Source of the DNA: a virus
Lineage: Duplodnaviria > Caudoviricetes
Direction: 5' to 3' (one strand)
DNA: 59,809 bases
Virus record (IMG/VR): IMGVR_UViG_3300020181_000014
Coordinates: 1 to 59,809 of that record
Position numbers and translations under genes: made by a program. This document shows positions 1 to 59,809 of this stretch, one piece after another (position 1 is the first letter of the stretch; each line of letters starts with the position of its first letter). The notes beneath the pieces were generated by a model, which did not search any database, was not told the origin of the DNA, and worked only from the letters and a program-made list of their open reading frames with translations.

Positions 1-143
1 AGATCCACGGGCCGTTTCCGCCCTGGTGCCGCACCTCGAAGGTGTTCGGACCTTTGCAGAACCCTGCTGCGGCGAGGGGCATCTCATTCGCCAGCTCGAA
101 TCTTTCGGCCTCAAGTGCGCATGGCATTCCGATATCAGCCTTG
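1..143. repeat. Direct terminal repeat, left copy (circular assembly overlap)
   Basis: 1-143 matches 59667-59809 except T17 vs G59683. Confidence 0.95.
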
Positions 144-466
144 GAGTCGACGCAAGGACGCTCCGTTTCGCGAACATCGACGCCATCATCACTAATCCTC
201 CGTGGAGCCGGCCAATCCTCCACGAGCTCATCGTCCATTTCCAGAAGAGCGCCCCGACATGGCTGCTCTTCGACGCGGATTGGAAGCACACAAAACAGGC
301 CGCTCCATTCCTCCCCAAGTGCAGCCACATCGTATCTGTCGGCCGCCTGAAGTGGATGGAGAATTCCCCATCGCAAGGGAAGGACAACTGCGCCTGGTAT
401 CGTTTCGAGGCCAGTCATACCGCCGGCCCTCGCTTCATCGGCCACCCCATCCGGGAGGCTGCATAA
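1..466 (+). CDS. Small N6-adenine DNA methyltransferase, 3' part
   Basis: SAM-binding EPCCGEG and catalytic IITNPPW motifs. Confidence 0.85.
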   Translation, partial: DPRAVSALVPHLEGVRTFAEPCCGEGHLIRQLESFGLKCAWHSDISLGVDARTLRFANIDAIITNPPWSRPILHELIVHFQKSAPTWLLFDADWKHTKQAAPFLPKCSHIVSVGRLKWMENSPSQGKDNCAWYRFEASHTAGPRFIGHPIREAA

Positions 467-687
467 TGGTTGTCATTCGCCACGTGTCCCCAGCGGCGGA
501 CCCTGAGAGCTGGGAGAGGAGAGCGGCGACTCGTTTCCTCTCCCAGCTGCTGCGCGCTCTTGAGGGACACCTGCGCGCATTCCTGAATTCGTCCGGGCTT
601 CTTAAAGGCGCCCGGGGCCTTTTGTCCGCGCACTCGCTGCTCAAGCTTCGCCAAAAGTCTAGCGGCGTCTGCGCTCCAGTCTTCCAA
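415..687 (-). CDS. Possible small antisense hypothetical protein
   Basis: TTG start with upstream AAGGA SD; no recognisable domain. Confidence 0.3.
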   Translation of the reverse strand: MEDWSADAARLLAKLEQRVRGQKAPGAFKKPGRIQECAQVSLKSAQQLGEETSRRSPLPALRVRRWGHVANDNHYAASRMGWPMKRGPAV

Positions 688-764
688 AGTCCTTCTCCAT
701 TCGCCGCAAGCCGCGGCCTAGTTGCTGTCTCTGACGGACACAGTGATAGCAAAGGGAAACAACC

Positions 765-1211
765 ATGTCCGACGCGAGAGGTGTCAAAAACGACACCACA
801 GGTGGCGAGGAAGTCATGCGTGCGCTAGCCGATACTCAAGGAATGACTGTGCCCGAACGTGCCGAATTCTGGCTTCACGGGTTGGCCTGGTGTAAACATA
901 AGGGCCGCCACGACACGTGGTCAGCGGCCCGCGACCGGGCTGCTCAAGATGCCGGCGTTCCGCTTTCCATAGCAAAGCGAATTTGGCAGCGCTGGCACGG
1001 CATGAGCGACGTTGGAGGGGAAGCCCTCCTTCGCCTGATGCTCGCTTACGAAAAAGTGTGCGAGCGAAATGAGGCCGCTGCCGAGGCATATCGCCAGGAG
1101 CGTCTGAAGCTAAAGGCCAAGAACAATGCGGTGGATAATAAGCCTGCTCCGGCGGGCGTGGGAATGGGCGCGTCTGAAATGGGCGCGATGGCGGAAAGGG
1201 AAGACAGATGA
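765..1211 (+). CDS. Putative CII-like / HTH transcriptional regulator
   Basis: GGGA SD; helical HTH-like segment (ARDRAAQDAGVPLSIAKRIW); position in early right operon. Confidence 0.5.
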   Translation: MSDARGVKNDTTGGEEVMRALADTQGMTVPERAEFWLHGLAWCKHKGRHDTWSAARDRAAQDAGVPLSIAKRIWQRWHGMSDVGGEALLRLMLAYEKVCERNEAAAEAYRQERLKLKAKNNAVDNKPAPAGVGMGASEMGAMAEREDR

Positions 1212-1408
1212 TCGGCAGGAATGAGGTGCATCTGAACATGCAGACTGTCTGCCAGCTGCTTCAGGAGTGGGTTCAATCTGAACTCGGGTTTACTCATATC
1301 AAGGTAGTTGACGTGCGCTTTGAGGGGGCGACTTCAGAAGAAGAGAGGTTAATCGCCATCATAGAGGGTGAGGCTTCTGGATTCCGAAGCATGACAGAAT
1401 ATTCGTAA
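1208..1408 (+). CDS. Hypothetical protein
   Basis: ATGA-coupled to upstream gene. Confidence 0.6.
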   Translation: MIGRNEVHLNMQTVCQLLQEWVQSELGFTHIKVVDVRFEGATSEEERLIAIIEGEASGFRSMTEYS

Positions 1409-1505
1409 ACCCTCACCACCTCGTGCGCCCCAGAACAATCAGAAAACTGAACTCTCTCGCACGAGATCAACACTTCACCATTTCCCAACATGGGCGGGGA
1501 ACAAC

Positions 1506-1784
1506 ATGGACTATCTCGGAAGAGAGCTGCCGCTTACGGCAGACGAGCACCGCAGGCTCGAAGAGCGCATGGCGAGCGGCGATGAGTTCACGCTAGATGA
1601 ACTAGCCGCTGCTGGCCTGGATCGCCTCGGAGCCGCCGACAGAACCATCCATAATTGGCGCCGCAAGGGCTGGATTGAATTCCGGCGTGAAGGCCGCTCA
1701 ACCCTATGGTCTTTGACGGAGAAAGGCCTTGTGGAAACGGTACATCTTCGCCTCGAAGAGGAGGCGGCGCAACATGCTGCGTAA
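1506..1784 (+). CDS. Small winged-helix-like protein
   Basis: Good SD; WRRKGWIEFRREGRSTLWSLTEKG wing pattern. Confidence 0.55.
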   Translation: MDYLGRELPLTADEHRRLEERMASGDEFTLDELAAAGLDRLGAADRTIHNWRRKGWIEFRREGRSTLWSLTEKGLVETVHLRLEEEAAQHAA

Positions 1785-1980
1785 ATTCCTCGGGCATGCT
1801 GCGGCCTATGCCAGTGTCAGCTTCCTCGTTCTGCTCATGGGAGCCTTCGCGCACGTTATGGCCGCCTTGGCCCTAGGCGGGACGATCACCCACGTTCAGG
1901 GTGGATTAGTCCTCGCCGTTGTGGCGCTCATTCTGGGTCTGATCGGCGCGTCCTTCCATACCCACGGGGAGGGGACGTGA
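1774..1980 (+). CDS. Small membrane protein (2 TM)
   Basis: Hydrophobic stretches; GAGG SD. Confidence 0.6.
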   Translation: MLRKFLGHAAAYASVSFLVLLMGAFAHVMAALALGGTITHVQGGLVLAVVALILGLIGASFHTHGEGT

Positions 1981-2240
1981 TGCCGACATTCCGCAAGAAG
2001 CCAGCAGTAGTTGAGGCCGTCCAGTTCACCAGAGACAACATGAACCGGGTCTTCAACCAACTCACGGGAGCGTTTGCGGCCGATGTCGAGGATGGCCGTC
2101 CGATCTTGAAGGTCCAGACGATCCACGGAGAGACGGCAGTCGTGCGTCTCGGGGATTGGATCGTCAGTGAACCGGAACTCGGGAAATACTACCCGGTCAA
2201 GCCGGACATCTTCGAACAAACCTACGAACCGGCTGAGTAA
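1977..2240 (+). CDS. Conserved phage protein (FRKKP..VEAVQF / YP.KPDIFE.TYE family)
   Basis: Characteristic terminal motifs. Confidence 0.75.
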   Translation: MMPTFRKKPAVVEAVQFTRDNMNRVFNQLTGAFAADVEDGRPILKVQTIHGETAVVRLGDWIVSEPELGKYYPVKPDIFEQTYEPAE

Positions 2241-2308
2241 TCACAACAACAACAGTTCCGGGCGTCCCGGATAAGGACGCACACCCCAGAATGGGCGGGG
2301 GAACAAAC

Positions 2309-2416
2309 ATGCAACACAGTCAAGAAGGCCGCAGGCTGTTCCTGCGGGTGGTCTTCGCGGCAATCATCTACTGGGGTGTCGTTCTCCCGGCCTTCTGGTG
2401 GGCGGTGCTGGCATGA
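2309..2416 (+). CDS. 35-aa membrane peptide (below ORF-track cutoff)
   Basis: MQHSQEGRRLFLRVVFAAIIYWGVVLPAFWWAVLA; G-rich SD; ATGA-coupled to the MTase. Confidence 0.6.
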   Translation: MQHSQEGRRLFLRVVFAAIIYWGVVLPAFWWAVLA

Positions 2417-3669
2417 CCAGAACCCAATTCCTCGGCGGCAAGGTGACGCTCTACGGCGGCGATTGCCGCGACGTTCTGCACAGCCTGCCCGATTGCAGCG
2501 TCGACTCCTGCGTGACAGATCCGCCCTATGGCCTCGGCTTCATGGGGCGCGCGTGGGACGCCAAGGACGGCGCAGCCTTCGCCATGGATCTCTGGGCCGA
2601 GGTCTTGCGCGTCCTGAAGCCTGGCGGCCACGTGGTGGCCTTCTCCGGCACGCGCACATATCACCGCATGGCCTGCGCGATCGAAGACGCCGGTTTTGAC
2701 ATTCGCGACCAGCTCGCATGGGCCTACGGCTCTGGTTTTCCCAAGTCGCACGACGTGAGCAAGGCGATTGATAAGGGGGCTGGTGCGCAACGCGAGGTGG
2801 TCGGGTATCGGGCTTCAGAAGGTTCAGGCGTTGCCGGTCGCGCTCCACGCGATAGCAGCGGATCGCATATCTGGTCTGGGCAACTGCGATCCAAGGCTGC
2901 AGCCACCGAAGCAGCCCGGCAATGGGAGGGCTGGGGCACTGCGCTGAAGCCTTCATTCGAGCCGATCTGTCTCGCGCGAAAACCCTTCCGGGGCACGGTG
3001 GCCGAGAATGTCCTGCAGCACGGCACCGGCGCGCTCAATATCGATGGCTGTCGGATTGAGGGCGAGCCATGGCAAGCGCACCGCGCGACAGGGTTGGCGG
3101 CGAAGAAGTTCTTTTCCGACGGAGTTGCCGCCGAGATCGACAAGGCGCCTCATAGCGGCGGCCGCTGGCCTGCCAATCTCTGCCACGACGGCAGCGACGA
3201 GGTGATCGCGTGCTTTCCGGAGACGGCGCCGGCAAGGTCCGGCAAGCCAAGGGCGGGCAAGAACGGCGACGGCTGGGGTATGACTGCCACCGGAGCGGAA
3301 TATGACGACAACGGCGGCTCCGCTGCCCGGTTCTTCTACACGGCCAAGGCCGACGCATCCGACAGGATCGGCACCAAGCACCCGACCGTGAAGCCCGTCG
3401 ACCTCATGCAATGGCTTGTGCGGCTCACCACGCCCAAGGGCGGCACCTGCCTCGACCCGTTTGCCGGTACCGGTACCACCGGCGAGGCCGCCTGGCGCGA
3501 GGGCATGCGGTGCATCCTCGTCGAGCGCGAGGAAGAATATTTGGCCGATATCGCCCGGCGCATGGATCTGGCCGAGAAGCCGACCAAGCGCGCGGCCGTT
3601 GCAAAGACCAAGGGCCAGTTGCGCGGTGCTGAGGGAACGCCGCTGTTTGGCGGGGAGGTCTCTCCATGA
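2413..3669 (+). CDS. N4/N6 DNA methyltransferase (beta class)
   Basis: VTDPPYG catalytic motif N-terminal, HPTVKP and LDPFAGTGTT SAM motif C-terminal. Confidence 0.92.
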   Translation: MTRTQFLGGKVTLYGGDCRDVLHSLPDCSVDSCVTDPPYGLGFMGRAWDAKDGAAFAMDLWAEVLRVLKPGGHVVAFSGTRTYHRMACAIEDAGFDIRDQLAWAYGSGFPKSHDVSKAIDKGAGAQREVVGYRASEGSGVAGRAPRDSSGSHIWSGQLRSKAAATEAARQWEGWGTALKPSFEPICLARKPFRGTVAENVLQHGTGALNIDGCRIEGEPWQAHRATGLAAKKFFSDGVAAEIDKAPHSGGRWPANLCHDGSDEVIACFPETAPARSGKPRAGKNGDGWGMTATGAEYDDNGGSAARFFYTAKADASDRIGTKHPTVKPVDLMQWLVRLTTPKGGTCLDPFAGTGTTGEAAWREGMRCILVEREEEYLADIARRMDLAEKPTKRAAVAKTKGQLRGAEGTPLFGGEVSP

Positions 3670-4745
3670 CCCTCCCCAAGCAAGAAGCCACGCCTGGGGA
3701 TAACAGACGTGGCCTCTCGACGCCAAATACAAACGCAGATGCAAGAACCTTCTCCACGGCATCCTCAGGGGAGGGGGGCAAAGAAGCCGTGGGCTGCGAT
3801 GCATGGACCAAACCATCAGCAGGGGAAGATGTTCCCGCGGCTCAGCCGAAATTGCGAGTGCTCGATCTGTTTTCCGGGATCGGCGGTTTTTCGCTGGGGC
3901 TCGACCGCGCGGGCGGATTCGAGACCGTCTCCTTTTGCGAGATGAAGCCTCACGCGCAGGCGGTCCTAGCCGAGCACTGGCCCGGCATCCCGTGCCACGA
4001 CGACGTGACCACCTACGATTTCAAGGAAGGCGAAGCCGATGTCATTACGGCAGGGTTCCCATGCCAGGATATCTCATTCGCCGGAGCAGGTGCCGGCTTG
4101 TCCGGAGCCCGTTCGGGACTCTACCGGGAGGTCATACGAGCCATTCGCGTGGTTCGACCCCTCTACGCCGTGCTGGAGAACGTGGCAGCGCTGCTTGGTC
4201 GAGGGCTGGGAACGGTACTCGGAGACCTGGCCTCGGTCGGGTATGACTCGGAATGGCATTGCATTCCGGCGAGCGCCGTTGGTGCCCCTCACAGAAGAGA
4301 CAGGATATGGATTGTTGCCCACCCCAGAGGCGAGCAACACGAAGGCGGTCGCGCTCCGCTCAGCGGGTCGCTCGCCGCGCAACTTTCTCGCGCCAATTCC
4401 GACGCCCCGGGCGAACGATGCTCAGAAGAGGGGGGACTTCGATACGACGAACCCAAGGAACGGGCTTCCTGCATTTGCCAAGAGGTGGCCGACGCCGACC
4501 TCCTCAATGTTCAAGGGGTCGTCCCCAGCCTCTCTGACCCGGAGGAATGGGAAAGACAGGAGTGGGGACAGGCTGGATCACGCGGTGATGGCAACAGATG
4601 GTGGTCAGTTGAACCCGATGTGGGTCGAGTGGCTCATGGGGTTCCCAATAGGGTGGACAGACTTGAAGAATTGGGAAACGCGGTCGTCCCGCAGGTCCCG
4701 GAAATCATAGGCCGCGCCATCCTCGAAAGCAGGAGGACTGCCTGA
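3666..4745 (+). CDS. C5 cytosine DNA methyltransferase (alpha subunit)
   Basis: Motifs I LDLFSGIGG, IV GFPCQD, VI LENV, VIII HRRDRIW, X LGNAVV; no canonical motif IX. Confidence 0.92.
   Translation: MTLPKQEATPGDNRRGLSTPNTNADARTFSTASSGEGGKEAVGCDAWTKPSAGEDVPAAQPKLRVLDLFSGIGGFSLGLDRAGGFETVSFCEMKPHAQAVLAEHWPGIPCHDDVTTYDFKEGEADVITAGFPCQDISFAGAGAGLSGARSGLYREVIRAIRVVRPLYAVLENVAALLGRGLGTVLGDLASVGYDSEWHCIPASAVGAPHRRDRIWIVAHPRGEQHEGGRAPLSGSLAAQLSRANSDAPGERCSEEGGLRYDEPKERASCICQEVADADLLNVQGVVPSLSDPEEWERQEWGQAGSRGDGNRWWSVEPDVGRVAHGVPNRVDRLEELGNAVVPQVPEIIGRAILESRRTA
4039..4710 (+). CDS. Nested alternative-frame C5-MTase beta subunit (motif IX / TRD)
   Basis: ATG with AAGGAAGG SD; repeated xPTP units and LNPMWVEWLMGFP (motif IX-like). 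Confidence 0.7.
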   Translation: MSLRQGSHARISHSPEQVPACPEPVRDSTGRSYEPFAWFDPSTPCWRTWQRCLVEGWERYSETWPRSGMTRNGIAFRRAPLVPLTEETGYGLLPTPEASNTKAVALRSAGRSPRNFLAPIPTPRANDAQKRGDFDTTNPRNGLPAFAKRWPTPTSSMFKGSSPASLTRRNGKDRSGDRLDHAVMATDGGQLNPMWVEWLMGFPIGWTDLKNWETRSSRRSRKS

Positions 4746-4936
4746 TGGCCCGCTGGAAACTCGACAGGCGTCCCTTCGACTGGCTGCGCCGGATGTGGCA
4801 CGGCAGCTACGTCAAAGACAAGCATTCAACCCAGTGTCCAACCTGTCGCGGCAGCGATCGTTCCAGGATCCTCTGTGAGGTGCCGGGATACGTCACGTGG
4901 GAATGCGCGCGCTGCGGAGGGGCCTATCTGTCATGA
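4745..4936 (+). CDS. Small zinc-ribbon protein
   Basis: CPTC...CARC; TGATG coupling. Confidence 0.65.
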   Translation: MARWKLDRRPFDWLRRMWHGSYVKDKHSTQCPTCRGSDRSRILCEVPGYVTWECARCGGAYLS

Positions 4937-4938
4937 CC

Positions 4939-5193
4939 TTACTCCTCCAGAATATCACCCTCCCGCGCAGCCGCGACAAACGCTTTCCTGACAGCCTCAG
5001 CATCGCCTCTTTCCATGATGGCATCCAGGCAGGCTTTGCAGGCTGCTCGATGGGCTTTGCCCTGTTCGGCATGCTTGGGCCACTCCCGCGTCAAAATTTG
5101 AGCCGCCTTAGCCGGATCACCGACGACCCAACGGGTAGCCCCGTTCTTCCCGGCAAATACGACGACAGGTTCTTTCCACGATTGGATGGCCAT
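4939..5193 (-). CDS. DUF982-like protein
   Basis: W..PV...LTREWP...HRAACKAC...VRKAFVAAAREGDIL pattern typical of Rhizobiales DUF982. Confidence 0.75.
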   Translation of the reverse strand: MAIQSWKEPVVVFAGKNGATRWVVGDPAKAAQILTREWPKHAEQGKAHRAACKACLDAIMERGDAEAVRKAFVAAAREGDILEE

Positions 5194-5228
5194 AGCGCGA
5201 TTCAATGCGCGACGGGGAGGGCGGTTGC

Positions 5229-5909
5229 ATGAAACACACACGCTCCTCCGCTGAGACCGAGATCCGGGAAGCAGTCGTGACCCGCTTCCGTGAGCTGTGG
5301 CCTGATGCCCGTATCATTCACGAGATGAACGTCGAGCACGGTTCCTCCCGCGCTGATGTCGTCGCGGTGCAGCCGGAACGTCTCTGGATTTGCGAGATCA
5401 AGAGCGAGCGCGACAAGCTCGACCGGCTCGCAGGGCAGATCAAGGATTTCGGGCCTTGCTGCCATGGGATGATTATTGCAGCCCACGAGAAGTGGACTGC
5501 CGAGGGACCAAGGCGCGAAATCCATCGGCCGGCGACAAAGACTCTGCCGGCATACATCTCCTATCAAACCGAGCCCAGTCTGCTTAGTCGCGCCACCGAA
5601 GATTGCCGTCGCGTCAATGTCTGGAGCTATCCCGAGCCGCCCTCCGAATATCGGCGGGAGTGGTCGATCCTTCGCCAGCACGTGCCCTGGTATCACCGGA
5701 TGCTGATGCTGCTTTGGAGTGACGAGCTACGGGAGACCGCGGCCCAGCACAGGATTCCATTCGACCGACGATCGCCAGCTTACAAGCTTGCTCCTGAAAT
5801 GTCGCGCCTCATGACGGGCCGAGAGATCGAACGCGCCGTGTGTAGGGTGCTTCGCAGGCGCTCCTTTGCTGAGGCCGATGCGCCTCTGGTCGAGGAGGCC
5901 GCGGCATGA
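5229..5909 (+). CDS. PD-(D/E)xK nuclease-fold protein (MmcB/sce7726-like)
   Basis: HE...RADV...EIKSERD motif. Confidence 0.7.
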   Translation: MKHTRSSAETEIREAVVTRFRELWPDARIIHEMNVEHGSSRADVVAVQPERLWICEIKSERDKLDRLAGQIKDFGPCCHGMIIAAHEKWTAEGPRREIHRPATKTLPAYISYQTEPSLLSRATEDCRRVNVWSYPEPPSEYRREWSILRQHVPWYHRMLMLLWSDELRETAAQHRIPFDRRSPAYKLAPEMSRLMTGREIERAVCRVLRRRSFAEADAPLVEEAAA

Positions 5910-6265
5910 CCATCACAGTCGAAGTCCCATGGCCGCCCAGAGACTGCCATCCGAATGCTCGCGTTCATTGGTCCAAGAGAGCGCGCGCCACGAAGATCGC
6001 CCGCACCGATGCTGCCTGGTGGGCACAAGCTGCCGGCGCCAAGGCATTGCGAAAGGCAAAGGCGCTGAACGTCTGCCTGACATTCTTCCCGCCCGACAAT
6101 CGGCGCAGGGATGTCGACGGGATGCTCTCGAATTCTAAGCCGCTGATCGATGGCATCGCGGATGTCGTTGGCGTCGATGACAGCCTCTGGACCATCTCAA
6201 TGAAGCGGGGCGAGCCACGGGAATTTGGAGCCGTCCGCTTCGATATCGAGGAGGCGCAACTGTGA
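5906..6265 (+). CDS. rusA: RusA-like Holliday junction resolvase
   Basis: PPDNRRRDVDG...KPLIDG...VDDS acidic motifs. Confidence 0.8.
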   Translation: MTITVEVPWPPRDCHPNARVHWSKRARATKIARTDAAWWAQAAGAKALRKAKALNVCLTFFPPDNRRRDVDGMLSNSKPLIDGIADVVGVDDSLWTISMKRGEPREFGAVRFDIEEAQL

Positions 6266-6513
6266 CAGCTAAATACGATTCCAACTGGATAGATCAGAAG
6301 CGGCGCAACCGGATGAATTCCATCGATGCGATGGAGGAGGAGCTGCGCGTTCTCGTCCATGAATACGGATACACGATTGTCCGCGCCTGCCTTGATCTGG
6401 GTGTGAGGAAGCCGAAACAAATTCGGCACCTCGTTGAGACGGTCCTGGATGAGTTCAGCCCGACGCGCGGCAGCTATTCCAAGCAAGGCGTTCGCACTGA
6501 GGTGCAGCCATGA
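6262..6513 (+). CDS. Hypothetical protein
   Basis: GTGA-coupled, GAGG SD. Confidence 0.6.
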   Translation: MTAKYDSNWIDQKRRNRMNSIDAMEEELRVLVHEYGYTIVRACLDLGVRKPKQIRHLVETVLDEFSPTRGSYSKQGVRTEVQP

Positions 6514-6701
6514 CCCGCATCCCCCACGATCAGATGGCCTTCGAACTGGCCAAGATGGTCCACTCCAAGCGGGTCTGGCTATCCGATCACGGGGCCAAGT
6601 ACCCGGCACACGAAGTGGAAATCAAGAAGCAGCAGCTGACCGTGCTGGAGCAAGCGCGGGCTGATTACGAACGCTCGGCAAAGAGGAGCGCAGAAGCATG
6701 A
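6510..6701 (+). CDS. Hypothetical protein
   Basis: ATGA-coupled. Confidence 0.6.
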   Translation: MTRIPHDQMAFELAKMVHSKRVWLSDHGAKYPAHEVEIKKQQLTVLEQARADYERSAKRSAEA

Positions 6702-6949
6702 AAATGGTTGAGAAGGTCGCGAGAGCCTGCTGCGCGGCGGGGAACCACGAGTGGCCAACCACAGACGGGTACAACGATCGGGCGGAGAAGCGAGCATGGT
6801 TCAGTATCGCCCGCGCAGCCATTGAGGCGATGCGAGAGCCAACGGATGCAATGTACGAGGGGTTCGGCGCGGACATCGATCCCGAGGTGTTCCCCGGATA
6901 TTGGGCACGGGCCATCGACGCCGCCCTGAATGAGGAGGCGTCAGGATGA
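6698..6949 (+). CDS. Conserved phage hypothetical protein
   Basis: ARAAIEAMREPT.AM...AIDAAL motif. Confidence 0.7.
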   Translation: MKMVEKVARACCAAGNHEWPTTDGYNDRAEKRAWFSIARAAIEAMREPTDAMYEGFGADIDPEVFPGYWARAIDAALNEEASG

Positions 6950-7404
6950 GCAAGATCCTAACTCCAGATCCCGAAGGATTCGATGACCTGTGGCAGCTCT
7001 GGAGAGAGCATGCCCGCAAATCGGACGGTAGGGGCAAGGCGCGTCCAACCTACATCAGGTGGATGTTGGCCGGTGCCGATCCGGCAGACATTCTCGACGG
7101 TGCCAGGTGGCATCTCCGCTCAATGAAGCCGGAGGAGCGCCCATACATCCAGCTCCTCTCTGTCTATCTCAACGGCGAGCGTTGGGCTGACGATTGCGAG
7201 AAAGAACGCGCCTACCAGCAGCGCCTTCAAGAGCACCAGCAAAAGCAAACCCAACCCACCAACGTGGTGCAGATCGCCCCGCGGCCAACCAAGCACGAGC
7301 TGTCGCCAGAAGAGCGCCAGCAGAGAGAGCGCAGGGCTGCCGAGATACTGGCCAGAGCCGGTTTTGCAGCAAGTGACGAGTTCAAGAATTCGGAGTCAGC
7401 ATGA
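6946..7404 (+). CDS. Stand-alone C-terminal domain of phage replication (O-like) protein
   Basis: FDDLW..W...GKA ... YIQ....YLNGERW.D pattern of replisome-organiser C-termini; no N-terminal wHTH. Confidence 0.55.
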   Translation: MSKILTPDPEGFDDLWQLWREHARKSDGRGKARPTYIRWMLAGADPADILDGARWHLRSMKPEERPYIQLLSVYLNGERWADDCEKERAYQQRLQEHQQKQTQPTNVVQIAPRPTKHELSPEERQQRERRAAEILARAGFAASDEFKNSESA

Positions 7405-8009
7405 TGGTGGATATCGAGGAAGCACGGCTCAAGTGCCTTGAGCTTGCTGTAAAAATGGGGGTGTCCAACCCTATCGAAAAGGCGCGGGAGTTCCTGGAAT
7501 TTGTTCGCTCGGAAGATGAACCTGCAGTTTCAGGAACGAAGCCCCTTCTGTCTTTGAGCGATGCTCAAGAGATGTTGGGCATAAAGCAGTCGTTCCTGTT
7601 TGAGTTGCTGAGGAGCAATAGGCTAAGGCGCGTTAAGGTGGGTCGTCGCTCTTTTGTCCGTCGAGATGAGGTTCTGAATCTCATGGAGAAGGGCACGAGC
7701 TCTCCAAAGCGTTCGCGGCTTGTTGTGCTGTCGGATGCTAACGGATCAAACGATCCCGAAAGGTACATGCGGGAATCCGCAACACGTCACGGTATCGACG
7801 TTGACCTGCTTAAATCCCACAGGAAATCCCGATGCATAGTGGAGCGCCGCGACAGGGTTGTGGTCGATGTGGCGAACCGGTTCCCCGATCTTAGCCTTCC
7901 CAAGCTTGGCCGTCTCCTCAATCGAGACCACACATCCGTGCTGGCCTGTCTGGTTCGCAATGGAGCCGTTCGCGGGGACGCGTCAAAAGTGATTACGGAG
8001 TCAGTTTGA
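7401..8009 (+). CDS. Fusion: excisionase-type HTH + DnaA C-terminal HTH
   Basis: LLSLSDAQEMLGI...VKVGRRSFV and LSLPKLGRLLNRDHTSVL. Confidence 0.7.
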   Translation: MMVDIEEARLKCLELAVKMGVSNPIEKAREFLEFVRSEDEPAVSGTKPLLSLSDAQEMLGIKQSFLFELLRSNRLRRVKVGRRSFVRRDEVLNLMEKGTSSPKRSRLVVLSDANGSNDPERYMRESATRHGIDVDLLKSHRKSRCIVERRDRVVVDVANRFPDLSLPKLGRLLNRDHTSVLACLVRNGAVRGDASKVITESV

Positions 8010-8605
8010 TGAGTGAGCTGGTAATAGAGCGCCCCACAAGTGCGCAGGCGCAGTTCCATGCGCGGTACAAGGAATCCATGGCGCGCATTCGAGCGGCGGC
8101 GAAGGTGCCTCTGGAGCCCCGCGTGAACCTGGCTCTACCTGCTCGGAAGCCGGAGGTGGAGGAAAAGCTGGAAACCGCCTTCTCGGCACTCGAATTTGTG
8201 CAAACACTTCCGACCACGAGACCGTGTGATCTGGAGCGCCGGGCCTCCATACTCCGCACCAAGGTCCGCATGGAGAGGGAGGAACAGAAGCTCCGGCAGA
8301 TCGAGGAACTGAAGAGCCAGATCAGGTTCAGCTTCGGAATGCAGCACTCCAAGTTCGACCGGATCGCGCGTCGAATCTGCACCGCTCTTCGGATTACCAA
8401 GCACGATTTGATGTCTATGAGGCGGTCTCGCGAATTGGTCTTTGCCCGGCAGGCAATCGTATATTGGGCTTGCCGGCGCACCACCCTTAGCCTCCCGCAG
8501 ATAGGCAAAAGGCTCGACCGAGACCATACGACAATTCTGCATGGGAAGCGTGCGTACCCAGTAAAGCGTCAGAAAATGGGGCGGTATTTGAGGCCCATAC
8601 TTTAG
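8006..8605 (+). CDS. DnaA C-terminal (Bac_DnaA_C) HTH protein
   Basis: RRSRELVFARQ...LSLPQIGKRLDRDHTTILHG. Confidence 0.85.
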   Translation: MMSELVIERPTSAQAQFHARYKESMARIRAAAKVPLEPRVNLALPARKPEVEEKLETAFSALEFVQTLPTTRPCDLERRASILRTKVRMEREEQKLRQIEELKSQIRFSFGMQHSKFDRIARRICTALRITKHDLMSMRRSRELVFARQAIVYWACRRTTLSLPQIGKRLDRDHTTILHGKRAYPVKRQKMGRYLRPIL

Positions 8606-8628
8606 ACCAACGGCGGCGGCGGGGACAC

Positions 8629-9168
8629 ATGACAAAGGCAAAGAACGGCGAGGAATTCGGAAAGCCATGGATTAACCCAGATGCTCTTAAGATACGCAAG
8701 AAGCGGCCCGAGGCCAAGCTGATCTATGATTCGTCTCCTGAGTCAGAGGCGGATCGCCGCAGATCGTCCATCGAATCCATCTGCGGGTGGCGAGGCGCGG
8801 GCAGTCGCAAGCGCTGGCGGGAAGGCGCGAAGGCTTTCGGTGCGGTTGATTGCGTCTACTTCATTCGAATGGCTGGAACAGATGCCTACAAGATCGGCCT
8901 GACGCATCACGCGCGGCAGAGGTTGAGCGCGATCGGCGCAGGCGTTCCAGTGCCGGTTACGCTCGAAGGCTGGGTGAGTTTCTTCGATAACCGAGTGCTT
9001 GGGGAAGCAGAGAGCCGGGCACATGAGATCGCAGACTTCTATGGTGAGCGCCTGAAGGGGGAATGGTTCAACCTTCGGGAGCACCACGTCATCAAGATCA
9101 TCGATGCTCTCACCGACGGCATGGAGGATGACGTGATGGGCGTCTCCTACACGGGAGATCTGTCATGA
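8629..9168 (+). CDS. GIY-YIG / T5orf172-like protein
   Basis: VYFI...YKIG....RL...E...H...GEWF. Confidence 0.8.
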   Translation: MTKAKNGEEFGKPWINPDALKIRKKRPEAKLIYDSSPESEADRRRSSIESICGWRGAGSRKRWREGAKAFGAVDCVYFIRMAGTDAYKIGLTHHARQRLSAIGAGVPVPVTLEGWVSFFDNRVLGEAESRAHEIADFYGERLKGEWFNLREHHVIKIIDALTDGMEDDVMGVSYTGDLS

Positions 9169-9728
9169 AGTCGTTCAGTGATCCTGGGGTGAGGTGGTAC
9201 GTCGTCCGCACGAACATCAAATGCGAGGAGAAGGCTGCGGCGAATCTAGGACTTGCCGGCTATCACGTCTATCTGCCGCGCTACAAGGTGGAGAAGTTCA
9301 ACAAGCGGCACAACACCTATCGCGTCTACGAGTGCAACCTGATGCCTCGCTACCTTTTCGTCGGCATTTCCAACGGCGATTTTCGAACAGCTCGCACCTG
9401 CGAGGGGGTCGAGTACATCGTCAGCGATGAAGGCTGGCGCGGCGTCCCACTTCGCGTGGCCGGCAAGGATATCCAGGCGATCTATCTGGCTGAAGTAGAT
9501 TTTCAGTTTGATGATACCCGCAAGGCTCGCGAGTACAGGGGGCACACCTTCGAACTGGCTTATCCGGTTGGGGCTCACGTGGTTGTGAAGCTCCAGAAAA
9601 TCTTGAATGGCCTGGAGGTGGGCGGCCGCATTCGAGAGACCAACGGCAAAAATAAAATTGTTGTGGATTTGGGCACGCTTGGGAAGATAACCGCTCTTCC
9701 ACAGGATGTGACGGTTGTTGAGGGTTGA
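9165..9728 (+). CDS. NusG/RfaH-family late antitermination factor
   Basis: WYVVRT...E..AA.NL...YLP...LMPRYLFV NGN domain plus KOW-like tail; sits in the lambda Q position. Confidence 0.85.
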   Translation: MKSFSDPGVRWYVVRTNIKCEEKAAANLGLAGYHVYLPRYKVEKFNKRHNTYRVYECNLMPRYLFVGISNGDFRTARTCEGVEYIVSDEGWRGVPLRVAGKDIQAIYLAEVDFQFDDTRKAREYRGHTFELAYPVGAHVVVKLQKILNGLEVGGRIRETNGKNKIVVDLGTLGKITALPQDVTVVEG

Positions 9729-9753
9729 CACGGGAGCGATGATCGTCTATATA
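9725..9753 (+). promoter_or_regulatory. Late promoter (PR'-like)
   Basis: TTGACA (9725-30), 17-nt spacer, TATATA (9748-53). Confidence 0.8.
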
Positions 9754-9759
9754 GAAAAT

Positions 9760-10420
9760 CTATAGACGATTTGGCTGCCGGGCGGACCTTAGCAACAGGG
9801 AACACTCGCCGGGCCAATGGGGCGAACATCGTCGCGCCCCGATGGATTTTTATTGCCCGCGATCTGCGGGTTCTGTGATTCGTAGGTCGGCTCCGGCCTC
9901 TGGTGGATCGCCTTCGGGAAACAGGATCGCCAAGCCAGCGCGTGTTAACACGGTGCATTCGGTGGAGTGGCCACGAAGCCGAATGTGGAGCCATCCAATT
10001 CCGCGAAAGCGGCAACAGTTGCGAGTCGGCCAGTCACGCTAAGCCTCGTCAGAGGGCATGCCGGTACCCATGCTGCCCCTGCCGTCTCGCTTCAAACCCG
10101 TAAGGGTAGCGCCAGAGGCCGTATCGGGGTTTGTCACCCGGTGCGGCCTCAATTTCATTCACAGTTTGCCCGCCCTCACCGATCCTCTACAGAAGATATC
10201 TGGCTCGATAGCGTGTGGTAGGAGGCGGGCAATCCCATCGACAGAGGGCAGAACGGGCTTCTGCCGCACTGCGCAGCCCCATCGGCGGCAGTTAGTAAGC
10301 GCCCCTGGGCGTTGAAGAGATGCGGGAAGTTGCCGCCCCGCCTGTCGTATCAAATCAGGACATCACTGTCCGAACGGTATCCGGCATCGTGCCTGGATAG
10401 GCGGCTGCGGCCGTCGCTTT
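9760..10420 (+). ncRNA. Putative structured late leader / ncRNA cluster
   Basis: No credible CDS; GNRA hairpins 10001-12 and 10096-107; stems 10115-50, 10166-232, 10239-347. Confidence 0.5.
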
Positions 10421-10442
10421 CACCATGAGAAGGAAAACCGAA

Positions 10443-10697
10443 ATGAACAAGCTAGCCAAGCTTGAGTATCGCGTGCGCCCAGTCACCAGGTACAGCATCA
10501 CGCGCTACACGCAATACGACGACGGCGCGCAAGGCGTAGAGACGAGAGGCGAGTTCGACAACGCGGATCAAGCGTGGGAAACGGCGTATGCTCTCTGCAA
10601 ACTGGAGCACGAGCAGCACACGGACTTTCCGATAGGCGACCCTCGGGTGCAGTACCCGCGCCATCCAAATGGTGGTGAGGCGGCTGAGGTTGCCTAG
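10443..10697 (+). CDS. Hypothetical protein
   Basis: AAGGA SD; YRVRPVTRY.ITRY motif. Confidence 0.7.
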   Translation: MNKLAKLEYRVRPVTRYSITRYTQYDDGAQGVETRGEFDNADQAWETAYALCKLEHEQHTDFPIGDPRVQYPRHPNGGEAAEVA

Positions 10698-10707
10698 CAG
10701 ATAGACC

Positions 10708-10818
10708 AATCAGGACGGGCGTCATTCGCGGGAATGGCGAAATGGGAGTCCGGCGTGTCCCGCGCACCCGGCGCTGGAAACAGAGAAACGGCGTAATAGG
10801 CCCGCTCCCGTCCTGATT
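10708..10818 (+). ncRNA. Putative multi-branched structured RNA
   Basis: Perfect 12-bp closing IR (AATCAGGACGGG/CCCGTCCTGATT) enclosing three hairpins including a GAAA loop. Confidence 0.45.
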
Positions 10819-10990
10819 ACTTATCCTCCATCACGTTCTCACTCCGATCAAACACTGATCTCGGTACTGTAGACGGGACATCTTCAATCAGGACGCGATA
10901 GGTGACTGTTGCGTCCCTTTCTTTCTCGTCATCGATTCTGGTGATCTTTGCTCTGAGCAGGATCGTATCGCCCACTTTGTATTTCGCCAT
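10817..10990 (-). CDS. Small hypothetical protein
   Basis: GGAGG SD; MAKYKVGD start. Confidence 0.6.
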   Translation of the reverse strand: MAKYKVGDTILLRAKITRIDDEKERDATVTYRVLIEDVPSTVPRSVFDRSENVMEDK

Positions 10991-11047
10991 GTCTGAGCCT
11001 CCATGCCTTGAATCAAGCGCGGGGATGGACGGCGTCAAGGGGATTCC

Positions 11048-11272
11048 ATGGGTGAAGTCATCTCCCTCTCGCAGGAAATCATCAGAGACGGCGTCCGGCT
11101 TGAGGCTGAGGCTGTCCTGAAGGGCGCGCTTGAGGACAATCTCTCCAGCGTGACCGTGGTTGGCATCGATGCCGATGGCGGCTTCCACGTCTATTCCACG
11201 GAAGGCTCTGCGGAGACCTACCTGCTTCTGGGCCGAGCTAAGGCCAAATTCATCGAAAGCTGCGGAGACTGA
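11048..11272 (+). CDS. Hypothetical protein
   Basis: AGGGGA SD, globular-looking sequence. Confidence 0.65.
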   Translation: MGEVISLSQEIIRDGVRLEAEAVLKGALEDNLSSVTVVGIDADGGFHVYSTEGSAETYLLLGRAKAKFIESCGD

Positions 11273-11274
11273 GC

Positions 11275-11472
11275 ATGGCCAAGAATTGGATCAAGGGCGC
11301 TATTCAGAAGCCCGGAAGTTTGAGAGCCACCGCCAAGCGTGAAGGCCTCATCAAGGGCAATCAAAAGCTCTCCTCCACAGATCTGAATAAGCTCGCCAAC
11401 TCCAAGAACCCGACCACACGCAAGCGCGCTGATCTGGCCAAGACATTCAAGAAAATGGGCCGCGGCAAGTAG
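11275..11472 (+). CDS. Small basic conserved phage protein
   Basis: MAKNWIKGAIQKPGSLR family motif. Confidence 0.8.
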   Translation: MAKNWIKGAIQKPGSLRATAKREGLIKGNQKLSSTDLNKLANSKNPTTRKRADLAKTFKKMGRGK

Positions 11473-11492
11473 CTCGATAACGGGAGACGCCG

Positions 11493-11663
11493 ATGTCTGT
11501 TCTGCGCCCGGTCTTGAGGCCGGTATTGCGGCCGGTCCTGCGCGGTTCGACGCAGCAGCCCGGCGAGATAGGCGACTTCCTCCTCCTCCAGGATGGTTCC
11601 TTCCTGCTCATGCAGGATGACGACCCCATCGAACTCCAGGACGGCAAGCCCGTCTCCCCATAG
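11493..11663 (+). CDS. 56-aa putative fibre adaptor (not in ORF track)
   Basis: GGAG SD; (VLRP)x3 and FLLLQDGSFLLMQD motif. Confidence 0.65.
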   Translation: MSVLRPVLRPVLRPVLRGSTQQPGEIGDFLLLQDGSFLLMQDDDPIELQDGKPVSP

Positions 11664-11675
11664 GAGCGTACCTGA

Positions 11676-13202
11676 ATGAGCAAAAAGCTTACAGCGCTCC
11701 CCACCGGTAATGCGGAGGGGGCGGTTCTCTATGGCGTTCAGGGAACGGAAGACATCCAGATCGCGGCTGGTGCTGCCAATGGCCTAGCCACGCTCGACGG
11801 CTCCGGCAAGATCAACAGCAATCAAGTCCCGCCGATGCCTCGCGATCTCGGGGGCGAGGTTGCCACTGAAGCGGAGATGCTGGCGCTTGTTGTCAATGCG
11901 CCGGGCGAGTGCATTCGCACCGACTTCACGCCGCCGCATGTGTTCTATCTCGCCGCCGAACCAGCGACAACGCTCTCCAACTGGCATGACCTTGGTCCGC
12001 TCTCGGCTGGCTCAGCCAATCCGACCGGGAAGGTTGGGCCGTCTGCGGTCAACGGCGTTGCTTCGACCTTTATGCGTTCTGATGCGGCACCTGCGCTCAA
12101 CACGGCGGTGACCTACACCTGGGGCGCGCTCCACACGTTCTCCGCGGGGGCTCTTATCTCCGGCGGCAACCTCTATTTCGGCGCGACGACAGGCACCACA
12201 ACCCCGATGCTGAAAGCGTCCGGGGATCAGTTCTACGCCGAGGTCGCAGACGGTAGCCGCCTGACGGCTTTCAATGGCCAGGCGTTCCTGCAGGGGTTCC
12301 TCATGCCGCGCTCCGGGGGCATCTCTTCCCCGGAATACACGTCGTTCGACCACGACAAAGCGGGCATGACGTTCACCAGCGACACGTCGTGGAGCTTGGT
12401 GCTTAACGAGATCGAGAGCCTTCGGGTCGACACCACGAACTCCAACGACAAGCTGCTCGTGCTCCCCACGGACATGAAGATCATGTGGGGCACGGCGGGC
12501 ATGGGCGCCCCGTACACCTTCGGGTTCATGCCGGGGCCCGACAACGGCCTCCTGTTCATGGGCGACCACCTCTTCGCCATGAAGTTCATGACCTCCGGCG
12601 AGGGCGGCGACAGCGGCTACACCTTCGAGAGCGGGCCGGCGCTTATCTCGGACGGTGACGGCGTCATTCGGCTCCTCAACAGCGCCCGGACGGATTTCAA
12701 CCGGCTCCAATTCGGCGGCCATACGAACGCCTTCCCGGCCCTCAAGCGCAACGGCGCCAGCCTAGAAGCCAGACTGGCCGATGACAGCAACCCCACGACG
12801 CTCATTGTTGCGACGCCAACGGCCGCGAGCCATGCCGCGTCGAAGGGGTATGTCGACACTGGCTTCCGCTCGATCGCCGCAGGCAACAACCTCGTCTACA
12901 CGACCAGCGCGACCGGGACTCAGATCACAGTTCCTTACGTCTCCAATGCCGCGACGGGCAACACCATTGTTGAACGTGACGCGAGTGGCTGCGTCGTTGT
13001 CAATGTTCCGACCGCAGAACTCCACGCGGTCAACAAGGGCTATTCCGACGCCCGCACTCTCAGCCAGGCAGCCAAGACTGCCGTTCTGGCTCTCACGACA
13101 ATCGCCACTGCGGACGCGACGGATCCAGCGTCGACCATGGCCCTCGTCAATGCGTGCAAGGCGAAGATCAACAGCATCATCGACGCCCTGAAGGCGAGCT
13201 GA
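11676..13202 (+). CDS. Fibre-like virion protein (possible head fibre)
   Basis: MSKKLTALP start, ANGLATLDGSGKI, HAASKGYVD/HAVNKGYSD fibre repeats. Confidence 0.7.
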   Translation: MSKKLTALPTGNAEGAVLYGVQGTEDIQIAAGAANGLATLDGSGKINSNQVPPMPRDLGGEVATEAEMLALVVNAPGECIRTDFTPPHVFYLAAEPATTLSNWHDLGPLSAGSANPTGKVGPSAVNGVASTFMRSDAAPALNTAVTYTWGALHTFSAGALISGGNLYFGATTGTTTPMLKASGDQFYAEVADGSRLTAFNGQAFLQGFLMPRSGGISSPEYTSFDHDKAGMTFTSDTSWSLVLNEIESLRVDTTNSNDKLLVLPTDMKIMWGTAGMGAPYTFGFMPGPDNGLLFMGDHLFAMKFMTSGEGGDSGYTFESGPALISDGDGVIRLLNSARTDFNRLQFGGHTNAFPALKRNGASLEARLADDSNPTTLIVATPTAASHAASKGYVDTGFRSIAAGNNLVYTTSATGTQITVPYVSNAATGNTIVERDASGCVVVNVPTAELHAVNKGYSDARTLSQAAKTAVLALTTIATADATDPASTMALVNACKAKINSIIDALKAS

Positions 13203-13225
13203 AGCTTCCAAGCTTAGAGGTCATC

Positions 13226-13495
13226 ATGAACGTTGTAACGGGCACATTCGCTGCTCCCGGGCAGTCAGAGCCTCTTGTTGGGCGCCAGGTGGATATTGCT
13301 CTCCGGTTCACAGGAGCGGGCTCGGTTGACGTTGAGCGTCAGATGCCCTCCGGCGAGTGGATCAAGATCGATAGCGCCATCACCGAGGACTACAACGAGG
13401 TTGCCGACATTCCGGCTCCTGCCGCGATCCGCCTCAATTGCACGGCTGGGACTGGCATAGAATACATCCTGCAGACAAACCGGGATGGGTCGTAA
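13226..13495 (+). CDS. Small beta-rich virion protein (putative spike base / decoration)
   Basis: GTFAAPGQS...V.VER....W...IRLNCT beta-strand pattern. Confidence 0.5.
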   Translation: MNVVTGTFAAPGQSEPLVGRQVDIALRFTGAGSVDVERQMPSGEWIKIDSAITEDYNEVADIPAPAAIRLNCTAGTGIEYILQTNRDGS

Positions 13496-13497
13496 CA

Positions 13498-14109
13498 ATG
13501 ACCACCAACCTTTACGGTCAGTCGCCGCAGAGCTGGGTTGATCACGTCTTCCAGAACAAGCTCGGCCGCGCTCCCGATGCGCAGGGCCAGCAGTATTACG
13601 GAGACCAGCTTCAGAGCGGTGGTCTCACGCCTGCGGACATGATGCGGCAGGTCGCTGCTTCACCTGAAGGCACGATCTACAACAACTATCAGCAGTTCAC
13701 CGGCAGGGCGCCTGACACAGAAGGCTGGGCTTATTGGGGTCAGGTGCTCGATGAGCAGGGACCGCAGGCTCTTCGCCAGCAGATGATGGCTACGCCTGAG
13801 AGCCAGGATTACCTCCTCGGGGATGGCTTCCGCGATTGGGCCAGAGCATCAACGAACGGCATCAATCAGGCATCGCCGTTTGTCTTCAGCGACTACGCGG
13901 CTCTGAACACGGGCAATCCGCAAGCCAACATGAACCTGCTCTATCCGCCGCAGAGCCAGAGCAACCAGATGGTTCAAGGCATCCTGGATGGTCTCGTCGG
14001 CACCTTCACTCCGAAGAAGGAGGAAGAGGATGGCGAGAAGGACAAGATGACCCAGATGCGGGAGATCATGTCCGGCAAGAAGTCGCAGACCAAGATCGGC
14101 GGTCAGTAA
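13498..14109 (+). CDS. DUF4214-like repeat protein
   Basis: Two repeats, LGRAPDAQGQQYY and TGRAPDTEGWAYW. Confidence 0.7.
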   Translation: MTTNLYGQSPQSWVDHVFQNKLGRAPDAQGQQYYGDQLQSGGLTPADMMRQVAASPEGTIYNNYQQFTGRAPDTEGWAYWGQVLDEQGPQALRQQMMATPESQDYLLGDGFRDWARASTNGINQASPFVFSDYAALNTGNPQANMNLLYPPQSQSNQMVQGILDGLVGTFTPKKEEEDGEKDKMTQMREIMSGKKSQTKIGGQ

Positions 14110-14346
14110 ATGAGCACGCTCCTAAAGCTCGAAACCCTCTCTTTGACGCCGGCGGGCAACTACTGTTCGCCCAAGCGCCAAACCATCGTTTTGAATACGG
14201 CGTGGATTGTGAAGCTCCGAGAAGTCCAAACAAGCGATCACCTGCATTCGGAAATCAAGACGCAGATCACGGATCACAATGGCAACAAGCATTTCCTCGC
14301 GGAGACGATTGACGAAGCCCTCACGAAAATCAACGGGGCCCAGTAG
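14110..14346 (+). CDS. Hypothetical protein
   Basis: Abuts upstream stop; globular. Confidence 0.6.
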   Translation: MSTLLKLETLSLTPAGNYCSPKRQTIVLNTAWIVKLREVQTSDHLHSEIKTQITDHNGNKHFLAETIDEALTKINGAQ

Positions 14347-14351
14347 AGCAT

Positions 14352-14738
14352 ATGTCTCGTCCCTGCGAATTCAAACAGGAGATCGCTGACCACATCTGTT
14401 CTGAGATAGCCTCTGGTCGTTCCCTCCGCGCCATCTGTCGTGAAGACAAGGGAATGCCAGCCCAGAGCACGATCTATTTATGGCTCGCTCGCATGGATGC
14501 TTTTTCGGAGCAATACGCCCGCGCGATGGAATTGCGGACGAATGCTCTCGCTGACGATATCCTCGAAATTGCCGATGGCGAAAACGAGGAAGACGTTCAG
14601 CGCGCCAGGCTCCGCGTTGATGCCCGCAAGTGGCTCATGAGCAAACTGGCTCCGAAGAAATATGGCGACAGGATAATGAACGAGCACTCCGGCTCCATCG
14701 GTGTTCGCCACGAGGATGCCATTGGCGAGCTTGAGTGA
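14352..14738 (+). CDS. terS: Terminase small subunit
   Basis: IC..IASGRSLRAIC...QYARA...RVDARKW...KLAPKKYG (Sf6-type). Confidence 0.9.
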   Translation: MSRPCEFKQEIADHICSEIASGRSLRAICREDKGMPAQSTIYLWLARMDAFSEQYARAMELRTNALADDILEIADGENEEDVQRARLRVDARKWLMSKLAPKKYGDRIMNEHSGSIGVRHEDAIGELE

Positions 14739-16281
14739 TCGTGAGAAGGCCGTTCGCCAGCGGCTGAAGGACGATCTATCCCACTACTCAGAAAAGGTGC
14801 TCAAGATCAGGACCAAGAATGGCGAGATCGTGCCGTTCGGGTTCAACAAGGCGCAGCAATACATTCACGGCCAGCTGGAGGAGCAAAGGCAGCGGACCGG
14901 GATGGTTCGGGCGCTAATCCTTAAAGGCCGGCAACAGGGATGTTCGACTTATGTCGGTGCCCGGTTCTATCATCAGACGACACACCGGCGCGGTTGCCGC
15001 ACATTCATCCTCACGCATGAGGACGCGGCGACCCAGAACCTGTTCGAGATGGTCAACCGCTATCATGAGCATTGCCATCACCTGGTAAAGCCATCAACCG
15101 GCGCTGCGAACGCAAAGGAGCTTTTCTTCGACCGGCTCGATTCCGGCTACAAGGTCGGCACTGCTGGGACAAAGGGCGTAGGGCGATCGGCAACGATCCA
15201 GCTTTTTCACGGCTCGGAAGTTGCGTTCTGGCCGAATGCCGATGCTCATGCAGCAGGTGTGCTTCAGGCGGTTCCCGGAATGCCGGGGACAGAGGTCATT
15301 CTGGAATCCACTGCGAATGGTGTGGGGAACTTCTTCCACCAGCGCTGGCGGGAAGCAGAGCGCGGGGACAGCACGTTCCAGGCGATCTTCGTTCCATGGT
15401 TCTGGCAGGAGGAATACCGGCTTCCCACGCCTCCGGGCTTTGAGCTCCTCGATGAGGAGATTGAATACGGCGAGGCTTACGGGCTCGATCTGGAGCAGCT
15501 TGCCTGGCGTCGTGAGAAAATCAAGGAACTTCGCGATCCCTCGCTGTTCAAGCAGGAATATCCTGCCACTGCGGCAGAAGCATTCCAGCTCTCAGGGCAT
15601 GACAGCTACATTCCTCCCGAGCTGATCCTGAAGGCTCGCAAGGCCACGCATGAGGCAAGCGGGCCGCTGGTGGTTGGATATGATCCGGCCTGGACTGGTG
15701 GTGACCGTCACGCGATGGTCTGGCGCCGCGGACGGAAGATCATCAAGGTTGAGGTCAAGACCGGCATTGACACGATGCAGGGCGCTGGCTGGTGCCGGGA
15801 GATACTGGACAAGGATAAGCCTGAACGGCTGTTTGTTGACGTTGGCGGGGTCGGGGCAGGCGTCTACGACCGTCTCAAGGAGATGGGCTATCATCGGAAG
15901 GTGAGGGCGGTGAACTTTGGTTCATCCCCGACTGAACCGAAAAGCAGTGGTGGCCCGGCAAATCGCAGAGCAGAAATGTGGATGCGCTCGCGCGAATGGC
16001 TGGAAGATCCGGCGGGTGCGGACATTCCGGATTTCGATGAGATCCAGGCTGACGCCTGCGGTCCCACCTACAAGTACGACAGTTTGTCCCGTCTGCTCCT
16101 TGAGAGCAAGCAGGATTTGCGGCGCAGAGGCGTTCCAAGCCCTGATATCTGGGATGCGGTTGTGCTGACCTTCGCGGAATACATCCGGTCGGAAGCGGAA
16201 GACAAGTACGAGAAAGATGCCTACCGCCGTGCTGAGAAAGCGGCGCGGTCTCGGACATCGAAATCATGGATGGCAGCATGA
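14716..16281 (+). CDS. terL: Terminase large subunit
   Basis: Walker A LKGRQQGCST, Walker B HGSEVAFW, ESTANG, nuclease GYDPA. Confidence 0.93.
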   Translation: MPLASLSDREKAVRQRLKDDLSHYSEKVLKIRTKNGEIVPFGFNKAQQYIHGQLEEQRQRTGMVRALILKGRQQGCSTYVGARFYHQTTHRRGCRTFILTHEDAATQNLFEMVNRYHEHCHHLVKPSTGAANAKELFFDRLDSGYKVGTAGTKGVGRSATIQLFHGSEVAFWPNADAHAAGVLQAVPGMPGTEVILESTANGVGNFFHQRWREAERGDSTFQAIFVPWFWQEEYRLPTPPGFELLDEEIEYGEAYGLDLEQLAWRREKIKELRDPSLFKQEYPATAAEAFQLSGHDSYIPPELILKARKATHEASGPLVVGYDPAWTGGDRHAMVWRRGRKIIKVEVKTGIDTMQGAGWCREILDKDKPERLFVDVGGVGAGVYDRLKEMGYHRKVRAVNFGSSPTEPKSSGGPANRRAEMWMRSREWLEDPAGADIPDFDEIQADACGPTYKYDSLSRLLLESKQDLRRRGVPSPDIWDAVVLTFAEYIRSEAEDKYEKDAYRRAEKAARSRTSKSWMAA

Positions 16282-16291
16282 GGTTACATCA

Positions 16292-16969
16292 ATGAACGAC
16301 GAACTGCAGACAATCATCGAAGCCAATGATAAGGCGGCGCTGGACAACTTCGCCGAGGTACGCGGTATCAAGCTCGACCGGCGCAAGACCTTCGACAAGA
16401 TGCTCGCAACTCTTCAGCAGGAACTGGCAAAGGACGCCATTCCGGATGAGGAAAAGCCGCAGAACTCCGAGCCGGCACCGGTGGAGGAAAACCTTCAGCA
16501 TACCGAGCCGGTGGTGTACCCGCCCATCGTGGCGGCTGAATCTGTTGCTCACCTGAACGAGTCCCTGACCGAGGGGACGCTCGGCGTGGTGATTGCAGAC
16601 CTGCAAACAGCCGCTGTAGAGACCGTAGATCAGGTGGCGGAACTTGAGGTTGCTGAGGCGCCCGCTGAGGTGCAAGCACCAGAGATCATTCCGGTAGAAG
16701 ATCCGGTAGAAGTTCCGGCAGCAGAACCCACACCCCTTCCCGAGCCTGAACCCGAACTCAACACCGCTGAAATCGAGGCTCTCACCCAAACCTGGGCAGA
16801 GAGCTTCGCTCGTGATCTGATCATTGTCACGCCGACCTGTGAAGGGATGAACCTCTCGGTTCGTCTGGAAACGCGCCATGGCGTGGCCAAGGGCTTTGCT
16901 GTGGTGGAGGCATGGACGGAAGCAGGTGTTTCCGCCGCTCTTGAGCAGATCCGCCAGCAGATCGTCTGA
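16292..16969 (+). CDS. Acidic hypothetical protein with N-terminal HeH-like motif
   Basis: KAALDNFAEVRGIKLDRRKT; E/P-rich linker. Confidence 0.7.
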   Translation: MNDELQTIIEANDKAALDNFAEVRGIKLDRRKTFDKMLATLQQELAKDAIPDEEKPQNSEPAPVEENLQHTEPVVYPPIVAAESVAHLNESLTEGTLGVVIADLQTAAVETVDQVAELEVAEAPAEVQAPEIIPVEDPVEVPAAEPTPLPEPEPELNTAEIEALTQTWAESFARDLIIVTPTCEGMNLSVRLETRHGVAKGFAVVEAWTEAGVSAALEQIRQQIV

Positions 16970-16981
16970 AGGCCACAATAA

Positions 16982-18184
16982 ATGCCGCAACTCAGCAACG
17001 AGCAAATCCGCGGCATTCTCGATCCGATATCACCACTCGGTCTGTTGGACGCTCCCGGCGCGCAGATGAGTGCATATGAGCCAAGCATTCGTGATCGCAT
17101 TGGTTATCTGCTCTACGACCAGGCCATTGCTGCGGGCTTTCCTGAGATAGCCAACCGGCTGCGCAATGAAGGCACGCTGGCTGCTGATGTTCTCCCGGGC
17201 TTGGGTGAGACGATGGGCGCCGAGGACACGTCCAGAGCCCTCGAAGCTGGCAACTATGGACAGGCTGCTCTTAACGCAGGAACCACCGCATTGGGTGCAA
17301 TTCCCGGTGGCGGTGATGTCGCTGCCGGTTTGGTGAAGGCCATTTTTGGAGGAGTGGGGGCGAAGACCGCAGACAGGGCCGCTCTCATGAAGGCTCAGGA
17401 GCTTGCCCAAACAGGTGCGCCTCGTGAAGATATCTGGCGCGAGACCGGATGGTTTCAGGGTCCGGACGAACGCTGGCGCTTTGAGATTGATGATAGTACG
17501 GCGCACATCAAGGGCGTCGGCTCAATGGGCGAAATCACAGGGCGCCGAGGTGGATCATTAAACGATGTGTTTTTCCATCGTGGGCTTGGTGCTGCTTATC
17601 CTGAAATAGGGGAAATCGCAGTGCGTGGTCTAGACACACCACAGGCCGGAATGAAGGGATATTACAAGCCTGGGGACATGCTTGATCCTGACATCTCCCC
17701 CGAACTGGCCATCAGCAATAGTCTCGGGGGCCAAGATCAACGCAGCACCATGCTCCATGAACTGCAACACGCGGTTCAGATGAGAGAGGGTTTTGCGCGT
17801 GGTGCCCACCCTGATGAATATGCTAGCGGCGCGATGTTTCACGAGAGGGCGCGGGGTCTTCAGGGCGAGTTAAGCAAGGCTTTGACTGGTGGCTTGACTG
17901 CCAGCCCTCGGGAAATCCTTCAGAACGTGAAGTATGCAGACCCGGCAGAGATCTCCGAAATTGCGGCAAAGCATGGCTTCCGTTCCGTGGACGAAGCTCT
18001 CGCCTTCCTGAAGCAGCAGGACGAGATGCGCACTCCAATGAGCCAGTACAAGCGCACTGCGGGCGAGGTCGAAGCACGCAATGTGCAGAGCCGCATGAAC
18101 ATGACCCCTGATCAGCGCCGAGCCACACCGCCATGGGAAACCATGGATGTGCCACTCGAACAGCAGATCGTCAGAACCAAGTAG
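16982..18184 (+). CDS. LPD23-associated zincin metallopeptidase (polyvalent-protein type)
   Basis: IWRETGWF.G.D.RWRFEIDD, HELQH, GEVEARNVQ.R. Confidence 0.75.
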   Translation: MPQLSNEQIRGILDPISPLGLLDAPGAQMSAYEPSIRDRIGYLLYDQAIAAGFPEIANRLRNEGTLAADVLPGLGETMGAEDTSRALEAGNYGQAALNAGTTALGAIPGGGDVAAGLVKAIFGGVGAKTADRAALMKAQELAQTGAPREDIWRETGWFQGPDERWRFEIDDSTAHIKGVGSMGEITGRRGGSLNDVFFHRGLGAAYPEIGEIAVRGLDTPQAGMKGYYKPGDMLDPDISPELAISNSLGGQDQRSTMLHELQHAVQMREGFARGAHPDEYASGAMFHERARGLQGELSKALTGGLTASPREILQNVKYADPAEISEIAAKHGFRSVDEALAFLKQQDEMRTPMSQYKRTAGEVEARNVQSRMNMTPDQRRATPPWETMDVPLEQQIVRTK

Positions 18185-18214
18185 CGATCGGGCCTAGTCC
18201 CAATCCCGAACAGC

Positions 18215-18236
18215 GGCCGCCTTGTGCGGCCTTTTT
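18215..18236 (+). terminator. Intrinsic terminator
   Basis: GGCCGC-cttgt-GCGGCC followed by T5. Confidence 0.7.
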
Positions 18237-18251
18237 CATGAGCAGTAGCTG

Positions 18252-20411
18252 ATGGCCGAACCAACCAATCCAGATGCTGAGACGCCGACAAGGCTCCTCG
18301 ATGACGAGGGTCTATTCGCGCGCCTCAAGGACTGGTTCACGGATGACTATGAGCACCATTGCGAATGGCTCAACGGCGTTGAGGAGAACGACGACACGCG
18401 CATAGAGGGCGGGGCAAAGGAAGATTACGAGTTCGTCTCCGGTCATCAGTGGGATGCCGAAACCCTGACTGTCATGCGCGACCAGAACAGGCCAACGCCT
18501 GTCTTCAACCTGGTGGAATCCAGAATTGATGCTGTCACCGGCTTCGAGGTCTCCAATCGGCAGGAAACACGCTATCTCCAGCGCAAGTTGGGTGGTACCG
18601 GCGTCAATGAGGTTCTCTCCGCCGCAGTCAAGTGGTTCCGCGACCAGACCGATGCTGAGGACGAGGAATCCGACGCCTTCCGCGATGCAGTGATCTGCGG
18701 CAAGGGCTGGACCGAAACCCGCATTGACTATGAGACAAACCCGGATGGCGATCCGCGCATTGAACGCATCGATCCGTTCGAGATATTCCCGAACAGGTAT
18801 TCGCAGAAGCCCAATTTCGCCGATGCCAATCGGGTCTGGCGCATCCGCAAGATGTCCTTTGACGAAGCCACTGCGATGTTCCCGGATGCAGATCCGGAGA
18901 TGCTGTCGGCCGGCTGGGCTCTGTCGGATCAGTCAGAGCCCTATCACCAGAACCCGCTCGATGACTACACGTTCGAGCACAGCACGAATGGCAACGTTCC
19001 CGACTGCACGATCATTGAATGCCAGTGGTGGGAGCGGGAGCCTTACGTTCGATATGTGGACGGCAATTCGGGCGAGGTCATTGAGGTAACGCTGGACGAG
19101 TTTTCCACGTTGATGGATCGCTTGCAGGCCATACCGCCTGAGCAGCTCATGATGATGGGCGTCATGCCTCCCAAGCAGATGGTGACGCAGTATCGACGTG
19201 TGTATCGCCGGGCATTCGTCGGCGCTTCCCTGCTCGATGTGAAGCCGGTCCCGGTTGAGGGTAATTTCACCTACAAGGCCATCACCGGCAAGCGGGATCA
19301 GACCAGAGGCCATTTCTACGGCCTTGTCAGGGTGATGAAGGACCCGCAGCGCTGGACGAACAAGCTGTTCAGCCAGATCATGCACATCCTCAACACGAAT
19401 GCCAAGGGCGGCCTGATTGCCGAGCGTGGTGCATTCGAGGATGACCGGCAGGCCATGGAGGACTGGGCCAAGGCGGATTCGATTGTCTGGACTGAGGATG
19501 GAGCGCTTTCCAACCCGAGCGGCCCCAAGGTCATGCCAAAGCCCGGGACGCCCTATCCGCAGGGCCAGGAGCAGATGCTGAACTTCGCCATGGGCGTCAT
19601 GCCGCTGGTGACGGGCGTGAGCCTTGAGTTCATGGGCACCCGAGAGGTCGATCAGCCCGGCGTTCTGGAGCATCAGCGCACCCAGCGCACGCTCAATGTG
19701 CTCGCAACCCTGTTCGATAGTCTGCGCCGCTATCGCAAGGAGCAGGGCAGGCTCATGCTGGGCTTGATCCAGAAGTATCTATCGGATGGACGCTTGGTCA
19801 AGATCGTAGACAAGGATCAGGTGCAGTTTCTGCCGCTCGATCGCTCGCTGACATTGGGCGAATACGAAGTGATCGTGGACGAAGCGCCGACCTCACCGAA
19901 TGCCAAGGAGCGCAACTGGGGCATTATCACCTCGATGCTGCCTTTGATCCAGCCGGTAATGACGCCGCAGATCGCCGCCGGCCTGTTCCGGTATTCGCCG
20001 CTGCCTGAGAATGTCGCCTCGCAGATCACGGAAAGCTTGCTTCAAGAGCCGCCGCCGCCTCCTCCTGAGGCCAAGGCAATGGAACAACTGATGCAGCAGC
20101 TTCAGACGGCCGGGTTCCTGGCCAATATCGACAAGGATGCCGCTTCCGCCGAGAAGCAGCGTTCGGATGCCCTTTTCAAGCAGGCCGAGACATTCGCGAA
20201 ATTTGGGCAGTTCATGCAGATGGTGAACCCGAATCTGCCCATGGCTCCGGTTCCGTCAGGTCCGGTTCCGGGAATGAATATGCCGCAGGGCGCGATGACA
20301 CCTCAGGTGCCGGGGATGGGCGCTCCAATGCATCCCCAAGCGCCTCAGATGCCAGCGCAGCAGTTCCCGCCCATGCCACCGCAACAGCCGCCGATGCCGG
20401 CAGGTTTCTAG
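18252..20411 (+). CDS. Portal protein (P22-like)
   Basis: DYEF..G.QW...RP..VFN; 719 aa with Q/P-rich tail; position. Confidence 0.9.
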   Translation: MAEPTNPDAETPTRLLDDEGLFARLKDWFTDDYEHHCEWLNGVEENDDTRIEGGAKEDYEFVSGHQWDAETLTVMRDQNRPTPVFNLVESRIDAVTGFEVSNRQETRYLQRKLGGTGVNEVLSAAVKWFRDQTDAEDEESDAFRDAVICGKGWTETRIDYETNPDGDPRIERIDPFEIFPNRYSQKPNFADANRVWRIRKMSFDEATAMFPDADPEMLSAGWALSDQSEPYHQNPLDDYTFEHSTNGNVPDCTIIECQWWEREPYVRYVDGNSGEVIEVTLDEFSTLMDRLQAIPPEQLMMMGVMPPKQMVTQYRRVYRRAFVGASLLDVKPVPVEGNFTYKAITGKRDQTRGHFYGLVRVMKDPQRWTNKLFSQIMHILNTNAKGGLIAERGAFEDDRQAMEDWAKADSIVWTEDGALSNPSGPKVMPKPGTPYPQGQEQMLNFAMGVMPLVTGVSLEFMGTREVDQPGVLEHQRTQRTLNVLATLFDSLRRYRKEQGRLMLGLIQKYLSDGRLVKIVDKDQVQFLPLDRSLTLGEYEVIVDEAPTSPNAKERNWGIITSMLPLIQPVMTPQIAAGLFRYSPLPENVASQITESLLQEPPPPPPEAKAMEQLMQQLQTAGFLANIDKDAASAEKQRSDALFKQAETFAKFGQFMQMVNPNLPMAPVPSGPVPGMNMPQGAMTPQVPGMGAPMHPQAPQMPAQQFPPMPPQQPPMPAGF

Positions 20412-20433
20412 GCTCCTTTCGAGGGGCCTTTTT
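20410..20433 (+). terminator. Intrinsic terminator
   Basis: AGGCTCCT-ttcg-AGGGGCCT followed by a T run. Confidence 0.7.
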
Positions 20434-20438
20434 CGTAT

Positions 20439-20505
20439 CCGCCACGTGACGGCGGTTCGCAAGCGCTCGCGTGAGAAGCGCTTCCGTAGTGACCACGTAA
20501 CGGTC
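20439..20505 (+). promoter_or_regulatory. Scaffold 5' UTR hairpins with ACGUNAC loops
   Basis: CCGCC-acgtgac-GGCGG and GACC-acgtaac-GGTC. Confidence 0.55.
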
Positions 20506-20518
20506 TGAAAGAGGGAAA

Positions 20519-21475
20519 ATGGAACAGGACACCTTCACCTCCGATGCACTTTCGGAGGACGAGAAGTCATACTTCGAAAATAAGGGCGAAGTCGACGCGC
20601 CGGAGGTCGAAAACGAGCCTGAAACCGTCGAAAATGAGCCTGTAGAGACCGAAAATCCGCCAGAAACAGCGGCAAAATCGGACGACGACGCCGGCAAAAA
20701 GCAGGAAGATCAGCGCAAGGTGGACTATCGCGCCCTCCGCGAGGAGCGTGACAAGCGCCGGCAGCTCGAATCCCAGCTTCAGCAGCTGAATGATCAGCGC
20801 GCCCGGGACATGGAGCTCATCAACCAGCGTCTGGCCATCCTTCAGCAGCCGCCACAGCAGCCTCAACAGCCGCAGATCCCCGATCCTGAGGGCGATATCT
20901 TCGGAGCGGTCAAGTACACGGTCGACCAGCTGCAGGCCATGAAGCAGCAGCAGGAACAGGAGCGCATCCAGCACGCCAGGCAGGCGGAAGAGAACCGGCG
21001 CAGGGCAGCTTTTGAAAACCAGGTGGTTCAGACCTGGCGCAACACTGCCGCTGAGTTCGTACAGGAAGAGCCTACCTTCCCGGAGGCCTACGAATACATC
21101 AAGACGCAGCGCTACAAGGAACTGGTTGCGTCCGGAATGCCGGCTGATCACGCTGCGCGGCAGAGTTCCATAGACGAATTCAACTTCGTCGCTTCTCAGC
21201 TTCAAGGCGGTCGGAATCCGGCTGTTGCTTTGCTGGAAGTGGCAAAGGCCCGCGGGTGGGCACCGAAAGCACCCGTACAACCTCCCGCACATGAGCGGCT
21301 CCAGACGGTCAACGAAGGCCAGAAGGCGAATGCCTCTCTGTCTTCGGTTGGAACGGCTGGCTCGGCACGCGGGAAGCTCGATGCTCATGCACTTGCCAAG
21401 ATGAGCCAGGACGAATTCGAAGCCTTCATCGAGAAGAGGGGCGCGAAGGGGTTCAAAGCCATCCTTGGTGGCTGA
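20519..21475 (+). CDS. Capsid scaffolding protein
   Basis: Acidic N-terminus, V.Y.AL.EER.KR coiled coil, LAKMSQDEF C-terminus; lies between portal and capsid. Confidence 0.85.
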   Translation: MEQDTFTSDALSEDEKSYFENKGEVDAPEVENEPETVENEPVETENPPETAAKSDDDAGKKQEDQRKVDYRALREERDKRRQLESQLQQLNDQRARDMELINQRLAILQQPPQQPQQPQIPDPEGDIFGAVKYTVDQLQAMKQQQEQERIQHARQAEENRRRAAFENQVVQTWRNTAAEFVQEEPTFPEAYEYIKTQRYKELVASGMPADHAARQSSIDEFNFVASQLQGGRNPAVALLEVAKARGWAPKAPVQPPAHERLQTVNEGQKANASLSSVGTAGSARGKLDAHALAKMSQDEFEAFIEKRGAKGFKAILGG

Positions 21476-21483
21476 GTGATCGA

Positions 21484-21641
21484 AGGCGCAGAGACCGCCT
21501 CAACGTCTCCATCGTAACGCCCACGTCACGGGCGGAAGGCACAGGGGCCTTCTGAAACTACCCTCATCGGCCGCCTCCGTTATCGGGCGATTTCGCCGGT
21601 CCAGAGAGCGTCACTGGTCCCGTCCGCCGCGACGACACGCG
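21484..21641 (+). promoter_or_regulatory. Structured capsid 5' UTR (two pseudoknots plus CGUNA hairpins)
   Basis: Pairings 21484-88/21496-500 with 21491-95/21505-09; CGCCC-acgtcac-GGGCG; GAAGGC/GCCTTC with AGGG/CCCT. Confidence 0.5.
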
Positions 21642-21682
21642 CGCATCAACCCAACTCCGCAAATCCAGAAGGATCGGCCAAA

Positions 21683-22759
21683 ATGGCTACCACCACCTTT
21701 GGGGTCAATGACCCACTGGCGGTCAAGCTCTGGTCGCGGCGTCTTGATGTTGAAGCGCTCAAGCAGACCTTTTTCGCTTCTTACATCGGGACCACCGCCT
21801 CCTCGCTTGCCCAGGAAATGACTGAGCCCAAGAAGGGACCTGGCGACCAGGTTACCTGGGGGCTGCGCATGCTCGCTCACGGCGATGGCGTGTCGGAAGG
21901 ACAGGTTCTCGAAGGTAACGAAGAGAGCCTGACCATGTACTCCGATGCCATGGTCATCAACGAGTTGCGTCACGGCATTCGTGTCAAGAACAAGCAGACC
22001 ATCGATGCCCAGCGCGTTCCGTACGATCTCCGTGAGGAGGCCTACGAGACGCTCAAGGATTGGTGGGCGGATCGTCTCGATACGGCATTCTTCAACACGC
22101 TTGCGGGCAACACGGCTCAGACGAACGACAAGTACTACGGCTTCAATGCGCCGCTTGCTCCTTCGGCAAACCGTGTCATCCGCCCGGGCGGGAAGACGAC
22201 CGACCAGACCCTCGTGGCTGCGGACATCTTCACGCTGAACCTGATCGACAAGTGCGTCAACATCGCCAAGACGGCCAGCCCCATGCTGCGTCCGATCAAG
22301 GGTCTGGCGCGTGACGTTGACTACGTAATCTTCGTGCACCCGGATCAGGTTCTGTCGCTGCGTTCCGACACGGCGACGGTCGGCAACTGGTTCGACCTGC
22401 AGAAGGCCCGCTTGATGGGCGGCGAGAAGGATGGCTCGGCCCTCTACACGGGTGCCGTGGGTATCTACAACCGCACGCTGATCGTTGAGGCGACCCGCCT
22501 TCCCAAGGGCGTCAACTCGACCAACGCCACTCCGGTGGACCTCACGCGTCGTGCCGTCTTCTGCGGCGCTCAGGCGATGAGCGTGGCCTTCGGACAGGCC
22601 GGCAGCATGACGAAGTTCTCCTGGAGCGAGAAGCTCTTCGATTACGAGGACGAGCTCGGCGTCAAGGCCGGTCTGGTCTTCGGCATGAAGAAGGACCGCT
22701 ACGACAACGAGGACTTCGGCACCATCACTGTCCCGACCTACGCCGCTCCGGCTGTTTAA
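21683..22759 (+). CDS. Major capsid protein (N4-gp56 / DUF4043 family)
   Basis: FGVNDPLAVKLWS, GD.V...L, LEGNEESL, FCGAQA, DFG.I. Confidence 0.9.
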   Translation: MATTTFGVNDPLAVKLWSRRLDVEALKQTFFASYIGTTASSLAQEMTEPKKGPGDQVTWGLRMLAHGDGVSEGQVLEGNEESLTMYSDAMVINELRHGIRVKNKQTIDAQRVPYDLREEAYETLKDWWADRLDTAFFNTLAGNTAQTNDKYYGFNAPLAPSANRVIRPGGKTTDQTLVAADIFTLNLIDKCVNIAKTASPMLRPIKGLARDVDYVIFVHPDQVLSLRSDTATVGNWFDLQKARLMGGEKDGSALYTGAVGIYNRTLIVEATRLPKGVNSTNATPVDLTRRAVFCGAQAMSVAFGQAGSMTKFSWSEKLFDYEDELGVKAGLVFGMKKDRYDNEDFGTITVPTYAAPAV

Positions 22760-22777
22760 TCAGGAAAGGACAGAACA

Positions 22778-23161
22778 ATGGCTACCGGAACTCCGGGCAC
22801 CACTGCCCGTCAGTACTCGCTTCAGGTGGTCCACTATCTGCGCAAGGGTATCACCTTCGCAGACGGTGGCAAAACGGTTGATGTCGGCATTCTGCCGGCG
22901 GGCGCCGTTATCGTGAAGCCCATCTCTGGCGTTGCCGTCAGCACCGTGTTTGACGCGGGCACGCTGAACATCGGCATTGATGGCACCCCGGCCAAGTATG
23001 GCAGCGCACTGGCACTCAGCGCGCTTGCCTACGTGCCGATCGCCGCTGCGGTCTCGATGGCTGTCGACGTTGACACGCCCATCACTGCGGCTGTGACCGG
23101 TGCTCCTACTGCAGGGGCTGCCGAGATCATCATCGCCTACGTCGTCGACAACGACGGCTGA
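22778..23161 (+). CDS. Capsid decoration / cement protein
   Basis: Follows MCP; LPAGAVI...V.TVFDAG jelly-roll pattern. Confidence 0.7.
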   Translation: MATGTPGTTARQYSLQVVHYLRKGITFADGGKTVDVGILPAGAVIVKPISGVAVSTVFDAGTLNIGIDGTPAKYGSALALSALAYVPIAAAVSMAVDVDTPITAAVTGAPTAGAAEIIIAYVVDNDG

Positions 23162-23169
23162 TTGAACAC

Positions 23170-23204
23170 AGGGGGTGGCCTCCGGGCCGCCCCTATTCTC
23201 TTTT
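23170..23204 (+). terminator. Probable terminator after head genes
   Basis: GC stem GGGGTGGCC-tccg-GGCCGCCCC followed by a pyrimidine tail. Confidence 0.55.
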
Positions 23205-23223
23205 CCCGATCTGAGGCGGCGCG

Positions 23224-23874
23224 ATGAGCACACTGGGCGACATGAAGACGCGCATCCTCCAGACCACCAACCGCGACGATCTTGCGGACGCAGTGGCGCA
23301 GGAGATTTCCTCGGCGATCAAGTTCTATCGGGCCAAGCGCTTCTGGTTCAACGAGAAGCATGACGAGGTGATGTTCGACACCGTAGACGGTCGCGGCCGG
23401 TACGATGTGACGGACAATCCCAACATCCCGAACCTGTTCCGCATCGACTACATGACGGTCGAATTCAACGGGCGCGTTCTGCCGATCCGGCTTGAGCATC
23501 CAGAGGTGATCGATGTCCTCCTTGGCTCAAGCGCCATCGTCTACAACCCGCCTGTCTACTACTCCTATTACGACCAGGTTCTGCGCTTTTTCCCCATTCC
23601 GAATGCAGCCTATCCGATCCGCGTCGTGGCCGTGATCCGGATTCCTGAGCCTGCAACGGACGAGGAAGAGGACAATCCCTGGATGACGGACGGTGAAGAG
23701 CTGATCCGCTCCCGGGCAACCCGCTTTCTCTATGACAGCTGGATGGAAGATCCCGCCATGGCTGACCGGTGGGAGCGCAAGGAGCGCGAAGTCTACGCGC
23801 AGCTCCGGCGCGAGACCTCCAGCAGAACCCAGGTCACCCGCATTCGATCCGATACACAGGCCTGGAGGCGCTAG
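23224..23874 (+). CDS. Head-to-tail adaptor protein
   Basis: TL..MK.RI....NR.DL, P.YY, FFPIP...Y, N.W..DGEELI. Confidence 0.75.
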   Translation: MSTLGDMKTRILQTTNRDDLADAVAQEISSAIKFYRAKRFWFNEKHDEVMFDTVDGRGRYDVTDNPNIPNLFRIDYMTVEFNGRVLPIRLEHPEVIDVLLGSSAIVYNPPVYYSYYDQVLRFFPIPNAAYPIRVVAVIRIPEPATDEEEDNPWMTDGEELIRSRATRFLYDSWMEDPAMADRWERKEREVYAQLRRETSSRTQVTRIRSDTQAWRR

Positions 23875-25185
23875 ATGGTTGATTTTACCTCCTCACTGCG
23901 CCTCATCAAGCAGGAATACCGCTCCAATCCCGAATCCTGGGGCGGCGAGCTGAATGCCGGCGTCTTCGACATGGTGGATGAGGCGTTCCATCCTGTCGTG
24001 GTGCCAGTCGCGGCCAACGTCAATCTGACGGTGCAGAACGCTGTTTCCGATCAGTCCCGACGCATCCATCTGACATTCACCGGGGCAGGCGGCTTTACCG
24101 TCACTGCTCCCGGCGTGCCGAAGGTCTATTTCGTCCATAATCAATGCGCTGCCGACGTGCAGCTTGCAGTGGATGGTGGAGACAGCAAGCCTATTCGGGC
24201 GGGAACTGGCGTGTGGTTCTGGACGGATGGGGCAACGACCAACCTCTATGATCCGACGCTGGACAAGTTGCAGCCCGCAGCCGCAGATGTGTCGATAGGC
24301 GGCCAGAAGATCACCAATCTTGCGGACGGAACCGCTGATACCGATGCGGCCAATGTCGGGCAGGTCAACGCCATTGTAGCACAGGTTCAGGGTGATGCGG
24401 ACGCTGCTGCTGCATCTGCCGCCGCAGCCGCCATCTCGGAAGCGAATGCCGCCGCTTCAGAGGCAGCCACTCAGCTTCTCTATGACGACTTCCAGAAGCG
24501 CTATCTCGGGCCAAAGGCGGTTGATCCAACCGTAGACAACGAGGGCAATCCGCTCACTGTCGGCGCGCTTTATTTCAACACCACCGGCAACCAGATGCGG
24601 GTCTACACCGGTTCTGCGTGGATTATCATAGAACTGCCACCGATTGCCACTCAGCCACAGGCGGAAGCTGGTGTGGACAATACCACGATGATGACGCCGC
24701 TTCGCACCAAGCAGGCGATCGATGCGCTTGCTCCTGTTCCGGCATTCGAAAACAGACTTCTGCACGTCCGCGACGAGAAGCCATCCGGAACGAGCGGAGG
24801 CGATGCTGTCGTTGGTTGGAACAGCCGTGTTTTGAATACGGTCAAGACCAACCAGATTACCGGCGCATCGCTCGCAAGCAATCAGATCTCGCTGCCTGCG
24901 GGGACATACTTCATTGATGCCGTTTCGCCCGTATTCGGTGTGGGCGAAAGCGTGGCGCGGCTTCAGAATGTATCCGGACCAGAGATTCTGCGGGGCCAGA
25001 ATGGATACGCCACTGGCTCAAGCACGACTTGCTACTCTCGCATTACCGGGCGGTTCACCCTGGCGTCAACGACCAATCTCCGCATTCAACAGTACGCAGC
25101 CTTTTCCAATTTTGGCGGATTGGGAAACGCGGTCAGCCAAGGCACTGAAGTGTACACAAGCGTCATGATCTGGAAGGTGGCCTGA
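23875..25185 (+). CDS. Tail fibre protein
   Basis: LRL......WG...N anchor, KITNLADG...DAAN, Ala-rich coil, ATQ.QAEAG.DN...MTPL. Confidence 0.8.
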   Translation: MVDFTSSLRLIKQEYRSNPESWGGELNAGVFDMVDEAFHPVVVPVAANVNLTVQNAVSDQSRRIHLTFTGAGGFTVTAPGVPKVYFVHNQCAADVQLAVDGGDSKPIRAGTGVWFWTDGATTNLYDPTLDKLQPAAADVSIGGQKITNLADGTADTDAANVGQVNAIVAQVQGDADAAAASAAAAAISEANAAASEAATQLLYDDFQKRYLGPKAVDPTVDNEGNPLTVGALYFNTTGNQMRVYTGSAWIIIELPPIATQPQAEAGVDNTTMMTPLRTKQAIDALAPVPAFENRLLHVRDEKPSGTSGGDAVVGWNSRVLNTVKTNQITGASLASNQISLPAGTYFIDAVSPVFGVGESVARLQNVSGPEILRGQNGYATGSSTTCYSRITGRFTLASTTNLRIQQYAAFSNFGGLGNAVSQGTEVYTSVMIWKVA

Positions 25186-25186
25186 C

Positions 25187-25603
25187 ATGGATGCGGTTCT
25201 CATCATCAACGGGGTTGTCGACACGGTTGTTCGCGATTCCTCCATGGCCGATCTGCCGGAGCATCCCACCGGCTTCTGGGTCGAAGCGCCGTCTGGAGAG
25301 GTGTTTGGAGGCTTCACATATCAGGACGGGGTGTTCACGCCTCCCGCGCCACAGCCAACGCCCATCCCGGCTCAGGTGACGAAACGTCAGGCCAAGCTTG
25401 CGCTCCTCGGTGCCGGTCTTCTCGATGCCGTCGAAGCACATATCGCCGCCCTTGAAGGGCCAGAGGGACGCGCTGCCCAGATCGAATGGGCCGAAGCAAC
25501 CATGTTTCGTCGCGACCACCCGCTGGTCGTAAGCTTTGGTCCATCCCTCGGCCTGACGCCCGAGCAGATCGACAACCTCTTCCTCGCTGCTGCGGCGCTC
25601 TAA
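25187..25603 (+). CDS. Tail-fibre-associated / assembly protein
   Basis: VT.RQAKLALL...IEW..A..F.R..PLV....LGLT.EQID.LF. Confidence 0.75.
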   Translation: MDAVLIINGVVDTVVRDSSMADLPEHPTGFWVEAPSGEVFGGFTYQDGVFTPPAPQPTPIPAQVTKRQAKLALLGAGLLDAVEAHIAALEGPEGRAAQIEWAEATMFRRDHPLVVSFGPSLGLTPEQIDNLFLAAAAL

Positions 25604-25624
25604 AACCTTCTCGGAGATACGAAC

Positions 25625-26335
25625 ATGGCTACTGGCTTCGGCTCCCTCGGGGGCCTGGGTTCCTACACTTCTGCCTATCCGATGCGCACCAATGCGCCGG
25701 ATTCCCAGACTGTCGTGCACGATGACGAGCTCAACACAGAGTACCAGAAGTGGCTTGCTCAGAAACAAAACAGCCTTGGTTCAATGCAGAACCGCGACTA
25801 TGCATCGGATTTGGCAAATCGGGGATATGCACAGTTCCAACGGATGGGAGGGCCGGCTGACGATCCGCTGAGCAACCGATCAGTATGGGAACAGGCGGCA
25901 CAAAGCTACGTGCAGGGTGGGAACCCTGTTGCGGTAGGCCCGGATGGCGGCCGTTACCACGTTGGGAACTTCTTCGGGAACACCCTGGAGAATATGCAGC
26001 AAGGAGACCAGGCTGCCATTGCGGCGGTCCAGTCAGAAATTGCCCAACGGACGCAGCAGCACCAGCAGACCATGGCGGACCGTGGGGCCAATCAGCTGCG
26101 CCAGCAGCAGGCCTATAACTGGATGGAGGGCGGGAACCAGACCAATGGCCTGATGTCTCCTGATTATGCCAACGCCGGTTTCAACTCCATTTCCGGGCAA
26201 GCCAACCCGTTTGCCGGTCCTCCGGCCATTGATGGCGTGGGCATGGACTGGGCGTCCGGTGCCTATGACCCATCGAAGCAGACCGGGACAGGCTCCTACA
26301 TCCCAGCCTGGTGGTCTCAGCAGGGCGGTAAGTAG
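25625..26335 (+). CDS. Gly/Gln-rich putative virion protein
   Basis: GGAG SD; composition and location. Confidence 0.65.
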   Translation: MATGFGSLGGLGSYTSAYPMRTNAPDSQTVVHDDELNTEYQKWLAQKQNSLGSMQNRDYASDLANRGYAQFQRMGGPADDPLSNRSVWEQAAQSYVQGGNPVAVGPDGGRYHVGNFFGNTLENMQQGDQAAIAAVQSEIAQRTQQHQQTMADRGANQLRQQQAYNWMEGGNQTNGLMSPDYANAGFNSISGQANPFAGPPAIDGVGMDWASGAYDPSKQTGTGSYIPAWWSQQGGK

Positions 26336-26340
26336 CGATC

Positions 26341-26634
26341 ATGCGGATTTCCAAGGTGGTCCTGAGCGACGAGGAAGTTGTCGCCCGGGAGAGAGCAAAC
26401 GCGCGCCCAACCGAAGCAAAGGCCGATGTGGACAGGCGGATTGATGCAATCCTGAACGAGCGTTGCAAGCACCGTGAGGAAGCCCAGAAAGCCTATGACC
26501 GCGGTATTCCTGGAGCAATCAAGCGCCCACCTGAGAAGATTGCTGTCCTGAAGCCGTCCGGTCCTCCTGTGCGTGACGGTGCCTTCCCTGTCTACCGCGC
26601 TCCGCTCCAGCGTGATCGACCGAAACGCCCATGA
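26341..26634 (+). CDS. Hypothetical protein
   Basis: ATGA-coupled to nozzle gene. Confidence 0.55.
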   Translation: MRISKVVLSDEEVVARERANARPTEAKADVDRRIDAILNERCKHREEAQKAYDRGIPGAIKRPPEKIAVLKPSGPPVRDGAFPVYRAPLQRDRPKRP

Positions 26635-28808
26635 CATCACGCCTCGTCAAGCTTGAACTCAAGCCGGGTGTCGTCACCAACGATACAGGACTGGCAAACG
26701 AGGGCGGCTATTCGGCTGCCAATCTCGTGCGCGCCTACCAGGGCCGCGTGCAACCGGTTGGCGGCTGGGAGCTCAGGACGACGAACGTATTCGAGGGCAT
26801 AGCTCGCGGCAGCCATGCCTGGTCAACACGCATGGGCGACAAGTGCCTGGCGTTCGGCACCAACACCGCGCTTTACGGCGAATTCAACGGCAATATCCGG
26901 GATATCACCGGTCCACTGCATGAGACCGTTCTGGAGAACGCATTCTCCACCACGAACGGCTCCAATGTCGTCACGGTCAAGCTGGTCTTCCACAATCTGA
27001 GGGTCGAGCAGGAAGTCACCTTCTCCAATCACCAATCAACGGTGGGTGGGCTGACCATCCAAGGGACGTACGAGGTCAAGGAAATCCTGACCCGCGACAC
27101 GTTCACCATCGAGGCTGGCTCCAATGCCTCTTCCACCGTGACGAATGGTGGTGGGTTTGTCGACTTCCTCGCCAATCTTCCCGCCGGTGCCGTCAGCAAC
27201 GACATCTACGGCTACGGAACGCGGGGATATGGTGAAGGGGAGTATGGCTCCTCTCTCGAAACAGACGAGCTTCGCACCTGGGCAATCGATAACTGGGGCG
27301 AATTCGGCCTTTTCAACCCATCGGGCTACGGCCTGTGGGAATGGCAGCCGCTGAAGCGGTACGTCGACCTCGCCTTCAATGGCACGTTCAATGGAAATGC
27401 CAATGGCTGGGGCTTGGGCACCGGCTGGGCCTATAACACCAACAAGGTTACCAAGACAGCAGGGACTGCTTCCAACCTTTCGCAGAACGTAGAGGGGATA
27501 CTGGAGGGGGGCAAGACCTATCGCGTCATCTTCACAGTCACCAGGACGGCAGGAACCCTGAAGTTCCGCGTGAATGCCGGCGATCCTCCGGCGGTGATTG
27601 ATGTAGGCTATGCGTCCTCCCCAATCACGAAATCCGGCACCTATTCGCGTATCTTCCGTTGCCCGGCAGATCCTTCTGACATCATTTTCGAGGGTGACGA
27701 CACATTTGCGGGCTCGGTCTCGAATGTCTCCTATCAGGTCGAGGACAAGGCCTACCGCATCACCACTGCGCCGCCGATCATCGATTACATGTATGTCGAT
27801 CCGAACGGCCTCGTTGTCGCTCTCGGAACCACCACCGTGGATGACGGGCAATACGATCCGACGCTCATGCGCTGCTCGGATCTGGGCAATAATCGGGCAT
27901 GGGTCCCTGACACAGATTCCTATGCCTCATTCCGCAACCTGCGGGGCATTGGCGGCCGGTTGATGTCCGGTCTGCCCACAAGGCAGCAGGCGCTTGCCTG
28001 GGGCGATGATGGCGTTGGCTCGCTCCAGTTCACCGGCGAGCTTGGCGATGCATTCGCGTTCGAGCTCCTTGGCGTCGGCTGCGGCATTGCCTCCCGTGAC
28101 GCTCGGTCAGAGCAGAACGGTTTTGTGTTCTGGGCCTCCAAGGACAACTTCTTCATCTTCCGCGGCATTGGGGCAACGAACCTCGGCTATCCCGAAATCA
28201 TTCCCTGCTCGGTATCGGAAGACCTGTTCAACAACATCGATGAAAGCCAGCTCCTGAAGTGCCACGTGGGCATTGTGCCACGGTTTTCGGAAATGTGGTT
28301 CTTCTATCCCGATACTCGCGATGGAGATGAATGCTCTCGCGCCGTGACCTTCAATTGGGTTGAGGGTCATTGGCATCCTCACATTATCGAACGCACGACA
28401 TGGTGCGACAGCGGCATTTTCCCGAGCCCGATCGGTTTCAGTCCGGAAGGCTACATCTTCAACCATGAAGTCGGGACGACGGCCAACGGCGGCTACATGG
28501 GCTGGTTTGCCGAGACAAGCGATCTCGACATTCAGGACGGCGACAATCTGCTCCTTGTTATGGGTTTCGTGCCCGATTTTGCTGACCAGCAGGGGAGCAT
28601 CGCGCTCACGCTGAAGGGCAAGTTCTACCCCAACGACGCCAATTGGGTCGAGAAGGGTCCTTTCACAAGTTCGCCCTCCACACGACGCCTCAACTTCCGA
28701 ATGAAGGCCAGACAGGTGCGGTTTCGGTTCGCGGAAGGCACCCGCGGTTCGTTCGTAAGGCAGGGCGCATCTCGCATCGATCTCGGCGGCACACAGGCCA
28801 AGCGCTGA
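26631..28808 (+). CDS. Tail nozzle / DNA stabilisation protein (P22 gp10-like) with inserted domains
   Basis: L.PGV.., DNWGE, GCG, E.WFFYP..., RT.W.D propeller motifs. Confidence 0.75.
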   Translation: MTSRLVKLELKPGVVTNDTGLANEGGYSAANLVRAYQGRVQPVGGWELRTTNVFEGIARGSHAWSTRMGDKCLAFGTNTALYGEFNGNIRDITGPLHETVLENAFSTTNGSNVVTVKLVFHNLRVEQEVTFSNHQSTVGGLTIQGTYEVKEILTRDTFTIEAGSNASSTVTNGGGFVDFLANLPAGAVSNDIYGYGTRGYGEGEYGSSLETDELRTWAIDNWGEFGLFNPSGYGLWEWQPLKRYVDLAFNGTFNGNANGWGLGTGWAYNTNKVTKTAGTASNLSQNVEGILEGGKTYRVIFTVTRTAGTLKFRVNAGDPPAVIDVGYASSPITKSGTYSRIFRCPADPSDIIFEGDDTFAGSVSNVSYQVEDKAYRITTAPPIIDYMYVDPNGLVVALGTTTVDDGQYDPTLMRCSDLGNNRAWVPDTDSYASFRNLRGIGGRLMSGLPTRQQALAWGDDGVGSLQFTGELGDAFAFELLGVGCGIASRDARSEQNGFVFWASKDNFFIFRGIGATNLGYPEIIPCSVSEDLFNNIDESQLLKCHVGIVPRFSEMWFFYPDTRDGDECSRAVTFNWVEGHWHPHIIERTTWCDSGIFPSPIGFSPEGYIFNHEVGTTANGGYMGWFAETSDLDIQDGDNLLLVMGFVPDFADQQGSIALTLKGKFYPNDANWVEKGPFTSSPSTRRLNFRMKARQVRFRFAEGTRGSFVRQGASRIDLGGTQAKR

Positions 28809-28838
28809 ACCTCGGAATTCATCAGGGATAATCTGAAC

Positions 28839-29723
28839 ATGTCACTATTCGGCGGCGGTACCCAGACCACCAATCAGAGCCAGTCCACGAATTATGCGCC
28901 GTGGATCGGGCAGATGCAGCAGGGGCTGGCAGGCTTGGGTTTCGGCCTGAACAAGGATTATCTCAAGGCCTCGCCTTACGGTGTGGCTGGCTTCACGCCC
29001 GACCAGCTCAAGGGCATGGACCAGATGCGCGGCACCGCGCTTCAGTACGGTGACGGGTCGAACAATGTTCCTGGCATCAACGCGCTGCTTGGTGCGGGCC
29101 GGGCCGACGCTGCCCAACTCGGCGGGAACGACTTCCAGCAATTCATGAATCCATATCTGGAGACGGTCGGCAAGAACGCCATCTCCTCAATGCGGAATGA
29201 GTACGACAACAGCCAAGCAGGCCTGGGAGCCCGATACGCGGCCCGTGGCGGCCTCGGTGGCTCCGGTGAGGGACTTGCCCGCGCACAAGTCGCCAGGGGC
29301 TTCAATGAGGCTGTCCCGCAGGTGATGGGCAATATCATGGCTCAGGGCTATGACAGGGCCAATCAGCTTGCATCGCAAAACGTCGATCGGCGCCAGCAGA
29401 CGAACCTTGCCAATGCCGGCAATGCGCTCTCTGCCTACGGATTGCATGGCAATCTGCTCGATGCGGATTTCTCCCGCCAGATGGGTGCTTCTCAGGGTCT
29501 GCTCGGTGTTGGGCAGCTTGGCCAGAACCAGATGCAGACGCAGCTGGATTTCCCGTTCACTGCGCTTCAGCGGATGCAGTCGCTTGTGCCGAATGTCTAC
29601 GACTCGACCACATCGGCTAGCTCGACATCGCCGGACAATTCGCCTGGCCTGTTTCAGCAGCTTCTAGGCTTCGGCGCGGCTACTCACGATAGCTGGATGC
29701 CGCAGTTGTTCGGCAACGCCTAA
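28839..29723 (+). CDS. DNA ejection (pilot) protein
   Basis: MSLFGGGTQTT, VAGFTPDQ, FMNPY, GGLGGS. Confidence 0.7.
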   Translation: MSLFGGGTQTTNQSQSTNYAPWIGQMQQGLAGLGFGLNKDYLKASPYGVAGFTPDQLKGMDQMRGTALQYGDGSNNVPGINALLGAGRADAAQLGGNDFQQFMNPYLETVGKNAISSMRNEYDNSQAGLGARYAARGGLGGSGEGLARAQVARGFNEAVPQVMGNIMAQGYDRANQLASQNVDRRQQTNLANAGNALSAYGLHGNLLDADFSRQMGASQGLLGVGQLGQNQMQTQLDFPFTALQRMQSLVPNVYDSTTSASSTSPDNSPGLFQQLLGFGAATHDSWMPQLFGNA

Positions 29724-29735
29724 GGAGGAACGCAC

Positions 29736-31337
29736 ATGCTTCCACGCGTCCCAGCGTTCCCCGGTGTTGCCATGCCGGCTCCCGTCACGCCCTATGCCCC
29801 AGATCCGCGTCAGGCAGGCTACGGGGCGCCCGCGGCTCCTCCTCCGGAACTTCTCCCCCTCCCGCAGCAGCAGCAGCCTCAGCAGGTCCCTATGGGCTTT
29901 GGCGGCATGGGCGGAGGAGTGCCCATGGCCGCACCTCAGAACGGACCCACGCCCGGCGGCTGGGGTGATATCACGAAGGCGCTTGGCTTTTCGCTGATGT
30001 CGAGCCCGAGCAATGTCCCGCTGCAGAACTTTGGCCAATTTTATGGTCAAATGCAGGGGCAAACGCAGGAGAAAGCCGACAAGCTTAAAGCCGAGCATCA
30101 GCGCAATCAGACCGTTGAATACCTGCGCCGCAAGTACCCGGATATTGCTGACTTGGTCGATGCTGGCCTACCGGTCAAGGAAGGCCTTGTGCTGGCCATC
30201 GAGCGTGATCAGTCCATGAAAGAACAGGAAGCCGACGCGAACTGGATGAACCAGATCGGGGGCGTTCTGGGCGGCGGTGGTGCTGCGGGACAGGAAGCCG
30301 CTGCTCCGGCGCAGTCTGCATCATGGCCGAACCTTCCTGCGCCAGGTGGTGGCAGCGATCAGCGCGGCGTGCTGGAGGAAATGGCCGGAGCAGAGGAGGA
30401 CGTACAGCCGGCGCCATCCGATGTCCCGATCACAAACCCCGAATATCAGGCGCTTCTCGCCCGTCGTGAGCAACTGGCACGCATGCCCGCGAGGACGGAA
30501 AGACAACAGAAGATTCTTGACCGTCAAATAGCGCAGGTCGATCAGCAACTGGATGCACTTGAGCCGACGACCTCGCAGCGCGACTACGTTTTCGCTATGC
30601 AGCAGCGAAAAGCACAAGGGCTCCCCATTATCCCGATTGATGAATGGGATCTGGCACAGCGGCGTGCGGGCGCGACCAGCATCAAGAATGTGGGAAGCAT
30701 CCCGCCCGGGTACGAAGTCGAGTACGACGAGAACGGCAACCCCGTCCGGATGTTCCCAATCCCGGGTAGCCCGGCGGCACAGGAAGCTGAGGCGGCACAG
30801 CAATCTGTGGACTCGCAGAACGCCCAAGAAGCCATCTACGGAGACATCGTGCTCAATGACATCGAGCGCGTACAAGAGAAGATACAGAACGCACCGTGGT
30901 ACTCGCCCACAACCGGTCTCGTCGGCAATTTCCTCAAGGACTATGGTGGCACGGCCGCCGCGGATGTGAAATCGCTCACGGATACGATCGGCGCGAACAT
31001 TGGCTTCGACCGCTTGCAGGCCATGCGGGAGGCTTCTCCCACGGGCGGCGCTCTCGGCAGTGTCACTGAAAGGGAGTTGGGTCTTCTTCAATCGACACTC
31101 GGAAGCCTTTCACAGTCTCAGAGTGAAGATCAGCTTATGGAGAATCTGGATCGCCTGGAAAAGGTCTACTCCCAGATCAGCCGGAAGGCTGCAGCGTATC
31201 CCAATGCTTCTCAGTTCGGCTTCACCGCTCCTAGCAGTGATGCTGCGAGGCCTACTACGCAGGAACAGTACGACGCACTTCCCTCGGGCGCTCTCTTCAT
31301 CGATCCCGATGATGGCAAGACCTATCAGAAGCCCTAA
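29736..31337 (+). CDS. DNA ejection protein
   Basis: IPPGY...PIPGSPA, ANIGFDRLQAMR..SPTGGALG.V.E.E, YDALPSG..FIDPD. Confidence 0.7.
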   Translation: MLPRVPAFPGVAMPAPVTPYAPDPRQAGYGAPAAPPPELLPLPQQQQPQQVPMGFGGMGGGVPMAAPQNGPTPGGWGDITKALGFSLMSSPSNVPLQNFGQFYGQMQGQTQEKADKLKAEHQRNQTVEYLRRKYPDIADLVDAGLPVKEGLVLAIERDQSMKEQEADANWMNQIGGVLGGGGAAGQEAAAPAQSASWPNLPAPGGGSDQRGVLEEMAGAEEDVQPAPSDVPITNPEYQALLARREQLARMPARTERQQKILDRQIAQVDQQLDALEPTTSQRDYVFAMQQRKAQGLPIIPIDEWDLAQRRAGATSIKNVGSIPPGYEVEYDENGNPVRMFPIPGSPAAQEAEAAQQSVDSQNAQEAIYGDIVLNDIERVQEKIQNAPWYSPTTGLVGNFLKDYGGTAAADVKSLTDTIGANIGFDRLQAMREASPTGGALGSVTERELGLLQSTLGSLSQSQSEDQLMENLDRLEKVYSQISRKAAAYPNASQFGFTAPSSDAARPTTQEQYDALPSGALFIDPDDGKTYQKP

Positions 31338-31357
31338 CCTGCGACCGGAGCAAGCCC

Positions 31358-32884
31358 ATGCCACGATTTGAGGGAATTCCGGTTCAGCAGGGCGGTACGA
31401 AGCCTCCCCGCTTCGCGGGCATTCCAGTTGAGCAGCAGAAGACACAACCGATTTCTGTAGATGCATGGAACGCAGCATCGGAGGCCGACAAACTTGAGGG
31501 GGCTTTCGGGACCGGTCTGTTCGGAGACATCACTGGATCTGGCATCGCCAAAGCGGTGCCCTTTGCTGACGAGATCGTATCTGGAGCCACGGCACCGTTT
31601 CGTGCTGCTCGGGAATGGGTAGAGGGCGAAGGCTTCGATATTCCGCGCGCTTATGACCGCAACATGCAGGTTGAGGAAGAGCTACAGAACCGGCGTGAAG
31701 AGCGGTCGCCTATCGGATCTGTCGCGGGCGCTGTTGCGGGCGGTCTAGGTGCGGCTGGTCCGCTCATGCAGGGTGGCGCAACATTCTTGCAGGGAGCGAA
31801 GGCCACCTTGCCATCACTGATGGGGAGGGGTGCGGCAGAGGGCGCTGCATATGGTGCAGCCTACGGCGCAGGTGAGGGTCGCGGGATGGCTGAGCGCAGC
31901 CACAATGCGCTGTTCGGTGCCGGGACGGGTGCCGCTGTCGGCACTGCCGGCGGTGCGGTGGCGCGCATTGGGGCCGGTCGCGCTGCGAAAGAAGCCACTC
32001 CTTCACTAGACAACCTTCGACGGGTAGGCGACCAAGCTTACAAGCGCGCTGATGAAGCTGGCGTGGCCTTCACACCCAATGCTGTCGCTCGCCTGAAAAC
32101 AGGCATCGAGGGTAAATTGGTGGAGCTTGGCTATGATCCGGCGCTGCACCCCGGCGCAAATGCGGTGGTGAAGCGCATTGAGGGTCTAGTCGGCCAAAAT
32201 GTCACCCTTAAGGGGCTCGATAGCCTCCGGCGCGTTGCCAGCAACGGATTCCAGCCGGGAAATAAGGCCAACAACAAGGCCGTCAATGAGATTATTGACA
32301 GCATTGACGATCTCATAGCCAACCCGAGCGCTCAGGACGTGCTTATGGGGGACGCGCAAGCTGGCGCAAAGGCGCTCCAGCAGGCAAGAACCGTCTGGTC
32401 TCGGCTTAGCAAAGCGGAACGTCTGTCCGGGGCCATCGAGCGGGCTGAATTGCGAGCCGCTTCCACAGGCTCTGGCGGAAACGCCGACAACGCAATTCGG
32501 CAGAACGCGCGACGTTTGCTGGAAAGCGGCAGGGGTTGGAGCAAGGAGGAAAAGGCAGCGCTTCAGGCCATTGTCAAAGGTACACCTGCGCAAAACGCCC
32601 TTCGCCTCTTGGGCAAGCTTTCACCTTCCGGCAACGGTCTTATGGCCGCTCTGGGAATTGGTGGGACGATGGTCAACCCGCTCGTCGGTCTGGCCTCGCT
32701 TGGTGGTCTAGGTGCGAAAGCTGCGGCCGATGCGATGACCAAGGGGAATGTCGCTGCACTTGATGCAATCATTCGCAGCGGTGGCAGGAAGGCTCCCGCA
32801 CTGCTATCGGGGCCGCGCTCTGCTATCACTCAGGGGCTGATCCATGGATCCGCTCCGCAGCTTCCGGACTACATGCCCCGATAA
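31358..32884 (+). CDS. DNA ejection protein (Ala/Gly-rich)
   Basis: FADEI...A, GAAYGAGEG repeats; position. Confidence 0.7.
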   Translation: MPRFEGIPVQQGGTKPPRFAGIPVEQQKTQPISVDAWNAASEADKLEGAFGTGLFGDITGSGIAKAVPFADEIVSGATAPFRAAREWVEGEGFDIPRAYDRNMQVEEELQNRREERSPIGSVAGAVAGGLGAAGPLMQGGATFLQGAKATLPSLMGRGAAEGAAYGAAYGAGEGRGMAERSHNALFGAGTGAAVGTAGGAVARIGAGRAAKEATPSLDNLRRVGDQAYKRADEAGVAFTPNAVARLKTGIEGKLVELGYDPALHPGANAVVKRIEGLVGQNVTLKGLDSLRRVASNGFQPGNKANNKAVNEIIDSIDDLIANPSAQDVLMGDAQAGAKALQQARTVWSRLSKAERLSGAIERAELRAASTGSGGNADNAIRQNARRLLESGRGWSKEEKAALQAIVKGTPAQNALRLLGKLSPSGNGLMAALGIGGTMVNPLVGLASLGGLGAKAAADAMTKGNVAALDAIIRSGGRKAPALLSGPRSAITQGLIHGSAPQLPDYMPR

Positions 32885-33008
32885 ACCTACAGCCCAGATC
32901 GGCTACGAATTGGCCGACATAGGGCGCCACAGTGAACAGCAATAGCAGGCCGACTGCCATCTGAATTGCGAACGCTTTTGCATTCGAGCCGAAGAAAGGC
33001 TCTTTCAC
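32826..33008 (-). CDS. Small membrane protein (moron)
   Basis: Single TM; antisense to late operon. Confidence 0.45.
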   Translation of the reverse strand: MKEPFFGSNAKAFAIQMAVGLLLLFTVAPYVGQFVADLGCRFIGACSPEAAERIHGSAPE

Positions 33009-33026
33009 TTCAGATTCCCCATCTGG

Positions 33027-33383
33027 CTACCACTGGGTGCATGTTGTTCGAGTATTTATGCCTTCTGGCCGAGTCGTGCAATTGATCATGGGCGGTGGCC
33101 TCGGGGCAGGCTGCTGGTATGTCCCAGCCAATTGTGCATGTCCCCAGGCTTTGAGCGCAGAAGAGAAGGCCTGATCTCGCTCACTGCGTCTCTGTTGTTC
33201 GCGATTCTCACTTTGCATTGCTAGGCATGCCTGGCGCTGCAATTCAGTCCGAGCTCCTATCGCCCAGCACTGTTGCAGGTCCGCGGCGAGTTGGTTGTGC
33301 TTTCGCATCAATTCGGTGCTGCTGTTGGATGAGCCGCACGCCGTAGCAAAAAGCGCGAAACCACCTATCAACAATACACGCAT
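33027..33383 (-). CDS. Lipoprotein (moron, candidate superinfection exclusion)
   Basis: Signal MRVLLIGGFALFATA-C lipobox. Confidence 0.7.
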   Translation of the reverse strand: MRVLLIGGFALFATACGSSNSSTELMRKHNQLAADLQQCWAIGARTELQRQACLAMQSENREQQRRSERDQAFSSALKAWGHAQLAGTYQQPAPRPPPMINCTTRPEGINTRTTCTQW

Positions 33384-33402
33384 CGTTCTTCCCCCCAAGG
33401 GA

Positions 33403-33431
33403 AGTATAGCAACCTCTGCGCGTCTGGCCAA
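33403..33431 (-). promoter_or_regulatory. Sigma70 promoter of lipoprotein moron
   Basis: TTGGCC-17-TATACT on the minus strand. Confidence 0.6.
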
Positions 33432-33445
33432 GGTTAGGCCGCGGT

Positions 33446-33760
33446 TCAATCGCAGTAGGGGACGAACTTCTCCGGCCCAAGCCAGAATGAGCCGTCGTCA
33501 CGCTCGGAAATTTCGCGGGCGTCGTCGGGGTTGCTCAAGTTGAACGCGATCCGAATGCCGGTACCGGTGCCTGCGCTTCCAGTTCCAAAGATCGTCTTCT
33601 CCTGTCCCTCCTGGAGAACAAGGTCTAGATCTTCGCTCCAAGACAGGACGCGCTTCCCAGGATCGAGCTCAGTGCTCGTGTAGATTTCGCAAGCGTGGAC
33701 GGCTCCAGAGAAAACCAGAGCAGCGATGAGTGCCATAAGGCGCAGCGCGAGTGCTTTCAT
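33446..33760 (-). CDS. Small secreted/periplasmic protein (moron)
   Basis: Signal peptide ending in AVHA; two Cys in the mature part. Confidence 0.7.
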   Translation of the reverse strand: MKALALRLMALIAALVFSGAVHACEIYTSTELDPGKRVLSWSEDLDLVLQEGQEKTIFGTGSAGTGTGIRIAFNLSNPDDAREISERDDGSFWLGPEKFVPYCD

Positions 33761-33796
33761 CCCCTCAATATAGCAACGCTTAGGGACGATCGGTAG

Positions 33797-35905
33797 ATGG
33801 CTCTCAAAAATCGCCAATATTACGAGTCGCTGCTCTCGAATCCGAATGTGCGCGCGGCTCTCTATTCGATCAGCCAGCTTGAGGGGACAGCAAAGTCTCG
33901 GAACCCGTACAGGACTGCATTCGGCCATCGCCACATTGCCGACCTTTCAAAACACCCGGGGAAGAGCTATCGCTTTTCGACACAAAGCGGCAAGAAGCAG
34001 CGTACCACAGCGGCCGGCGCCTACCAATTCCTCTCCAGGACGTGGAACGGCGTTGCCAAGCAACTTGACCTGAAAGATTTCTCACCCCGCAACCAGGACA
34101 TCGCGGCACTTGCTCTCATCGATCAGCGCGGAGGCCTTGGACCTGTTTTGGAGGGAGATGTCCGCGGGTTTGCTAAGGCGGTGGGCAAAGAGTGGGCATC
34201 GTTTCCGACCGCGCCCGCCGCGTACGATCAGCCTACAGCATCATGGGGCAAGCTAGAACGGGCGTGGAATACCGCACTGACGCGCCACAATGCCCCAATC
34301 CCCACCCCCTCACCGCTAGGTCAAACCCCACAGGCATACGCTGGCCTGACACGTTCCCTTGCTCCGGCAAACACGCCGGCACTTCCGGAGCAGCAGATCG
34401 ATCAGCAGCAGCTTATCGCCCAGAACATCCCCACACCCACGCCGCGGCCTTCTCTGCCAACGGTGAACCCGCAAGCACAGCCCATGCTCGCGTCCATGAC
34501 GCCCAGCATGAGGCCGTCAGCAATGCCCGCAGCAATGCAATCTCCGGCTCCTCGTGCCACTCCTGCCGTAATGCAAGGACCGTCTCCCGCAGTCATGCAG
34601 GCTTCCGCCGCTCCCGCAGACAGAGCAATGGCAGAGAGGGCCCGCATGGCCTACACTGCGCCATCTGCGCCCATGTCACGTCCTGGCGTTCCGCAGTCCA
34701 TGCCCGGTGCTCCCATGTCCACCGGACAGCCGATGCAAGCCCGCGCGCCAGTGGCGGCTGCCGCGTCTCCTGCGGCTCCCGTAGCCTCCGCTCCCGTGCA
34801 GATGGCAAGACCGGCTCCTACGCCCGGCCCAATGCCCGCAGCAGCGATGTCAGCGCCCGCACCCACACCTGCGGCCGCACAGGCGTCAGCTCCGATATCT
34901 GCGCCCATCTCGGCATCCTATCCGCAATCATCTCCCCAGCCTCAGACAACAGAACCGCAGCCCGGCGATCTCGCAGCAGGACTTGGCCCGGAACCGTTTG
35001 CTCAAGCGTCTGCCAGTGAAATCTTCAATGCTCCAGTAGAGGCCGAACCCGCTCCTCAGGAAGTCGCACAGGAACGCAAGGGCATGGGTGTTGGCCGCGC
35101 TCTCGGCGGTGCGCTGGGTGGTGCTCTTCTGGGTCCTATCGGTGGTATAGCTGGGGCAGTTGTCGGCGACAAGCTTGCCAATCCCGATGGGAAGCGTGGC
35201 CTGAACCTCGATCCCGGCAAGATTGCCGGTGGTGCGATCGGTGGGCTTCTGCTTGGCCCTATCGGAGCTTTGGCCGGCGGCTATCTCGGGGACAAGATAT
35301 TCAGCGGCGAGCTCAATCTGGGTGGTCTTGGTGCATTGGGTGGCATCGGTCGTCCGAATCCGCCTGAGGCAGTCGATCTCGGCAGCGGCATGAATGCCAT
35401 GTCCGCGGTTCAGTCGGGCGGTGCTCCTAATGGATACTCGGCACAGTCAAGCTCGAATCCGGGCATTTCGGCATTGTCTGCTGACGGACTGGTGGCGAGG
35501 ACAAACACCGAATTTGGCTATACCTCGATCATTGATCCTTCAACCGGTCGTGAGCGTGGCGTTCGGTTTGGCGAGGCTGCTGTGCTCGATCCGCAAACCG
35601 GTCGCATGTCCTTCGCTCCATTCGATCAAGCCTATCAACTAAGCGCCATGGGTGTTCCGACATCCATTGGACCTGCGAAACCCGCTGCTCGCCCCATGGG
35701 ACCGCAGGAGATGGCTTATGCCATGGGAGGGCCTGCGGCAGGCTTCCCAGCGGCTCCAGGGCAGGGCGGTGGTCTTCTGGGTAGCCTTGGCCGCGCTCTG
35801 GGCTTCGGCGGCGGTGGTAACTCAGGGCGGTCACACGCCGAAATGAGTGAATACTCACCTGCAGCTGCTGACGCGATCTCGTCGGGTAAGGCTGGCCTGT
35901 TCTAG
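33797..35905 (+). CDS. Virion-associated lytic transglycosylase (lambda-R-like) with Pro/Ala linker and glycine zippers
   Basis: EGT...TAAGAYQFL..TW...DFSP..QD..A...EWASFP; GGALLGPIGG repeats. Confidence 0.8.
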   Translation: MALKNRQYYESLLSNPNVRAALYSISQLEGTAKSRNPYRTAFGHRHIADLSKHPGKSYRFSTQSGKKQRTTAAGAYQFLSRTWNGVAKQLDLKDFSPRNQDIAALALIDQRGGLGPVLEGDVRGFAKAVGKEWASFPTAPAAYDQPTASWGKLERAWNTALTRHNAPIPTPSPLGQTPQAYAGLTRSLAPANTPALPEQQIDQQQLIAQNIPTPTPRPSLPTVNPQAQPMLASMTPSMRPSAMPAAMQSPAPRATPAVMQGPSPAVMQASAAPADRAMAERARMAYTAPSAPMSRPGVPQSMPGAPMSTGQPMQARAPVAAAASPAAPVASAPVQMARPAPTPGPMPAAAMSAPAPTPAAAQASAPISAPISASYPQSSPQPQTTEPQPGDLAAGLGPEPFAQASASEIFNAPVEAEPAPQEVAQERKGMGVGRALGGALGGALLGPIGGIAGAVVGDKLANPDGKRGLNLDPGKIAGGAIGGLLLGPIGALAGGYLGDKIFSGELNLGGLGALGGIGRPNPPEAVDLGSGMNAMSAVQSGGAPNGYSAQSSSNPGISALSADGLVARTNTEFGYTSIIDPSTGRERGVRFGEAAVLDPQTGRMSFAPFDQAYQLSAMGVPTSIGPAKPAARPMGPQEMAYAMGGPAAGFPAAPGQGGGLLGSLGRALGFGGGGNSGRSHAEMSEYSPAAADAISSGKAGLF

Positions 35906-35934
35906 CTCCTCCTCTCCTTTCAGGGAGTTCGCAT

Positions 35935-36120
35935 ATGAGCAAGCTTGGCTCATTGTCGAGAGCGATTGCGCGGTTTCTGCCGGGTGCTCTGGAGAATGAA
36001 AGCTTGTGCGGAAGGGCGGCTAGATCGCTTGGCCCTGAGAGTTGGGTATGCCGGTTGATTGATGCTCTTCTGGGCGAGGGGCATTGCCGGGAAGAAATGG
36101 AGTGGCTCCGGAAGAAGTGA
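35935..36120 (+). CDS. Small hypothetical protein
   Basis: GGAG SD; NES.CGR...ID.L..GHC motif. Confidence 0.65.
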   Translation: MSKLGSLSRAIARFLPGALENESLCGRAARSLGPESWVCRLIDALLGEGHCREEMEWLRKK

Positions 36121-36255
36121 GGGCCTTGCACCCTCCCAGCCTTAGCATTCTTAACGACCTATGACGCGGCTCCGGTCGGTTGGGCATCTACATCGTTCCC
36201 AACGCAGACGCCAACCACGAACTCTACCAAATTCACAGCATAAAGGGAATCCCCT

Positions 36256-36810
36256 ATGACACGACGCATCAACGCGGCGGGGCTTTCGCACATCAAGCAG
36301 TGGGAGGGCTGTCGCCTGACCGCCTACAAGGATGTCGCGGGGGTCTGGACCATCGGCTACGGCTCGACCGGCAAGCACGTCAAGCCCGGCATGAAGATCA
36401 CCCAGGCAGAAGCCGACGCGCTTCTCAGGAAGGACTTGGACCGCTTCGAAAAGGCCGTCGATACGCAGGTCAAGGTTCCCCTGAATGACAGCCAGTTTGC
36501 CGCGCTCGTGTCCTTCTCCTTCAATGTCGGCGTCGGCGCATTCCAGAAATCAACTCTGCTCAGGAAGCTCAATGCTGGCAACTACGATGCGGTGCCGTCT
36601 GAGTTGATGAAGTGGGTCAATGCCGGCGGCAGGAAGGTTCAAGGGCTCGTGAACCGTCGCCGGTCGGAAGGCGAGATCTGGGACAGCAAGACCGCACCAA
36701 AGCCTGCTCCAAAGCCTGATGTCATTCCGCCGACGCCCCAGCCCAAGACCTCGCTCTGGGCTCTCATCCTTCAATTCCTGTCGAAACTGTTCGGAGGCCG
36801 CAATGGCTGA
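36256..36810 (+). CDS. Endolysin (GH24 lysozyme)
   Basis: EGC...AYKD..GVWTIGYG, SFSFNVG, GLVNRRRSE; amphipathic C-terminal helix. Confidence 0.92.
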   Translation: MTRRINAAGLSHIKQWEGCRLTAYKDVAGVWTIGYGSTGKHVKPGMKITQAEADALLRKDLDRFEKAVDTQVKVPLNDSQFAALVSFSFNVGVGAFQKSTLLRKLNAGNYDAVPSELMKWVNAGGRKVQGLVNRRRSEGEIWDSKTAPKPAPKPDVIPPTPQPKTSLWALILQFLSKLFGGRNG

Positions 36811-37036
36811 ACGCCAAGCTTGGTTCTGCCCCGCATGCCAGAAGCACCACGGGCCGCACATTGATACATGCCCAGCGCCTGATGCGATTTCCATCCCCGG
36901 CGCTATCCCCGTATGGCCCGCGCAGAGGCATCAACCGCATCCGGGCTGGAAGCCTGGAACAGGGGACCCCTACACGCGCCCTTGGTACGGCCAGTGTGCA
37001 TTCGGGATCGCTACTGCGACCTATGGGATGAACTGA
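36803..37036 (+). CDS. Small Cys-containing protein
   Basis: WFCPAC...H.P....CP; GGAGG SD. Confidence 0.6.
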   Translation: MAERQAWFCPACQKHHGPHIDTCPAPDAISIPGAIPVWPAQRHQPHPGWKPGTGDPYTRPWYGQCAFGIATATYGMN

Positions 37037-37037
37037 C

Positions 37038-37280
37038 ATGAACGATCTTCTCATCGCCTACCTTCGTCTGGCCCTCCGGGGCCTTTTTCTTTGGCTGATC
37101 GCTCAGGGCTATCTCTCCCAAGAAGCCGCCGATTCCCTGATGATGGACCCGGACCTCGCCCGCGTCATCGAAATTACTGTCAGCTTCGCGGCATGGGGCG
37201 TCGTGGAACTCTGGCACGTCTGGGATGCGTGGTGGAAGAAACGCAAGGCTCCAGCCGAATTTGAAGGCGAGCAGGTCTAA
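37038..37280 (+). CDS. Putative holin
   Basis: Two TM segments, basic C-terminus; lysis cassette. Confidence 0.6.
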   Translation: MNDLLIAYLRLALRGLFLWLIAQGYLSQEAADSLMMDPDLARVIEITVSFAAWGVVELWHVWDAWWKKRKAPAEFEGEQV

Positions 37281-37687
37281 TGTGGGGCGCTATCGTCAGG
37301 TGGATCACCGGCGATCTCATCGGACAGCTCACCCGCGCCTATGAGACGAAGCTGAAGGCTGAGAACGACACTCAGCGCCTCGTGGCCGATGCTGCCATTA
37401 GGGATATTGAAGCCCAAATAGAGGCCAAACGGCAGTCAACGGAAATCCGCAAGCAGACTGCGGGCTTCTGGGAAATGCGACTGATCACGTTCCTGGTCGC
37501 AGGCTGCTTCACCCTGCACCTCGTCCTCGTCACCCTCGATACATGCTTCCGGCTTGGCTGGGGTGTTCCAAAGTACCCGGCACCATTTGACGAGTGGCAG
37601 GGCGCTATCCTCCTCTCCTTCTTCGGCGTGCAGGTGGTGGGACATGGCATTCAGGCTATCGCCGCTGCAATCCGGGGGCGCAAATGA
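37280..37687 (+). CDS. Holin-like membrane protein
   Basis: Coiled coil plus TM segments, ILLSFFG. Confidence 0.6.
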   Translation: MWGAIVRWITGDLIGQLTRAYETKLKAENDTQRLVADAAIRDIEAQIEAKRQSTEIRKQTAGFWEMRLITFLVAGCFTLHLVLVTLDTCFRLGWGVPKYPAPFDEWQGAILLSFFGVQVVGHGIQAIAAAIRGRK

Positions 37688-37956
37688 ACGCCCGCAGGCT
37701 CCCGGCTATGACCGCCGATGAACTGGAAGATCTTGTCCGCAAGGCTGTCCGCGACGAACTGAACGACGCTGGCCTGCGGCTCGACGGATCGAATTACCAG
37801 GAGGAAGCGCGAGAGGATTTCCGCTTCCTTCGCAAGCTCCGGCAGTCCGTCAACGGGGCTTCTTCAAAGATAGGCGCAACGGTCCTCGTGGCGCTTGTGT
37901 CGGGCCTGATGTGGCTCATCTGGCTTGGTTTCCAGGCAATCTTCCCCAACCGTTAA
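37684..37956 (+). CDS. Membrane-anchored hypothetical protein
   Basis: EDFRFLRKLR plus C-terminal TM. Confidence 0.65.
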   Translation: MNARRLPAMTADELEDLVRKAVRDELNDAGLRLDGSNYQEEAREDFRFLRKLRQSVNGASSKIGATVLVALVSGLMWLIWLGFQAIFPNR

Positions 37957-37970
37957 ATAGGAGGGCTATC

Positions 37971-38714
37971 ATGCCCCGTTCCATGTGGCTGCTTCTGGCG
38001 GCCGGCATTGCTTTGATCACGCTTTCCATCAACGTGGCGTTCGCGTCCGAGCTTCAGAAGATGCAGGACGAAATGCTGGGGGCGTCCACCCAGATCGGCG
38101 ACAATTGCTCCGGCACCCTCATTCACTCCAAGCGCGAAGAGGCGACAGGAGTCGTCACGACGTACATCCTCACAGCGAAACACTGCATTGACGGTGCAAA
38201 CAAGGAATACGCGGTGGATCTCCCGATCTACCAGAAGATGCGCATCGTGAAGGAAGATCGCTACTACGCAAAGGTCAAAGCTCAGGATTACAAAGCAGAC
38301 TTAGCCGTCCTGGTGCTCAAAGACGAACAGACATGGTTCGACAATGCTGCAGCCGTGGCCTCGGCGGACATTAACATGATGATCGGGGAACGCGTCTGGA
38401 CCGTTGGATATCCGCTTGGCGGCCCTCTCACGATCACAGATGGAATGTTCGGGGCGGCCCAGACGGTGAACTACCCCACCGATGGCATCGAATATTTCAG
38501 GGCCACTCCCAACGCTACGTTCGGCAATTCCGGTGGCGCTCTGTACCGGAAGAACGAGAAGGGCGATTACGAGCTGGTCGGCGTCGTCACGGCGCGCATG
38601 ATGGATAACACCTTCATGACGCTCTACACGCCGATCAGTACCATTCAGGACTTCCTGCGCAGGGTTGACCCGGATGCTTTCGGTGGCGTGAAGACCTCAC
38701 CGGCAAGCCGTTAG
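37971..38714 (+). CDS. Secreted trypsin-like serine protease
   Basis: Signal peptide; LTAKHC, DLAVL, GNSGG catalytic triad. Confidence 0.88.
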   Translation: MPRSMWLLLAAGIALITLSINVAFASELQKMQDEMLGASTQIGDNCSGTLIHSKREEATGVVTTYILTAKHCIDGANKEYAVDLPIYQKMRIVKEDRYYAKVKAQDYKADLAVLVLKDEQTWFDNAAAVASADINMMIGERVWTVGYPLGGPLTITDGMFGAAQTVNYPTDGIEYFRATPNATFGNSGGALYRKNEKGDYELVGVVTARMMDNTFMTLYTPISTIQDFLRRVDPDAFGGVKTSPASR

Positions 38715-38724
38715 GCGATCTCCC

Positions 38725-39975
38725 ATGGGCATCCCGTCTTTCGATGACGATGCGGTCCAGAAAATAATCCAGACCTACAAGGAGACCAAAAGCTACGCAG
38801 AGACCGCCAGAATTCATGGCTGTGCCGAAAGCTCCGTGCGTAAGTTCGTCAAGCGCGCGGCGGGGAGGGGCGACTTCGGCACATCGCCGGTTATGCCCGG
38901 CTTTGAAATCAGCAGCGTCTCGACCGCTCAGGATGAACACGGAACTGTTGTCCGGACCTTCATCCGCCAGGCTCCAGAGCGGGAACTCAGTCCGTTCAAC
39001 CTCCCGCAGGGCCATCAGATCAAGGGTGTCTCGGCTCTTCTCGATGCTGACGGTAGCGTTGTTCAGCAGTGGGTCAAAACCCGGCAGGGCGAGATTGATC
39101 CATCCCTCATTGCCGAGACACTCAAGGCTGCGTTTGCGGACTGGATGCCGCCGCCATTCCCTGTGGTTGAAGTCCCGGCCACTGATGACGACCTTCTCAC
39201 CATCTATCCTATCGCGGATCTGCACCTCGGCCTCAGAGCCGTTGCTGACGAGAGCGGAGCTGACTTCGATCTCGACATAGCGCAAGAGCGCTTCCGCGAC
39301 ACAACCTCCCGCCTTTTCGAACGATCGCCAGAGAGCGGAACCGCGCTCATCCTTCAGTTGGGGGACTTCACCCACGCTGACGATGATCTGGCAATGACGC
39401 CCACGAGCAAGAACATTCTGCAGGTGTCCGACCGCCAGCTTGACGTTCTCAAGTGCGGCGTTCAACTCATGATAGACTACATCTACCATGCCCTGAAAAA
39501 GCACGAGCGCGTCGTCGTCAAGTGCCTCAAGGGCAACCACGATCTCAATGCATGGGTGGTTCTATACGTTGCTCTGGACCAGCATTTCCGGGACAATGAC
39601 CGAGTGACAATCGACGGTGCGGCGGCCGATTACTGGTTCTTCCGCTGGGGCAAGAACCTCATCGGCGCTCATCACGGCCACAGGCTCAAGCAGGCCGAAA
39701 TGGCCGGCGCAATGGCTGTGGAATGCGCGGAAGACTGGGGGCAGACCCTCTATCGCATTTTCCTCCATGGCCATCTCCATCATGAGTGGGTCAAGGAGGT
39801 TCTGGGTGTACGGGTGGAGTGCGTCAGAACGCTGGCTGACGTTGATGCTTACCACGCCGGCAAATACGGCTCCGGCAAATCCCTCATCTCGATAACCCTG
39901 CACAAAGAAAATGGCGAGGATGGGCGCGCGAAGATCAATCTGCCGCCGGTCCGCCGCAGAGCGGTGACTTCATGA
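38725..39975 (+). CDS. HTH + calcineurin-like metallophosphoesterase
   Basis: DLHLG, GDFTH, GNHD, HHGH, GHLHH. Confidence 0.85.
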   Translation: MGIPSFDDDAVQKIIQTYKETKSYAETARIHGCAESSVRKFVKRAAGRGDFGTSPVMPGFEISSVSTAQDEHGTVVRTFIRQAPERELSPFNLPQGHQIKGVSALLDADGSVVQQWVKTRQGEIDPSLIAETLKAAFADWMPPPFPVVEVPATDDDLLTIYPIADLHLGLRAVADESGADFDLDIAQERFRDTTSRLFERSPESGTALILQLGDFTHADDDLAMTPTSKNILQVSDRQLDVLKCGVQLMIDYIYHALKKHERVVVKCLKGNHDLNAWVVLYVALDQHFRDNDRVTIDGAAADYWFFRWGKNLIGAHHGHRLKQAEMAGAMAVECAEDWGQTLYRIFLHGHLHHEWVKEVLGVRVECVRTLADVDAYHAGKYGSGKSLISITLHKENGEDGRAKINLPPVRRRAVTS

Positions 39976-40157
39976 CGATTCAGAAGCAGGTATTGATGTT
40001 CCTTGAGGCAGCGGACGGAGACCCGCACAAGGCCCTGGTGCTTGCGGTCAAAACACTGGCCGTCAGCGGCCATTGCATCAGCGCAGGCTTTCTCCGCGTC
40101 TCCCCATACGATCATATCCTCCCCATTGAGAAAGAGCCGGAGCCGCTCGATGCCTAA
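39972..40157 (+). CDS. Hypothetical protein
   Basis: ATGA-coupled. Confidence 0.6.
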   Translation: MTIQKQVLMFLEAADGDPHKALVLAVKTLAVSGHCISAGFLRVSPYDHILPIEKEPEPLDA

Positions 40158-40416
40158 GAAATCGGATGGAGGGGCTACGGACTATTACCAGCTTCCCGCA
40201 GGAGCAAAGGAACTCAACGACCTCATCGAGTTCAAGGGCATGTCCTTCGCGCTCGGGAATATTTTCAAGGCGGCATATCGGTTTGGAGAGAAGGACGGTG
40301 CCTCGCGCATCTACGACCTGAACAAGATCATTTTCTTCGCCAATCGCCTCAAGGCCATTGAGGAGCGAGAGATGCGGAACCAGCCGGCAGGTGCCCCGTT
40401 CTCTCAAGATGCCTAG
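40150..40416 (+). CDS. DUF3310-like protein
   Basis: GG..DYY...DLIE...GNIFKA.YR.G.K.....DL.K. Confidence 0.7.
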   Translation: MPKKSDGGATDYYQLPAGAKELNDLIEFKGMSFALGNIFKAAYRFGEKDGASRIYDLNKIIFFANRLKAIEEREMRNQPAGAPFSQDA

Positions 40417-40612
40417 AACCTACGAAGCCGACATCGAACCGGAAGACATTCCCGTCTGTCCCAAGATGGATGGCAGCACGCTAAAGATCGTCCCGGCCTA
40501 TACCGAGGCTGGATGGTACACGGAAGCCAACTGCATCACGGTCACGGATGGGGAGAGGACCGCGATCTACGTCCCCCTGGCTAGTGTTCCGTCTTCCCGA
40601 CAAGGTGAGTAG
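40409..40612 (+). CDS. Hypothetical protein
   Basis: Overlaps upstream stop. Confidence 0.5.
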   Translation: MPRTYEADIEPEDIPVCPKMDGSTLKIVPAYTEAGWYTEANCITVTDGERTAIYVPLASVPSSRQGE

Positions 40613-40781
40613 GCCACCTCTTTGTCTTGACGAACTCTTCGCTCTCCCGGTCCCAATTGCGGCACCACGCCCGCTGCTCTTCCGTTGCGTCGGCCCATTG
40701 CACATCAAACTCGTTCTCGCAGATGATCTGCAGAGCAAGCTCCTTGATGGTCATTGGCGCCTTTATCCGCGGAACTCTCAT
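40581..40781 (-). CDS. Hypothetical protein (second gene of SOS-boxed operon)
   Basis: ATGA-coupled to 40778-41038. Confidence 0.5.
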   Translation of the reverse strand: MRVPRIKAPMTIKELALQIICENEFDVQWADATEEQRAWCRNWDRESEEFVKTKRWPTHLVGKTEH

Positions 40782-41038
40782 CCCCCCTCCCATAAAAGCT
40801 CTACCTTGCCGGCCTTCGGATCGTAGGCTCCAGTCTTTGCCTTCCAGACGATCCTTCCCCGCATCCTCAGAATGATAATAGCATGGGAATAGTGCTGGAT
40901 AGCCTCTTTGTATGCCTTGTATCCGACGCTGAAGTGATTGGCGGCTGCAATCCTGTCAATGTGCTTCCCCTCGTCGTTCACCAGATCCACGTTGCAATTC
41001 CATTCGTGGATTGAGCGAGGGTCGCGTCTGTCTACCAT
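40778..41038 (-). CDS. LexA-boxed small protein (candidate antirepressor)
   Basis: AAGAAGG SD; downstream of a LexA box. Confidence 0.65.
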   Translation of the reverse strand: MVDRRDPRSIHEWNCNVDLVNDEGKHIDRIAAANHFSVGYKAYKEAIQHYSHAIIILRMRGRIVWKAKTGAYDPKAGKVELLWEGG

Positions 41039-41079
41039 GTGAGCCTTCTTCTGAATTGGTGCTTACATGGAAGGAATAA

Positions 41080-41104
41080 GTTCCTAGTTTGTTCCGGGAG
41101 TCAA
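41080..41104 (-). promoter_or_regulatory. Alphaproteobacterial LexA box within a promoter
   Basis: GTTC-ctagttt-GTTC at 41080-94, just downstream (minus strand) of TTGACT at 41099-104. Confidence 0.75.
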
Positions 41105-41284
41105 TCGTACTTCTTCTTGATGGAATCACGAGACCACCATAGCGGGAAATCTCGTCGCGTTCTTTCACTTCAAGGGTTGCGCTGCGAATCAATCGGCGGT
41201 AGCAATCCATTATGAGCAAATAATTAACGCCCGGTCACAATGCGTGATGCAGAGGCTCGCTCATGGCGTGGAGGAGTACCCTGA

Positions 41285-42580
41285 ATGCACATCATGACAA
41301 CGGAGCAAGCCGAACAAATTGTTGCCGCGTTTTATGTCGGCTACTTCAATCGAGCCCCGGACCCGGAGGGGCTGGAATATTGGACGAACCAGCTTCTGCA
41401 TCACGGCTCGACTTTTGACCTGGCCGCGGCTTTCACAAGCAGCGACGAGGCGGCAGACACATATCCGCAGATCGGCGAGGATGGCACCGTCACTGACCCG
41501 ATAGATTTCCTGCGTGAGGTCTACCAGAACCTTTTCGGGCGTGAGCTTGATCCTTCCGGTGAGGCTTTTTGGTCCGGACATCTGGAGGACGGCGTTTCAC
41601 CGATCGAACTCATCCGGCAGATGATTATCAACGTCACCGGGCCTGATGCTGAAACGCTGAATGACAAGGTGGAAGCCGGTCTTCACTACACCAAGCTCGT
41701 GGACATCTTCGGCGACTACAACACAGACGAAGCGCGAGAAGTCGTTTCGTTGGTGGATGGGTCCGAAGAATCGCTTCAGGAAGCCAAGGAGAAGGCTCAG
41801 GAGCATGGTCTGCCGCCAGAGGATGACGGTGACGGTGACGGTGGTGGCGGGGGTGGGGGTGGCGACCCCGTGGTCGTCTATCCTGAACACGATCTGGAAT
41901 TCATAGAGGGCGGGGAAGTCAACATTCTCTCCACCAAGAATTACGCCGGCACGCAGGCATGGTACGGCGGCGGCAACTACATCGATGAAAAGAACATCAT
42001 GATCGACCACACCGCCGGTGTGGAAATGGCGATGGGCGTGTCTTACCGCCATGGCGATGTCATTGTCGGCGATGACATCGGCGAAGGCATCATGTTGTTC
42101 GAAGGCCTTGCGGGATCACAGATAGTGGGCAAGGGAGAATCTGATCGCACCGACCCAGACCGCTCTGCCGTGTCCTTCGACGTGATGATCAATCTCGGGG
42201 TCGGTGATTTGGATAATACGCCGTATGAGTTCGTCCTGAGGATCGATGTTGACCCTACCGAGGGAGAAGAATTCCAGGTGTACACGCTCCAGGAGATCGC
42301 TCCGGGAGTCGGCGATGATCCGGACAGGGCGGTGTGGGTTGGCCCGAATGGAGCTGCGCATGTTCCCTTCGACCCGATGCCGGAGCATATTTCGCAGCAC
42401 AGCGTGAACTTCGGTTTCGATTACATCTCCTCGCAAATTGACGGAGCCGACGCGGACGACACCGGGGACATTCCGGCAGGCGAGTACACAATCGAGCTTG
42501 AGATGTGGGAAGACGGTCGTCTTATTGGCGAGCTCAAGAACTTGATTGTTCTCAACGAGCCTGAAGTTATGGGGGTGTAA
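41285..42580 (+). CDS. Acidic DUF4214 / S-layer-N-terminus-like protein (moron)
   Basis: FYVGYFNRAPDPEGLEYW, YQNLFGRELDPSGEAFW; poly-Gly linker. Confidence 0.82.
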   Translation: MHIMTTEQAEQIVAAFYVGYFNRAPDPEGLEYWTNQLLHHGSTFDLAAAFTSSDEAADTYPQIGEDGTVTDPIDFLREVYQNLFGRELDPSGEAFWSGHLEDGVSPIELIRQMIINVTGPDAETLNDKVEAGLHYTKLVDIFGDYNTDEAREVVSLVDGSEESLQEAKEKAQEHGLPPEDDGDGDGGGGGGGGDPVVVYPEHDLEFIEGGEVNILSTKNYAGTQAWYGGGNYIDEKNIMIDHTAGVEMAMGVSYRHGDVIVGDDIGEGIMLFEGLAGSQIVGKGESDRTDPDRSAVSFDVMINLGVGDLDNTPYEFVLRIDVDPTEGEEFQVYTLQEIAPGVGDDPDRAVWVGPNGAAHVPFDPMPEHISQHSVNFGFDYISSQIDGADADDTGDIPAGEYTIELEMWEDGRLIGELKNLIVLNEPEVMGV

Positions 42581-42595
42581 GACAGCCTACCAGTG

Positions 42596-42618
42596 GCCGG
42601 CCTCGCTCTGGGGCCGGC
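42596..42618. terminator. GC hairpin between convergent genes
   Basis: GCCGGCC...GGCCGGC inverted repeat. Confidence 0.45.
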
Positions 42619-42623
42619 TGCGC

Positions 42624-42848
42624 TCATCTCCCATGGGCGGCTTCAATCCGATTGCCAAGCATCGCCAATTCAGTTCTCATGCGGTCCGGCGTAAGAGACC
42701 GCAGTCGTCTGCGCAGGATTTCCTCACGAAGCATTTCGGCACCCCGCTGCTGCTCGTGAAGGGTCTCGTAGACGAGCTCATTCCAAGATCCTCTAGGGCA
42801 TGGCCCGGTGCAAAGAGGAAAGGCCTTCCACTCCATCTCACCCTCCAA
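42624..42848 (-). CDS. Hypothetical protein
   Basis: GGAGG SD; short ORF. Confidence 0.45.
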   Translation of the reverse strand: MEGEMEWKAFPLCTGPCPRGSWNELVYETLHEQQRGAEMLREEILRRRLRSLTPDRMRTELAMLGNRIEAAHGR

Positions 42849-42881
42849 AGAACCAGAACCCCAGCCCCACCAGGAGGGCTA

Positions 42882-43106
42882 TCAGAAAGATGATGGGGAC
42901 GTTGCGTTCTGTGTAGCGGAGCATTGCTCGACCCTCTGTGACATCCTATCAAGCGCCATCATACGATACATCTCCTGATCGCAACTCTCCCAATAGTCGG
43001 CGATGCGGTCCGGCTCATGAATGCCGACCAATCTGCATCTTCTAGCATGCAGGGATCGCGCCAGAACTTCGACTTCTGCAAGGTCTGTCTCGCTCATCCT
43101 TTTCAT
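42882..43106 (-). CDS. Hypothetical protein
   Basis: AGGAG SD. Confidence 0.5.
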   Translation of the reverse strand: MKRMSETDLAEVEVLARSLHARRCRLVGIHEPDRIADYWESCDQEMYRMMALDRMSQRVEQCSATQNATSPSSF

Positions 43107-43282
43107 GCTCCTGAATCGGTGGGGGAGGGAACAATCCTCAGCGAGCGAAGAGCGACGAGCTCCGCGTCATCCGGGATTGAGCCGGGGTGCTTCTCCCGCG
43201 CATCCTGAATGCCTTTCGCGATGGCTCTCATCACTGGTAGCCGGATGTTTTGCTGTGGCTCTTTATCGCTCATATCTCAACC

Positions 43283-44476
43283 TTAACCGGTCCACGATTT
43301 TGCATCTATTGAGAGCCTCACTGGGGGTGCCAGCACATTCGCTAGCCTGTTTAGAACCGATTTCGTCGGTTGCGGCTCTTCTTTCCTCTTCGTATCCGTC
43401 TCCGCGGCTGTCACGTCAGTCGAAGGAGGGCCATTTCTGACGATGGCTCCAAAGCCTGTCGCCGCATGCACCACACGTGCCTCAGGCATTCGGTTCGTCG
43501 GCCCCTTGATCTCTAGAAGCTCGCCCGTGGGGGCATATTCGACGGTAGCAATCTTGCTGGAGCCGGAACGGATCGAGAAATACACGTGCGTTCCCATCGC
43601 GGCGTAGCGGAAGCGAGTGGCGATGCAGTGCTTTTGATCTCGGCCGTCCTCTATAAAATCCTCCAGGGTTCGGAAGGCAACGAAGTCGAAACCAGAGTGG
43701 GAACACCGTTCAAGATCGTGAGGAATTTTCGCCCGCGCGGACAGTTTGAATCCGTATTGCAAAACCGCCTGCCGCAGATCTTGGTCTCGATGCCAGCGCA
43801 GGCTCCGTTCCCGGATGGTGCTCGCTTTCGTTGACGGTGCGATTTCTGAGAGGCTTAGCAGATAGTCCCTGTCGTCAGATTGGAGGTCGGCCATATGCCA
43901 TGCCGCCCACTCGACGACAGACTTGTGCGCTCCCCGTTCCGCAAGCCACAGAACATTCTCTGCCCAAAGGCCGATCTTGCTCTTCTCTTTGGCTTGAGAG
44001 AAGACGCTGGGCGGCAGGATAGACGCGATTTTAACGGCGGCCACACTGGCTTCATCCGCCGTCAGAAGTCGCGCCGACCATGGAATGCCCAAGTCGTCGC
44101 ACTGGGCGCGTAGCGAGAGACCCTGCGCCTTTGCCTCCGTCAGGTAGGTCAACGTAAAGGCGGTGGGCTTGATCACTACCTTCGCCGCCGGGATCCTTTC
44201 GACCAAGTAGGCCACCGCGGGTATTTTCCAGAATATCTCATCATCATTCTTCCCGATGGATATCGTGCGCGTGGTCACGAAGGGAGCCAACCTTGGTATG
44301 TTGAAATACTCGCGACCGTGGTCAAGGAGGCGAGCCATATGGCGTGGGTGCAGCTGGTTGAATTGTTCCTGGTACGCTTGTTCAATCTGCTGTTGCGCCA
44401 TGATCTGCGCACTCGCATTCACGTTCTGCCGGTCCAGGTCTTGAGATTGATAAAAAAGCATCGGATCAAGCGGCAA
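43283..44476 (-). CDS. PcfJ-domain protein
   Basis: W HR...EDG..Q.HCI...YFSIR....ATVEY....EIKGPTN. Confidence 0.75.
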   Translation of the reverse strand: MPLDPMLFYQSQDLDRQNVNASAQIMAQQQIEQAYQEQFNQLHPRHMARLLDHGREYFNIPRLAPFVTTRTISIGKNDDEIFWKIPAVAYLVERIPAAKVVIKPTAFTLTYLTEAKAQGLSLRAQCDDLGIPWSARLLTADEASVAAVKIASILPPSVFSQAKEKSKIGLWAENVLWLAERGAHKSVVEWAAWHMADLQSDDRDYLLSLSEIAPSTKASTIRERSLRWHRDQDLRQAVLQYGFKLSARAKIPHDLERCSHSGFDFVAFRTLEDFIEDGRDQKHCIATRFRYAAMGTHVYFSIRSGSSKIATVEYAPTGELLEIKGPTNRMPEARVVHAATGFGAIVRNGPPSTDVTAAETDTKRKEEPQPTKSVLNRLANVLAPPVRLSIDAKSWTG

Positions 44477-44625
44477 GTGTCCCTCCTATGAACATGGCGC
44501 TACGTCCCGAAACCCGTGAACGGCTCAGGAACAGACAATGACAATTTCCCGCCACATACCTTGGCGCAAACGTGCGTGGATATGCGTGGCTGGAAACTGG
44601 AGGCCTTGGGAAAAGGGCGGATTTC

Positions 44626-44672
44626 TGGTGGGCGCGGTAGGGATTGAACCTACGACCCCACCCGTGTGAAGG
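44626..44672 (-). mobile_element. attP core = 3' half of tRNA-Val(CAC)
   Basis: Reverse complement CCTTCACACGGGTGGGGTCGTAGGTTCAATCCCTACCGCGCCCACCA (anticodon loop, T arm, CCA) 20 bp from the int stop. Confidence 0.88.
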
Positions 44673-44692
44673 CATATATCCAAACGCCAAAT

Positions 44693-45730
44693 TCATTTGC
44701 GTTTTCCAAACCTTGAACGGCGCTGTTTAGCACCCTCTGCCGATTTTATGTCAATCGGCCCAGTTTGGAGATCGAAGATTCCGGCCACATTCCGCCCTGC
44801 TTCCTGGCTGTGGACATACGTCCCCATGAACAGCGCCGCTGACTTCCACCCTCCTGCCTCCATTGCATCCTTGATCCTCGCCCCGCCATTGATGGCGTTG
44901 GTAGCGAAGGAGTGCCTGCCAGCAGCATGGCTGGACCGCGGCTCGATGCCAGCACGTTGGCAAACCGCCTTGATCCGGCGATTGACCGCCTGCCTGTCCG
45001 TATAGCCGAACACCCTCTTGCCCTTCACGGGCTTCAGTGCGGCAATGCGGGCGATGAGCTCGGCTGTGAGATAGCGCGGAGACCATTCGTCGGTCTTTGT
45101 CTTCTCCAGAAGCGCAATGCGCTCGGAGAGGTCCACATGCTCTCCCAGAAGGTTGATGGCCTCGGAGACGCGCGCGCCTGTCTGGTGCATAAATAGGACG
45201 CAAGCGGACAAGTGAGGAAGTCCGCTGCGGTCGGCTTCCGCCAGGAACTTGTCCATCCACTCCCGGTCCACGGGCTTGTTCTTCCGCGACTTTGGCACCT
45301 CGAACTGCTTCACCCGCATGGGACCGCACCAGCCAAGGTCATGAGCGTGGTTGATCACTGCCCGCGCGGGGATGATGCCTTGCCGGTTGCGGGTAGAGGG
45401 AAGCGCCTTCGGGTATAGGATCATCGCCGCTTGTCGGATCTCAGCGGGCTTGATTGAGCCGATAGGGCGTCCTTTGAAGTGCTTGATGATCGGTGCGAGA
45501 TATCGCCCTTCGCCGCCCTGTTCTAGGTAACTCACGGCGGCCTCCTCAAACGTCCTTACGGCTTCTTCGCCATAGGTATGACGTTTCCAGAGCCGCGCTT
45601 CGTAGTGCGCGCAGAGTTCCCTGGCTGTGGCTTCGTCGCGAGTGCCAAGGCTTTCTCGAATGCGCTTTCCGTTGAAGGTGCCATAGGCATACCAAATGCC
45701 TTTGATTTCTTTGGGCTTGAGCCCCGGCAT
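44693..45730 (-). CDS. int: Tyrosine integrase
   Basis: TGAR.SE, KTK, H..GRH, GGW, TY catalytic residues; adjacent attP. Confidence 0.93.
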   Translation of the reverse strand: MPGLKPKEIKGIWYAYGTFNGKRIRESLGTRDEATARELCAHYEARLWKRHTYGEEAVRTFEEAAVSYLEQGGEGRYLAPIIKHFKGRPIGSIKPAEIRQAAMILYPKALPSTRNRQGIIPARAVINHAHDLGWCGPMRVKQFEVPKSRKNKPVDREWMDKFLAEADRSGLPHLSACVLFMHQTGARVSEAINLLGEHVDLSERIALLEKTKTDEWSPRYLTAELIARIAALKPVKGKRVFGYTDRQAVNRRIKAVCQRAGIEPRSSHAAGRHSFATNAINGGARIKDAMEAGGWKSAALFMGTYVHSQEAGRNVAGIFDLQTGPIDIKSAEGAKQRRSRFGKRK

Positions 45731-45918
45731 GATATAGTTCCCCTAAGGCTTGCGATGTGCTCCGGATAAAATACCTTCTTCGATCCACGAGCTTCATAAT
45801 GCGGATGATCGCGAATAACGTCCACCAGAAAGCGTCGGGAAATCCCAAGCAACTGCGCCGCCCCGTCCATATCGACCGGGACAAGCCCTTGGGTCCACGC
45901 GGGGAGCGGGCGTGTCAT
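45556..45918 (-). CDS. xis: Excisionase-like HTH (overlaps int)
   Basis: MDGAAQLLGISRRFL...G.K..F...HI. Confidence 0.7.
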   Translation of the reverse strand: MTRPLPAWTQGLVPVDMDGAAQLLGISRRFLVDVIRDHPHYEARGSKKVFYPEHIASLRGTISCRGSSPKKSKAFGMPMAPSTESAFEKALALATKPQPGNSARTTKRGSGNVIPMAKKP

Positions 45919-47401
45919 TCACCCGCCTCCTTTAGGGCGCGGCGGTCGGGAGCGGTTCCGGTGGCATAAGCCTTGACCACACGGGCGATTTTGTCAGCTT
46001 CCTGCTCGGTCAGGTCATAAGGAATGCCGTAGATCTGGACGAATTCTCCCGGTCGGATTTCAACCGGGATTATCTCCGCTTCGAATGCGTATTTGCGCCC
46101 GCTCACTCCGTCCCTCCTTCGGATAGGGAGCGCAGCTCAGCACCAACCGATTCGATCCAGTGGCTACCGGGCAGGCCGTAAGATCGGCTGAGTTGGTCGG
46201 CCATCCCTTGAGCCTGCCGCTTTGTCGCCCATCCCAGCGTGCGGAAATCGTTACGCCCGCGCACCCGCACTCCGCAGTGCTTGAAATCCCAAACAACTGC
46301 GTATTTGTTGATACCGAGAGTGTCGCGAATCCAGTCCGTGAGTCTGTTCACCGCCACCCTCCATCTGACAGTGCGCGCAGACCGGCTTCAGTGATGACGA
46401 AGGTAGCGTTGCCAGACGTTTCGGGTGAAGAAATGCTTTCCGCCCACCCGGCGCGAATTAGCATGGGCATAATGTTGGGGCGCCCCTGCATGGCCTCATC
46501 TATGGTCTTTGGCCCAGAAGCCAGCCGCTCCAGGACTTCGCGGCGATAGCGGCTCAATGATATACTGCTGTCGCTCATCTCTCCCCTCCCTCTCCTGATA
46601 CGGGAGGCGTGTTCGGGAGGGAGCGGCCTTGAAGCACGGCTATTTCTCTGCGGATCTTCGCCGCAACCGGCCCTTTGTAGTGCTCTATTGCATGATCGCA
46701 GATGGAGATGCAGCGTTCCACAGTGGCGGGGTCGAACTCGCCGGGAGCGAGGATGCGATAGCCGGCAGTTTCAAGCGCCCTGAGCAGAAAATCTGCGCGG
46801 TGGTAGTGCGGGTTGGCTACGCTACCAAGCCTTTCTGCAATTGCGTCCCGCGCCGTCATATCGCCTCTCCCTCGGGGTTAGGTGCGCTTTGGGAGAGGGC
46901 CTTGAGGGTGGCGCGACCTCCTTCGCACCAGACGCCAGCATTGAAGGCGACCGACATGGAGTTGGCAGCGCGCTCGGCGTTGATCCTGCGCCAATACCTG
47001 ACGGAACATGCCTGCCACTCGGTTGCCCCGCTGCTCGGATCAGCGGCGCCGTCTTGATAGGCAAACCAGACCTGCCACCGCCAGCCAATGCGTTTGGGGT
47101 AGTAGTTGTTGCCCGAGAGGTATCCAGAGAACCGTTTCATCCCTCAGCCCTCCTCGGTCGGTGCTGGGGAGGCGGGGGACAAGGACGCGTTCACTGCCTT
47201 GGTGACGGCGGAAGTGCAATTCTCACACAGAAGGCGCGATACTGACGCATCAGCCACGGCACAACCCTGGTAGTCGTAGGCGTCTCGGCTGATAGTGAGT
47301 GTTGACCAGAACTTCGGACGCGATGAACTCGCGCTTGTCTCGGTCTTTTTGCATCCGTCGCAAATGTGCTCGAACGCTTCGGGTATCTTTCGCGTTGCCA
47401 T
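45915..47401 (-). other. Cluster of six small coupled early hypothetical genes (45915-46106, 46103-46357, 46348-46578, 46575-46859, 46856-47140, 47144-47401)
   Basis: Overlapping start/stop junctions with GGAG SDs. Confidence 0.65.
47147..47176. repeat. 30-bp direct repeat, copy 1
   Basis: GCCCTCCTCGGTCGGTGCTGGGGAGGCGGG identical to 47581-47610. Confidence 0.9.
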
Positions 47402-47403
47402 GG

Positions 47404-48627
47404 CTAGCGCCTCACGTCTGAAGGATGAACTGACATGGCGAGAACAGCGTAGCCGTCTTCGCGCTTCAGCCATGTCCCGGCCCGCACCGATTTGCCGTCC
47501 GGCGTCTCGACTTCGATGAACCGGAGATTGGCAGGGCCACCTTCGTCCTTGAAGACGATATGCAACTCGATTGGTTGCCGGCCCTCCTCGGTCGGTGCTG
47601 GGGAGGCGGGAAGAGCGGCGATAGCCTCGGCCTCAAGCTCGCGAAGTATCGCCTTGGCGGCAACAGCGCCTTCGTCGCCTCCAACGCGGAACATCATCGC
47701 GCGCCGAATATCTTCCGATACGTTTGCGACGGGCTCGCTGGCGTATCCTGGCTTGCTGATGCCGTGCTTCGCGTCGAATAGGCGAGCCTGTAGGCTCTCA
47801 ACCTCAATACAGAAATCAATGGCAGGGTCGGGATGGTGCCCGAACTTGCCAAGCTTGGCCTTCGACGCTTCGTCGTCGGAAAGAAGCCCCTTCGCGATCA
47901 CGCGCCCCTGCGGCTCTGCCCGTGGGGAGGCGGCGAGGGCGGAAACTATCCGGCGCTCGTAGTCGGCTTGCGCGGCGGCTTTGGCTGCTTCTAGTGTCCG
48001 TTCGGACCGCATATCGCTGTAAAGCCAATCATCAGCCTTCCAGCTATACACCGTGGATGATTTTAGCGCCTCTTCGAGGGAAGGCGGCAGTGGTCGCTCC
48101 TCAAGGATCATGTACCCTTCTGATACCCAGCGGCCGGGCTTATCCTCACACCACTCCAGCGCCTTGACCAGCCCCGCGCCCTCCTGCGGCGCGCGAACCA
48201 TCCCCGATGTCAGGTTATCGATCTGCGTCAGGACGCCGAAGAGGTCCGGGAACGGCTTCCACTCCGGTACACGGTCGGGGTAGTGTTTTTCGGCGATGGC
48301 CTCTAGGAGCCGGGTTGCATATCCAAGTGCGCGGTCTCCCTCCTGCGGCTCCTGCGGCGCGGGGTGGGCGAAAAGCGGTTCCACGGTATAGCCAGCCTCG
48401 CGATAATATTCGGCCTCAGGTTCCGACGAGGTTGTCCTCCACCAGCCGCCATCTTCTCGCTCCCACATGCGCCACGCCACCGGCTCCTGGCCTCTGTCTG
48501 GGGAACTAAGGGCGGCGAGGAGGGCAGAACGCAGAGAAGATTTCACGCTGCACTGTTTAAGGCGGGCCTTTGTCCATTCGTTGAAAGCCAGATCCACCAT
48601 CTCGTCACTGATGCGAATGTCAGCCAT
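47404..48627 (-). CDS. Mosaic Ead/Ea22-like early protein
   Basis: QEPVAW, VEPLFAHP, VKALEW, AKAAAQADYERRI.SAL modules. Confidence 0.75.
   Translation of the reverse strand: MADIRISDEMVDLAFNEWTKARLKQCSVKSSLRSALLAALSSPDRGQEPVAWRMWEREDGGWWRTTSSEPEAEYYREAGYTVEPLFAHPAPQEPQEGDRALGYATRLLEAIAEKHYPDRVPEWKPFPDLFGVLTQIDNLTSGMVRAPQEGAGLVKALEWCEDKPGRWVSEGYMILEERPLPPSLEEALKSSTVYSWKADDWLYSDMRSERTLEAAKAAAQADYERRIVSALAASPRAEPQGRVIAKGLLSDDEASKAKLGKFGHHPDPAIDFCIEVESLQARLFDAKHGISKPGYASEPVANVSEDIRRAMMFRVGGDEGAVAAKAILRELEAEAIAALPASPAPTEEGRQPIELHIVFKDEGGPANLRFIEVETPDGKSVRAGTWLKREDGYAVLAMSVHPSDVRR
47581..47610. repeat. 30-bp direct repeat, copy 2
   Basis: Encodes PASPAPTEEG, as does copy 1. Confidence 0.9.
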
Positions 48628-48997
48628 TCTCGGCTTCCTTCTTGAGAGCGCGGGCGGGATCGTCCCACGCCAGTTGCGCACACTTGAGCGAGCGGATTGA
48701 GCCGGCGTCCGCGTAGCCACGCTGGTCGATGTTGTAGGCGACATTCGCTAGCTGGCACCCTGCGTCCAGAAGCGACTTCGCGCGGCTCTCTGCGGCCTCG
48801 GCGCGGGCCTTGAGCGAGCGGATGGCGGAGGCTGCTTCGCGGATGTGGCTGCCCTCGGCAGAGTACCCATGTACGGGGACATGCGGATCGCAACACCATT
48901 TCGCGTGCTGGCTCTTGTCGGTCCGGGTCGCAAGATTCTCCAGCCTCTCCACCAGCGCGTCCAGGTCCGGTGTGGCTGTCTCGGGGTTAGCGGTCAT
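48620..48997 (-). CDS. Ead/Ea22-like hypothetical protein
   Basis: DALVERL...EAASAIRSL. Confidence 0.65.
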   Translation of the reverse strand: MTANPETATPDLDALVERLENLATRTDKSQHAKWCCDPHVPVHGYSAEGSHIREAASAIRSLKARAEAAESRAKSLLDAGCQLANVAYNIDQRGYADAGSIRSLKCAQLAWDDPARALKKEAENG

Positions 48998-49653
48998 GCC
49001 GCCTCCTTGTCGATCTGGTCGATGTTCTGAGGGATGACGCGGAAAGAGACGGCGACAACCCAGGGGTTCGCGTCCCAGCCGAAGCCGCGCGTGGCGTTGA
49101 GGCTGTTCCAAAGATCGTGGAACCGGCACTGTTCAATGCTCTTGAACCCACGCTCCAACCAATCGCCTTTTGTCGTGAGGAAGTCATGCGAGAACATGCC
49201 CTCCGCCGCCAGATCGCTAGAACTGATCTCCTGCAGCCGCTGCACGCGGACATCGGTCACGATCAGGGTAAGGCGCGACGCCCAGCGGGGCATGTGAATG
49301 CCTGGACGGATGCGCGACTGGAACGGGTCGTGCCTAGGGTAGGAGGCAGCCGGCTGATAGAAGATGCGGGCATCGCGCGGCAGTTCAGCGGGACGAATGT
49401 GCGAAAGGTCGCTGAATGTGCCCCACTGCTCGCGCACCCATAGGCGGTCTCCGGGGGCATAGGGTGCATAGTCGAGCGCGGCGCTAGGAACATCCTCTTC
49501 GCGCACGCCCAGCACGCCGCCGTGGGCATTGAAGACATGGAATTCCTCGCCGAAAGCCTCAATGCCCTTGAAGATGCGCCGCGTCTGCGTCTTCCTGCCG
49601 TCGAGCAGCGCGCGCACCATGGGCGCAGAGAAGAGTATCGGCCTATCGGTCAT
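48994..49653 (-). CDS. Conserved phage protein (ASCH/PUA-like)
   Basis: RPILFSAPMVRALLDGRKTQTRR, GDRLWVRE, HMPRWASR, NPWV. Confidence 0.85.
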   Translation of the reverse strand: MTDRPILFSAPMVRALLDGRKTQTRRIFKGIEAFGEEFHVFNAHGGVLGVREEDVPSAALDYAPYAPGDRLWVREQWGTFSDLSHIRPAELPRDARIFYQPAASYPRHDPFQSRIRPGIHMPRWASRLTLIVTDVRVQRLQEISSSDLAAEGMFSHDFLTTKGDWLERGFKSIEQCRFHDLWNSLNATRGFGWDANPWVVAVSFRVIPQNIDQIDKEAA

Positions 49654-50066
49654 GGCGATTCCTCGATGTAGAGAGAGCGACGGGGAAGGGGCTGCTTGTC
49701 CGAAGCCTTGGCCTTGCGGGCTTCTGCCTTCGGGGTGGTCTGGAAGCCTCGGCCTTGCATCTTCGGAGCGTCTACAATGCCGCGGTGCTTCTGCCGGATG
49801 GCGGCTATCTTTGCCTTCTCCGCTACGTCACGAGCCGTCTTTTCAGTATGGCACTTCCGATGGACGGGCTTCAGGTTCTGCTCGGAATTCTCACCGCCGT
49901 TTATGAGAGCTATGACGTGGTCCAGGTCCCACTTCTGCCCGCTCTGGATATCCTGCTCACAGAGATGGCAGCGGTGCTGCTCGCGCTCGAATATCCTGTC
50001 GCGAACCTTCTTGGGTGCGCGGTGGTTATCGTCGCGGCCGATCCACGGTTTGACGGAGCGGGGCAT
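49650..50066 (-). CDS. HNH endonuclease
   Basis: CHLC...DHVIAL..GG.N...NL..VH..CH..KT. Confidence 0.88.
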   Translation of the reverse strand: MPRSVKPWIGRDDNHRAPKKVRDRIFEREQHRCHLCEQDIQSGQKWDLDHVIALINGGENSEQNLKPVHRKCHTEKTARDVAEKAKIAAIRQKHRGIVDAPKMQGRGFQTTPKAEARKAKASDKQPLPRRSLYIEESP

Positions 50067-50317
50067 TACCCTTCCCCCTCGAAGAGATCGCCCGATGCCG
50101 GCGCTTCGATGAACAAAAGGCACTGCTCATTCGACAGTCTGTCGGGCGAGCGCGGGATCAGCATATGGAGGATGCTGTCGGCGTTGTTGCACTCCTGATA
50201 ATTGTACATCAGGTGGGCGCCCCAGACGGGGCACGATTGATCCTTGTCGTGGATGCAGCGAGAACAGAAATCCTCGTAGTAGAGTTCGCCTTCGGAGCCG
50301 TTGGAGAAGTAGCCCAT
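50066..50317 (-). CDS. Cys-rich hypothetical protein
   Basis: MGYFSNGSEG....FCSRC. Confidence 0.7.
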   Translation of the reverse strand: MGYFSNGSEGELYYEDFCSRCIHDKDQSCPVWGAHLMYNYQECNNADSILHMLIPRSPDRLSNEQCLLFIEAPASGDLFEGEG

Positions 50318-50318
50318 T

Positions 50319-50531
50319 TTAGCCCCCCAGCCGCTCTACTTCGGCCATCAACACAGGCTCTAGTGTCCTGCAGAGCTCTGCCGTAAGAGCGCTGTCCTTC
50401 GTCTCCTGGATGAGCTGGCGCTTCTTGATCTCTCGGAGCATGTCCCGATAGCCTGCGAGCTTCCTGCTCTGAGGCGGGAGGGCTTTCATCTTCTCAAGGA
50501 TGAAATCGGGGGAGAGGGCGAGGACGCTCAT
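50319..50531 (-). CDS. Hypothetical protein
   Basis: ATGA-coupled. Confidence 0.6.
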   Translation of the reverse strand: MSVLALSPDFILEKMKALPPQSRKLAGYRDMLREIKKRQLIQETKDSALTAELCRTLEPVLMAEVERLGG

Positions 50532-50974
50532 GCTGCCCTCCGCAGTTCGTCCGGAATGGTCAGTTCGATCCCGCGCTCCGCGAAGTGCTTCTGAACCTCA
50601 TCCAGATATCGGGTCTTCTGCTTTGTGGTCATGAGCCGCGTTATTGGCATGTCCAACGGCTCCATCATGATCGCGATCTTCTGCTCGTAGGGGAGAGGTT
50701 TCACCACGGCGTCATAGCGCTCGCGAAAGGCTTCGTTTTCCTCGCGAAGGATCGGGACGCCGATGGTCAGCTTGCAGTAACCGCGGATCTCCTCCGGGCG
50801 CGTGTCGCCAAGCTGCTCGGAGATCTCCTGCATCCATTTTCGCTGGAGTTTGTTCTGAGCGTAGGTCCGATGCTTGCCGGCGGTCAGCGTTACCGTGAAG
50901 GGCAGCTTCTGCCCCTCGATGAACCGGATCAGCATCTTCCGGTCGTATTCGCTTTCAACAATGCGGTCGGCCAT
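50528..50974 (-). CDS. NinB/Orf-like recombination protein
   Basis: RT..QN.L...W..EI..Q...T..MT.KQ...YL..V. Confidence 0.7.
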   Translation of the reverse strand: MADRIVESEYDRKMLIRFIEGQKLPFTVTLTAGKHRTYAQNKLQRKWMQEISEQLGDTRPEEIRGYCKLTIGVPILREENEAFRERYDAVVKPLPYEQKIAIMMEPLDMPITRLMTTKQKTRYLDEVQKHFAERGIELTIPDELRRAA

Positions 50975-50984
50975 CTCAATAATC

Positions 50985-51224
50985 CTAAAGAATCTTGCGG
51001 GCCCAATCAGGCACCCACCGCGGGCCGGTGGTGGCTTCCTCAACTGCCCTTTGGGTGCATCCCTCCACAGCCACGCCAGCGTTCTCCATGCACAAGAGGG
51101 TAGCCAAGGCTTCCGTGCGAAGAAGCTTCACTTCCACACGATCTGTGCCCTTCTTGATGGAGCTCCGCAGGCCACCCAGAATCATGCTGTAGGCGACATG
51201 AAGTTCGCGGCTCATCAGCGCCAC
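50985..51224 (-). CDS. Hypothetical protein
   Basis: Overlaps ssb stop; GGAG SD. Confidence 0.5.
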   Translation of the reverse strand: MALMSRELHVAYSMILGGLRSSIKKGTDRVEVKLLRTEALATLLCMENAGVAVEGCTQRAVEEATTGPRWVPDWARKIL

Positions 51225-51676
51225 TCCATGAGGAACGGGATCTCGTCGTCGAGCTCGACGCGCTGGCCTTCAGCCGCATATCCGCTCTGGCGCTCGCCAT
51301 AGCCGGCGGCATCGCCTTCGCTGCGGGGTGCGTCGAGCATCTGCAGTTCGCCTCGGAACTTCTGGAGCACCACTTCCGTGATGTATCGGTCCTGGCCCTT
51401 CTGGTCCTTCCACTTGCGGGTTTGCAGCGAGCCCTCAACGAAGACCTTCATACCCTTCTTGAGGTACTGTTCGGCCACCTTCGCGATGTGCTCGTTGAAG
51501 ATGACAACGTTGTGCCACTGGACACTTTCCTTGCGCTCGCCGGAGTTCTTGTCGCGCCAGGATTCCGATGTGGCGATGCGAAGGTTGACGACCGGCTCGC
51601 CACTGTTCAGGCGGCGGATTTCTGGGTCGGCGCCCAAGTTGCCGATAAGGATTACGCGGTTGACGGAACCGGCCAA
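51215..51676 (-). CDS. ssb: Single-stranded DNA-binding protein
   Basis: SVNRVILIGNLGADPE...ATSESWRDK..GERKE...EGSLQTRKW...DDEIPF. Confidence 0.95.
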   Translation of the reverse strand: MAGSVNRVILIGNLGADPEIRRLNSGEPVVNLRIATSESWRDKNSGERKESVQWHNVVIFNEHIAKVAEQYLKKGMKVFVEGSLQTRKWKDQKGQDRYITEVVLQKFRGELQMLDAPRSEGDAAGYGERQSGYAAEGQRVELDDEIPFLMEWR

Positions 51677-51677
51677 G

Positions 51678-52544
51678 TTAGCCTCCTGAGAGAATGGTTT
51701 GATTGGGAGAGAAGCCGGCGGATTGAGCCTGCCCGTTTCGGGTGATTGCTACCGAGCGGGTGAGGGCTTCCTTGACCGGCACGCTTGCCAGTTCGGCGGC
51801 TTCCATCTCATTCAGGATGGCGTTGTGCCTGCCCTCGATGCGATCCCGTGCAGCTTCCTTGAAAGCCTTGTTCCAGCCGTCCTGCTTGGCCTTCTCGCGC
51901 CAGGCTTCCTTGAACTTCTCCAGCATCACGAGGGTCTTGCATTCATCGAGCTCGCGGTCGAACTCGGTCCATGCATCCTCACGCTTGAGCTGCGCCGATG
52001 ACTTGGCCGGCCCTTCGGTGGGTTCGCGTCCCCAGATTTCATGGGGTGAAGACGATGGCTGATCTTGCGGCCGATGCTCTAGGGTTTCGGAGAACTCCTC
52101 CCGCATGGTGTTGACGTATTTGTTGTCGTCAAACAGCCCCATGTGGACATCAGCGCCGACGCCAATGAGCTTCAGAGCATTCGTAACGGCGTCGGTGAAG
52201 GCTTTTTTGAAGGCTTCATCATCGCTGCGCAGGCCACTGGAAAACTTGCTGACAACCTTGTCGCCGCCCACGCCGTAGATGGTCTTGGAGGTCTCGTCTC
52301 CTTGCCTGAACCAGACCGAAGCGGTACAGTAGACGAGGATTTCATCATTGGCAGGGACCACCTGAAATTGCGGCTCGCCCACGCCCCAGCCAATGCCGCA
52401 GGGACCGAATTCCTCGGTCATGCGCTTGTAGGACCATATCGGCTTGATGGCGGTTCCCTTGAAGCCGCCGCCGCGTGTGAAGGCCTTGGTGTGCGCCGGA
52501 TCGGTGCGCCCAAGGATGTCCCAGATCTTCGAATTCTCGCTCAC
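51678..52544 (-). CDS. Rad52/Sak-like single-strand annealing protein
   Basis: MTEEFGPCGIGWG, DDEAFKKAFTDA...L..IGV.ADV; next to ssb. Confidence 0.7.
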   Translation of the reverse strand: MSENSKIWDILGRTDPAHTKAFTRGGGFKGTAIKPIWSYKRMTEEFGPCGIGWGVGEPQFQVVPANDEILVYCTASVWFRQGDETSKTIYGVGGDKVVSKFSSGLRSDDEAFKKAFTDAVTNALKLIGVGADVHMGLFDDNKYVNTMREEFSETLEHRPQDQPSSSPHEIWGREPTEGPAKSSAQLKREDAWTEFDRELDECKTLVMLEKFKEAWREKAKQDGWNKAFKEAARDRIEGRHNAILNEMEAAELASVPVKEALTRSVAITRNGQAQSAGFSPNQTILSGG

Positions 52545-54216
52545 TGATGAGCCCTCCGGTACCAGTATTTGAATTCTCTCCAGTCGCGCCGGGCCTTGCG
52601 CATCCATTCATGGAATGAGCCTGGGTATCCCCAGCGGCGCATGACGTGGGCAAAGCGACGGGCTTCCCGGGCTGCTTCGAACTTGAAGCGCGCCATACCC
52701 GATGCGTGGCTGATCTCAGGACTGCGGGCTGGCATCTGAGCCTCCCGGCTGATAGGGTATGGTCGTGAACTGACCGCGCTCGTTTCGCGCCCGAACCACA
52801 GTGTTGCCCCGGCATTCGTGGCACAGGGTCGGCTCACCGCTGTAAGCGCAAAGCTCTAGTCCAGAGCCGCCGCAACTATCGCAGGGCATCATCGGGTTTC
52901 TGGCCTTGAGAGCGTCCATCACAGCGCCCCCAGATATGCAGAGGCGACAACCACAAAGATCGTGATGGCGCAGAGGCTGAGATAGTCTTGAATGTAACCA
53001 GACATCATGCGACCTCCTTCAGAATGCCAAGGCGCAATTGCTCGTATGCAAAAGCTGCGGAGAGCTGCCATTGAGCCAGTTCGATTTCGTTTGCATTGAG
53101 CAGAGCGAGAGCACAGCGCCGGCACTTCTCGGCTTCCTTGCGCAATTCGTAGTCGTTCAGGTGTTCCTGGATGGAGACGCGCATGTTAGCCTCCTGACTT
53201 GAGAGCGGAGCGGTAGGCCTGCCATTTCAGCAAGTGCCCCCTTACGTCGTAGCCCATGGACTCGTACATATCGGCTAGGTCGGGGTCCCAATGGATCACC
53301 GCGCGCACGCCATGATGAATGCCAAATTGCTTGCCGCAGTCTGGACACCCGATATGCTGCGCACTGCCAAAGGACTGGATGACATCAAGGCGCTTGTGCC
53401 ACCCGATTAAGCAGCGAAACCGCTTCAGAAGCCTACGCATGGTCACTCTCCTGACTGGGTGAGAGCGGCGAGAGCGGCGCGAACTGCGGCTATGGGATGA
53501 TTTGCGGGCAGAAGGTCATCGAAGCAGTCGTAACGGTGCCTGACTTTCTCCAGCGCCTCAACCGCATCCTGCACCAGATCGGCGCGGATGTACTCGGTTC
53601 CAAGCCTTATTCCCGTGAACCATTTATTATCGTAGCGCTCAAAGCGGTCGGCCCAAATCCGCTCCGGCATTGCGCTCTTCGTCTCACTCATGACCCTGCT
53701 CCTTGAGAGCGGAGCGGGGAGAGGCGTTTGCGAGCGGCAGATCGTCGAACGACGGCCCGGTATCCGTTCCAGTGAAGCAGTCCTCGCAGATGTAATCCTG
53801 CTCGATGTAGCCGCCGCCGTCATGGTACTGGCGAAGGCCCTCCGTCTGGTCGCAGTAGGCGCAGACTGGCGTGTCGCAATGGATCTCGCAGGAGCAGTGC
53901 GGGAACGTGCAGCGCTTGATGATCGACATCGCTCTATTCCTCTGCGGGAGTGGTGCGGGGAGAGGCTTTGGAGAGGGCGGCGCGGGCTTCGCGCTCGGCT
54001 TCCGCAGTCTCTGGATCGCTCCACTCAGGATCGTTGTGGTCTTCGTCAGCAATCGCAGGACACGCGAGCAGCTTCTTCAGCGCCTCGTACATGTCGGCTG
54101 CGCGCTTCTCCAGCGCCTCGTAATCGGCATATCGAACGAGCGAGCCGTTCTCATCGCAGTCCAGACGCATCATCGGAAAATTGACGGAGAAGCGCTGCGG
54201 CGTATGCGCTGTCTTA

Positions 54217-54251
54217 CTCACGATTCTTCCCCTCGCATTGGCTGGGCGGTG
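54217..54251. repeat. 35-bp direct repeat, copy 1
   Basis: Matches 54573-54607 with one mismatch; spans gene end, SD and GTGA junction. Confidence 0.9.
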
Positions 54252-54572
54252 GCGGAGTTCGCGTCCGCAGAAAGCGCAGCGTCAAACTCTGGCCCCTCGA
54301 AAATCAGGACTGTTGCGCCGCCGTGAGCGAATGCTCGGCTTGCTGCAATTGAGCGAATGTGTGGGAAGGCGGATGGGTTGAATTCAAACCAGCCTTCATC
54401 CGCCTTCAGGTCCAGAATGACCTGCATTTCCATGGCGCGAAGGATGATGTCGACCGGCGACGGGGATTTCTCATCGTCTTCATCGATGATGAAGCTCGGG
54501 AAGATGAAGCGATTTCCGGCCACGTCTCGGAACGCCTTGGTCTTCACTACCTTTCCGGTAAACGTTGCATTG

Positions 54573-54607
54573 CTCACGGTTCTTCCCCTCGCATTGGCTG
54601 GGCGGTG
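54573..54607. repeat. 35-bp direct repeat, copy 2
   Basis: Encodes TAQPMRGEE as in copy 1. Confidence 0.9.
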
Positions 54608-55126
54608 ACGGGGCGATAAGCAATGACCGAATTCAGGTCTCGTCCGCTCCTGCGCCAGTTGCTGGGCTCTCCTGCCAAGCCAAGATTGCCCGCAGGCGTC
54701 GGTGGCATGTGGCTGTCGTCCGTTCCGTCCTGAAACCGCACATGCACGAGCTTTTCGGGATCGCCGTCCCAGTCTCCGCCATGCCAGGAAATCCAGCCGT
54801 CGTTGCTCATCACGCCGCTTCCCGAGCTTCATCTTCCAGAAGCTCATCGAAGATCGATTGATCATCCTCGGCCATCTCCTGGATGATCAGTGCCAGGCGC
54901 AGGAAGAAATCCGCGTGCTTCGGGTCCGGATGGCGATAGAGGTCCACGCCGTGAAGCGTCATGCCGGCGACGGTGAAGGTCTTGCCTGCAAGCGTGGGCA
55001 CCAGGTGAACATCCAGCTCGATCTCAAGGTCGTAGAGCGGTTCGATCTGGTAGCAGCGGGTGAGCTTCATGGTCGGTCCCTCGGTCAGTTTCGGCGGATC
55101 GGGCTTGGCCTTCTTCGCGCCGTCTG

Positions 55127-55199
55127 GTTTCCATAATAGAAACAGATGCCGGGGTGCATGTCAACAGCCCAAACGCATTTTGTTGCATAAAATAGAAAC
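55127..55199 (-). promoter_or_regulatory. PL region with putative repressor operators
   Basis: GTTTCC-N5-AGAAAC (55127-43), TTGACA on minus strand (55159-64), GTTGCA-N6-AGAAAC (55182-99). Confidence 0.65.
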
Positions 55200-55204
55200 C
55201 AACC

Positions 55205-55233
55205 TTGCCGGGCAGCGAATCGCAGGTTATAGA
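55205..55233 (+). promoter_or_regulatory. Promoter for structured RNA / HNH unit
   Basis: TTGCCG-17-TATAGA. Confidence 0.65.
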
Positions 55234-55238
55234 TCATG

Positions 55239-55496
55239 GCAACTCAGCTCAGACTGAGAAGCGGCGACCCCGGTGCAATTCCGGGTGCTGGTCAAGCCGC
55301 AGGCGCGGGGTCGTAAGCCCGAAGGTGCTGCCAGAAACTATAGGGATGGGTCGGACCGAAAGGCGGCCCGCCAGCTCTACGCACCGGCTCTATTCGCAGT
55401 GCAGAGCGGCACAGACCTCCTGGCTTCATGGATTCATTCCATGGGGTTAGGGGGTCTATGCCAGATACCCCCGGATATTCGAGTGCAGGGGGGGTA
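55239..55496 (+). ncRNA. Putative large structured ncRNA
   Basis: T-loop-like GG-UGCAAUU-CC, GAAA tetraloop, 25-bp stem 55408-62 with five G-U pairs that form only on the + strand. Confidence 0.65.
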
Positions 55497-55565
55497 CAAA
55501 GGTGGCAAAGAAGAAATACAGCTTAGACACTAACTTATGGTCTAAGGAGTTTCGGACGCTTTCCG

Positions 55566-56177
55566 GTGGTATTGAAGCCTATATGGGCTGCGCCGGCTTT
55601 TCGGGAAGTCTACGGGGTGAAGACTGATCGCATGGCGCCCTTCCATGATCGCGCTCGTGACGCGCACCGGCAGATCGCCGAAATGTCACGGCAGCAGCGA
55701 AAGGAGCGACAGCAAAGCGCCCGTGCTTTCATCGCAGAGCATGGCCTCCGTGCGTTTTCAGAAGCAGCCACAATAAGCGCCAAAAGCATAGAAATGCCGA
55801 CACCGGCAGGCAGCCCTAAGCCAGCGTCCAAGGCCGTAACACCAAAGCCAGGCTCAGACAAACACGCCAAAAACCCGACCCGCAACAAGTTCTATAAATC
55901 ATGGGAATGGCGCACTCTCCGCATGGAGGTGCTAAAGAAGCACGGCCCCGTTTGCATGTGTTGTGGGGCTTCTAAGGGCGACGTATCGATGGCTGGCGAG
56001 CCAGTCAGGATCTGCGTTGACCACATCAAGCCGATCTCGTCGCACTGGCACCTTCGGCTCGAAGCCTCAAATCTCCAGATACTTTGCGACGAGTGCAATC
56101 AAGGGAAGGGCGGCTGGGATCAGACTGATTGGCGTGTCCAAGAGGCTATCGAGGCCCAACTGCGGTACACGACCTAG
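55566..56177 (+). CDS. HNH endonuclease with basic helical N-terminus (start uncertain)
   Basis: FY.S.EW..LR..VL....CMCCG...VDHIKP...NLQILC..CN.GK. Confidence 0.88.
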   Translation: MVLKPIWAAPAFREVYGVKTDRMAPFHDRARDAHRQIAEMSRQQRKERQQSARAFIAEHGLRAFSEAATISAKSIEMPTPAGSPKPASKAVTPKPGSDKHAKNPTRNKFYKSWEWRTLRMEVLKKHGPVCMCCGASKGDVSMAGEPVRICVDHIKPISSHWHLRLEASNLQILCDECNQGKGGWDQTDWRVQEAIEAQLRYTT

Positions 56178-56509
56178 CCATCAGTACCAGTCTTGAGACT
56201 AGAAAGGTCGAGAAGGACCTTCATTGCTGTCTCTCTTGCCCTGGGGTCCATTTGGGCAAGAAGCTCGTCAGCTGTCGGGGCGGTAGGGGGGCGGAAGAGC
56301 TGGTCGACCTCGCAGTCGAGCGCAAAAGCGATCGCTTCGAGCCAGTCCTGATTATACCGCTGGCGTCCATTCATCAGCTTGGAAATGACACTCTTGCTCG
56401 TGTCGAGGCGGCCGGCCAGCTGCTCGGCTGTAAGTCCACGATAATCAAGCCATTCGCGCAGGAATAAGCGCGCCGGACGACGGTTCCGGTGGTGGATCTT
56501 CGTAGGCAT
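56174..56509 (-). CDS. cI: XRE-family phage repressor without S24 peptidase domain
   Basis: LREW...RGLT.EQLA..L.TSKS.ISKL.NG; divergent from cro; ~111 aa. Confidence 0.8.
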   Translation of the reverse strand: MPTKIHHRNRRPARLFLREWLDYRGLTAEQLAGRLDTSKSVISKLMNGRQRYNQDWLEAIAFALDCEVDQLFRPPTAPTADELLAQMDPRARETAMKVLLDLSSLKTGTDG

Positions 56510-56607
56510 GTTTCTATTATGCCTTACTGCAGCGCACAAGGCGTTCCACAAACCAGAAACTTTCTTTGATTTGCGTGTTGACGCGCCAATGTTTCTGTTA
56601 TAGAAAC
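56510..56607. promoter_or_regulatory. OR region: operators and leaderless PR/PRM
   Basis: Palindrome GTTTCT-N5-AGAAAC (56591-607), GTTCCA-N6-AGAAAC (56543-60), TTGACG 56578; no SD before either ATG. Confidence 0.65.
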
Positions 56608-56613
56608 TAAGGC

Positions 56614-56829
56614 ATGAAGCAGCAGCAGATGCACGCCCTTACCAAGTTTCGCACGGATCGGGGTCTCACCCTCGAAGATTTCGGCAAGCTCGTGCCGGCG
56701 TCCAAAGCAGCTGTCTGCAAATGGGAGAATGGACACGCGGTCCCGCGCCCGGCGACGATCAAGAGGATCGCCAAGCTGACGAAGGGGTCTGTGTCCGTCG
56801 AAACCTGGTTCAAGGAGGCCGCGAAGTGA
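56614..56829 (+). CDS. cro: Cro-like HTH regulator
   Basis: RGLTLEDFG..V..SKAAV.KWENG...P. Confidence 0.82.
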   Translation: MKQQQMHALTKFRTDRGLTLEDFGKLVPASKAAVCKWENGHAVPRPATIKRIAKLTKGSVSVETWFKEAAK

Positions 56830-56831
56830 CC

Positions 56832-57110
56832 TCAGTGCTGAACGTGCTTCTCCAGGCTGGCGACTTCCCCGGCAAGTTCCCACGCCAGGGCTTCTCTGGC
56901 GGTTTTGAGAACAGCAAGGGCCACAGAGTCCACGTGCATAATAATCCGTGCCACGACGATGCGCTCTTCTACTCCATCGGGGAACCGTTTCTGAGTGGTG
57001 TAAAATACAAAGCGGATGTTGCCGCCTCCCAGGCTCTCTATCTCCGCGAGTCCGGATACAAAAGTATCTGGCACGACGCTCAGATCTATGAGCGGTGCTT
57101 TGCTCAACAT
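56832..57110 (-). CDS. Hypothetical protein, inverted within early operon
   Basis: GAGGGAAGG SD; VPDTFVSGL..IE.LG.GN.RF. Confidence 0.65.
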   Translation of the reverse strand: MLSKAPLIDLSVVPDTFVSGLAEIESLGGGNIRFVFYTTQKRFPDGVEERIVVARIIMHVDSVALAVLKTAREALAWELAGEVASLEKHVQH

Positions 57111-57286
57111 GATGTGCCTTCCCTCGTTCAAGGCTCTCCTCATCCCTTACTGGAAAGAGCACACCCCAATTGCCGTAGGAGTGCAAGCAAAAGTTACCTT
57201 GGGTTGCGTGCCGGGAACGCAAAAGTGATGGGCCAGGGAATGGGCGCGGAAGAGTGCTCAAATGATCAAACCGAGGCCCGCGCATC

Positions 57287-57763
57287 ATGACCAAGATCAA
57301 TGACGGTGGGCCTGTCCTTCTCGCGCTTCAGAATGGTGGACACGCAATAATCTCCGAGGTGGACTTCCCCGTTCTTAGTGCCTTCAAGTGGAGAAGGGGG
57401 GGCAACGGGTATGCGTACCGGTGCGGTGCCAACCTTCGCGGCGTCCAAACCCTCTTGCACAGGATTGTGCTCGACGCACCTCGCGGAAAAGAGGTTCATC
57501 ACAGAAACGGTGACAAGCTCGACTGCCGCAGGGAAAACCTTGAGCTCACAACACCAAGTGGACATCAGGAATACCACAAGAGCCAGCTCATCGAGCGCAA
57601 CTTGGCTTCGCGCAAATATCCACTGACTGGCGTCTGCAAGCATTGTGGAAATAGCTTCATTCGAGATCCCAATCACCGAGGCCGCCAAACCTGCTGCTCT
57701 AAAGACTGCGCCATACGAATTGCGATAACGGCTCGAAAGGAACGCGCCAATGCCGCGGCCTGA
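57287..57763 (+). CDS. HNH homing endonuclease with C-terminal zinc finger
   Basis: LLHR.V.....EVHH.NG.KLD.RRENL; CKHC...CSKDC. Confidence 0.88.
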   Translation: MTKINDGGPVLLALQNGGHAIISEVDFPVLSAFKWRRGGNGYAYRCGANLRGVQTLLHRIVLDAPRGKEVHHRNGDKLDCRRENLELTTPSGHQEYHKSQLIERNLASRKYPLTGVCKHCGNSFIRDPNHRGRQTCCSKDCAIRIAITARKERANAAA

Positions 57764-57986
57764 GAACCCTCCCGCATTTCCAACAGAACCAAACACGCAA
57801 CCTGGGTTCTATGCCCACCATGGGATGTCCCTTCGCGACTGGCTCGCTACTCACGCTCTTACTGCCATCATCACTGCGGACGGCATCCAATACATCGAGA
57901 GGCTGCACTATCATGCACGCCTCGCCTATGAGCAGGCCGACGTCATGCTCGCCGAGCGATCCAAATCCCAGGACTCCGGCAAATGA
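57750..57986 (+). CDS. Conserved phage protein (PAFP...GMSLRD..A...AY..AD.ML family)
   Basis: Signature motifs. Confidence 0.8.
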   Translation: MPRPENPPAFPTEPNTQPGFYAHHGMSLRDWLATHALTAIITADGIQYIERLHYHARLAYEQADVMLAERSKSQDSGK

Positions 57987-59417
57987 CTGAGACACGCTTC
58001 ACTCCTGGCGAATGGAAGGCATGGTGCGCCCCTGACGGGACATGGTTGGTCCGCGCGCAATATTTCGATGCAGGTCTCAGGCACACCGCGTTCATCGCTA
58101 CCGTCAAGTGCGGAGCGCAGAACGACGAAGCAAATGCATTGGTCATGGCATCTACTCCCGATCTCCATGCCGCCTGCCAGATGCTTGTAGACAGCTATTC
58201 GGAAGAGCAGGGGGCCTACGGCCTAGGAGCACTGTATCAGGCCAGACAGGCTGCATCTCGTGCCCTCGCAAAAGCTCGCGGGGAGAAATCCTCATGAGCG
58301 AGACAGCGAAATACACTTCGATCGCTGATGTTATCGCCGGGGAATACTCCTCCACTGGCGGTGCCGAATTCAATCGCCTCTCTGACGCCATAGCGATGGC
58401 TCTCCTCGCCGCCGAACAGGATGGCATCCGCGAAGGCATGAGAAGGGCGGCGGAGATCGCGCGCGAACACCTTTCCCACGTTCTCAATCATCACCCAGAC
58501 ATCGAGGGCGATGATCTTGTTGCTCACGGCTACGGCAATGCGGCCTTGAACATCCGGACTGAGATTCTCTCCGAAATGGGAGGCCAGTAGTCTCATGAGC
58601 ACCATCCTCCTATTCCCTGCAGGGGATGCATCTGACCGCAGCCCGGCTGCCGAGCGCAAATGCTCGGACCTTCTATTCAACCCCGCTCCGCACTCCCCTG
58701 GGATCCCGGCGGCGATCCCTAGCCAAGAGAGGCAGCGAAAGCGCCAAAAGCAGTTTCAGCATGTCGAAGCTGTCGAGCGGGGCCGCGTCCGCGCGGGTTT
58801 CATCCTAACGTTTAATGCCTCTCAAGCCGCCACCAATTCAGATCGTCACGTCCTCCTTTCCGTGACGATGAAGCCGGGGGAGACTGGCTCCTCCCACAAC
58901 TCCCTGTCTCCTCCGGCACCCCTTCACACACCCTGGACAATCACCCGCGAGAGGTGGTGGGCATGAAACGCATGGTCTTCGCGGTTGCAGCGACAATCGG
59001 AGCCTACCTCTGGGCGTCGTTCATGACATGGCAGTTTCCAGTTCGCTTCTGGGACTGGTCTATCAGTGATCGATTTGACTTTCTCGTAGCCCTCTTAGGC
59101 GCCCTCATCGTCACACAGTTCGTACTGTGGGTGCTGGAGGAAACGAAAGAATGACCTGGCGCGACACCTACGAAATCATCTGGCACGGCCCAACAACGGA
59201 AGACCTTGAGCGCGTGGTTCGCGACGAGATCGCCTCCGAGCTGAGCAAATACGCCGCGCCCTCCGATCTTGTTTTCTTGCCAATCTTCCTTGCCGAAGAC
59301 GATGCTTATAGCGGCCCCTGCGTCATGATCTGGGGCGAGGAAGGTGATAGCCGCCTTCATGCTCAATACCATCCTGCCATGTCTCCAGTGACTCTGGATG
59401 AGGTGGTGTTCGAATGA
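57983..59417 (+). other. Small early-right hypothetical genes (57983-58297, 58294-58590, 58963-59154, 59151-59417)
   Basis: ATGA coupling; FTPGEW...ANA.VMA.TPDL family motif in the first. Confidence 0.65.
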
Positions 59418-59614
59418 CCGCGCAGACCTCTCATTTGAACCTCAGATGGACAGTTCGTGACGTTGACACGGTGCTCTCCATGGCTCGTTCAGGTCGGTCT
59501 GCCCGTTCCATCGCCCTGTGGTTCACCAAGGCTCGTTTCCCTGCATCGAGCGCTGAGATTGAGCGCATCTGCCGGGATGCTGGCGTCCTCCTCAAGAAGA
59601 AGAGGAGCGCGTGA
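59414..59614 (+). CDS. Small HTH protein with GcrA-N-terminus-like pattern
   Basis: WT...V.T.......G.SA..IA spacing as in the GcrA NTD. Confidence 0.5.
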   Translation: MTAQTSHLNLRWTVRDVDTVLSMARSGRSARSIALWFTKARFPASSAEIERICRDAGVLLKKKRSA

Positions 59615-59809
59615 TGGGCAAGCGTTCCTCCTTCACTCGCAGACCTATGGACGACTATCCGACGATAGATCCACGGGCCGTTGCCGCCCTGGTGCCGCAC
59701 CTCGAAGGTGTTCGGACCTTTGCAGAACCCTGCTGCGGCGAGGGGCATCTCATTCGCCAGCTCGAATCTTTCGGCCTCAAGTGCGCATGGCATTCCGATA
59801 TCAGCCTTG
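59614..59809 (+). CDS. Small N6-adenine DNA methyltransferase, 5' part (continues at 1-466)
   Basis: ATG 59614 overlaps upstream TGA; MGKRSSFTRRPMDDYPTIDPRAV joins in frame to the ORF ending at 466. Confidence 0.85.
   Translation, partial: MGKRSSFTRRPMDDYPTIDPRAVAALVPHLEGVRTFAEPCCGEGHLIRQLESFGLKCAWHSDISL
59667..59809. repeat. Direct terminal repeat, right copy
   Basis: Identical to 1-143 except one base; implies a ~59,666-bp circle. Confidence 0.95.

Follow-up and report, generated by a model that had tools for sequence, protein, structure and literature searches.

What does a temperate phage encode in the interval between its left operators and its repressor gene? In the 59,809-nt stretch of phage DNA analysed here (the window), a promoter-like element in this interval is followed by a run of stems and by a small HNH nuclease gene, and a sequence-only reading had taken these for either a compact RNA-protein system or a replication primer RNA. 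All the promoter, stem and loop features listed in that reading are present where it placed them, and the structured non-coding RNA of ~240–260 nt that it proposed beside a repressor operator of the immunity region is upheld by the comparisons below. Two features go beyond it, a pseudoknot (55288-91/55331-34) and a covarying direct repeat (55391-55404/55476-55488). The RNA gene is very probably autonomous, running from window position 55260 to ~55500 on the + strand in the immunity region of a temperate phage; for every family member the promoter, the RNA ends and the timing of expression are predicted from sequence.

The RNA locus and its operators

The features of the immunity region that bear on this question are listed below (positions in the window).

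55127-55143, no strand: left operator a, palindrome GTTTCC-N5-AGAAAC, with a AATAGAAAC match at 55135-43
55182-55199, no strand: left operator b, with AATAGAAAC at 55191-99, abutting the -35 of the RNA promoter
55205-55233, + strand: promoter-like element of the RNA, TTGCCG (55205-10), 17-nt spacer, TATAGA (55228-33)
55260-55463, + strand: conserved RNA core, matched by model R1 (132.4 bits, E 1.7e-34)
55566-56177, + strand: free-standing HNH endonuclease gene, 203 aa (Pfam HNH, PHROG HNH families)
56174-56551, - strand: cI-like HTH repressor gene (Pfam HTH_31/HTH_3; PHROG repressor families), convergent with the RNA/HNH unit
56591-56607, no strand: right operator, palindrome GTTTCT-N5-AGAAAC, overlapping the rightward promoter ahead of the cro-like gene
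56614-56829: cro-like gene, with the right operator and rightward promoter in front

Left operator a appears to overlap the -10/start region of a leftward early promoter, whose TTGACA lies at 55158-55163 on the - strand, and the true start of the repressor is likely the ATG at 56509. Copies of the operator word AATAGAAAC begin at 55135, 55191 and 56510 (- strand) and, with one mismatch, at 56591 (- strand) and 56599, so that the word is found both at the left operators and in the cI/cro intergenic region. Phage-specific operator words cluster at the RNA promoter, with a second cluster 3–4 kb rightward. In four relatives (L029, L025, L136 and L107), the place of left operator b is taken by another phage-specific word, TGTACGA, which is present there three times, and in phages of the L029 type one copy lies inside the spacer/-10 of the RNA promoter, which suggests that the RNA is repressed in the lysogen.

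In all homologous loci the RNA is predicted to start just 3′ of a promoter within the left operator cluster, divergent from the early-left recombination operon and facing the convergent repressor gene. This architecture is shared by the window, the Synechococcus phages Yong-M2-251 and Ssp-JY39, and Pseudochrobactrum p.QF3, in which the order is RecT/nuclease (-), RNA (+), DUF488 (+) and LexA-family repressor (-). Because the RNA is wired to the operators, it would probably be among the first products once the repressor falls off. The promoter hexamers of the window score 8/12 and are therefore unlisted by the scan tool, whose threshold is 9/12; a hexamer pair scoring at least 8 and ending 7–38 nt upstream of the core is present in 21 of 38 homologues, a count made without a shuffle control. 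The promoter/terminator scan found no terminator-like site on the + strand from 55500 to 56570. Among sequencing runs listed as containing this stretch there is no RNA run; the one listed is a soil-metagenome DNA run, which may be its source.

Comparative evidence for a conserved RNA

The homologue set comprises 38 distinct sequences drawn from viral contigs, metagenomes, Alphaproteobacteria genomes and two GenBank phages; a RefSeq Pseudochrobactrum prophage carries an additional member. In a covariance-model alignment of the 38, which for the nested helices is an alignment fitted to those same helices, 92.5% of 2189 cells are paired, compared with 79.6% in shuffles (none of 500 as high) and 42–49% when partners are slid out of register. 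Covariation among collected homologues, which the sequence-only reading had proposed as the check on its RNA, was found: 37 of the 59 base pairs changed on both sides. The pseudoknot lies outside the model and is nonetheless paired in 100% of the alignment, one of its positions being AU in 29 sequences, CG in 7 and UA in 2.

The same alignment bears on strand. Read as the - strand, the same pairs fall from 92.5% to 81.0% paired, and since the 300 G-U cells then turn into A-C mismatches, selection appears to act on the + strand transcript, as had been argued earlier from the G-U pairs of the window. Folding energy alone cannot choose the strand, because the single-sequence fold z is similar on both (-3.81 on + and -4.00 on -), and the decisive evidence for the predicted RNA is comparative rather than energetic. 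ORF 55273-55533 (86 aa) is open in the window, and its frame is not conserved in the homologues: a stop-free frame is present in only 14 of 38, and the frame is shifted relative to the window ORF in 37 of 37. Conserved coding in this ORF, the outcome that the earlier reading had set against its RNA, thus came out negative and the RNA reading survives. Taken on these comparisons, the ~240-nt RNA is judged to be conserved, non-coding and transcribed from the + strand.

The fold

A conserved fold of ~200 nt is followed by a tail of ~40 nt (to ~55500), which brings the whole RNA to ~240 nt. All of its parts lie on the + strand.

55243-55258, + strand: 5′ leader hairpin CTCAG-CTCAGA-CTGAG, sequence not conserved
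55261-65/55296-300, + strand: P1, GCGGC/GCCGC, enclosing P2
55269-73/55281-85, + strand: P2, CCCGG-TGCAATT-CCGGG, with the invariant T-loop-like loop TGCAATT
55288-91/55331-34, + strand: H-type pseudoknot, absent from the model, yet covarying
55302-06/55325-29, + strand: P3
55307-09/55318-20, + strand: P4, loop GTAA
55348-69, + strand: P5, GAAA loop
55375-55406, + strand: P6, hairpin with a large loop
55391-55404, + strand: box A, a variable word (TATTCGCAGTGCAG in the window) that closes the P6 loop on its 3′ side and continues into the 3′ strand of P6
55408-55462, + strand: P7, 24-bp G-U-rich hairpin with five G-U pairs, one strand being the conserved GGGGUAGGGGG
55464-55500, + strand: 3′ tail, single-stranded, containing box A′
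55466-96, + strand: C5/G7 stem, its C5 and G7 runs specific to the window
55476-55488, + strand: box A′, TATTCGAGTGCAG, a direct copy of box A in the 3′ tail

P1, the T-loop-like P2, the H-type pseudoknot and P3–P4 with its GNRA cap make up a compact 5′ domain. Loops are strongly kept across the 38 homologues, with GNRA in P5 in all 38, GNRA in P4 in 35 and UGCAANY in P2 in all 38. Among the stems that the sequence-only reading had strung together, P1, P2, P5 and P7 are conserved and covary, whereas the leader hairpin (55243-58) and the C5/G7 stem proved specific to the window or its subgroup; some relatives carry a different leader hairpin and most carry none. Its alternative 8-bp pairing (55265-72 with 55306-13), perfect in the window, has to be given up, as it is pairable in 86.9%, shows 0 double changes and is broken in 11 of the 38 sequences, where P2 covaries.

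In the tRNA array of a Chloroflexi MAG, one tRNA has an anticodon-stem/variable/T-arm stretch equal to the first 26 nt of the RNA, and within the RNA only the P2 hairpin is T-arm-like. A tRNA or tmRNA identity was rejected, ARAGORN finding 0 genes in the window. Short words resembling a cobalamin riboswitch or RNase P, noticed by eye, had no model match. A riboswitch or other cis-regulatory 5′ leader was likewise set aside: at 8 of 23 loci the ORF that comes next is read from the other strand, no terminator-like site is present and the alternative pairing that was proposed lacks covariation.

Novelty and carriers

No family of Rfam 15 matches the RNA. HEARO, which had been named as a family to look for, gave no match even at E<=10, a cmscan of 54000-57500 at that threshold returning only two chance matches elsewhere; at gathering thresholds nothing matched at the RNA element in eight related loci, and in the whole window only skipping-rope matched, a second RNA encoded away from the element. 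Literature word searches brought up no account of the RNA, with the proviso that motifs given only in the supplements of motif-discovery papers could escape them. It is therefore highly likely, as far as sequence comparison can tell, that the RNA belongs to a family of structured non-coding RNAs not described before; novelty is established for the RNA class and not for its mechanism. Its carriers are temperate phages and prophages, and the identified hosts are Alphaproteobacteria (Hyphomicrobiales).

Comparable elements are the skipping-rope, GOLLD, ROOL and DUF3800 motifs, described as orphan phage-associated structured RNAs (Weinberg et al. 2017, PMC5737381). As they are described there, these share with the present RNA a strong covariation, a complexity like that of riboswitches or ribozymes, a function not known and a home in prophages; the present RNA differs in that none of their models match it, in its fixed place in the immunity region and in its covarying direct repeat.

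A second RNA class, of ~400 nt, also turned up in this slot.

The HNH gene and the cargo slot

The adjoining ORF had been read as a 203-aa HNH protein lacking RuvC, which is borne out: it has one Pfam domain only (PF01844, residues 130-182, E 9.4e-07, 29.3 bits against a cut-off of 21.4), no RuvC, and phrog_144 as its best PHROG (E 8.4e-22), its start being uncertain between GTG 55566 and the in-frame ATG 55632. That this protein and the RNA form an omega-RNA/IscB- or HEARO-like RNA-protein system could be suggested by their adjacency on the same strand in the window, by a second locus (L019) with an HNH domain downstream of the RNA, and by a general likeness to HEARO/omega-RNA with IscB, where a structured RNA of a few hundred nt also adjoins an HNH ORF on mobile DNA. 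IscB has a split RuvC plus HNH and about 400–500 aa. Here there is no covariance-model match to HEARO, the ORF of 203 aa has neither RuvC nor a bridge-helix part and falls in ordinary phage HNH PHROGs, and the RNA lies upstream of the ORF with its own promoter in the operator cluster.

The two also fail to co-occur. With the HNH protein as tblastn query, only the window itself matched among ~136 collected loci, and Microcystis phage Mae-JY35 has a gene segment 72% identical to it behind its cro-like gene, in a 6.2-kb locus with no RNA match. The cargo downstream of the RNA is, depending on the locus, DUF5131, GmrSD_N+HNH, DUF488, HNH, genes of no recognised family, or nothing; by naive ORF calls, 8 of 23 loci have their first downstream ORF of at least 50 aa on the other strand, and this, with the differing cargo, argues for the autonomy of the RNA. 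The HNH domain of L019 sits within a 567-aa GmrSD_N-HNH protein. In L003 no HNH lies between, the RNA being directly followed by the 3′ end of a convergent ORF whose C-terminal KTGTDG is common to the window's repressor. The window itself carries two further free-standing HNH genes and a T5orf172 nuclease gene, which fit sporadic homing-type insertions, and its HNH ORF resembles phage homing-type endonucleases in having a single HNH domain and in the sporadic placement of such genes between conserved neighbours, several per genome. The proposed RNA-HNH system does not stand, because no HNH homologue occurs at other loci, the downstream genes vary or are absent, and a related HNH is found without the RNA; we regard the partnership as extremely improbable. 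By these sequence comparisons the interval from the RNA to the repressor gene is a slot for variable cargo, and the HNH ORF that fills it in the window encodes a free-standing endonuclease unrelated to the RNA.

A variable word repeated on the same transcript

A variable word of 6–8 nt at the 3′ end of the P6 loop recurs unchanged ~88 nt further downstream. At four variable columns box A equals box A′ in 35, 35, 35 and 38 of the 38 sequences, and 154 of 190 cells are identical, whereas 5000 shuffles average 87.8 and reach 114 at most; when the mutual information of box A is taken against all alignment columns, box A′ is its sole partner. This identity is the strongest non-helical signal of the RNA. 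In the window's own subgroup the repeat extends to 20–25 nt. A C-rich, anti-Shine-Dalgarno-like CCCUCCCUC stands in the tail beside box A′ in most members and is missing in the window's subgroup. In most members, too, the tail from P7 to box A′ is pyrimidine-rich RNA. Sequence 3′ of box A′ is purine- or A-rich; directly beyond the box it lacks conservation, and an ordinary RBS or a cargo gene often lies there. By eye, the repeated word is palindromic in some members only.

No complement of the word was found. Its reverse complement is absent within each locus, the complement of the window's 13-mer has 15 matches (<=3 mismatches) in the whole 59.8-kb window against 14.5 expected, which is chance level, and duplex scans over +/-5 kb in 37 loci gave best duplexes that are scattered with no common site. 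Complements of the C-rich tail were only trivial antisense matches and a remnant tail copy in L095.

The boxes are direct repeats ~88 bp apart that flank an inverted repeat, so that the conserved signal might be sought in the DNA (iterons, operators or a cruciform) or, the 86-aa ORF being open in the window, in coding. Such an origin is most unlikely: the frame is unconserved, the 300 G-U cells and compensatory changes are strand-specific, the boxes are unlike the operator words of the same phages, and no third copy occurs elsewhere in the loci.

An RNA acting in trans is a rather doubtful possibility, with more to be said for it. The body would serve as scaffold or decoy, and box A in the P6 loop and box A′ in the 3′ tail would be duplicated seeds, either pairing with an RNA of the host or of a rival phage or binding a factor of the host, for example an anti-defence target. 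The placing of one box in a hairpin loop and the other in an unpaired tail, covarying as identical words, suits seeds, and there are sRNAs in rhizobia that carry identical anti-SD seeds in repeated copies. Eight of 23 loci have the RNA on its own; its T-loop-like loop, GNRA loops and pseudoknot are typical of RNAs with a specific binding partner, and the tRNA match of its 5′ 26 nt points the same way. The reading is weakened by the lack of a complementary site, whether in the window or at a common position in the 37 loci, by the missing C-rich tail in the window's subgroup, and by a repeat of 20–25 nt there, which exceeds seed length.

Immunity-region RNAs with repeated words do occur: c4 of P1/P7 and CI of P4 have tRNA-like features and repeated specificity words that differ between heteroimmune phages, the repeats being targets complementary to a seed in the RNA. 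The present RNA is like them in its position, its tRNA-like features and its short, repeated, phage-specific words. It is unlike them in having no complementary seed in the RNA or loci and no Rfam c4 match, and in being probably repressed in the lysogen, where c4/CI are expressed.

The only idea proposed that directly explains an identical-word repeat is a primer or origin RNA like that of ColE1. ColE1 RNA II carries an rG run far upstream that is repeated near the origin. By analogy, box A would anneal to the template DNA of box A′ during passage of the polymerase, and the persistent R-loop seeded there would prime or activate phage DNA replication; this predicts two identical, phage-variable words on one transcript without a complementary RNA partner, and the covarying identity of upstream loop word and downstream word would allow template pairing of the ColE1 type. 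In ColE1, the persistent hybrid is described as strictly requiring that the rG stretch of the RNA pair with a template dC stretch (PMC4412123, citing Masukata and Tomizawa 1990). Both transcripts are promoter-proximal and multi-hairpin, have no terminator, and show an upstream loop word recurring downstream; the present one is probably early, and the sequence beyond its box A′ is purine- or A-rich. In the 30 window ORFs scanned, which are part of the window's genes, neither an initiator nor a helicase or primase was seen, and the replication-type genes among them are an SSB, an exonuclease and a protein with only the DnaA C-terminal domain.

The differences are considerable. There is no sequence or Rfam relation to RNA II, the one is borne by a phage of Alphaproteobacteria and the other by a plasmid of enterobacteria, the duplicated word differs from member to member instead of being a run of G, and promoter/terminator scans found no counterpart of the antisense RNA I. 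GC skew is uninformative and DnaA boxes are at chance level; a replication gene may have been missed, given that only part of the window's genes is annotated. Pyrimidine-rich RNA is poor at forming stable hybrids, and the tail from P7 to box A′ is pyrimidine-rich in most members. The region after box A′ is unconserved and often RBS or cargo gene, and it is not obvious why a primer should need a 5′ domain with a pseudoknot and a T-loop. We therefore consider a primer role unlikely. Equally improbable is its strongest form, in which the RNA programmes its own R-loop, by which replication is primed or the origin opened, and so constitutes an initiator-independent, ColE1-style origin in the immunity region of Alphaproteobacteria phages, switched on by loss of the repressor; were it true, the ~400-nt RNA class found in this slot would serve the same end in another way.

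A possible early cis-acting role

The explanation that accounts best for the observations as a whole is a new structured RNA family with an early, repressor-controlled action in cis, and this overall account is likely. Its mechanistic part, that the RNA acts on its own rightward, anti-repressor transcription unit, is put forward tentatively. When the repressor leaves the operators, the RNA would be made early, as the folded 5′ module of the rightward unit. Acting in cis, it would stabilise the transcript or render the polymerase resistant to termination, much as put or EAR RNAs do; transcription would then cross the cargo slot and enter the repressor gene antisense, and this antisense reading would help to commit the phage to lytic growth. 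The absence of + strand terminator-like sites between the RNA and the repressor gene is in favour of the model.

HK022 put is ~70 nt with two hairpins. Like put and EAR, the present RNA is a folded RNA immediately 3′ of an early promoter next to operators and may act on its own transcription complex; unlike them, it is ~240 nt with a pseudoknot, has no sequence relation to them and has, so far, no terminators in view to override. RNA-only antiterminators known so far are much smaller than ~240 nt.

Several points weigh against this favoured account. The promoter of the window is weak by consensus, and the nearest operator abuts the core promoter with no overlap. Cis-antitermination with antisense reading leaves the identity of box A and box A′ without a reason, and an RNA that acts in trans or binds a ligand or protein would be just as consistent with the elaborate, tertiary-looking 5′ domain. 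Defence genes are usually expressed in lysogens, and the defence-like (GmrSD-like) cargo fits poorly with a promoter shut off there.

Significance

The comparisons remove a tempting but wrong lead, that of a miniature RNA-guided HNH nuclease. The lysis-lysogeny region is normally explained wholly by proteins (repressor, Cro and antiterminators); provided that the family is real, which the covariation indicates, a large pseudoknotted RNA joins this core region in a widespread group of temperate phages of Alphaproteobacteria. The finding is testable in cultivable lysogens that carry the RNA, namely Pseudochrobactrum sp. XF203 (p.QF3 prophage), Aquamicrobium sp. LC103 and Aliihoeflea sp. 2WW. A word that is variable, yet always duplicated and without a complement, is unlike ordinary RNA helices, riboswitch platforms or sRNA seeds, and an explanation of box A and box A′ could reveal a new way for an RNA to address DNA, protein or itself.

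The Immunity Region and Its Surroundings

By its sequence features, the region around the RNA is laid out as a lambdoid immunity region, with the following genes and intervals in the window:

44693-45730: integrase gene
51215-51676, minus strand: SSB gene, part of the early-left operon
51678-52607, minus strand: exonuclease gene, part of the early-left operon
55071-55565: intergenic region housing the RNA
55566-56177, plus strand: HNH ORF, 203 aa
56174-56551, minus strand: HTH repressor gene, convergent, likely start 56509
56614-56829, plus strand: cro-like HTH gene, divergent from the repressor gene

Naive ORF calls appear to mis-set start codons at 55540-55640 and 56505-56555: the AAGGAG of the HNH ORF (55544-49) is 16 nt from its GTG (55566), an ATG in the same frame lies at 55632, and the repressor probably starts at ATG 56509, which leaves an operator region of 104 bp. 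Elsewhere the window encodes at least three or four DNA methyltransferases (at 26-466, 2398-3669 and 4039-4710) and a 199-aa protein (8006-8605, plus strand) whose sole Pfam match is the DnaA C-terminal domain (Bac_DnaA_C, E 2.5e-17). A skipping-rope RNA (Rfam RF02924, 54.6 bits; 10237-10349, plus strand) heads the late region, about 500 nt 3′ of a gene (9165-9728, plus strand) matching phage transcription-antiterminator PHROGs, a placement that may bear on skipping-rope function.

A Conserved, Folded, Non-Coding RNA

By blastn against phage records, 78 nt of the intergenic region have a counterpart in two "Synechococcus" phages; there it falls within a gap of 446 bp, with a leftward RecT operon on one side and a rightward gene on the other. 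Pattern scans then found family members in 2/2, 9/27, 10/62 and 15/15 stretches of the viral collection, in 3 of 7 from the genome collection and in 22 of 37 from the metagenome collection, and after nhmmer 38 distinct full-length sequences remained. R1, a covariance model built on the first ~200 nt, recovers all 38 at 118-213 bits (the window at 132.4 bits) and also matches a prophage on plasmid p.QF3 of Pseudochrobactrum sp. XF203 (144.5 bits). Named hosts are Hyphomicrobiales (Aquamicrobium, Aliihoeflea, Pseudochrobactrum), together with one alphaproteobacterial MAG. The RNA also occurs in two GenBank phages (L001 and L002; OM868082.1, PP438429.1) labelled Synechococcus phages, whereas all bacterial genomes found with it are alphaproteobacteria.

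Folding energy is not decisive, because a single-sequence fold is unusually stable on either strand (z -3.81 plus, -4.00 minus). Comparison is more telling, and it bears out the structured RNA proposed in the sequence-only reading: in the 38-row alignment, which was fitted to the nested helices being counted, standard pairs fill 92.5% of 2189 cells, shuffling leaves 79.6% and none of 500 shuffles gets as high, sliding the partner as a control gives 42-49%, and 37 of 59 pairs have changes on both sides. One further helix escapes this circularity, since it is absent from the model and came to notice on visual inspection of a simple MAFFT alignment:

55288-91 with 55331-34, plus strand: pseudoknot, 100% paired

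Its most variable position is AU in 29 sequences, CG in 7 and UA in 2. Loops are similarly constant, the P5 loop being GNRA in 38/38 sequences, that of P4 in 35/38, and the P2 loop UGCAANY in all 38. G-U pairs occupy 300 cells, and reading the same pairs as the opposite strand lowers pairing from 92.5% to 81.0%; thus it is the plus strand that is under selection, as had been proposed. The stems and promoter hexamers listed from the window alone all lie at the positions given for them. P1, P2, P5 and P7 are conserved; conservation does not extend to the leader hairpin (55243-58) or the C5/G7 stem (55466-96), which only the window or its subgroup has. The suggested alternative pairing of 8 bp is possible for most members (86.9%), yet it shows no covariation, and in 11 of 38 sequences it is broken exactly where P2 changes. 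Nor is the overlapping ORF (55273-55533), which might have signalled coding, conserved: a stop-free frame of any kind exists in just 14 of 38 sequences, and 37 of 37 relatives are frame-shifted relative to it.

Searches of Rfam 15 matched no family, HEARO included, to the window's element (E<=10) or to those of eight relatives. The RNA fails all three defining features of HEARO/IscB that were tested, and its gene context does not fit a riboswitch leader.

The RNA opens with a 26-nt word, the 5′ strand of P1 plus the P2 hairpin, that recurs unchanged in a tRNA array of a Chloroflexi MAG (L088, about 7700-7790), where it forms the anticodon-stem/variable-loop/T-arm stretch of one tRNA; tRNA-like sequences at another fetched locus, L091, also have T-loops of the unusual form TGCAAYY.

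A Variable Slot Downstream

The pairing of RNA and HNH protein as partners, the favoured idea at the outset, was rejected. The HNH ORF is an ordinary phage HNH (one Pfam domain, many HNH PHROGs), and tblastn found no homologue of it in any other fetched locus; conversely, Microcystis phage Mae-JY35 has a gene segment 72% identical to it behind its cro-like gene, and R1 finds no RNA there. The window has two further HNH genes and one T5orf172 nuclease gene, and such free-standing genes (HNH, HNH_3, T5orf172) are dispersed in the early regions (49650-50123, minus; 57287-57763, plus; 8629-9168, plus).

Among relatives the cargo 3′ of the RNA varies, from DUF5131 followed by a convergent ORF to GmrSD_N-HNH, DUF488 or small unknown ORFs, and by naive ORF calls the first ORF of at least 50 aa lies on the opposite strand in 8 of 23 loci examined. 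In one relative, L003, a convergent ORF abuts the RNA with its 3′ end, which encodes the C-terminal KTGTDG also seen in the window repressor. The RNA is therefore the constant part, and the HNH gene occupies a variable cargo slot before the repressor gene. Nucleic-acid-directed accessory genes (GmrSD_N-HNH, DUF5131 with its convergent partner, DUF488) are frequent in this slot, which looks like a hotspot of accessory or defence cargo. Examples in fetched loci are:

L019 2402-4105, plus strand: GmrSD_N-HNH type IV restriction-like protein, 567 aa
L001 3282-4900: DUF5131 with its convergent partner ORF
L137 5423-5926: DUF488

At locus L095, a remnant 3′ tail of a different subtype, GGAACCCTCCCTCACCAGCCTTCAGAAC (about 280-330, RNA strand), lies ~270 nt downstream of that locus's own complete RNA, as though recombination had placed one RNA gene or cargo module ahead of another; the RNA tail may therefore be a recombination boundary.

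A Probable Promoter among Putative Operators

The suspected operator at 55182-99 has counterparts: the word AATAGAAAC or the palindrome GTTTCY-N5-AGAAAC occurs there, at 55127-43 and in the repressor/cro intergenic region, and these sites make up the putative operator clusters, left and right. A promoter-like element precedes the conserved core by 5-50 nt in every locus. A hexamer pair of at least 8/12 ends 7-38 nt upstream of the core in 21 of 38 sequences (raw count), the window's own pair scoring 8/12, under the promoter-scan threshold. In relative L029 the operator-like word of that phage, TGTACGA, occurs three times just 5′ of the RNA, once within the promoter spacer/-10, and another three times 4.2 kb rightward; the same upstream triplet recurs in L025, L136 and L107. 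The RNA promoter thus appears embedded in the left operator cluster, and from this placement it is probably shut in the lysogen. A terminator scan found no terminator-like site on the plus strand between RNA and repressor gene, so transcription would by default run antisense into the latter.

In other phages the same slot, just 3′ of an operator-flanked promoter, holds a second conserved and apparently structured RNA of ~400 nt (class II):

L007 about 2960-3350, minus strand: class II element
L010 about 8400-8810, minus strand: class II element
L138, L139 and L140: class II elements

The L007 locus also has two clusters of operator-like words. The L007 and L010 elements share their first 19-26 nt with the RNA of the window family and have no Rfam match. 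All class II elements have a CCCGGCTCC-type hairpin loop. The loop word GGCTTC of this class is complementary, not identical, to a downstream GAAGCC.

A Repeated Word and What the RNA Might Do

The RNA carries a variable word twice:

55391-55404, plus strand: box A, the 3′-terminal 6-8 nt of the large loop of P6
55476-55488, plus strand: box A′, the identical word ~88 nt downstream of box A, 20-25 nt after P7

The word is phage-specific (CCTTCA, GGTTCA, GGGTCA, AGTGCA, GTTTCT, GGGACA, GTGGCA and others), yet the two copies agree at four variable columns in 35, 35, 35 and 38 of 38 sequences. Identical cells number 154 of 190, where shuffling rows 5000 times gave 87.8 on average (sd 6.5) and never more than 114; such figures are inflated by kinship among the sequences, although more than ten distinct words are represented. 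In the window subgroup the similarity reaches 20-25 nt. This identity is an unusual and statistically strong feature. By mutual information each box A column is linked most strongly to its twin in box A′, and complementary columns are absent from the alignment; the complement of the box word was not found in the loci, occurs at chance level across the whole window and has no common position within +/-5 kb of the RNA. Helices, switch platforms and seed-target pairs fail for the boxes because each predicts a complement; the complementary seed of c4/CI immunity RNAs is likewise missing from the window family.

The only reading here that predicts a word identical, variable and without complement is the other early suggestion, a ColE1-like primer RNA, in which template pairing would call for just such a word in the upstream RNA, repeated unchanged downstream. 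The rG run of ColE1 is located upstream in the RNA. According to a passage in PMC4412123, pairing of that rG stretch with a template dC stretch is essential for a persistent hybrid. We consider such a primer improbable but worth keeping in view. The 30 window ORFs scanned (annotation partial) include no initiator, helicase or primase, only the protein consisting of the DnaA C-terminal domain. Against a primer, the tail is pyrimidine-rich in most members and the sequence 3′ of box A′ lacks conservation. Neither GC skew nor DnaA boxes in the window are informative on an origin.

In its working the RNA would most resemble other promoter-proximal phage regulatory RNAs, yet it belongs to none of them. 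Put and EAR RNAs provide the model for an RNA acting in cis on its own transcription unit, and our leading, though tentative, reading is a cis-acting 5′ module of the rightward unit. We infer that the RNA is transcribed early from the operator-embedded promoter, with transcription continuing towards the repressor gene; the folded RNA would act in cis, put/EAR-like or as a stabiliser, and transcription would thereby pass through the cargo slot and work against repressor expression. Such a module leaves boxes A/A′ unaccounted for. About as likely is a trans-acting scaffold or decoy, which would present two identical accessible words but for which no target was found. Whichever way it acts, the element is conserved, folded, selected on the plus strand, non-coding, found at a fixed position beside the operators and not tied to any particular gene downstream. 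It represents a new class of structured RNA at a key regulatory position.
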